Of a DNA stretch of 29,033 nucleotides, positions 1-29,033 are shown piece by piece. The notes under the pieces were generated by a model. That model did not search any database. It worked only from the letters and a program-made list of their open reading frames with translations, and was not told the DNA's origin. The DNA lies in the IMG/VR virus record IMGVR_UViG_3300045988_044169, positions 1-29,033 of that record. One strand, 5' to 3'. This DNA is from a virus. Within the stretch, counting starts at the first letter, position 1; every line of letters starts with the position of its first letter. Position numbers and translations under genes: made by a program.

Positions 1-55
1 CCGCCGATACCATTGACTGTGTTTGAGACCGCGTTGACACCGTTACGTACGGCAC
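1..55. repeat. 55-nt exact terminal overlap, left copy (identical to 28979..29033)
   Basis: Base-by-base identity: ccgccgataccattgactgtgtttgagaccgcgttgacaccgttacgtacggcac. Confidence 0.98.
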
Positions 56-1592
56 TGGTAATACCATTCCAAGCGTTGGAAACGAAACTCTTGACGGAAT
101 TCCACGCGTTGGACCAAGTGTTCGAGATCACGCCCATCGTCGACGAGACGACGCCGGAAACGGCGTTCAAAGCGGCCGTTATGTTTGCTTTAATACCATT
201 CCAGACCGTCGAAACAAGATTGCCTATGGCATTCCAGACGGCGTTCCAATTGCCTTGCACGCCCGCTAATACGACGGAGATGATGGCGTTGATGACGTTC
301 ATTACAGTGGAAATGATCGTCTGAATGTATGGGAAGACCGCGTTGATAACGCCTTGGATGGCGTTGGCCCACACAGTGAATTGCGTTTGCAAGACCGGAA
401 GGATAGCGTTGAATACTGCAGCCATATTATTGATGACCGGGGTGATAGTGCTTATGATGGTCGCACCAACCTGAGTGAGATTCGCAACCAGTGAACCCAA
501 TACTGGCATGAATGTTTGGAAAGCCGCGTTCAGGATCGGCATGATCGCACTGCCAAGATTCTGTAATGATTGCATGAACGGTTTCAAAGCCGGTAACAGT
601 TGACTGGTGAACACTTGACCGACTGGAACGAAGGAAGACTGGAATACGCTGCCAACCTGCTGTAAGACCGGCATTATCGACGACGTCATGCTTTTGAAAG
701 CCTGAGGTAAACCGCTGATACCCTCGGCAAGCATGCTGATGCCCTGAGTGGCGGGCCCTTTAAACGAATCCAATATTTGCATGCCGACGTTCACGACAGA
801 AGCTTCCAGATTACCCATTGCACCTTCGATGGTTTGCGTACTGGTAGCGGCTTCCTTGGCCGCATCGGTCATGCCTAAATCCATGACGGCCTTATTGAAT
901 TCCTCGGCCGTGATTTCACCTTTGGCCATCGCGTCACGGAAATCACCCGTGTATGCGCCGTTCTTCTTCATGGCTTCCTGTAGTTTGCCTGAAGCGCCCG
1001 GGATCGCATCGCTTAACTGGTTCCAGTTTTCGGTGGTGAGTTTGCCTGCACCAGCCGTTTGGGTTAACACCATGCCAACGCTTTTGAACGTGTCCGCGTT
1101 ACCGCCTGCGACCGCGTTGAGGTTACCGGCCGCTTCCGCTAGGTTCGCATAATTGTCAACGCCGTTCGCGGCTAATTGTGCGGTGGTGTTGCGAATGTCG
1201 GACAGGTTGTATACGGTTTCGTCCGCGTATTTTTGCGTACTGGCGGTAAGCTGGTTTATCGTGCTTGTGTCTAGGCCTGCGAAGTTCAGCGTGCTGGCGA
1301 ATTTTTGTGCCGAGTCGGAAGCTTCGATGATGTCGCTGCTGAGATTGCCTATGGCGTCTACGGCCATGCTGATTCCGGTGGATACGAGACCGCCGATGGT
1401 TCCTGCGATGGCGGAGAATTTGCCTAGTCCGTTGGATGATTTGTTGGAGGCCTTGTCTATGTTGTTCATAGAGTCGGAGGCTTCGCGTGCGGATGTTTCG
1501 ATTTGGTGGCTGCCGGCTTGGATGGTTTTGATGCCGTGTTCCCAGTTGCTGGTGTTGATTTCGGCGTCGAGTGTGAGTGTGGAGTCAGCCAT
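1..1592 (-). CDS. Tail tape measure protein, N-terminal part (ORF runs off the left edge and continues at 29033 across the circular junction)
   Basis: Missing from the ORF track because it is open at the window edge. Hand translation from ATG 1592 (abutting the upstream stop, TAAATG) gives MADSTLTLDAEINTSNWEHGIKTIQAGSHQIETSAREASDSMNNIDKASNKSSNGLGKFSAIAGTIGG... and stays open to base 1. The frame is continuous through the 55-bp overlap into 28522..29033, about 682 codons in total. It lies between the chaperone-position ORFs and the distal tail protein. Confidence 0.85.
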   Translation of the reverse strand, partial: MADSTLTLDAEINTSNWEHGIKTIQAGSHQIETSAREASDSMNNIDKASNKSSNGLGKFSAIAGTIGGLVSTGISMAVDAIGNLSSDIIEASDSAQKFASTLNFAGLDTSTINQLTASTQKYADETVYNLSDIRNTTAQLAANGVDNYANLAEAAGNLNAVAGGNADTFKSVGMVLTQTAGAGKLTTENWNQLSDAIPGASGKLQEAMKKNGAYTGDFRDAMAKGEITAEEFNKAVMDLGMTDAAKEAATSTQTIEGAMGNLEASVVNVGMQILDSFKGPATQGISMLAEGISGLPQAFKSMTSSIMPVLQQVGSVFQSSFVPVGQVFTSQLLPALKPFMQSLQNLGSAIMPILNAAFQTFMPVLGSLVANLTQVGATIISTITPVINNMAAVFNAILPVLQTQFTVWANAIQGVINAVFPYIQTIISTVMNVINAIISVVLAGVQGNWNAVWNAIGNLVSTVWNGIKANITAALNAVSGVVSSTMGVISNTWSNAWNSVKSFVSNAWNGITSAVRNGVNAVSNTVNGIG

Positions 1593-1922
1593 TTATTGTT
1601 CCTTTCTGAGCTCGTTTATGATGCGGCTGATTTTTTGGTCTCCGTGTTTGGTGAATGCTGCGGTCAGGCATTCGAAGGTTAGTCGGTATTGTTCGGCTTG
1701 GTGTGTTTGTCGGAGGTGGCGTCCTTCTTTGATTAGGGCGAGCATCAGGTTTGGTGTTAGTTTGTTTTCTAGTGCGTCGTGGATGGCTTCCCACCCGTAT
1801 AGGTCGCCGAGTTCGGCGAGGATGCGGATGCTGGGGGGAACGTGTTGTTTTGTTTCCTGTTGTTTGTATGTTTGCATCCGCTGTTTTTCGGCGGGGGTGA
1901 GGAGGCTGTCCCATGAGCGCAT
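1593..1922 (-). CDS. Second small ORF in the tail-assembly-chaperone position (gpT-like position), own ATG
   Basis: 109-aa ORF directly upstream of the tape measure; its stop abuts the tape measure ATG. Helical, ordinary-looking sequence. AAAGG lies about 11 nt upstream of the ATG. Called by position only. Confidence 0.55.
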   Translation of the reverse strand: MRSWDSLLTPAEKQRMQTYKQQETKQHVPPSIRILAELGDLYGWEAIHDALENKLTPNLMLALIKEGRHLRQTHQAEQYRLTFECLTAAFTKHGDQKISRIINELRKEQ

Positions 1923-1928
1923 TTATTG

Positions 1929-2279
1929 TCAGCCTTTGATGTCGAGGGTGAGGTTTTCGGCCATGAGTTTGCAGAGGGCGGTCATGGCTTGTAGGTAGGC
2001 GAGGTCGCTGCGTTGTTTGGTTTGCGTCATCCATTCGTGGAAGGCGTTGTTTGGGGTCATGAGTTCGGCGACGAGTGGGAAGATGATGTTTTCTGCGGTT
2101 TCTAGTGTTTCTTTGGTTATTTCGCCGGTGGAGAGTTTGTCGAGCGCGTCGGCGTTGTCGAGGATGGTGAGCATGTCTTTTGAGCCGAGTGGGCGCATGG
2201 TGTAGGTGATGCCGTCGATTTTGATGGTGAGTTGGCGGAATGATTTGCGGGTGTCGATGGTTAGGGTTGGTGTAGTCAT
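1929..2279 (-). CDS. Tail assembly chaperone (gpG-like position)
   Basis: 116-aa acidic ORF between the major tail protein and the tape measure. Canonical siphovirus synteny. Confidence 0.6.
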   Translation of the reverse strand: MTTPTLTIDTRKSFRQLTIKIDGITYTMRPLGSKDMLTILDNADALDKLSTGEITKETLETAENIIFPLVAELMTPNNAFHEWMTQTKQRSDLAYLQAMTALCKLMAENLTLDIKG

Positions 2280-2343
2280 TTCATGCTCCTTGGGTGTGGT
2301 ATTATTGGAGTTGGCTCCTTTATGCCATTGTGTTGACTGATTA

Positions 2344-2384
2344 GCCCATCATCGTATTGTAACGGTGGTGGGCTTTTCTGTTTT
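2344..2384 (+). terminator. Hairpin plus T-run, oriented on the plus strand (antisense to the tail operon)
   Basis: GCCCATCATCGT-attgta-ACGGTGGTGGGC followed by TTTTCTGTTTT. All 12 pairs form in plus-sense RNA (two are G-U); minus-sense RNA has two C-A mismatches. The T-run may simply reflect the local G+T-rich plus strand. Confidence 0.3.
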
Positions 2385-2386
2385 GG

Positions 2387-3259
2387 TTACTCCTGTTCGA
2401 TGGTGGGGGTGTCGTCTTCTGTGGAGAAGGTGGCGGCGGTTTGTGCGTTGATGTTGACGGTGACTTGTGCGGTACCGGATTTGAAGGCGATGGAGCTGCG
2501 GCCGGCTTTTTTGACGATGAGGGTCCAGGTTCCGTCGCCGTTGTCGGTTACGGTGGATGCTCCGGTTTCTGAGTTTTCTGCGGTGATGGTGCCGGTGGCT
2601 CCGTTCGGTAGGGCGGTTACGGCGATTTTCACTGCTTCGTTCACTTTGCAGGTGATGTTGGATGGGGTGGCGATGAGGCTGGTGATGTTGTTTGTCGACG
2701 GTTTGATGGTTCCGGTGGTTTCGTCGTAGTAGCTTGGCGTGTCGAGGTCGAGTTCGCCCATGACGACTGCGCCTTCTGGGCTGGCGGTCATGGTGCCGGT
2801 GAGGGTGACGACGAATGGGTCGCTGAGGCTGATTTTGAATTCGCCTCCGGCGCTGATGAGGGCTTGTGGGATGCGGAAGTCCTGTGCGCTGGACTGGCCG
2901 TCGCACACGTTGTGGATGATGATGTTTCGCGGCGTGTTGGAGACGCATTCGTTGCCGCCGAATCGTACTTGTCCGGTTTCGCCGAGGTCTCCGCCGATGA
3001 CGCGCTTGAATTTTGCGTTGTGGTAGAGTTCGGGGAATAGCATGCCGAGGAAGCGGACGCTAGGGCAGATGACGTTGAGTTCGAAGCTCATTTCGTCGTA
3101 GCTGCCGTTCGGTACTTTGATGGTGCCGGATTGGCTGGCGATTTCGGTGGTGCTTGGGGTGAGGGTGAGCGTGCCGACTTCATCCTGCACATAGTCGGGG
3201 GGGATGATCATGTCGTCGATGTAGATGGTTTTCTTGCCGATGAGTGGGTAGGATGCCAT
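2387..3259 (-). CDS. Major tail protein with C-terminal Ig-like (Big_2-type) extension
   Basis: 290 aa, located upstream of the chaperone pair. The Thr/Ser/Ala-rich C-terminal ~90 aa (ITCKVNEAVKIAVTALPNGATGTITAENSETGASTVTDNGDGTWTLIVKKAGRSSIAFKSG) looks like a bacterial Ig-like domain, as often appended to siphovirus tail tube proteins. Confidence 0.75.
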   Translation of the reverse strand: MASYPLIGKKTIYIDDMIIPPDYVQDEVGTLTLTPSTTEIASQSGTIKVPNGSYDEMSFELNVICPSVRFLGMLFPELYHNAKFKRVIGGDLGETGQVRFGGNECVSNTPRNIIIHNVCDGQSSAQDFRIPQALISAGGEFKISLSDPFVVTLTGTMTASPEGAVVMGELDLDTPSYYDETTGTIKPSTNNITSLIATPSNITCKVNEAVKIAVTALPNGATGTITAENSETGASTVTDNGDGTWTLIVKKAGRSSIAFKSGTAQVTVNINAQTAATFSTEDDTPTIEQE

Positions 3260-3316
3260 TTTTTTCCTTTCGGTTGGCGTGTCTGTTTGACTGTGGTGTA
3301 TTATGCCGTTTTTATT

Positions 3317-3742
3317 TTACAGTGTTGTGGGGTTGAGTTTGTAGTCGATTTGGAAGCGGATGCTTTTGACCCAGTGTCCTTCGTGGTCGATGGCGTCTAG
3401 GTCGATTGCGGTGGCTGGGTGGGTACGGATGCTTTCGTAGGTGATGTTGGTGATTGGTTGGCAGGTGAGCCGACAGTAGTGGGGGAATGTGTTGTTGATG
3501 AGGTTGAGGAGTTTGAGCATGAGTCGTCCTTGTGTGAGGACGTCTTCGTGACGGCTGCTGATGGTGATTTGGTCTGTGTAGAGGTCGCCGTTGATGTCGA
3601 CCGTGTTCGCGTTGACCCAGATGCCTTCTTGGCTGGTGACGGTGCCGGTGTCGAGGATCGGACTGGTACCGAAGAAGAGGTTTTGTCCGTAGGTGCCGTA
3701 GCCTTCGTTTTGGAGGGCTATGCATACTGCTAGGTCTATCAT
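3317..3742 (-). CDS. Tail terminator / tail completion protein (by position)
   Basis: 141-aa ORF immediately upstream of the major tail gene. Synteny only. Confidence 0.5.
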   Translation of the reverse strand: MIDLAVCIALQNEGYGTYGQNLFFGTSPILDTGTVTSQEGIWVNANTVDINGDLYTDQITISSRHEDVLTQGRLMLKLLNLINNTFPHYCRLTCQPITNITYESIRTHPATAIDLDAIDHEGHWVKSIRFQIDYKLNPTTL

Positions 3743-3751
3743 GTGTCGTCC

Positions 3752-4072
3752 TTAGAGGTTGAAGTAGGTTTTAGTGCGGGAGCTTGCGGTGCGGGCGGCT
3801 CGTTCCAGATAGCGGACGGTGTTGGGGTGGAGTCGGTTTTCGTGTTCGCGGATGCGGGCGTATGGGACTCTTCCGTTACCGAAGGTAATCTGCCAGTGGG
3901 TGTTTCCGACTTGTTGGAAGCGGCCGCTGTTGCGGAGTGCTCCGGTTTTGACCGGCGCGTTTTGGCGGGCCATGCGGAGGATGTCGGTCATCATGCGCAC
4001 GCCGCCTTTGTTGAGTTGTTTGGTGGAGAGTTTGCGCGCCCATTCGGCGGTGACTTTGAGTTGGTAGCTCAT
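3752..4072 (-). CDS. HK97 gp10-like head-tail joining protein
   Basis: 106 aa. The motif NAPVKTGALRNSG resembles the P-x-x-TG-x-LR-x-S signature of the HK97 gp10 family. 4-nt overlap with the upstream gene. Confidence 0.6.
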   Translation of the reverse strand: MSYQLKVTAEWARKLSTKQLNKGGVRMMTDILRMARQNAPVKTGALRNSGRFQQVGNTHWQITFGNGRVPYARIREHENRLHPNTVRYLERAARTASSRTKTYFNL

Positions 4073-4440
4073 AGGCTGGTCCGTCCGTAGGGGTTGCCGG
4101 TGAGGGTGATGAAAAGGGTGTTGCCGGTGTCCATGTCGTCTCCCCTGCTGGCTTTGGTGATTTGGTAGGCGCGTCCGTTATGGAGTTTGAGGATGAGGTC
4201 GGGCCATGCTTCCATGTCTTCGCGTAGTGTTTCGGGAAGGTTGTCCGGTTGGATGTGGAAACGACGGGCGGAGGTTCGACTGCCGTATTCGGCTGGCTGG
4301 TCGCTTTCTGTGGAGTGTTTGACGATTGTTTTGATGTCGGCGAGTTTAATGTTGTCAAGTCCGGGGGCCGTGTATTTCCAGAGTGAGGCTGTTTGCGCCT
4401 GTGCGGGGAATAGGGTGAACGGGTCACATTGCGGTGCCAT
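4069..4440 (-). CDS. Head closure / adaptor protein (by position)
   Basis: The track ORF 4069..4563 is trimmed to the internal ATG at 4440 (MAPQCDPFTLF...), which overlaps the end of the upstream gene. The upstream 41 codons are low-complexity translation of A+C-rich sequence. Confidence 0.5.
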   Translation of the reverse strand: MAPQCDPFTLFPAQAQTASLWKYTAPGLDNIKLADIKTIVKHSTESDQPAEYGSRTSARRFHIQPDNLPETLREDMEAWPDLILKLHNGRAYQITKASRGDDMDTGNTLFITLTGNPYGRTSL

Positions 4441-5086
4441 ATGAGTAGTCGTCTCCTGTGTGGTCTTGGATGTTTTCCCACCATGGTAGGTCGTAGTGCG
4501 GGGTTGGCATGCTGAGGAGTCCGCCGGTGTCCGGGGTAGAGAGGCAAAGTTTCCACGTGTCAAGCAGCGCCTTGTAGGGGGTAAGTGAGTGTTCGAGCGT
4601 GGTTTGGGTAGGGTTGGCGTAGGTTACTGACACGTCCTCGATACGTTTCGAAGTGATGGTGTCGGTTCGGTCCGTCATTGACTGGTCTGCTTGGATGATG
4701 GCCGTGAGGATGCCGGTGAGTGGTGCGGGGAGTCGGTTGAAGCCGTGCGTGCCGGTGATGGCTACCACCATTCCGGGCAGGTATGGTGCGGTAAGTGTTA
4801 GGCCGTTCGTGTATTTCGTTTCCGGTGTCCAGCCATCCGATTTGGCGTATTCGACGGAGTATTCGAGGCTGGTACCGTACGTGGATTTCACGTCGGTCAC
4901 TTCTGAATACCATGATGGCAGGATGACGTGTTGGCCGTCGTCGCCGACAATACCGGTCATAGTGTCCGTCGTTTCGTCGAGCCAGCTCATGCAGAGCATG
5001 GCGGTGAGGTCGGCGAGCGCGGCGTCTTTCCACGTGGTGTAGGCGGTATCGCCGACTTGGTCTCGTATGTTGTCGTCTATTATCAT
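4424..5086 (-). CDS. Head-tail connector protein (gp6-like position)
   Basis: 220-aa ORF, the first gene after the capsid/collagen-like unit and its hairpin. Synteny only. Confidence 0.5.
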   Translation of the reverse strand: MIIDDNIRDQVGDTAYTTWKDAALADLTAMLCMSWLDETTDTMTGIVGDDGQHVILPSWYSEVTDVKSTYGTSLEYSVEYAKSDGWTPETKYTNGLTLTAPYLPGMVVAITGTHGFNRLPAPLTGILTAIIQADQSMTDRTDTITSKRIEDVSVTYANPTQTTLEHSLTPYKALLDTWKLCLSTPDTGGLLSMPTPHYDLPWWENIQDHTGDDYSYGTAM

Positions 5087-5104
5087 TTTTCCTCCGGGGA
5101 ATCA

Positions 5105-5142
5105 AATAGGTCCTACCGTCAATTGTAACGGTAGGACCTATT
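5105..5142. terminator. Perfect 15-bp hairpin after the capsid and collagen-like genes
   Basis: AATAGGTCCTACCGT-caattgta-ACGGTAGGACCTATT. U-rich tail on the plus side (TTGTTGTTTATT), weaker on the minus side (TTGATT). This is the usual place for a partial terminator after capsid genes. Confidence 0.55.
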
Positions 5143-5161
5143 GTTGTTTATTGGCTAACTA

Positions 5162-5530
5162 TCAGTTGGATTTCATCAGCCCTGCGGCGATCAGAGCTCT
5201 AATCACTTCTGCCACCGATCCAGTGTCCGGGTCAACGTGATCGGCTTTGGTGATCGAGGCGGCAGGGCCGGCGGGGCCGGCAGGACCAGTAGGGCCAATA
5301 GGACCGGCAGGGCCAGTAGGACCAGTAAGGCCAATAGGACCGGCGGGGCCGGCAGGACCGGCAGGGCCAATAGGACCGGCAGGGCCAATAGGACCGGGGT
5401 CTCCCTTTGCGCCCTGACCGAAGGCCACCGGCTGTCCCTCGTCATCCACAAAGTTGATGACCTTGACCGTGTTCAGGCTGTCTTCAGGCAACGCCTTGTT
5501 GCCGAGTCGTGAGTACATTTCAGCGTTCAT
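5162..5530 (-). CDS. Collagen-like (Gly-X-Y)17 repeat protein, 122 aa
   Basis: Track ORF trimmed to ATG 5530 (GAAGG lies 7 nt upstream; 11-nt overlap with the capsid gene stop). Sequence: [12 protein letters not shown]...[60 protein letters not shown]..., 17 uninterrupted G-X-Y triplets. Confidence 0.8.
5261..5413. repeat. Tandem 9-nt-unit DNA repeat encoding the Gly-X-Y tract
   Basis: Reiterated ggaccggcagggccaatagg-type units are visible in the sequence. Confidence 0.85.
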
Positions 5531-7343
5531 TATTGGCCTTCGGTTTGATGACGACTGCGGACTTCTCCGCGTCCAGACCGCCACCTGCGTAGATTTCCTG
5601 CAGGTATTCGTTGGTGTTGGTCTGGAGGGCGAAATTCGTGAAGGATTCAACGGAAGTGTCGCCGACGAGCGAATAGTGGGATGCGCTCAGGACCACGCCG
5701 GCCACCGTCTTGTCGTCTTCCGTGGTCCACCATTCCGGGGTGATGATCTGGGAGACGCCGAGAGCGCGGGCGAGGGTATCGTCACCGCCGAGGGCGATAT
5801 AAGAGTCACCGTTCGCGTTTGCGGACATGAGCAGGTCGGCTACCGTGTCCGCATTACAGACGAGGACCTTGTTGCCCTGTGCGCGGACCATATGGGATGC
5901 GCGTACGAAGCCCATCAGCGGCGTTTCCTCGGTGATGGTATGGGTGAGGGCGAACTTGTTGCCGGCCCACTCGGAGGACCTGTCGACCGCGTCGGTGGTG
6001 ATGGAACGGAAATGGGCCATGTCATCGTAGCCTCCGAGCACGACCTGACGTTCGATGGTCTGGATGATGTAGTTCGGCAGTTCGGACAGGATGTAGCGGA
6101 GGAGAGCACCCGGCTTCTGCGTACGACGGATATCACCCTTATTCAGGGTGATGTATTTATAGGTGAAATCCGCGGTCAGTTCGCGCTTCACGAAGGACGG
6201 TGCCTGTTCCTTCTTCTTGGTGCCGTAAGAGCTGACCGGGTATCCGTGTGCGCGGGTTTCGTTATTGAGGCCGAGGACGTTGCCGCCGATGGTGAGCCTG
6301 TCCATGCCGGTCTTGCGAAACAGGTTCCACAGGCCGGAGCCGCGCGTGTTCAAGGAGTCGCTGATGGCGGTGATGGCTTCGGTCGGGATGAACTTGTCCA
6401 CGTTGGTCTTGTCTACGCCAAAGGAGGCGGTGTCGGCCATGTTGCGGGACACGGTGTCGGCCCATCCCTTATGGAATGCTTCAACGCCCTTGTTGTCGTT
6501 GTCGATGAGGGTGCGTTCGAAGGCGGCCATGGCGTCCGGGGAGTCTATCCACGTCTTGCGGTCGTGACCGAAGGAGACGATACCGGACTGTCTGGCCGTC
6601 CGGTTGCTCTTGTTGACGATGACGAGCGGGCGCTTGTTTGCGGACTGGACCGGCTCTTCCGGTGCGTGGGTCTGCTGTGCGTCGTCCGGCATGGCGTCGG
6701 TCTGAGCGTTTACGGCTTCGGTGATGTCGTCGACTGCATCGGACATGATGTCAGTGATGGAAGAGGTTAGGTTGGTGGCCTCGTCCGGGGAGAGTTTAAA
6801 CTCTGCAACGGTCCGTGCCAGCTTCTTCATGAGTTCCGGGTTCATGTTGTCTCCATTTCTTTTGTTGATTGCCGTGAAGGCTGCTCGTTGGTCGGCTCCA
6901 CGATAGACGACGCTGATTTCCACCAGTTCGCTGTCGTGGATGATGCCGTCCGTGCTTGGCTTTTTGGAAAATTCGACGGTGATGCTGAAACTGTTTGTCA
7001 GGCATCCGTCTGCGGCGAGTTGGCGGACGCGTTCGCCGTTATCGACTTCGCTGAGCTTTGCCTCGGCCATGAGTCCGGCATCGGTCATCCATAGGCGGGT
7101 GATGACGCCTGCTTGGGCGTTGATGCTTGGCTCGTGGTCGATTAGGAGTGGCAGCGTTAGCCGGTCGGATTCCGTGAGCTCGTTCACGAGTTTCAGACTG
7201 CCGTCGATGAGCGGCGCTTTGAGTGTGGATAGGTCCACGGTGAGGCCGTCGCACATTGGCTTGCCACTGTTGGCGAGGAATGTAAGGGTGCGGCCTTTTG
7301 TTTCAACAGCACCGCTATGTGTGAGACTCTTGCGAATCTTCAA
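5520..7343 (-). CDS. Prohead protease (HK97 U35/S78-type) fused to the major capsid protein, TTG start
   Basis: 607 aa. The N-terminal ~160 aa carry protease-like motifs: [48 protein letters not shown] charged linker follows, then a ~350-aa C-terminal region of capsid size. No separate capsid or protease ORF exists between portal and connectors. TTG start at 7343 with AAAGGA 7 nt upstream. Confidence 0.75.
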
Positions 7344-7370
7344 GTCGTATCCTTTCGGATTGGTGTGGTG

Positions 7371-7411
7371 GTGCTCGTCAGGACTCCGGTTGACGGCGTC
7401 TTGACGAGCAC
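7371..7411. other. 10-bp inverted repeat between the portal and capsid genes
   Basis: GTGCTCGTCA-N21-TGACGAGCAC in the 93-nt intergenic gap. Confidence 0.5.
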
Positions 7412-7436
7412 TATGATATCACGGCGTCATGTTCGG

Positions 7437-9530
7437 TTAGCCTTCAACTACTTCGTAGTCTTCGTAGCAGCGACAGTTCGGGTGCGCGTTCGGCGTGACC
7501 ATGTTTTCGAAGCTGTTCACGTAGTCGTGGCCGTTGATGTTGATATTCGAGTCTTTTGCCATATAGGCGGAGTCGAGTGGTATTGTCGTGCCTTCCATGT
7601 GGTGGCAGAAGTCGCATGTGTTGCCGTCACCGGTGGTACGCCATACCTTTTGCAGTTTGACTCCTAATGTTTCACTGAGGTTACGGGCGCTGTATAGGCT
7701 GCCGAGTCTCTGGGATTGTACGGTTTCGCATCTGGCGATTAGTTCAGCGTGGTCGTTTCCGAGTCGGTCAAGTGCGTCATGGAGTCTATGTGCGTCCCAT
7801 TGTTCCTTATCGGCTCGGTTTAGGAGTTCCAGTGTTTTGTCTGTGATTGTTTTGGATGTCGTATGGGCTATCTCCTGTAGGTGGTGTTCGTATGCTGTTC
7901 TGACGTTGTCCGGCGGTATGGTCCAGTCGTAGAGTTTTTGCCAGTCGGTTGTCGTGTAGGCCTGGATGTCAACGGCGAGGGGCCGTTCCGGATGGAGTTC
8001 GCTCCATGCGGTGATGACTTGTTCGAGTTTCATACCGGTTTTGCGCGCATAGTCGGTGAGGTGGGCGAGGAGGTTGTCTTTTACGTCGTTGACCCATTGT
8101 TTGCCGATGGTTTCGAGGTCGTCTGCCAGGCCGTGGCGTGAGCGGTTGGCGAGGCGGATGACTCGGTTTACGTAGGTGCGTGTGGCGGTCAGGACTTGGC
8201 TTTCGGTTGTCGTGTTTTTTGTTGGTTCGATGGGTCGTGCGTTCTTTTTTCGGGGGGAGGGGATCGGTGGCGTGGGGTTGTCGGTCCGGCGTAGGGTGAG
8301 ACGTTTGTATGCTTCCGGTAGGTTGAGTGCTTCCGCGGCGCTTTCGACGGTTGCCCCGAGGTTTACGAGTTGGATGAGTGAGTTAACGCGGATTTGCTGT
8401 GTTTCGGCTTGGATTCGTTCGACTTCGGTTTGGGCTGGTAGGTTGAGGTCGAATGTGATGCCGTAGCCGAGTCCGCCTGTGATGCGATCGAGTTCGAACT
8501 GCCATTTGTCCCATACTGTCATGCAGAGTGGTTTGAGGGTGTTTTCGATGAAGGCGCGTTCGGCCATTTCGGCGTTGGCGTAGGTTTGCCCGTTGTCGAT
8601 GCCTCGGATGATGTCGGGGACTGCGAGCGCGTTGGCGAGTCGGTTGTTGACGACGTTGGATACGGTTTGCAGGTCGAGGGTGTCGTTGGAGTTCTGGAAT
8701 GGTGTCCAGATGAGTTTGCTGGCCGTGCTTGGCTTGTGTGTGGTGGGGTCAACCGGGATCAGGTTGTAGACGATGCCGTTGTTGTTGCCGGCCCCGCGGA
8801 AGGTGTTTTCGAGGCGTGCCCGGTTGCGTTGGAAGTCTTCGGTGTTTTCGGAGACGATGCCGAGCATGCCTGCTGGTACGGCGTTGTTACCGAAGAAGCC
8901 GCGTTCGTAGTCGGCTATCATGTCGTCGACGTTGGCCCATTTTTTGATTGTCATGGCGGGGCTGATGCCGCGTGTCGGGTCGTTTGGGTGACGGCTGTAG
9001 CTTAGTGAGATGGTTTCGTCGCGGGTGAATTCGTATTGGCGGGGGCCGTCGCCAAGGTCCATGGTCACGCGGTGGTACCAGTCGGAGCGGCTGTCGTTGT
9101 ATACGCGGCTGTTTGTGGGGAGGATGGTGTAGCCGGTGATGTTGTTCTGGGTGATGTTGCCGCCGGGGCCTTCGGTTGTCCAGACGAGGATGTCGACGTG
9201 TGATTGGGTGAGGATTCCTGAAGCGATGAGTTTCAGGAATTCGAGGCAGCTGTATGTGTCGTTTGGTGCGTATAGGGCGGTTAGCGCGGCTGGTGCCGGT
9301 TCGAGTTTGCGTCCGTCGGTGGTGACTGCGTAGGGGACGATGGTGCTGAAGCGTTGGGCGATGGCGTTGACGTAGGGGAAGATGTTGTCGTAGGTATCGT
9401 GCATCGGGATGGTGTTGCCCCCGAGTGGCTGCCATGTGTTGCCGCCTGCCGGTGTGGGGGTGTTGTGTGGGGCGTCGGTTCGACCGAAGGCGCTCGTGAA
9501 GCCAGCGCGGATGTTGTTGAGTAAGGCCAT
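7437..9530 (-). CDS. Portal protein fused to a C-terminal MuF / SPP1 gp7-type head morphogenesis domain
   Basis: 697 aa, immediately downstream of TerL. GAGGA RBS. The C-terminus GDGNTCDFCHHMEGTTIPLD...VTPNAHPNCRCYEDYEVVEG carries the C-x-x-C ... HPNCRC signature typical of MuF/gp7 minor head proteins. The N-terminal ~430 aa are of portal size and position. Confidence 0.85.
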   Translation of the reverse strand: MALLNNIRAGFTSAFGRTDAPHNTPTPAGGNTWQPLGGNTIPMHDTYDNIFPYVNAIAQRFSTIVPYAVTTDGRKLEPAPAALTALYAPNDTYSCLEFLKLIASGILTQSHVDILVWTTEGPGGNITQNNITGYTILPTNSRVYNDSRSDWYHRVTMDLGDGPRQYEFTRDETISLSYSRHPNDPTRGISPAMTIKKWANVDDMIADYERGFFGNNAVPAGMLGIVSENTEDFQRNRARLENTFRGAGNNNGIVYNLIPVDPTTHKPSTASKLIWTPFQNSNDTLDLQTVSNVVNNRLANALAVPDIIRGIDNGQTYANAEMAERAFIENTLKPLCMTVWDKWQFELDRITGGLGYGITFDLNLPAQTEVERIQAETQQIRVNSLIQLVNLGATVESAAEALNLPEAYKRLTLRRTDNPTPPIPSPRKKNARPIEPTKNTTTESQVLTATRTYVNRVIRLANRSRHGLADDLETIGKQWVNDVKDNLLAHLTDYARKTGMKLEQVITAWSELHPERPLAVDIQAYTTTDWQKLYDWTIPPDNVRTAYEHHLQEIAHTTSKTITDKTLELLNRADKEQWDAHRLHDALDRLGNDHAELIARCETVQSQRLGSLYSARNLSETLGVKLQKVWRTTGDGNTCDFCHHMEGTTIPLDSAYMAKDSNININGHDYVNSFENMVTPNAHPNCRCYEDYEVVEG

Positions 9531-9584
9531 TTTGTCCTCGATTTACTAGTAGGATTGCGTGTTTTCAGTATATTACCTGTTAGG

Positions 9585-10844
9585 TCAGCAGACCATAACG
9601 TCCCATGATGGGAGTCTCGGCGGCTCGTAGCATGCGAGGAGCAGGCTGTCTGCCAAGTCCGGACTTCCGAGGTTCATGGCGTCTTTGTAGTCTTGTTTGC
9701 TTTCGATTTGACGTTGGTTGCGGCTGTTTATATGCCATTTGCGTGTGGTCAGTTCAGTGGTGAGCTTGGCTAGGTCTGGTATTCGCGGGTTGATGCTGAG
9801 CTGGGGGAGCATGGTTGCGAAGTCGAACCAGAGTTCGGATGCGATGTTGGGGTATTGCGGATCTTTCGGTTTGCCGGCGTAGTTGACGCCGGTTACCGGT
9901 AGTCCCCATGATTTGAGTAGGTCGGTGAGGCCTCCGCCTACTCCGGTGTCGTCGATTCGAATGTCGATTGGCTTGTGTTGTGAGGCGTGGAGTCTGATTC
10001 TTTCGGCGGTTTCGACGATGCTTGTGTGTGTCCATGATTCGAGGGTTTCGATATGGTTGCCTCGTTTGATGGTGAGGGCCGTGCGGTCGTTGCCGTATCG
10101 TGCGACGTCGACACCGAAGGTGACGGGGCCGTCCGTTGGCGTACGGTGGAGGGATTCGTTGAGCATGGCGTCGTTGATGAGCTGGTTGTCGGTATCGGCG
10201 TATGGGAGGCCGAGCCAGACGTGTCCGTAGTCGGCTGTTTGTTTGTCGGCTTCGATCATGTCGAGAACGTCTTGGCTGATGAGGCGGCGTACGTCCTCGT
10301 ATGTGGTGTGCCAGTGGCGTGTCTGGCGTAGGCGTTCTTTGGAGTCCGTGGTGATGAAGTATGTCCAGACCGGGTCGTGGCTGGTGAGCGGATTCCATGT
10401 GAATATCAGTGTCGAGTTGGTTTTACGGATGGTTGGGATGAGTGTCGTCAGGCTTGTCTGGCTGATGGTTTGGGCTTCTTCTATCCAACAGACGTCGATG
10501 CCTTCGATGCTTTTTATGGATTGGATGTTGTCGTGTAGGCCTCGGAAGATGAAGCTGCTGCCGTTGACGTGGCCGATGCCGTCGCGCCGGATTTCGAAGC
10601 CTTGCAACCCGAATTTTTCGATGGTGCCGGTGAGGAGCTTGTACACGGAGTCGGTGATGGAGTTCTGGAATTCGCGTGCGCAGAGGACAGTGATTGGTTG
10701 CACGGAGGCGCGGAGAATGAGGCTTTGCGCTACTGCGGTGCTTTTGCCGGAGGCTCTGCCGCCGGAATAGCAGTAATAACGATATGGTGGAGTCTCCGTG
10801 TGGAGCCACCACCATAGGTCTTGGTAAGGTTTTGCTATCTGCAT
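9585..10844 (-). CDS. terL: Terminase large subunit (PBSX / Terminase_3-like)
   Basis: 419 aa. Walker A motif YSGGRASGKST, followed by an acidic nuclease-half pattern. Position upstream of the portal gene. Confidence 0.9.
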   Translation of the reverse strand: MQIAKPYQDLWWWLHTETPPYRYYCYSGGRASGKSTAVAQSLILRASVQPITVLCAREFQNSITDSVYKLLTGTIEKFGLQGFEIRRDGIGHVNGSSFIFRGLHDNIQSIKSIEGIDVCWIEEAQTISQTSLTTLIPTIRKTNSTLIFTWNPLTSHDPVWTYFITTDSKERLRQTRHWHTTYEDVRRLISQDVLDMIEADKQTADYGHVWLGLPYADTDNQLINDAMLNESLHRTPTDGPVTFGVDVARYGNDRTALTIKRGNHIETLESWTHTSIVETAERIRLHASQHKPIDIRIDDTGVGGGLTDLLKSWGLPVTGVNYAGKPKDPQYPNIASELWFDFATMLPQLSINPRIPDLAKLTTELTTRKWHINSRNQRQIESKQDYKDAMNLGSPDLADSLLLACYEPPRLPSWDVMVC

Positions 10845-10861
10845 GCCTCCAGTTTATGTGT

Positions 10862-11251
10862 TTACTGGTCGTCCTTACCGTTTTTTGGATTGTCGTCGAA
10901 AACTTCAAGGGTGATATGCGGCGGCTCGTAGCTGGTGACGTTGACGTCGGTGGATTGGCGGGCCTTGCCGTCCAGCCTGTCGATGTAGTCGGATGTTACG
11001 TGCGGGTCCTTGTATGCGTCGAGGACGTGTTTGATGGCGATTCGCTGCACCATTGTCAAGGTTGGGTCTTTTGTTTTTTCGTTGATTTCCGTCATGGTGA
11101 GTTTGCTGAATTCGCGCATCCAGCGTGTGGGGCTGGTGTCTTTGGTCCATGAGCCTCGGTCTTCTGGCCGTTCTTGAAATCCGCCTTTGCCGGTGGGATT
11201 GAGGATACCGCCGGTGATGCGGCCTCGATGATCTCTTGTTACGTCTGTCAT
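10862..11251 (-). CDS. terS: Putative terminase small subunit
   Basis: 129 aa directly upstream of TerL. NPTGKGGFQERPEDRG is a basic N-terminal motif like many small terminases. No SD sequence; TATAAT lies 7 nt upstream of the ATG, so the mRNA may be leaderless. Confidence 0.55.
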   Translation of the reverse strand: MTDVTRDHRGRITGGILNPTGKGGFQERPEDRGSWTKDTSPTRWMREFSKLTMTEINEKTKDPTLTMVQRIAIKHVLDAYKDPHVTSDYIDRLDGKARQSTDVNVTSYEPPHITLEVFDDNPKNGKDDQ

Positions 11252-11258
11252 ATGGCTG

Positions 11259-11264
11259 ATTATA
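11259..11264 (-). promoter_or_regulatory. Candidate late-operon -10 box (TATAAT) 7 nt upstream of the terS ATG
   Basis: Minus strand reads TTGTAAACCGG-TATAAT-CAGCCAT-ATG. There is no -35 at 17 nt. It lies just downstream of the terminator at 11278..11305. Confidence 0.4.
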
Positions 11265-11277
11265 CCGGTTTACAAGA

Positions 11278-11305
11278 AAGCCTCTCCGTGTTGTGGGAGA
11301 GGCTT
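11278..11305 (-). terminator. Intrinsic terminator ending the early-left operon
   Basis: Minus strand reads AAGCCTCTCC-cacaacac-GGAGAGGCTT followed by TCTTGT. It lies between the small membrane ORF and terS. Confidence 0.6.
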
Positions 11306-11309
11306 GGGT

Positions 11310-11447
11310 TTAGTTGAGGATGAAGTCGGTGAGGAGTTTCAGGAGTGCGATGCCTCCTCCGGTGACGAGCAGCGTGGCCAGTGTGGTGAGGAGGTAGGCG
11401 AGGACACGTCCTACCCAATATCCGAACGGATCTTTGTTATTGTTCAT
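11310..11447 (-). CDS. Small membrane protein (45 aa)
   Basis: Below the ORF-track cutoff. Hand translation: MNNNKDPFGYWVGRVLAYLLTTLATLLVTGGGIALLKLLTDFILN. AGGAAGGA RBS upstream. A hydrophobic span is notable on an A+C-rich sense strand. Followed by a terminator. Confidence 0.45.
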   Translation of the reverse strand: MNNNKDPFGYWVGRVLAYLLTTLATLLVTGGGIALLKLLTDFILN

Positions 11448-11468
11448 GGTTGGTCGTTTCCTTCCTTT

Positions 11469-11906
11469 TTACCATATATTGGCGTATGGATCATCGTATG
11501 TTTGCGGCTGTGCGGCTGGAGTGTAGCCGACGGATTGTGGTTGCGGCGTGGCCTGCTGCGTCTTGGCTTTCTGTAGGATCATGCTGATGTTCGCGTAGTT
11601 GATGGTGAAGTCGGTGCGTGGCTGGCCGTTACGGTCGGTTCCTGTGGACCATTTCAGGTCGCCCTCGACTCTGACTGGTGTGCCTTTGTGCAGTGATTGC
11701 AGGTAGGTGGCTGCGAGCCTTTGGTCGTATTCGAAGATGGTGGCGAACATGGTGTCGTGGTCGATCCACTGTTGCGTGTTCTTGTCTTTGTGGCTTCCGT
11801 TGGCGGCTACGCGGATGAGACAGTATGGCGTGCCGTTCTTGTTTTGCTTCTGTTCTGGTTCGGCGACGAGTCGTGCTTTCGGGAGGATGATGTGTGGATC
11901 GTTCAT
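11469..11906 (-). CDS. ssb: Single-stranded DNA-binding protein
   Basis: 145 aa. OB-fold-like N-terminal region, a Gln/Pro-rich linker (QQATPQPQSVGYTPAAQPQTY) and an acidic/aromatic tail (DDPYANIW), as in bacterial and phage SSBs. Confidence 0.8.
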   Translation of the reverse strand: MNDPHIILPKARLVAEPEQKQNKNGTPYCLIRVAANGSHKDKNTQQWIDHDTMFATIFEYDQRLAATYLQSLHKGTPVRVEGDLKWSTGTDRNGQPRTDFTINYANISMILQKAKTQQATPQPQSVGYTPAAQPQTYDDPYANIW

Positions 11907-11929
11907 TTTGAGGTGTTCTTTTCTTTCTG

Positions 11930-12736
11930 TTAGTCGTTGACGGTTTCGAGGGTTTTAGCTAGGAGGGTTTCGCCGAGTCGCTTGTGGAGGAGTGCCAAAC
12001 CTTTTCTCGTGACTCGTACGGTGGGCGGGAAGGCGAATTTCGTGCCGTCCGGCTTGGTTCCGTGCTTCTGCGACATGACCATTACGAGGTGTCCGGCCGT
12101 GACGTGTCTTGCTGTGGCATGCCATGAACCATTGGCTTTGTAGATCCAGCCGTTGTTGCTCATCCATTCGCGTAGTTGTTTTTCGCTGATTGGGGTGCTG
12201 GAGTTGGATAGAATCTTGGCGGCGTCGCGGACGAGCAGTCGGTCTTCAACATTGGTGAAAACGTCAAGTGCTTGTGCTTTTGGCTCCAGCTCCTTGATTT
12301 GCGCGTCTTTGGCTCGTAACTGCTGGTTCTTGAGTTCGATGGTCTTCTGTGCGACAAGCACGGCCTTTGCGAGGATGGTCATATCATCGTCTGCGTCCGT
12401 GGTTGGAATGTAGCCGCCGGTCCTACGAATCTGTGGCAACACCTCGTGTGTTACCCAACGTTGGAATTCCTTGGCCTCCGGCTTACGGGACTTCATCACG
12501 AGACGGTAGAAGCCGGACTCGGAGATGATGTATGCCTGTTGCCGACGGTTAATCGAATCGATGACTTCAGTAGTACTGAACTCATCATCATCGAACATTT
12601 TGATGGTCTCGGTTGGGTTGCTGAGGTTAAGGATGCTCATGCAATCCTTAAGTACGAACCACGGGTTACCAGTCTTATCGGTCAAGGTGCGCAGCGTTGC
12701 GGTGTTGAATTTGAATGATTGGATTTCGGCGTTCAT
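11930..12736 (-). CDS. Antirepressor, Bro-N domain plus KilAC/ANT C-terminal domain
   Basis: Track ORF trimmed to ATG 12736 (AAAGGAG lies 8 nt upstream). N-terminal Bro-N motifs: GNPWFVLKDCMSILNL ... IISESGFYRLVMKSRKPEAKEFQRWVTHEVLPQIRRTGGY. The C-terminal half resembles KilAC. Confidence 0.85.
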   Translation of the reverse strand: MNAEIQSFKFNTATLRTLTDKTGNPWFVLKDCMSILNLSNPTETIKMFDDDEFSTTEVIDSINRRQQAYIISESGFYRLVMKSRKPEAKEFQRWVTHEVLPQIRRTGGYIPTTDADDDMTILAKAVLVAQKTIELKNQQLRAKDAQIKELEPKAQALDVFTNVEDRLLVRDAAKILSNSSTPISEKQLREWMSNNGWIYKANGSWHATARHVTAGHLVMVMSQKHGTKPDGTKFAFPPTVRVTRKGLALLHKRLGETLLAKTLETVND

Positions 12737-12763
12737 TGGATTGGCTCCTTTTTGCATTGTGTT

Positions 12764-12955
12764 TTATTCGTTGGTCTCGTGGCTGTCCTTGTCCGGGATG
12801 ACGTCCGGGTTGAGGAAGTAGCATCGGCCGACTTTGACCGCATGGAGTCGTCCTTCGCGGATGAATCTGCGGACGGTCTGAATGTTGAGCTTCCAGCGCT
12901 TGGCGTATTCGGGGACTGTTACTGTGTAATCTTTAGCGTTCATACGTCCTATCAT
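12764..12955 (-). CDS. Excisionase/MerR-type helix-turn-helix DNA-binding protein
   Basis: TVPEYAKRWKLNIQTVRRFIREGRLHAVKVGRCYFL fits the HTH_17/Xis-type pattern. The true start may be ATG 12943, which lies 7 nt downstream of a TATGAT box. Confidence 0.7.
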   Translation of the reverse strand: MIGRMNAKDYTVTVPEYAKRWKLNIQTVRRFIREGRLHAVKVGRCYFLNPDVIPDKDSHETNE

Positions 12956-12979
12956 ATATCAATTTGAGTACTGTTACAA
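12951..12979 (-). promoter_or_regulatory. Candidate early-left promoter P2 (TTGTAA-17 nt-TATGAT)
   Basis: Minus strand: TTGTAA (12979-12974), 17-nt spacer, TATGAT (12956-12951), then AGGACGT and ATG 12943. Consistent with a leaderless HTH mRNA. Confidence 0.4.
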
Positions 12980-13036
12980 CTTATGTTATGCCGGTGTGGC
13001 GATGGCATATGCCGGTTTTGGGGCGAGGTTTCGGAT

Positions 13037-13081
13037 ATAAAAAAGTGCTCACCGGGGAAAGAGCGGGGAACCGGTGAGCAC
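13037..13081 (-). terminator. Strong minus-oriented intrinsic terminator inside the divergent control region
   Basis: Perfect 11-bp stem GTGCTCACCGG / CCGGTGAGCAC (13045-13055 / 13071-13081) with a 15-nt loop. On the minus strand it is followed by TTTTTTAT. There is no T-run on the plus side. Confidence 0.7.
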
Positions 13082-13115
13082 CTATCATGGGATCTACATA
13101 ATGAGGGCAAGATCC

Positions 13116-13144
13116 AATATACTATGTTCTTTTCTGGTTTACAA
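13116..13144 (-). promoter_or_regulatory. Candidate leftward promoter P1 (TTGTAA-17 nt-TATATT)
   Basis: Minus strand: TTGTAA (13144-13139), spacer ACCAGAAAAGAACATAG (17 nt), TATATT (13121-13116). The predicted start near 13109 is only about 30 nt upstream of the terminator hairpin. Confidence 0.5.
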
Positions 13145-13173
13145 CCGTGGTGCGTAACATCCTGTCATCCGTT

Positions 13174-13204
13174 CGGCGTGTCGACCATTAGAGCATGATA
13201 TCGT
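13174..13204 (+). promoter_or_regulatory. Early-right promoter cassette A: CGGCGTGTCG + 15 nt + TATCGT
   Basis: Perfect copy of the 10-mer at 13174-13183; -10-like box at 13199-13204. Lies upstream of the 13262 gene. Confidence 0.5.
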
Positions 13205-13261
13205 GAGTATCACAAAACAACGCAGGATATAAAAATCCTGCAACCTAGAAAGGTACCAAAA

Positions 13262-13474
13262 ATGAACGAGCAGAACACCGACCAGACCGAAGTCCAGCAG
13301 CAGCCGGCACAGCAGCCGATCATCATCAACAACGTGATAGGCCAGGCGGACGACAGCGGCAAGAAGAAGGCCCCAGGTTTCATCAAGGTGTGCGTATATA
13401 GCTTCCTTACTTGCGGTATTTACTTCTTCTACTGGCTCGTCAAGAGCCTGAGCGGCGGCTACCGCAAGCGCTGA
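13262..13474 (+). CDS. Small membrane protein (70 aa)
   Basis: GAAAGG RBS. Gln-rich N-terminus followed by a hydrophobic span FIKVCVYSFLTCGIYFFYWLV. Followed by a strong terminator. Confidence 0.6.
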   Translation: MNEQNTDQTEVQQQPAQQPIIINNVIGQADDSGKKKAPGFIKVCVYSFLTCGIYFFYWLVKSLSGGYRKR

Positions 13475-13492
13475 TACGAGCGTAAGAAACAC

Positions 13493-13530
13493 AATACCCA
13501 CCCGGAGTAGTTATCCGGGTGGGTATTTTT
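13493..13530 (+). terminator. Rho-independent terminator
   Basis: AATACCCACCCGGA-gtagtta-TCCGGGTGGGTATT followed by TTT (14-bp stem). Confidence 0.85.
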
Positions 13531-13609
13531 ATATGATAGAAAGGCAGCCGGAAAGGGAAACCAAAAAACTCTCCGACATCGACAACTATACCACAGGAAG
13601 GAACACGTT

Positions 13610-14020
13610 ATGGAGACCATGTTGGACAACAACGCATACATGCCGGCACGAGCCCACAAAACCGATGCGGGACTGGACCTGCGCACGCCGGTGGCGGTGA
13701 CGGTGCCGGCGTACGGGAGCGCAATCGTCAACACCGGCGTGCACGTCGCACTGCCCCACGGATGCGCCGGACTGCTCGTCAGCAAGAGCGGCCTCAACGT
13801 CAAACATGGCATCACGAGCACTGGGCTCATCGACGAGGAATACACAGGAAGCATCGTAGTCAAGCTTTACAACCACGGATGCGAAGACTACGAGTTCAAG
13901 GCCGGGGATAAGATCACGCAGCTGGTCGTGATCCAAGTGGTCTGCGAGCCCATGGAACAGGTTTCCGCATTCATCTCGACGGAGCGTGGCGACAACGGCT
14001 TCGGGAGCACCGGGAGATAA
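13610..14020 (+). CDS. dut: dUTP pyrophosphatase (trimeric dUTPase)
   Basis: Motifs recognised: AGLDL, SKSGL, GLIDEEYTGSI, RGDNGFGSTG. Locally GC-rich compared with its neighbours. Confidence 0.9.
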   Translation: METMLDNNAYMPARAHKTDAGLDLRTPVAVTVPAYGSAIVNTGVHVALPHGCAGLLVSKSGLNVKHGITSTGLIDEEYTGSIVVKLYNHGCEDYEFKAGDKITQLVVIQVVCEPMEQVSAFISTERGDNGFGSTGR

Positions 14021-14022
14021 CC

Positions 14023-14358
14023 ATGGGCTGGAGTACAAGCAAATTCCATGCCAAAAAGACGACCGTGGACGGTATCACCTTCGATTCACGCAAGGAAGCC
14101 GCCAGGTATGTCACGCTCAAGGACATGGAGGAGGAAGGCCTCATCGGAAACCTCAGGAGACAGGTACGCTATGAGCTCGTCCCGGCATTTGACGTGGACG
14201 GCAGGCATTACCGTCCTGTCTTTTACGTGGCCGACTTCGTTTACGTGGAGGACGGCAAGACGGTCGTCGAGGATGTCAAGGGCGTGAAAACCGACGTGTA
14301 CAAGCTCAAGAGCAAGCTCTTCGCACGACGGTATGGCATGAGCATCAGGGAGACGTGA
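14023..14358 (+). CDS. DUF1064-like protein (putative nuclease-fold protein)
   Basis: FDSRKEAARYVTL...YVADFVYVEDGKTVVEDVKGVKTDVYKLKSKL matches the F-x-S-x-x-E ... Y-x-x-DF ... E-x-K pattern of DUF1064. Confidence 0.75.
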   Translation: MGWSTSKFHAKKTTVDGITFDSRKEAARYVTLKDMEEEGLIGNLRRQVRYELVPAFDVDGRHYRPVFYVADFVYVEDGKTVVEDVKGVKTDVYKLKSKLFARRYGMSIRET

Positions 14359-14377
14359 CGGCTTAGAAATTGTCATA

Positions 14378-14426
14378 GCCCCGGTTGATCTTGGGAAGAG
14401 ATTCCCGGACTGGCCGGGGCTTTTTT
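14378..14426 (+). terminator. Rho-independent terminator
   Basis: GCCCCGG ... CCGGGGC with an inner GGGAA/TTCCC hairpin, followed by TTTTTT. Confidence 0.7.
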
Positions 14427-14522
14427 GCCACTGCCGATGGTTCGTGTTTGATCAGGTGTCATATGCCCATGTGAGCCCTCGGACAATCCCCCCGTACGAT
14501 GGTTCCCCACCGCTAAAAATTC

Positions 14523-14594
14523 TATAGCGACCACTGTAAAAGTTACAGCACCTCACTGTAATTTTTATAGCGGCATGCGCTGTAAAATTTACAA
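14523..14594. repeat. Two ~26-29-nt direct repeats, each TATAGCG + spacer + palindrome CTGTAAAA(G/T)TTACA(G/A)
   Basis: TATAGCG occurs at 14523 and 14566. CTGTAAAAGTTACAG lies at 14534-14548 and CTGTAAAATTTACAA at 14580-14594. An extra half-site CTGTAA lies at 14556. Confidence 0.8.
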
Positions 14595-14603
14595 CTCAAT
14601 AAT

Positions 14604-14646
14604 ATAGATCTAGATACGCTAGGTAGATACTCTAGTAGATACTCTA
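14604..14646. repeat. Iterons: TAGATAC x3 at 12-13-bp spacing (TAGATACTCTA x2)
   Basis: Copies at 14611-14617, 14624-14630 and 14636-14642, with a degenerate ATAGATC at 14604. Confidence 0.8.
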
Positions 14647-14693
14647 AAGAGAGAGAAAGAAAGATAAAATCTTTCTTTCCAAAGAGAGAGAAA
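14646..14693. repeat. Polypurine direct repeat AAAGAGAGAGAAA x2 flanking a perfect 11-bp inverted repeat
   Basis: AAAGAGAGAGAAA at 14646-14658 and 14681-14693. GAAAGAAAGAT (14655-14665) / ATCTTTCTTTC (14669-14679). Confidence 0.85.
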
Positions 14694-14694
14694 C

Positions 14695-15190
14695 CGAAAC
14701 CAGCCTCCGGATCAAGCCTTGATGGCTTCGGTGAGCGTGGCATGGAGCCATGGAACCTGACCTGATGTCTCGAAGCTTCTTCCATGGCTCTGAGCATCGA
14801 GGTGGATACCGTCTGGGTTTCGATGCTGCCCTTCGGGCCTTGGTCTCGATTTCCGATCGGGTTAGGGCATGGAGGAGAGTAGGTCCGTGCTTGGCTTTGG
14901 TGGTCCTCTTACGGCTTGATGCTCTCGGTGCTTTTTCGGTGCTTGTTGGGTCGGAACGTCGCTTTCTTGCGTAAAAGGCCTTTCTGACGGGCTATCGTAT
15001 GTGAAGCCTAACGAGTTATCAGGCTTGCCGTGTAAATCGGTCTGAGGGGCCTTTACGTGCGTTCTAGAGGCATGTGGGGTGGAAAGCGTGTGAGAGAAAT
15101 GCCGTGGATGGATGACTGGGACATGCCGGACTGTCTTACCTTCGATGCTTTTCATGGCTTTGTGGTACACTTGAAGTAACGTCAACATCA
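14695..15190. other. ORF-poor, G+T-rich (plus strand), hairpin-rich noncoding block; candidate structured RNA or decayed gene
   Basis: No convincing ORF. Perfect stems: 14745-14755/14780-14790 (11 bp), 14793-14800/14820-14827 (8 bp), and 14971-14980/15048-15056 enclosing 15004-15009/15021-15026. Direct repeat TCGGTGCTT at 14925 and 14936. In 14881-14940 I count G19 T24 C14 A3, the opposite of the flanking A+C-rich plus strand. Confidence 0.3.
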
Positions 15191-15204
15191 AGAAAGGATC
15201 ACAA

Positions 15205-15450
15205 ATGAGCGTTTACGACACCATCGGCGACAGCCTCGTCGAACGGTACGGAGTCCATTTCAGCGAGGAAGGCGAGCAGAAATCACGCAAGTTCTTCTCA
15301 GGCCTGTGTTTGAAGTTCGGCGATGAGGAAGTCCTCGAGGCTTGGGATACCGCATGCAGGAAGTACGACAATCCCGTGACTGCGATTTCGAAGCTCGGAG
15401 GCATCCTCTACAATCGCAGCCTCTTCAGCTCATTCATCGAAGAAGAGTGA
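15205..15450 (+). CDS. Hypothetical protein (81 aa)
   Basis: AAGAAAGGA RBS. Ordinary-looking acidic sequence. No motif recognised. Confidence 0.5.
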   Translation: MSVYDTIGDSLVERYGVHFSEEGEQKSRKFFSGLCLKFGDEEVLEAWDTACRKYDNPVTAISKLGGILYNRSLFSSFIEEE

Positions 15451-15456
15451 ACACGT

Positions 15457-15486
15457 CGGTGTGTCGTCGAGGAAACGTGTTAGACT
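15457..15486 (+). promoter_or_regulatory. Promoter cassette B: CGGTGTGTCG (1 mismatch) + 14 nt + TAGACT
   Basis: Followed by AAAGACATA, as in cassette F. Lies upstream of a 125-nt structured leader. Confidence 0.4.
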
Positions 15487-15496
15487 AAAGACATAC

Positions 15497-15595
15497 GCCA
15501 TTTCAAGTGCCCCCCGCTTGAGTGGAGCAACAATTTGAAATGGCACGAATCCCATTGATTGCCACCGGGGGGGCCGGTAGCAGCCAGTGGGATTC
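15497..15595 (+). other. Two-hairpin 5-prime leader of the replication initiator gene, with a C6 run and a G7 run
   Basis: GCCATTTCAA/TTGAAATGGC (15497-15506/15535-15544) encloses CCCCCC (15510-15515). GAATCCCA/TGGGATTC (15547-15554/15588-15595) encloses ACCGG-GGGGG-CCGGT (15564-15578). Confidence 0.5.
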
Positions 15596-15617
15596 ACTAT
15601 AATAAAGGATCAATATC

Positions 15618-16382
15618 ATGGCCGCCGTCAAAGACAACAACTTCATCGCAATCCAAGGATGGATGCGTACCCAGCTCAACCTCAAAGGCAACGAGCTACT
15701 CATCTACGCGCTCATCTACGGCTTCTCACAAGACGGGAACTCCAAGTTCTCCGGCACCAGACGATACATCGCAGAATGGTGCGGATGCTCCATGAAGACA
15801 GTCGACAACACCATCGCATCACTCCTCGCCAAGCAGCTCATCGTCAAGCATGAGAAATACGTGAACGGAATCCGCATGTGCGACTACACGGCCGTCCCCC
15901 CGGAAACCGCCACACGGCAGAACGACACGCAAGCCCCCACCGACGCGAAAACCCATACCGAACTCACGACTGAACACAACCCCGCCGAACCACAGCCGCT
16001 CATCGGCGAACCGCAGATCCCCGCACAACCGAAGAAGCCAGACCCCACCGAAGAGGTCGTAAACCACCTCAACCGTCGTGCCGGCACCCAATACAAGCCC
16101 ACCACGGCAAACACACGCAAACTCGTCAAGGCGCGCCTCAAGGAAGGCTTCACCATCGAAGACATGAAACTGGTCATCGACAAGAAATGCTCAGACTGGC
16201 TCAACAACCCGGAAATGGCAAAATTCCTCCGCCCGGAAACCCTCTTCGGTAACAAATTCGAAGGCTACCTCAACGCCAATGCCATGACGCAAAACAACCG
16301 GAACAACAGCTCCAACCACCAGTCAGCCTATTGCGCACCAGTAGCGGACGACGAAAAGCCCAGCTGTTCCTTCGGATGGTGA
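15618..16382 (+). CDS. Replication initiator / replisome organiser (N-terminal HTH plus conserved phage C-terminal domain)
   Basis: VVNHLNRRAGTQYKPTTANTRKLVKARLKEGFTIEDMKLVIDKKCSDWLNNPEMAKFLRPETLFGNKFEGYLN matches the conserved phage C-terminus (Phg_2220_C-type) pattern. It precedes the DnaC-like loader. Confidence 0.8.
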   Translation: MAAVKDNNFIAIQGWMRTQLNLKGNELLIYALIYGFSQDGNSKFSGTRRYIAEWCGCSMKTVDNTIASLLAKQLIVKHEKYVNGIRMCDYTAVPPETATRQNDTQAPTDAKTHTELTTEHNPAEPQPLIGEPQIPAQPKKPDPTEEVVNHLNRRAGTQYKPTTANTRKLVKARLKEGFTIEDMKLVIDKKCSDWLNNPEMAKFLRPETLFGNKFEGYLNANAMTQNNRNNSSNHQSAYCAPVADDEKPSCSFGW

Positions 16383-16417
16383 CGCACAATAAGCAGACAT
16401 CGACCACACGTAAACCA

Positions 16418-16458
16418 CGACACGCCGGTAACACAATGCCAGCGACACGTGAGATAAC
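16418..16458 (+). promoter_or_regulatory. Promoter cassette G: inverted 10-mer CGACACGCCG + 25 nt + GATAAC
   Basis: Perfect reverse-complement copy of the 10-mer, in the gap before the loader gene. Confidence 0.35.
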
Positions 16459-16487
16459 ATTGACACAGATAGCAGAAAGGAGCCACA

Positions 16488-17333
16488 ATGGAAACCAACA
16501 TCATCGAAAACATACTCCACGAAGCAAGCCAAGACAGCCACTACGAAAAAGGCGACTACCTCAACGAAAACGGCCTCCTCATGTGCGGCAAATGCCACAC
16601 CCCAAAACAATGCCGCTTCATCGCCACATGGGACGGCAAGGAAAAGAAACCGTACACGCTCTGCGACTGCGCGCGCGAACGCCAGAACGCAGAAGAACAG
16701 GCACGACAGGCGCAAAACCTCCGCATCGAAATAAACCGGCTCCGCAAACTCGGCTTCCCCGACAGTGAAATGGCCGACTGGACATTCAACACCGACGACG
16801 GAACAAACAAAACAGCCTCCGACATCGCACACCGATACGTCGACAACTTCGCTGAAATGAAGAGGCACGGCAAAGGACTACTGTTCTACGGCCCCGTCGG
16901 TACCGGCAAAACGTTCCTCGCGGCATGCATCGCCAACGAGCTCATCAGCCAAGGCCGTCCATGCCTCGTAACCAACTTCGCACGGATCACGAACACCCTC
17001 CAAGGAATGTTCGACGGCAAGCAGCGTTACCTCGACGACCTAAACCGGCTGGACCTGCTCGTCATCGACGATCTAAGTGCGGAACGAGACACATCCTATA
17101 TGAACGAAATGGTCTTCAACATCATCGACTCTCGATACCGGAGCGGAAAGCCACTCATCCTCACAACCAACCTCTCAAAAGAAGAGATGATAAATCAGCC
17201 AAACACCGACAAACAGCGCATCTACAGCCGCCTAGTCGAAATGTGTTTCCCCGTTGAAGTTAAAAACGTGGACAGACGGAAAAAGAAGGCTCAAGAAGAC
17301 TCGGCAGACCTGAGAAGACTCCTTAACCTATAG
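16488..17333 (+). CDS. DnaC/IstB-like AAA+ helicase loader
   Basis: Walker A GPVGTGKT, Walker B LLVIDDL, then SAERDT and LILTTNL. Confidence 0.85.
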   Translation: METNIIENILHEASQDSHYEKGDYLNENGLLMCGKCHTPKQCRFIATWDGKEKKPYTLCDCARERQNAEEQARQAQNLRIEINRLRKLGFPDSEMADWTFNTDDGTNKTASDIAHRYVDNFAEMKRHGKGLLFYGPVGTGKTFLAACIANELISQGRPCLVTNFARITNTLQGMFDGKQRYLDDLNRLDLLVIDDLSAERDTSYMNEMVFNIIDSRYRSGKPLILTTNLSKEEMINQPNTDKQRIYSRLVEMCFPVEVKNVDRRKKKAQEDSADLRRLLNL

Positions 17334-17343
17334 GACAGGACAA

Positions 17344-17375
17344 GGCGACACGTGTAAAAACGTGCCGCCTTTTTT
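17344..17375 (+). terminator. Rho-independent terminator
   Basis: GGCGACACG-tgtaaaaa-CGTGCCGCC (one mismatch) followed by TTTTTT. Confidence 0.7.
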
Positions 17376-17384
17376 GCCCTACAT

Positions 17385-17415
17385 CGGCGTGTCGGACCAC
17401 GTTTGTGGGTATAGT
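17385..17415 (+). promoter_or_regulatory. Promoter cassette C: CGGCGTGTCG + 15 nt + TATAGT + conserved leader
   Basis: Leader TATAGTGTTAAATATCAGGCAAGGAG resembles cassettes D, E and F. Confidence 0.55.
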
Positions 17416-17470
17416 GTTAAATATCAGGCAAGGAGAACACCAAGCCTCCAAAACAAAAAGGAAACCCAAA

Positions 17471-17767
17471 ATGAACAAGAACGACAACATACACACCCTC
17501 TCCGTCATCCTCAACGGATGCCTACCTTACGAATACGACCAGAAGCTCACCGACAACGAAACCACCCTCGCCATCACCAAGGAAGGCTCCGACCTCACCA
17601 TGTACGTCAGCACCGACGTAAACAACGGCGACGACTTCATAGTGACCTACGGCCGCGACGACCCAACCATGGGCTACTACACGACATACGAGACCTTCCG
17701 CTGGACTACCGAAGACGAGCAAATCCCCCTCGACACCATCCTCAAAGACATCATGTCCTGCCTCTGA
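17471..17767 (+). CDS. Small very acidic protein (98 aa)
   Basis: Track ORF trimmed to ATG 17471 (AAAAGGAAAC upstream). By my count 12 Asp + 6 Glu against 4 Lys + 2 Arg. Confidence 0.6.
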   Translation: MNKNDNIHTLSVILNGCLPYEYDQKLTDNETTLAITKEGSDLTMYVSTDVNNGDDFIVTYGRDDPTMGYYTTYETFRWTTEDEQIPLDTILKDIMSCL

Positions 17768-17797
17768 CAACCCATCAAACATAGAAAAGAACCCAGA

Positions 17798-18088
17798 ATG
17801 AACCTCGACACCAACACCCTCGCCACCGAAATCTCCAACGCACTAACCGCCACCAGCGAAGACTACACGACAACCGTCGTCGACCTCGACATATACGGCG
17901 CCTCCTGCGAAATCACCAAGTACGGCTCAAACAGAAAACTGCACCTCACTCCAGTCGACGACAACCTGATCGACATGATCCTGTTCGATGAGACCGGAAA
18001 CACGATCGCAAGCGGCACCCTATTCAACGAAGCCGTCACTGACATCACTCCGGAAGAACTCGCCAACCTCGTCACGATCTGCCTCTAA
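17798..18088 (+). CDS. Small very acidic protein (96 aa)
   Basis: By my count 9 Asp + 7 Glu against 2 Lys + 1 Arg. It ends in ...CL, as does the preceding protein. Confidence 0.6.
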   Translation: MNLDTNTLATEISNALTATSEDYTTTVVDLDIYGASCEITKYGSNRKLHLTPVDDNLIDMILFDETGNTIASGTLFNEAVTDITPEELANLVTICL

Positions 18089-18099
18089 AAGGAGAAACA

Positions 18100-18552
18100 A
18101 TGAGCCGCAAGAAAAAGGAACCGGTCATCGTCGACCTAAACGACGCCGACATGATGAACTGGATCAACGAAATGCGAAACAGCCAACCATCCGCGGCTGA
18201 ACGACGCAAAATCAGTGACTACCGGTATTACCACCGACACAAGGAAGAACGAGCTGAAGCGAACCGCAAATGGAGGGAAGCACACGCCGAACATTACGCA
18301 GAGAAACAAAAGGAATACCACAGCAACCCAAAGACCCTAAAAAAGAAGCGCGAAGCAGCTCGAGAACGCTACCACTCCGACTCCGAATGGAGGGAAACGA
18401 TGCTCGCCAGACAAAGGGAACGCTACCACGCTATGACCCCGGAACAGAGAGCTGAATACGTACGGAAACAGAGGGAGCGGGCCCGCATACGACGAGCCAA
18501 CGACAAAGCCAAGAAACTCAAAACCGAAACCACCCGAAAGGAACAAGCATGA
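18100..18552 (+). CDS. Highly basic Arg/Lys/Glu-rich helical protein with repeated RERYH motif
   Basis: GGAGAAAC RBS. RERYH occurs twice, with the related KEYH and YRYYHRH. 4-nt overlap with the next gene. Confidence 0.6.
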   Translation: MSRKKKEPVIVDLNDADMMNWINEMRNSQPSAAERRKISDYRYYHRHKEERAEANRKWREAHAEHYAEKQKEYHSNPKTLKKKREAARERYHSDSEWRETMLARQRERYHAMTPEQRAEYVRKQRERARIRRANDKAKKLKTETTRKEQA

Positions 18553-18902
18553 ACAACAGCATCGACCATCCAACCCATTACACCGACCGCAACATCGGCT
18601 ACGAATGCATCGTTCTCACCAAATACCAATACTTCTGCGCCGGAAACGTTATCAAATACCTGTGGAGGCACAAGTCAAAAGGACACTCAACCGAAGACCT
18701 GAAAAAAGCACGATGGTACGCACGACTCGCAGCCACAAGACACGAAGTGACGTACACGACAAGCACATGCGGGATCATCCTGCACAAACTGGTGCAATCA
18801 ACCGACGGCTTGGAACGTGTCGCATGGTACGGTGTCCGTACCAGCGCATGGCATACCGTCATCAAAGCTTTGGACCGAATGATAGAGGGGGAAAACGAAT
18901 GA
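18549..18902 (+). CDS. DUF3310-like protein
   Basis: HPTHYT ... GNVIKYLWRHKSKGHSTEDLKKARWY matches the DUF3310 pattern (HPxHY ... GNxxKYxxR ... DLxKAxxY). Confidence 0.75.
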   Translation: MNNSIDHPTHYTDRNIGYECIVLTKYQYFCAGNVIKYLWRHKSKGHSTEDLKKARWYARLAATRHEVTYTTSTCGIILHKLVQSTDGLERVAWYGVRTSAWHTVIKALDRMIEGENE

Positions 18903-19075
18903 CACGCAAACTTCACGACGTCCAGATCGAAAGAGTCATGGCAGAACACTACCTTTTCGACCTTGACCAGCCGGTCAAAAAGACCGCCGAAATCCTCGCC
19001 ATGGACGAGGACTATGTCAGGAAGATTCACGACGACTACGTCAGATTCATCCTGCCGACAAGGAGAAGCGAATGA
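18899..19075 (+). CDS. Small putative DNA-binding protein (58 aa)
   Basis: Below the track cutoff in its own frame. ATGA overlap with the upstream gene. TAEILAMDEDYVRKI is HTH-like. Confidence 0.4.
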   Translation: MTRKLHDVQIERVMAEHYLFDLDQPVKKTAEILAMDEDYVRKIHDDYVRFILPTRRSE

Positions 19076-19242
19076 AGAAAGCAATGAAGAACCAGATCAC
19101 CAAATGGTATGAGGCCGGACTGACGGTCAACGAAATGGCCCCGATCATCCCGCAATACTCCAAGCCGGAAATCGAAGCCGTCATCAAGGAATACAGGAAG
19201 GAAAAGGAATGGGAACGGTTGACTGGTGGCTCGTGGTCCTAA
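19072..19242 (+). CDS. Small putative HTH protein (56 aa)
   Basis: Hand translation: MKKAMKNQITKWYEAGLTVNEMAPIIPQYSKPEIEAVIKEYRKEKEWERLTGGSWS. ATGA overlap with the upstream gene. Confidence 0.4.
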   Translation: MKKAMKNQITKWYEAGLTVNEMAPIIPQYSKPEIEAVIKEYRKEKEWERLTGGSWS

Positions 19243-19305
19243 TGATCGCGATCACGATCCTTATCTCCTATAAGGGAAGATAAGAGCGGGAAACCCGACA
19301 GTTCA

Positions 19306-19347
19306 CGGCGTGTCGCACCTAGTGTGGCACGCATTTTGTGTTATAGT
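19306..19347 (+). promoter_or_regulatory. Promoter cassette D: CGGCGTGTCG + 26 nt + TATAGT + conserved leader
   Basis: The 10-mer is part of an imperfect palindrome: GCGTGTCGCAC-cta-GTGTGGCACGC. Leader: TATAGTAAACATATCAAGCAAGGAG. Confidence 0.55.
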
Positions 19348-19393
19348 AAACATATCAAGCAAGGAGCTTGACAAACACAAAAAGGAGCAAACA

Positions 19394-19750
19394 ATGAACG
19401 CCATCACCACAGACGAAATCAAAACCATGATGCACGACATCGACGTACGCCTCGACCAGAAAAGCCATTACACCACCGACGTCATGCAGAAAGGCACCAT
19501 CTACCACGTCGGCGACCACAAATACGTCACACTCGACGACTATGCGCAAACCTTCGAAGACTACGAATGGAGCCGCGACGGTGCAGAATGGGCCTGCTAC
19601 CTATACACGCTCACCAAAAACAACCCGGAACGCATCGACTTCTACACGCAGGCATACAACATCGGAGGCATGGAAACACTTGAAACGCTCTACAACAACG
19701 TAACCGAATCAACGCCAATGACCATCGTCTACCCAATCTACAAGCACTGA
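19394..19750 (+). CDS. Hypothetical acidic protein (118 aa)
   Basis: Track ORF trimmed to ATG 19394 (AAAGGAG lies 7 nt upstream). Confidence 0.6.
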   Translation: MNAITTDEIKTMMHDIDVRLDQKSHYTTDVMQKGTIYHVGDHKYVTLDDYAQTFEDYEWSRDGAEWACYLYTLTKNNPERIDFYTQAYNIGGMETLETLYNNVTESTPMTIVYPIYKH

Positions 19751-19780
19751 CAGCCAACACCACAAAAGGAACCCCACAAA

Positions 19781-20374
19781 ATGGAAAACAACAACCTCAA
19801 CAGGAAATTCGCTGAAGTCCTCAACGAAGTCCCTAACTTCAGCACCGACGAAACCGCACAAGCCGGCAACCGCACCTACAAGTACCTCAACCTCGCCACC
19901 CTACTCAAGACCGTCAAACCAGTCTTCGCAAAACACGGACTCGCATTCACCCAAAAAGTCACCTACACCCACGGAGGAGACGGAAGACAAATCCTCGGCA
20001 CCATCGAAACCATCATTTTCGACGACACCGATCAGATGACGGTCTGCGAATACCCGTTCTTCGTTACTGGAGACCCACAGCAAGTCGGAAGCGCCATCAC
20101 CTACGCACGACGCTACAGCCTCACCACCATCCTCGGCATCTTCCCAGACAAGGATGACGACGGAGCATACGCACGACAGCAGTACGAGACCGCCGACAAG
20201 CCAATCGGAGCCGACCAGTACGCCACGCTCGTCAAGGCAATGGACGCACACGCCATTCCAACGGAAGCACGAGGCGAATTCATCAACGGTACACTCAACC
20301 GGCCGGTCAGGGGCTGGAAAGGCATCACCCAGTCCGACATGACGAAACTCATGAACGCCATCAACAGGATGTGA
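19781..20374 (+). CDS. erf: ERF-family single-strand annealing protein
   Basis: YKYLNLATLLKTVKPVFAKHGLAF ... GSAITYARRYSLTTILGI matches ERF family signatures. Confidence 0.85.
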   Translation: MENNNLNRKFAEVLNEVPNFSTDETAQAGNRTYKYLNLATLLKTVKPVFAKHGLAFTQKVTYTHGGDGRQILGTIETIIFDDTDQMTVCEYPFFVTGDPQQVGSAITYARRYSLTTILGIFPDKDDDGAYARQQYETADKPIGADQYATLVKAMDAHAIPTEARGEFINGTLNRPVRGWKGITQSDMTKLMNAINRM

Positions 20375-20381
20375 CAAGGAT

Positions 20382-20413
20382 AAAAGCCCCGACATGCACA
20401 CGGCGGGGCTTTT
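20382..20413 (+). terminator. Rho-independent terminator (A-run upstream, so possibly bidirectional)
   Basis: AAAAGCCCCG-N12-CGGGGCTTTT. Confidence 0.65.
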
Positions 20414-20448
20414 ACCATATCAGGAACACAATGGAGGAGGGAAGAAAA

Positions 20449-20490
20449 CGACACGCCGGCATGTTCCCCTACCTCCCCAAATGATATAGT
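20449..20490 (+). promoter_or_regulatory. Promoter cassette E: inverted 10-mer CGACACGCCG + 26 nt + TATAGT + conserved leader
   Basis: Leader: TATAGTAAGAATATCAACCAAGAAAGGAAGG. Lies upstream of the exonuclease gene. Confidence 0.5.
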
Positions 20491-20517
20491 AAGAATATCA
20501 ACCAAGAAAGGAAGGCA

Positions 20518-21423
20518 ATGAAAATCATCAACCTCTCACAAGCAAACAACACCGACGCATGGCTCAACGAACGCATCGGCCGCATCACCGGCACCAAAAG
20601 CAGCAGCCTAGCCCTCGAACCATACACGCCAATCAACATCGGAAAACTCACAGAATCACGAAACAAAGCACTAGAACAATCCAAAACAGCGAAAACACCA
20701 GAGAAAACCGCCGAATACTACCAGAAAGCACGAGAATACGACAAACAAATAATCGAAGCCGAAACCAAAAACAAACGATTCAAGACCGGCATCGAATTCT
20801 GGAAATTCCTCGCAGAAACACTCGCCGACCAGCCAGACAACGAACCACCAATGGAACGAGGACACAGACTCGAACCGGAAAACATCCAACACACACTATA
20901 CGAACTCGGCTATCAGCCAGAAACCTGCATCACGGACTGCGGCATCTGGGAAAGCGATGAAGACAATCGCATCGCGTGCAGCCCAGACGCCTACGAAAAC
21001 GCCGAAAACCCCACATGGGCCATCGAGTGCAAAAGCCTAGGCTCCGCCTACCACCTGCAAACAGTCATCCCATGGATGACACACAATCAGGCCATCGGCA
21101 AAAAAACCATGCCACTGGAACTAGTCGACATGGCCGACCGAATCCTACCGGAATACACCCTAGAACAGCAAGCCACCGGATTCGACTTCGTACCAGACAA
21201 ATACAAGGCGCAAGTGCTTCAATACTTTGTCGTCTGCGACTCCCTCAACACATTGTACTTCTCCATGTACGACCCACGAGTCTTCGGAGAAGCCCGACAC
21301 CAAATCATCCCCATACACAGAAAGGACATCAAAACGCTAATCGCCAACCACAAACAACGACAACTCGTTACACTCCACCTCGTCGACACCATCTCGAAAA
21401 TGACAGGAGCTACATTCCAATGA
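20518..21423 (+). CDS. YqaJ-type (lambda Exo-like) recombination exonuclease
   Basis: WLNERIGRITGTKSSSL ... ERGHRLEPENI ... IACSPDAY ... WAIECKS fits the YqaJ PD-(D/E)XK pattern. It is paired with Erf. Confidence 0.8.
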   Translation: MKIINLSQANNTDAWLNERIGRITGTKSSSLALEPYTPINIGKLTESRNKALEQSKTAKTPEKTAEYYQKAREYDKQIIEAETKNKRFKTGIEFWKFLAETLADQPDNEPPMERGHRLEPENIQHTLYELGYQPETCITDCGIWESDEDNRIACSPDAYENAENPTWAIECKSLGSAYHLQTVIPWMTHNQAIGKKTMPLELVDMADRILPEYTLEQQATGFDFVPDKYKAQVLQYFVVCDSLNTLYFSMYDPRVFGEARHQIIPIHRKDIKTLIANHKQRQLVTLHLVDTISKMTGATFQ

Positions 21424-21698
21424 CCATCGACACCCTCATTCAAAGCAAAGACATCTACGTGGTCTTCGATGGATGCCCAACCTGCCATCCGAAAAGCTCA
21501 AAATACCTCGACGAATGCCGAATGCAAGCACAGAAAACACGACAACAACTACACGTCATACCATCAGGCAGCCAAACGGCCACACTGATGAGACTCATCG
21601 CCCAAAACCAAGGACGACGCATCGAATACCCAATGATCCTCACGGACGGCATCATCCGATACGATCCACAGGACATCACCGAAAAGAGCCACAAATGA
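21420..21698 (+). CDS. Glutaredoxin/NrdH-like small redox protein (92 aa)
   Basis: Internal start of track ORF 20976..21698, with ATGA overlap to the upstream gene. Contains VVFDGCPTCHP (a CxxC motif). Confidence 0.6.
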   Translation: MTIDTLIQSKDIYVVFDGCPTCHPKSSKYLDECRMQAQKTRQQLHVIPSGSQTATLMRLIAQNQGRRIEYPMILTDGIIRYDPQDITEKSHK

Positions 21699-22030
21699 AA
21701 ACAGAATGGTGGACTGCAGTCATTACAGCCGGACTCACTGCCGGATACGCCGTCACGACGACGCAACTCTCACCGGGACCCGCATACATCTTCAGCAAAC
21801 TCAGAAAACGACTCACATCCAAAACCGAAAACCAAGCCAACGACCTGACATCCAGTCTCGGAGAACTCGCCTACTGCGGATGGTGCCTCAGTCCATACAT
21901 GACACTCCCCATCTGGACCGCAGCCGCTAAAGCCTCCAACATCCGCTTCGGATTCAAATGGCTCACCGGATGGACCACCGCAACAGCCATCGCCGCATAC
22001 TACAGGCATCAAGCAGAAAGCAGAATCTAA
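21695..22030 (+). CDS. Membrane protein (DUF1360-like)
   Basis: Internal start of track ORF 21473..22030, with ATGA overlap. Hydrophobic spans and a CGWCLSPY motif. Confidence 0.55.
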   Translation: MKTEWWTAVITAGLTAGYAVTTTQLSPGPAYIFSKLRKRLTSKTENQANDLTSSLGELAYCGWCLSPYMTLPIWTAAAKASNIRFGFKWLTGWTTATAIAAYYRHQAESRI

Positions 22031-22317
22031 TGCACAACATCCCGCAATGCCACGTGATCGTCCTCCTCCATCTGATCGAGGAGCCAACCACCCAAGAACA
22101 CCTGACCGCGATAGCCCCGAAACTGGGTTGTTCCGACACTCCGCAAAGCCTAAGAAGCCGCATGGTCGAACTTGAACGGGGCGGATACGTCCACCGCGTC
22201 GACAGAAACGGCGTCAGCAGCCACAATCGCCCATGCTGGCGATGGCAGCTCACCAAGAAAGGTAAAGACCTCGTCCAAGAACTCCTCGACCCAACCGCGT
22301 CAGCCGAAAGGAAATGA
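22030..22317 (+). CDS. Winged-helix (MarR-like) transcriptional regulator
   Basis: TAATG overlap with the upstream gene. EHLTAIAPKLGCSDTPQSLRSRMVELERGGYVHRV ... WQLTKKG fits a wHTH pattern. Confidence 0.6.
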   Translation: MHNIPQCHVIVLLHLIEEPTTQEHLTAIAPKLGCSDTPQSLRSRMVELERGGYVHRVDRNGVSSHNRPCWRWQLTKKGKDLVQELLDPTASAERK

Positions 22318-22324
22318 GAACACC

Positions 22325-22651
22325 ATGGCAACGAACCCATTCACCGTCACCATCGACGGCAAGGAAACCCTAGTATGCCAGAGCGCCCACACAGGGCTCT
22401 TCTACTCCATCCGAAACGACGGCAGGCATATCCCCGTCAGCTATCGTCTCATCAAGACGCAGGTCTCCAGCATGCAGCGGCTCAAATACTGGCGGAGCCG
22501 TTACGGGTACACGCAGTCCGACCTAGCCGAAAGACTCCACGTGTCCAGTAAGACCATCATCGAGATGTGGGAAAACGGGTTGAGACACCCGCTCAAGAAA
22601 TACAGGCAGCTGATCAACGCCGAACTCAGTCAGGACATCTTCCCCGACTGA
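22325..22651 (+). CDS. Protein with C-terminal XRE-type HTH
   Basis: Track ORF trimmed to ATG 22325. Contains YTQSDLAERLHVSSKTIIEMWENG. Confidence 0.6.
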   Translation: MATNPFTVTIDGKETLVCQSAHTGLFYSIRNDGRHIPVSYRLIKTQVSSMQRLKYWRSRYGYTQSDLAERLHVSSKTIIEMWENGLRHPLKKYRQLINAELSQDIFPD

Positions 22652-22663
22652 TCCCCTTCCCTA

Positions 22664-22704
22664 CGGCGTGTCGCATCAGTGTGGCACGCCGATTATGATA
22701 TAGT
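22664..22704 (+). promoter_or_regulatory. Promoter cassette F: CGGCGTGTCG + 25 nt + TATAGT + conserved leader
   Basis: Same imperfect palindrome as cassette D. Leader: TATAGTAAAGACATCAAGCAGAG. Confidence 0.55.
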
Positions 22705-22751
22705 AAAGACATCAAGCAGAGATTCTGCCTAACATAAAAAAGGAGCCACAA

Positions 22752-23021
22752 ATGGAAACCGTCAAATACCTCACCACCATCATCAGCCTCATCATGCAAC
22801 AGCCGAAAATCGGGACCATCCTCGACAAGGACGGACTCGACCCGGAAATCACCTACGGGCGAGTCGGCCTCAAAGACTACAACGCGTTCATCAACCTCTA
22901 CGGCCTACTGAACGGCATCGAAGAAGTCGAAACCACACCAGTCCACGAAATCGACAACGGCATCGGATACGACTTCACCATGACAGCCCCGATCACACTA
23001 CACTTCTTCTACTGGAAGTAA
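22752..23021 (+). CDS. Hypothetical acidic protein (89 aa)
   Basis: AAAAGGAGCC RBS. It has its own promoter cassette and its own terminator. Confidence 0.55.
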   Translation: METVKYLTTIISLIMQQPKIGTILDKDGLDPEITYGRVGLKDYNAFINLYGLLNGIEEVETTPVHEIDNGIGYDFTMTAPITLHFFYWK

Positions 23022-23036
23022 TCCAAAAACATACGT

Positions 23037-23079
23037 AAACGCCCCGCAGCCGGCCGAACAAGCCAGACGCGGGGCGTTT
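23037..23079. terminator. Bidirectional terminator between the convergent early-right and lysis units
   Basis: AAACGCCCCGC-N21-GCGGGGCGTTT. Confidence 0.7.
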
Positions 23080-23095
23080 CACATATCAGAGTCGA

Positions 23096-23395
23096 CTAGC
23101 GGCTCACACCGGCATAATGCACTCCGAACAAGCCAGCCACACCGGAACCAACCAGCGCGCAAGCGCCACCAACGACAGCAACCCACGACGGAACACCCGG
23201 AACAGCACTCACCAGACTAGCCACCGCACCGGCAATCCCAACCAAACCAGACACCAAATACGCCCAACGACGCGTCCCGGCATCAAACGTAGGCACATAA
23301 TTATCCGAACCGTCGGCACACTCGTTCGTGATCATGGTCTCCGAAACCGGCTCACCAGACAACACGTCATCAGCCAACACCGCATGCTTAACCAT
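23096..23395 (-). CDS. Holin-like membrane protein downstream of the endolysin
   Basis: Track ORF trimmed to ATG 23395 (AAAGGA lies 11 nt upstream). The C-terminal half has two Gly/Ala/Val-rich hydrophobic spans. Confidence 0.6.
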   Translation of the reverse strand: MVKHAVLADDVLSGEPVSETMITNECADGSDNYVPTFDAGTRRWAYLVSGLVGIAGAVASLVSAVPGVPSWVAVVGGACALVGSGVAGLFGVHYAGVSR

Positions 23396-23414
23396 AAACA
23401 ACCAATCCTTTCAA

Positions 23415-24260
23415 TCAGTGGAAAATAATACCGTCATTAAGACGCTTCTGAAACTCCTTCACGGCCATGCTCGGAGCGGGACCGATTATCCCATCACCCG
23501 AAAAACCGTTCATCTCCAACAGGAACCTGCGAACGAACTCAGGGCCCGCATTACGAGGCCGGTCCGTAATACCGAACCGATGAGACATCCACTCAACCCA
23601 ATCACTACCCGAAGTACCCTCCTCAAGACAGGCGATATTCCGATTCTCAACACACCTGATCTGCCCGGACATGACACCATCGACCGACGTGCCGGCAACC
23701 TCCTGAGCCCTACGCATCGTCAACGGCCCCCAAGAACCATCCACCTCAAGCTTCGTGACCGACTGTGTGGCAGGCTGGACAGGCACCGGATTCGACGGAG
23801 CCACCAAACCCCGAGCCAAACGATCTAAACGATCCAGATCATACGAGCCCGGACACTGCGTCGCAGAACAATCACGATGACGAATCAAAGGCAAATCACC
23901 ATACACCGTCCGCAGATCGCGAATAAGCTCGGCGATCGTCTCATAATCGCCATCCGACTGACGAGGATTACACTCGATGCCAATACCCATATCATTGCCC
24001 TTGGAACCTACGCCGACCCCATCCCCGGCATTCCACGCACGATCATCAGGATCCACAATGCACGCCACACGGCCGGCCTCGGCCACGTAATGTGCGGAAG
24101 CGCTACGAGCCGGACTGCACAAGGTCTTAATGACACCCTCGAACGTCGGGTGCGTATTTGGATCACCCCACCAATGAATTACAATGAACTTGATACCATA
24201 CGGGCGACCGCTCGTATAATTCGGGCTATCATACCGGGTAATGTTCTCGTAAGACATCAT
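23415..24260 (-). CDS. Endolysin: N-acetylmuramoyl-L-alanine amidase (Amidase_2/PGRP-type) with C-terminal peptidoglycan-binding-like repeats
   Basis: Trimmed to ATG 24260 (AAGGAAG RBS). FIVIHWWG ... SAHYVAEAGRV ... AWNAGDG ... IGIECNP ... HRDCSATQCPG. The C-terminus has VDGSWGPLTMRRAQ and GDGIIGPAPSMAVKEFQ repeats. Confidence 0.9.
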   Translation of the reverse strand: MMSYENITRYDSPNYTSGRPYGIKFIVIHWWGDPNTHPTFEGVIKTLCSPARSASAHYVAEAGRVACIVDPDDRAWNAGDGVGVGSKGNDMGIGIECNPRQSDGDYETIAELIRDLRTVYGDLPLIRHRDCSATQCPGSYDLDRLDRLARGLVAPSNPVPVQPATQSVTKLEVDGSWGPLTMRRAQEVAGTSVDGVMSGQIRCVENRNIACLEEGTSGSDWVEWMSHRFGITDRPRNAGPEFVRRFLLEMNGFSGDGIIGPAPSMAVKEFQKRLNDGIIFH

Positions 24261-24271
24261 AAAACTTCCTT

Positions 24272-24463
24272 TCAAACAGTCAAAACATACCAAACGGTAA
24301 AAAGAAAACGAGCGAAATCCGGAATCCCAGTAACAAGCAGATAACCGCCTACCACCATGACGCCAATAAGAAACGACGACAAGAGAATAAGAACGACGTT
24401 CTCGATGAATTCACGACTCATGCCACCAAGCATACCAAAACACACTACGCTAGACTTAATCAC
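24272..24463 (-). CDS. Small two-span membrane protein upstream of the endolysin (second holin candidate)
   Basis: 63-aa ORF (GTG start; internal ATGs are possible). Hydrophobic spans VVLILLSSFLIGVMVVGGYLLV and FARFLFTVWYVL. Start codon uncertain. Confidence 0.4.
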   Translation of the reverse strand: MIKSSVVCFGMLGGMSREFIENVVLILLSSFLIGVMVVGGYLLVTGIPDFARFLFTVWYVLTV

Positions 24464-24808
24464 ATGACCGAACTAATATCATCCATCATCGGACTCGCCG
24501 GCATAGCAGTAGGCGGCACCATCACATGGGCCACCACACGACGCAACAACCTCACCACCGCCTACCAACACCTCGTAGAAGCACAAGGCGAACTCAAAAA
24601 ACAAATCGACGCTCAAGACGAAAAAATAAACAAACTCATCCGAACACGAGACGGACTACAACACACAAGCGACCTCGAAACCAGCTACATCCGTAACCTA
24701 GGCCACTGGCTCTCCGAATTCTGCGAAATAGTCGACGGAGAATTCCTCACACGCCACCCAAAACCATCCCTACCAGACGAACTACGAGACCGCATCTGCC
24801 CACTCTGA
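24464..24808 (+). CDS. Membrane-anchored coiled-coil protein encoded against the flanking minus-strand genes
   Basis: N-terminal span LISSIIGLAGIAVGGTITWA, then an amphipathic helix region. No competing minus ORF. Followed by a 12-bp hairpin. Caveat: no clear SD sequence, and long ORFs arise easily on this A+C-rich strand. Confidence 0.55.
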   Translation: MTELISSIIGLAGIAVGGTITWATTRRNNLTTAYQHLVEAQGELKKQIDAQDEKINKLIRTRDGLQHTSDLETSYIRNLGHWLSEFCEIVDGEFLTRHPKPSLPDELRDRICPL

Positions 24809-24827
24809 CCGACCCGACATGAAACAA

Positions 24828-24859
24828 GTGCCATGATCGAACAATCACGATCATGGCAC
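24828..24859. terminator. Perfect 12-bp hairpin between convergent genes
   Basis: GTGCCATGATCG-aacaatca-CGATCATGGCAC. Weak U-tracts on both sides. Confidence 0.5.
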
Positions 24860-24890
24860 TCTAGTCAGAAAACCAAAACCAGACAAACCC

Positions 24891-25790
24891 CTAATACCGT
24901 CTGGAAATCGGCCAACTCACACTACCCCTACGAGAACCAGTCGAACCAGTCCCACCCCTATTAGTGACCTTAATGGTACCGTCAACCCCAACCATCAACA
25001 AACCAGTGGCACTACCCCCATTCTCAACACAAAGAGCAGCCGAAACATCCACCACAGGACAACACGCCGTCTTCACCTTACCTGTAAAAGGCACTTCAGC
25101 CCACGAGCCATTATCGATCTGAATACCGGAAACCTGAACAGTACAAGAATCCGCACCATACAAGAGCGTAATACTCCCATTAAGCCAATTAGTGGTGACC
25201 ACTTCGAGAGTGTCATGCCAGACGCCATTCTCCCTCACATACCGGGTACCGGAAGCCGCCACAAACACTTCCTGCCCATCAGCCGCGGGAAGAGTCTTCA
25301 ACCTATCCACGTTAGCCACTTCCACCAGCATGCTCTGACGCAACACAGGAACCACGTCAGAAATAACGCCAGCAGTAACATAAGCAAGCACCAAACCGGG
25401 AATCGTATCATCGGCAGCCGACTCCGGATACACCTTCACCAAACCACGAGGCTCGCTACCATGCGAATGATTCGGATCCTCCACAATGACCGCAATCTTA
25501 TAATTACCGGACAGACCGGGAACTGTCACGGTCTCATCGCTCTTAACGGCATAAGTGTAAGACCCGATATTAGCCCACGGGCTCACTATCCCACAATGAG
25601 GTCGGACGGTGACCTTCAACCCGTCGATCACACACAACGGGCTCGCAGCACCATACAACACGCCGGAAACACAGTTGAAAACCGTACCATCAGACGGAGC
25701 CAGGAACGGGTTGACGACATGCCGAAAATCATCAGCCGTGTAAGCCGGAGCCCCATCCACGGCAGTCAAAGGATGCATGACAATACTCAT
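24891..25790 (-). CDS. Tail fibre / receptor-binding protein (distal-most structural gene)
   Basis: 299 aa, Val/Gly/Ser/Thr-rich beta-type sequence. It is the last gene of the tail module. Called by position. Confidence 0.6.
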   Translation of the reverse strand: MSIVMHPLTAVDGAPAYTADDFRHVVNPFLAPSDGTVFNCVSGVLYGAASPLCVIDGLKVTVRPHCGIVSPWANIGSYTYAVKSDETVTVPGLSGNYKIAVIVEDPNHSHGSEPRGLVKVYPESAADDTIPGLVLAYVTAGVISDVVPVLRQSMLVEVANVDRLKTLPAADGQEVFVAASGTRYVRENGVWHDTLEVVTTNWLNGSITLLYGADSCTVQVSGIQIDNGSWAEVPFTGKVKTACCPVVDVSAALCVENGGSATGLLMVGVDGTIKVTNRGGTGSTGSRRGSVSWPISRRY

Positions 25791-25793
25791 AAA

Positions 25794-26486
25794 CTACTCT
25801 CCAACAGTAGAATTCTTAATATAAGCCTCCTCTATTTTAACAATCTTTGCGGAAAGACTCTCGACCACATCCTTCAATTTATCCACCTCATCCATGCTCT
25901 CCTGAGCCAACCGTAAAGCAGCCATACTCAACTTCGGATAGTCAACGCCGACAGGAACATCATCGTCATCATATTCACAAAAGAAACCAAGCCCCGCATC
26001 ATCCAAATCCTCGGCAATGAGACCGACAACCGGCTGCGCGTCATCAAGTTTCAAATTCAAATCATCATTGAACCAATACACGTGCCATTTCACCCGACGG
26101 AGAGCGTCCAACGGGATGAACCCGTCAGCATCCTCAACATTCGCCACTGAACACGCCGACGAACAATCACTACCTAACGTCCCATCATAAAGACAATAAA
26201 CCGGCTTCCGAGGAGTCAACGAAAGCGTAGCGTCAAACACGCTACGAACACCGGTACCACCATGAGCCGGCACCACCACGATACCATCACCGTCAACATC
26301 AGACTGATCCACTCCCACGGAAAGCGAGTTGAAATCACTTTCAACGGCAGCGACACGCGCCCCCAACCGTCCAACGCTCTTACCGACACTAGCCGGCAAC
26401 TCTCGCAACTGACGACGAACCTCCGAAAACTGGCGGGCGGTCGCATCCACCCCATCAAGCGAAAACCTGAACTTACCTTGCATCAT
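25794..26486 (-). CDS. Tail fibre protein with C-terminal region resembling an intramolecular chaperone (peptidase S74-type) domain
   Basis: VVGLIAEDLDDAGLGFFCEYDDDDVPVGVDYPKLSMAALRLAQESMDEVDKLKDVVESLSAKIVKIEE resembles the GFIAQE...Y..L...L..AIQEL pattern of S74 chaperone domains. This is from memory only. Confidence 0.55.
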   Translation of the reverse strand: MMQGKFRFSLDGVDATARQFSEVRRQLRELPASVGKSVGRLGARVAAVESDFNSLSVGVDQSDVDGDGIVVVPAHGGTGVRSVFDATLSLTPRKPVYCLYDGTLGSDCSSACSVANVEDADGFIPLDALRRVKWHVYWFNDDLNLKLDDAQPVVGLIAEDLDDAGLGFFCEYDDDDVPVGVDYPKLSMAALRLAQESMDEVDKLKDVVESLSAKIVKIEEAYIKNSTVGE

Positions 26487-26492
26487 ATCCTC

Positions 26493-27602
26493 CTACTGCA
26501 ATACGGGCGTAACAGTCCAAGAACCACTGAAATCAATATCGTATCCGACGACACGAGCCTCACCATGTTCAAAACCTTCCAAACGTCCACTATCATCGGT
26601 GATATTCCATGCGACGACATCACCCGGACTCCAATCCCGATAAACAACAGGCGCGGCCATCAGATCCAACGTCATGTCAACAGTGTCCGTACCATTCTGT
26701 AATTGCCGTAACGCGAACATGGCGTGATCGTTCAACGTTTCCTTCTGCGTAATACTATCCGACACTCGGGCCACATATTCGACGACAGGACGATAAGACT
26801 GTTCCACGGTCATCACATTAGACCGCAACTGATCCTCCCCCGACGTACTCCCGACCGCCACGACCATATTCGAACCATAACCAGTCGTGTAATCCTCCAC
26901 GATCCTGAAAGACGTCATCACACTCTCATCAAACGTCGTGATCGGAGTGACGGAACCTATCCTGTCCGCAACCGTCAAAACCGGCAGATATCTGCCACCA
27001 TCGACTGCCCTCCATGACGTACACCATTCCGGGCCATTCTGAACATTCGAAAAGTTCTGAAGAACACTCAGCAACGTTTTCTCGGAGGACTCTTCATACG
27101 TCCTGTCGCGTAATATCCTACTGGAAGACACGTCCGTCAGAAGCGTGAACCGATGATCCGTGAGCGTACTCGACACAAGATCCTCCACGATCTCGCACTG
27201 GTCACGTTTCGAATACGAGTGATCCTTCACATACACGCTGTCGAAATAATGTTCGACGGTCGCCAACGTGAGGGACAGTCCCCGATCCTGCAAGCAACGC
27301 TCCCGTTTGACGACGATACCACCCCATAATACGGTCAGTCCGCTCACCAAGACGATAGCCACACCATATGGGATCGTCGCCTCATTCCAATTAGATGGAA
27401 TGTTCCGCCACGGAACCGTCACCGTCTCACTCGTCTTTTCCTCAAAACGATACGAAAACTTGGAAACCTGCAAGTCCGGGAATTCCGCCAACACGGTTCC
27501 ACTGGTCAAAGACACCGAAAGGAATTGAAACCCGGCCGTATCCCACAATGCATACTCGCCCAAAGAACGGGACGAGTCAAACCAATCATCAGACAAAACC
27601 AT
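26493..27602 (-). CDS. Tal-like minor tail / baseplate hub protein (by position)
   Basis: 369-aa ORF directly downstream of the Dit-position gene. Confidence 0.55.
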   Translation of the reverse strand: MVLSDDWFDSSRSLGEYALWDTAGFQFLSVSLTSGTVLAEFPDLQVSKFSYRFEEKTSETVTVPWRNIPSNWNEATIPYGVAIVLVSGLTVLWGGIVVKRERCLQDRGLSLTLATVEHYFDSVYVKDHSYSKRDQCEIVEDLVSSTLTDHRFTLLTDVSSSRILRDRTYEESSEKTLLSVLQNFSNVQNGPEWCTSWRAVDGGRYLPVLTVADRIGSVTPITTFDESVMTSFRIVEDYTTGYGSNMVVAVGSTSGEDQLRSNVMTVEQSYRPVVEYVARVSDSITQKETLNDHAMFALRQLQNGTDTVDMTLDLMAAPVVYRDWSPGDVVAWNITDDSGRLEGFEHGEARVVGYDIDFSGSWTVTPVLQ

Positions 27603-27612
27603 GACATGCTCC

Positions 27613-28503
27613 TTACAAGTAAGCCGGATAGAACGAAACCGTCATACGAGCGTCACTTGAATATTTGCTCGCACTGAAAGCCCACTCGTTCGATCCGGCC
27701 ACAGCCTGACTCCACTCACGTCTGACGACACGGGCACGAGCCGGATCGAACCCGTCGACCAATATCTCATGGTTCATGCCGTTCACGGTCACATAATGGC
27801 CGATGCCGAGACTCATGTCGAAAGCTATGACATGCCCACTCTCGACATGCGATACCTGCGGGTTTACGACCGGACCATCGATGCGAATAAACACCGGACT
27901 GGAAGCGTTACCAATATTCGACAGTGAAACATGACCGGATATGATATCCTCACTCCACGTCCAAGACGACACTGAACCACTACACGTTCCGAAACAGTAG
28001 GGGAGTGTCATACCGCCAGACGTTCTCGGCAATCCAGACACGCCAGACACCAGTTCAAGCCCGTACAAGCACGGGTCCAAAGACGTCAAGCCAACACTGA
28101 AATGAAGCATGTTCACTCCAGCCCATTTAACCAATGGTGCGGACGCTGACGGCACCACTTGCAGTTGACGGGCGATATTCCCAAGTTGTACTACCAGTCT
28201 CATGCCAGCAGTGTTCAGAACGCTTTTAAACGCGGTCCACGCGTTCACGCATGATTCGGTACACCGGCCGATGATATGGCCTTCGATACTGATGGTACGG
28301 CCTTTCAAACGAGGCAGATTACCATACCAGCCGTCAGTCATAAGCTTTTCACTGGTTTGTAAAGTCGACCCCACACCGTCGAACAAGCCGGACACGTCCT
28401 GAAACGTGACATGCCATTCGCACCCATACGAGTCCACTCCGTAGAGAGGGAAATCGTTCAACGTTAACCGAAGGTCACGGGAATCGGGAAAAAACATGCT
28501 CAT
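27613..28503 (-). CDS. Distal tail protein (Dit-like, by position)
   Basis: 296-aa ORF immediately downstream of the tape measure stop. Confidence 0.65.
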   Translation of the reverse strand: MSMFFPDSRDLRLTLNDFPLYGVDSYGCEWHVTFQDVSGLFDGVGSTLQTSEKLMTDGWYGNLPRLKGRTISIEGHIIGRCTESCVNAWTAFKSVLNTAGMRLVVQLGNIARQLQVVPSASAPLVKWAGVNMLHFSVGLTSLDPCLYGLELVSGVSGLPRTSGGMTLPYCFGTCSGSVSSWTWSEDIISGHVSLSNIGNASSPVFIRIDGPVVNPQVSHVESGHVIAFDMSLGIGHYVTVNGMNHEILVDGFDPARARVVRREWSQAVAGSNEWAFSASKYSSDARMTVSFYPAYL

Positions 28504-28521
28504 AATCTCATCATATCCTTA

Positions 28522-29033
28522 TCACACGTAACAGAAATTGATCATTCGCACCGTTTCCCGAGCCGCCATCGTCGGATCGGAAGCATTCACGGTAATCGGA
28601 GCGGACACGCGAGGCCCACTGTTCTCATTCAAAGCCACCGGGGAAGCCATTGGAGTCGAAAGAGAACCTGACAGTGAGGACGGGAGTAGATCCGATATCA
28701 TGCTCTGTACCGGTCGTACGGCCAAGCTTTCGTTCATTTCCACGCCGACACCCAAACCGGCGGGGATCATCTTGCCGACCTCGTCACGGAACACTCGTGA
28801 TGGCGAGTGAATTCCAAGAGCGCCCTTCGCGGCGTTGACGATGCTGGAAGCCGCTCCCTTGACTGCTGCGACGGCATTGCCTATGGCTCCTTTAATGCCG
28901 TTGATCAGGCCTTGGATGATGTTGTTGCCGGCGGAAACGAGCCATGATCCGGCATTGTTGAACGCGCTTCTGATCTTACCGCCGATACCATTGACTGTGT
29001 TTGAGACCGCGTTGACACCGTTACGTACGGCAC
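28522..29033 (-). CDS. Tail tape measure protein, C-terminal part (continues from 1..1592 across the junction)
   Basis: Hand translation upstream of the track fragment stays open to 29033: GKIRSAFNNAGSWLVSAGNNIIQGLINGIKGAIGNAVAAVKGAASSIVNAAKGALGIHSPSRVFRDEVGKMIPAGLGVG... The GIHSPSRVF motif is typical of tape measures. The frame matches 1..1592 through the overlap. Confidence 0.85.
   Translation of the reverse strand, partial: AVRNGVNAVSNTVNGIGGKIRSAFNNAGSWLVSAGNNIIQGLINGIKGAIGNAVAAVKGAASSIVNAAKGALGIHSPSRVFRDEVGKMIPAGLGVGVEMNESLAVRPVQSMISDLLPSSLSGSLSTPMASPVALNENSGPRVSAPITVNASDPTMAARETVRMINFCYV
28979..29033. repeat. 55-nt exact terminal overlap, right copy
   Basis: Identical to 1..55. It lies inside the tape measure ORF. 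Confidence 0.98.

Follow-up and report, generated by a model that had tools for sequence, protein, structure and literature searches.

The question raised by this locus is why two blocks of genes read from the same strand of one phage genome should carry opposite preferences at the third codon position. The window, meaning the whole 29,033-nt stretch that was analyzed, is a circular contig of 28,978 bp, and its 55-bp terminal direct repeat (positions 28979 to 29033 duplicate positions 1-55) is an assembly overlap. The host of this small gut phage is probably Bifidobacterium. The flagged block of tail-tip and lysis genes forms one end of a strand asymmetry that spans the genome in two arcs, and the best reading of this asymmetry is strong mutation pressure that depends on position and strand, rather than codon preference or gene import.

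Table 1. Coordinates, strand and basis of the features discussed in the text. S1 and S2 are the two low-skew zones in which the polarity of the bias changes; GT3 is the share of codons with G or T in the third position.
Feature	Position	Strand	Basis or remark
Tape-measure gene, 5' three-quarters	1-1592	-	has the sharp S1 edge
Arc 1, late-operon genes	1593-12955	-	Pfam; GT3; GC skew ~+0.3, AT skew ~-0.4
Switch zone S2, low-skew	13050-15600		three-segment fit; cumulative GC skew maximum
Iteron-like arrays, putative replication origin	14532-14693		repeats and palindrome in low-GC patch
Conserved non-coding element, from iterons to gene at 15205	14715-15110	+	G+T-rich on plus strand
Arc 2, early genes	15618-23021	+	Pfam; block GT3 0.220
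GC-rich hairpin, convergent early (+)/lysis (-) junction	23040-23078		sequence; T-rich tail on minus-strand side only
Flagged tail-tip/lysis block	23096-28503	-	operon direction as arc 1; coding strand G+T-rich
Holin candidate	23096-23401	-	
Amidase endolysin	23415-24293	-	Amidase_2; PG_binding_1 weak, sub-threshold; hundreds of homologues
Small membrane ORF	24272-24463	-	
Embedded gene, PHROG 1397, unknown function	24464-24808	+	GT3 0.044
Hairpin, 14-bp stem, between RBP gene end and plus-strand gene end	24826-24861		
Receptor-binding protein (RBP) candidate	24891-25790	-	
Tail protein	25794-26486	-	Pfam/PHROG search of block
Tal-like gene	26493-27602	-	PHROG minor tail protein match
Dit	27613-28503	-	weak SPP1_Dit match and PHROG minor-tail families
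Tape-measure gene, 3' end	28522-28978	-	within low-skew part of S1
55-bp duplicate of positions 1-55	28979-29033		assembly overlap

Over full genes, GT3 is 0.245 in the head/tail minus-strand genes (4,122 codons) and 0.733 in the tail-tip/lysis minus-strand genes (1,650 codons), and the reversal that the sequence-only reading drew from hand-counted samples is thereby borne out. Gene by gene, the former range from 0.09 to 0.36, with a collagen-like repeat gene (0.52) as the exception, and the latter from 0.59 to 0.82, with A3 at 0.068 in the block. The contrast is large (chi-square 959, p ~1e-210) even though it is diluted by inclusion of the tape-measure gene in the tail-tip block. Recounting of the samples reproduced exactly the figures for the tape measure (89 of codons 1-100 ending in C/A), portal (12 of codons 1-16 in C/A), RBP gene (19/19 in G/T at 25023-25079) and Tal-like gene (13/19 in G/T at 27003-27059), as well as both 60-nt base counts (25021-25080 and 2401-2460). 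In erf, 35 rather than 36 of codons 1-40 end in C/A, and in codons 1-26 of the endolysin gene the 18 ending in G/T stood, but three end in A where none had been reported. The bias is strongest at third positions, and first and second positions are shifted too, as expected of pervasive mutation pressure; first-position G+T is 0.33-0.54 in the head/tail genes (0.33-0.48 once the collagen-like gene is set aside) versus 0.57-0.75 in the tail-tip/lysis genes. The bias does not grow with expected expression: it is lowest in the major capsid gene, and the major tail gene is one of the most strongly biased. Relative to low-skew genes, the chief shift on the G+T-rich strand is from C to T, with A nearly lost; neighbour context is weak and no single enzyme motif is prominent.

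It is the DNA strand that the bias tracks, irrespective of which strand codes and of gene direction, as had been claimed from the samples. In the 1.5-12.5 kb interval, GC skew runs between +0.10 and +0.38 and AT skew between -0.11 and -0.48; over 15.5-28 kb both change sign, GC skew to values of -0.08 to -0.33 and AT skew to values of +0.12 to +0.48. Arc 1, which by Pfam holds HTH/excisionase-like, Bro-N/KilAC, SSB, TerS, TerL, portal-MuF, protease-MCP, collagen-like, connector, major tail and tail chaperone genes, has an A+C-rich coding strand and a G+T-rich plus strand. The early genes of arc 2 (HTH_36/Phg_2220_C initiator, DnaC/IstB-like loader, ERF, YqaJ exonuclease and others) lie on an A+C-rich plus strand, the same polarity as that under the tail-tip block. 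Plus-strand GT3 in 100-codon bins is equal on either side of the 23.05-kb change in gene orientation in 10/10 complete clade genomes. The most biased gene of all is the plus-strand gene embedded in the flagged block, with a GT3 of 0.05-0.08 in clade relatives. Its sister-clade orthologue, 64-65% identical, lies on the minus strand and has a GT3 of 0.49; the embedded gene, whose orientation is opposite to that in the sister clade, has acquired the bias of the local strand. The minus-strand ORFs around it are real genes, and the endolysin probably starts at 24257 (homologues are 280 aa).

The unusual strength suggested for the bias is confirmed by a maximum 5-kb keto skew of 0.31, versus a median of 0.057 and a maximum of 0.15 in a small baseline of 47 unrelated phage or prophage loci. 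The warning that ORF length is unreliable on the A+C-rich strand was also justified: over all three frames, stop codons make up 0.020 of codons there and 0.038-0.040 on the G+T-rich strand, and spurious ORFs, the longest of 233 aa, overlap real genes.

The proposed division into arcs of 11.8 and 17.2 kb with switch points did not hold, as the switches are zones and the tape-measure gene straddles one of them. The geometry is that of two skewed arcs and two low-skew zones of ~2-2.5 kb each, S2 at 13.05-15.6 kb and S1 over the tape measure and Dit, where the switch is broad and reaches into Tal; the zones are roughly opposite, and the arcs between them measure 13.2 and 13.2 kb in the window. In the three-segment fit, G+T is 0.496 in S2 versus 0.632 and 0.362 in the arcs, and cumulative GC skew peaks at the S2/iteron region. 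S2 contains a plus-strand operon at 13262-14358 that encodes a small protein, a dUTPase and a DUF1064 resolvase, together with a gene at 15205-15450 and 0.8 kb of non-coding DNA. Its plus-strand genes have a GT3 of 0.36-0.44, those to the left of the iterons (13.26-14.36 kb) being mildly A+C-rich and not G+T-rich. At S1, the tape-measure gene runs from 1592 over the circle junction to 28522 (a 682-aa stop-to-stop ORF on the circularized sequence), with a GT3 of 0.12 and 0.22 in its first two 50-codon bins and a plateau of ~0.5 thereafter, so that the sharp edge falls near codon 100, about position 1290. Depending on lineage, this edge lies at tape-measure codon ~100, at the tape-measure start or at the C-terminus of the major tail gene, and it does not follow the exact antipode of S2; one side of S1 is a gradient of 2-4 kb. 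A search of S1 for origin-like features found neither iterons nor an AT-rich tract, and the zone lies within coding sequence, with no non-coding DNA.

S2 is different in content. In its iteron array, three semi-palindromic repeats of 18 nt, placed every 22-24 nt, are followed by three repeats of 12-13 nt and then by a polypurine palindrome; the array adjoins the HTH_36/Phg_2220_C initiator and IstB/DnaC-like ATPase (helicase-loader) genes. Short-period tandem arrays of lineage-specific sequence, usually with 2.4-4.7 copies of a 21-23-nt unit and then about three of a 12-15-nt unit, occupy the equivalent place in 9/10 group-A genomes, and contigs break at this site. The sister clade carries a 21-23-nt array, also lineage-specific in sequence, within the initiator ORF and near its own cumulative-skew maximum. 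The adjacent non-coding element shows ~80% nucleotide identity over the clade, tblastn matches that shift frame, and a consensus fold of -112 kcal/mol with many one-sided G-U/G-C changes and only 3 compensatory pairs; it has no match in Rfam and could represent either a structured RNA or an element associated with the origin.

The two-arc pattern is common to at least 10 complete relatives from human-gut viromes, among which p-distances at fourfold synonymous sites are 0.13-0.43. The sister clade (TerL ~79% identical) has only a weak version of the bias, and it is absent from BlindUri1, a cultured Bifidobacterium phage. Because the pattern is clade-wide despite fourfold differences of 13-43%, it is actively maintained and not a recent mosaic import. 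At fourfold sites on the arc 1 plus strand, C>T is ~4x G>A and A>G is ~5x T>C, ratios that come from a reversible model and are not independent of base composition; parsimony polarization of the substitutions gives the same sign. In the reversible model the rate asymmetry is reversed 3-7-fold in arc 2, in minus-strand and plus-strand genes alike, and strand-asymmetric substitution continues within the tail-tip arc.

From these sequence features we infer that replication may be the cause and S2 the origin. The account we lean towards, with slightly better than even confidence, is replication- or single-strand-linked pressure, with bidirectional replichores from S2 and termination in S1. In arc 1 (~1.3-13.05 kb) the plus strand gains G and T, and in arc 2 (~15.6-28 kb) the minus strand, whichever strand codes. 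The two arcs would be the two replichores of bidirectional replication, starting in the iteron-bearing region (~14.5-14.7 kb) by the initiator and DnaC-like loader genes and ending in a diffuse termination zone, roughly across the circle, among the tape-measure, Dit and Tal genes. The delineation of replichores by GC skew is an accepted inference for gut phages (10.1101/2021.08.26.457843). A link to replication, as first proposed, agrees with the iterons, initiator and loader at S2; the inverted polarity that an S2 origin entails and the lineage-variable S1 boundary do not fit that proposal. In bacteria, the origin lies at the cumulative GC skew minimum; here the skew is maximal at the iterons, which leaves a choice between an origin elsewhere than in S2 and an inverted polarity. 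Reversed polarity from S2 would make lagging-strand-template deamination alone insufficient. One candidate cause is deamination of long single strands that would be generated by YqaJ exonuclease/ERF recombination and would anneal with lagging-strand identity. Other candidates are lagging-strand synthesis that is of low fidelity or goes unrepaired because the host lacks canonical mismatch repair, and exposed-strand lesions giving G>A and T>C. Besides the inverted polarity and the variable, featureless S1, several observations count against the replichore reading. The sharp polarity change at 13.05-13.2 kb falls in the region of divergent promoters, at a distance of 1.4 kb from the iterons, the plus-strand genes between the two lean towards A+C instead of G+T, both S2 edges are operon starts, and there is no gradient of skew with distance along arc 1. 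Relatives that also have exonuclease and ERF genes show weak skew or none, and phages with distant DnaC-like homologues show no skew.

Conventional polarity would be restored if the origin were in S1, at the cumulative skew minimum, and the forks met at S2, the G+T-rich strand then being the ordinary lagging-strand template, open to deamination. The bacterial and mitochondrial rule sets the expected sign of GC and AT skew, and only this geometry suits both; C>T and A>G do lead the asymmetry on the G+T-rich strand. Yet such an origin would sit in the coding sequence of S1, with its missing origin features, shifting edge and one-sided gradient, while the iteron arrays, initiator and loader genes are all at S2, and ~80% of genes would be head-on to replication; we consider it unlikely. 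A transcription-linked bias, in which divergent units from 13.05 kb (leftward) and 15.6 kb (rightward) turn the non-template strand A+C-rich, would account for S2 edges at operon starts with promoter-like sequences (TATAAT at 15598 directly before the initiator gene; -35/-10 matches at 13144-13116 and 12979-12951). It would also suit the mild A+C enrichment of the coding strand in the operon inside S2, the A+C-rich coding strand across ~80% of the genome, and a plus-strand gene as the most biased within the tail-tip block. In that case rightward early antisense read-through would have to cross the lysis and tail-tip genes, fade in Tal, Dit and the tape measure, and outweigh late sense transcription; the junction hairpin, with its T-tract on the minus-strand side only, may not stop plus-strand transcripts. 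However, the equal plus-strand GT3 around 23.05 kb requires antisense transcription over 5.5 kb of late genes to equal early sense transcription, and skew ignores expected expression. The late operon must also run through the tape-measure, Dit, Tal and RBP genes, whereas arc 1 polarity ends abruptly within the tape-measure gene. Transcription-associated bias is known as C>T on the exposed non-template strand, opposite to the polarity here, and this explanation is unlikely.

Selection on strand composition, whether for unstructured A+C-rich mRNAs or for a DNA property in packaging or defence evasion, would fit the apparent favouring of every class that raises G+T on one strand, C>G and A>T transversions included, and the weak context without an enzyme motif. 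A benefit at the mRNA level fails for late genes with G+U-rich mRNAs, the bias is indifferent to coding direction, and it is greatest at synonymous sites and least in the capsid gene, where translation selection should peak. No DNA-level selective agent is known to act on bulk keto/amino content, and we regard selection as very unlikely. A mosaic history, in which the block was imported from a lineage of opposite polarity and its bias is a relic, is largely refuted and extremely improbable. Phage tape-measure and tail-tip regions are indeed mosaic (amino-acid identity in the central tape measure falls to 40-60% among clade members), and the S1 edges are sharp and lineage-dependent. Nevertheless, the polarity is the same throughout the clade at synonymous divergence close to saturation, asymmetric substitution is ongoing in the block, and its plus-strand bias matches what is seen in the early genes next to it and in the embedded gene. 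Gene order and orientation in the block are ancestral, being common to the sister clade and BlindUri1, and no near-identical donor was found among cultured phages.

Bidirectional replication from S2 remains our preferred reading. With S2 as the origin, G and T would be enriched on the leading-strand template, which has the identity of the nascent lagging strand, and the bacterial rule would be reversed. The two halves of this phage genome carry opposite base biases at a strength comparable to that of a mitochondrion.

The genes read from the minus strand fall into two blocks with opposite codon bias. Over full genes, the share of codons ending in G or T (GT3) is 0.245 in the head and tail genes (1593-12955) and 0.733 in the tail-tip and lysis genes (23096-28503), where 6.8% of codons end in A. 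The sign reversal that the sequence-only reading had drawn from hand-counted third positions is thereby confirmed, and almost all of those counts proved exact on recounting. The chi-square for the two blocks is 959 (p ~1e-210), a contrast diluted by the inadvertent inclusion of the tape-measure gene in the tail-tip set. First-position G+T also differs (0.33-0.54 in the head and tail genes, or 0.33-0.48 without the collagen-like gene, versus 0.57-0.75 in the tail-tip and lysis genes), and the second codon position shifts in the same direction; thus, protein composition is dragged along with the bias. An error in the coding strand assigned to the tail-tip and lysis block is ruled out, as its minus-strand ORFs are supported by Pfam, PHROGs and protein databases. 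The plus-strand ORFs that overlap them are low-complexity translations rich in H, R, T and P.

The plus strand is G+T-rich in one arc of the genome (arc 1, ~1.3-13.05 kb) and A+C-rich in the other (arc 2, ~15.6-28 kb). The largest 5-kb keto skew in the window is 0.31, compared with a median of 0.057 and a maximum of 0.15 in a baseline of only 47 unrelated loci, and in this respect the bias is as unusually strong as had been proposed. At fourfold sites the plus strand of arc 1 is composed of G 0.61, T 0.22, C 0.11 and A 0.06. On the G+T-rich strand the largest departure from the low-skew genes is a replacement of C by T, with C3 declining from 0.48 to 0.20 and T3 increasing from 0.09 to 0.38. 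The frequency of stop codons is 0.020 per codon on the A+C-rich strand, half the 0.038 on the G+T-rich strand, and genuine genes are overlapped by spurious ORFs as long as 233 aa. The caution that ORF length is unreliable on the A+C-rich strand was well founded, and ORF callers would be liable to report long spurious ORFs there.

A 55-bp terminal direct repeat in the window represents an assembly overlap, and the sequence is therefore a circle of 28,978 bp. Gene content was derived from six-frame ORFs, Pfam and PHROGs and is listed in the table. Among cultured phage records (n=50,697) there is no DNA-level match to the window, with nothing longer than 200 bp at 72%. No integrase or repressor was recognised in the window, despite which an excisionase-like HTH protein and a Bro-N/KilAC antirepressor-type protein head the late operon. 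The collagen-like gene has a GT3 of 0.52, unlike its neighbours. IMG/VR contig breaks concentrate in its 9-nt repeat (5260-5397) and in the iteron arrays described below; this clustering in repeats marks them as assembly breaks that are uninformative on cos or pac ends, and contig termini were accordingly rejected as physical genome ends. The mechanical start of the endolysin ORF is a TTG at 24293, its hundreds of homologues are 280 aa long and start at the methionine at 24257, and a promoter-like TTGACT-16-TATGAT lies by this start at 24283-24256. The embedded plus-strand gene abuts the start of the membrane ORF (24272-24463) with zero intergenic space, so that the promoters of both must be within coding sequence.

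Features of the circular genome, with codon counts and GT3 where computed
Feature	Position	Strand	Codons	GT3	Content
Long operon	12955 down to 23096 via circle junction	-			Head, tail, tail-tip and lysis genes
First genes, in order		-			HTH/excisionase-like, Bro-N/KilAC, SSB, terminase subunits TerS and TerL (Terminase_3)
Next genes		-			Portal-MuF fusion, protease-capsid fusion, collagen-like protein
Portal fusion	7437-9530	-			Portal plus Mu F-like minor head domain (residues 564-688)
Protease-capsid fusion	5520-7343	-			Prohead-protease-like N-terminus plus major capsid domain (L_lactis_ph-MCP match, residues 374-602)
Collagen-like Gly-X-Y repeat protein	5162-5434	-			Directly after capsid gene; 9/18/36-nt tandem repeats, 5260-5397
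Following genes		-			Connectors, major tail protein, two tail chaperone ORFs
Tape measure	1592 to 28522, spanning circle junction	-			682 aa
Genes after tape measure		-			Tail-tip proteins Dit and Tal-like minor tail protein, tail protein, receptor-binding protein candidate
Operon end		-			Small membrane ORF, Amidase_2 endolysin, holin candidate (ends 23096)
Endolysin ORF	23415-24293	-			
Head/tail genes	1593-12955	-	4,122	0.245	
Tail-tip/lysis genes	23096-28503	-	1,650	0.733	
Embedded gene	24464-24808	+	114	0.044	Within minus-strand tail-tip block; PHROG 1397, function unknown
Early operon	15618-23021	+	2,268	0.220	HTH_36/Phg_2220_C initiator, IstB/DnaC-like ATPase, ERF, YqaJ exonuclease, small proteins
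Genes of intervening zone	13.3-15.5 kb	+	398	0.397	
Short operon between main two	13262-14358	+			Small protein, dUTPase, DUF1064 resolvase
Gene between main operons	15205-15450				0.8 kb of non-coding DNA also between main operons
Iteron-like array, two-part	14532-14693				Non-coding stretch, low-GC patch
Non-coding element	14715-15110	+			~400 nt, iterons to gene 15205; G+T-rich on plus strand

The bias tracks the DNA strand, as the sequence-only reading had held. In 100-codon bins on either side of the orientation switch at 23.05 kb, plus-strand third-position G+T is 0.15-0.34 on the early side and 0.15-0.26 on the lysis side, with no break at the switch in the window or in nine complete relatives. 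The sign of the skew does not flip with the coding strand, minus-strand genes alone having GT3 values of both 0.73 (23096-28503) and 0.245 (1593-12955). The embedded gene is among the most A+C-rich of the genome; its sister-clade orthologue lies on the opposite strand with a GT3 of 0.49, and the inverted gene has thus adopted the bias of its new strand. Nor does the skew match expression as assumed from gene function, the capsid gene having the weakest bias of arc 1 in every one of the 10 genomes and the major tail gene being among the strongest. The skew changes sign at two places (three-segment fit, G+T = 0.63, 0.50 and 0.36), with extremes of cumulative keto skew near 13.2 and 28.8 kb of the window and at corresponding positions in the nine relatives. 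The proposed division into two arcs therefore stands; the switches, which had been taken as points, are instead low-skew zones of 2-2.5 kb. No monotonic rise of skew with distance was detected in arc 1 (Spearman rho -0.29 to +0.24, none significant in 10 genomes), and arc 2 is flat. No motif-specific, APOBEC-like deaminase signature was found at fourfold sites, where the effect of neighbour context is weak and every context has T/(C+T) of 0.53-0.87 and G/(A+G) of 0.83-0.96.

The phylogenetic distribution of the asymmetry is revealing of its maintenance. The gene order is common to ~40 IMG/VR human-gut contigs of 28.8-32 kb. Complete genomes were rebuilt for nine further members of the close clade (TerL >=83% identical) and for two members of a sister clade (TerL ~79%). 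Every close-clade member has the same two arcs, with keto skews of +/-30-40% per kb and orthologue GT3 of 0.60-0.84 in tail-tip genes and 0.06-0.36 in head genes. The sister clade exhibits a weak version (GT3 0.29-0.46 in head and 0.53-0.61 in tail-tip genes), and its replication module differs, being without this initiator, the DnaC-like gene, the dUTPase and the DUF1064 resolvase. A recent import of the tail-tip and lysis block as a mosaic join is rejected, since no near-identical lineage was found among the cultured phage records (no DNA match beyond 200 bp at 72%) and the orthologues in all clade members share the bias. Fourfold-site differences within the close clade are 0.13-0.43, near saturation for such a base composition, so that the bias must be renewed continually; by these comparisons, the asymmetry is a maintained clade trait and not a relic. 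Fourfold-site rates were estimated for the three closest pairs under a reversible model, in which the ratios are tied to base composition. On the plus strand of arc 1, C>T is ~4x G>A and A>G is ~5x T>C, and arc 2 has a 3-7-fold asymmetry in the opposite direction, both in the minus-strand tail-tip genes and in the plus-strand early genes. Parsimony polarisation, which visibly over-counts flows out of the commonest base and was used only for the signs of complementary-type ratios, gives the same signs.

In the sister genome IMGVR_UViG_3300045988_012809, a lone ~1-kb gene (rotated 13208-14137, minus strand) has full-strength skew. It encodes 309 aa with a RusA-like C-terminal part, has a GT3 of 0.24 and a local keto skew of +40%, and may be a recent transfer out of a strong-skew lineage.

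The nearest cultured relatives are BlindUri1 and BlindBasel1 (MT006234, MT006235), phages of the bee-gut bacterium Bifidobacterium asteroides. They resemble the window in having a single structural and lysis operon, a divergent early operon and a size of ~32 kb, with identities of 49% for the portal and 40-49% for TerL, the capsid protein (MCP), Dit, Tal, the exonuclease and ERF. In contrast, they lack strong skew: GC skew stays within ~+/-0.1, GT3 ranges from 0.38 to 0.58 for structural genes and from 0.38 to 0.65 for the full set of orthologues, and BlindUri1 has a weak A>T coding-strand bias alone, throughout and including its tail-tip genes. A search of GTDB representative genomes yielded no prophage relatives. 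The endolysin has cellular homologues from Bifidobacterium species and, together with these cultured phages, suggests that the host of this human-gut clade is probably Bifidobacterium. One endolysin cluster has 1,261 member sequences, and the clade thus appears common in public data.

The switch zone S2 (13.05-15.6 kb) is nearly unskewed (G+T 0.496) and is where the iteron arrays lie, with the genes for the initiator and the loader. The sharp change of its polarity is located in the divergent intergenic region 12956-13261, at the divergent promoters and 1.4 kb from the iterons, and the strong bias of arc 2 begins at the initiator gene (15618), with a TATAAT closely upstream. The first part of the array consists of three semi-palindromic 18-nt repeats (CACTGTAAAAGTTACAGC) spaced 22-24 nt and the second of three 12-13-nt repeats, after which comes a polypurine palindrome. 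In RepA_N theta replicons, iterons are described as typically being semi-palindromic direct repeats that converge on an A-tract (PMC7145576); marker-frequency analysis has been used to map ICP1 (PMC7145576). Short-period tandem arrays occupy the same site in nine of the 10 close-clade genomes, usually as 21-23 nt x 2.4-4.7 and then 12-15 nt x ~3, with lineage-specific sequences; these wide differences between relatives are suggestive of co-evolution with the initiator protein. In the sister clade, a 21-23-nt array lies within the clade's own initiator ORF, near its cumulative-skew maximum. The adjoining non-coding element (14715-15110) is ~80% identical across the clade, exceeding synonymous-site conservation, and has a predicted consensus fold of -112 kcal/mol with many one-sided G-U/G-C changes but only three compensatory pairs. 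It is without an Rfam match and could be a structured RNA or part of an origin. The minus-strand ORFs 14543-14797 and 14862-15191 are ruled out as genes, as their conservation in relatives shifts frame.

The other switch, S1, is also a zone and not a point in the window and its relatives. In the window, GT3 is 0.06-0.16 as far as tape-measure codon ~100, jumps to a plateau of ~0.5 across the remainder of that gene and rises to 0.8 through Dit and Tal. A sharp edge falls at the C-terminus of the major tail gene in four relatives and at the tape-measure start in one. S1 was rejected as the exact antipode of S2, or fork-meeting midpoint, as its fitted position (-150 to +1550) is independent of genome length and of the position of S2; S1 has no iterons, non-coding DNA or origin-like features. 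Across the clade, tape-measure codons ~50-250 are 90-100% identical in amino acids and the central part 40-60%, which indicates mosaic exchange within the gene that holds this skew switch.

The observations agree with a mutation pressure that depends on strand and position and is organised around S2 and a roughly opposite zone. The favoured reading is that replication would start at the iteron region and terminate diffusely in the tape-measure/Dit/Tal zone, because the iterons adjoin the initiator and loader genes, their sequences are lineage-specific and ~80% of genes are co-oriented with forks leaving S2. At bacterial origins cumulative GC skew is minimal, and the leading strand has G>C and T>A. 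Here cumulative GC skew is at its maximum at the iteron region, and the leading-strand rule fails with an iteron origin, holding only with an origin in the tape-measure zone. Replichore skew has already been used for origin inference in gut phages (10.1101/2021.08.26.457843). With S2 as origin, the G+T-enriched strand would be the leading-strand template, which is equivalent in identity to the nascent lagging strand. Single-stranded products of the YqaJ exonuclease, once annealed by ERF, might be assimilated with lagging-strand identity, as in Red-type recombination, and deaminated during that single-stranded stage; against this, the sister clade and BlindUri1 encode both exonuclease and ERF, yet their skew is weak or absent. 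Lagging-strand synthesis in this host might have lower accuracy or poorer repair, the predominant lesions might produce G>A and T>C on the strand that is exposed, or the real origin might lie in S1. A skew travelling with the DnaC-like loader family was considered and set aside, as distant homologues (44-46% identity) in skew-free phages are uninformative or negative.

The main non-replicative rival, that antisense read-through from the early operon drives the bias, would explain why the edges of S2 lie at operon starts, but we consider it improbable, since antisense would have to equal sense transcription over 5.5 kb and the sign is opposite to that of known transcription-associated bias. Possible, if still doubtful, is a replicative proposal in which, across the whole clade, one strand of each half-genome is left single-stranded or poorly repaired for long enough to produce C>T and A>G asymmetry of mitochondrial strength with a polarity opposite to that expected from an iteron origin. 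If true, this would imply an unconventional replication mode, with either bulk passage via exonuclease/ERF single strands assimilated with lagging-strand identity or an origin in the tape-measure region and most genes head-on to replication. The trait would then have been switched on after the split from the sister clade (79% TerL identity).

A search of the full-text literature found no description of the clade or its skew. The points of interest are the amplitude, the recent onset relative to the sister clade and the conflict of polarity with the putative origin. Most work on strand asymmetry concerns either bacterial chromosomes, with their weak skews, or mitochondria, whose mode of replication is disputed. 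If replication-linked, the asymmetry would offer a compact 29-kb natural system, with dozens of sequenced relatives, a weak-skew sister and a no-skew outgroup, that could show what sets the strength and sign of such asymmetry. With codon usage opposed between two halves of one operon, host prediction from codon usage or k-mers would go astray, and composition-sensitive phylogenies or recombination scans may be distorted.

Compared with the replichore skew of bacterial chromosomes, plasmids and some phages, the pattern is alike in its two arcs of opposite skew on a circle, its indifference to gene orientation, its greatest strength at synonymous sites, an origin-like element near one switch and its heritability among relatives with the same replicon. 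It differs in an amplitude several-fold larger, in switches that are 2-2.5-kb low-skew zones and, if the iteron region is the origin, in reversed polarity. Transcription-associated phage bias, a coding-strand skew present in BlindUri1 and many other phages, is similar in that most genes here share one coding-strand bias and the edges of S2 lie at operon starts, but here the sign is constant across 23.05 kb and the embedded plus-strand gene. The heavy/light-strand asymmetry of vertebrate mitochondria, which is due to deamination of the displaced strand, is of comparable magnitude, with G+T versus A+C strands, dominant C>T and A>G asymmetry, one base nearly lost at synonymous sites and amino-acid composition pulled along. 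It covers a whole genome where two arcs are found here, and the distance gradient attributed to single-stranded time is missing from this double-stranded DNA siphophage with iterons and a DnaC-like loader. In kind, then, the asymmetry appears to be of the replication type, and in strength and base pattern it resembles that of vertebrate mitochondrial DNA.
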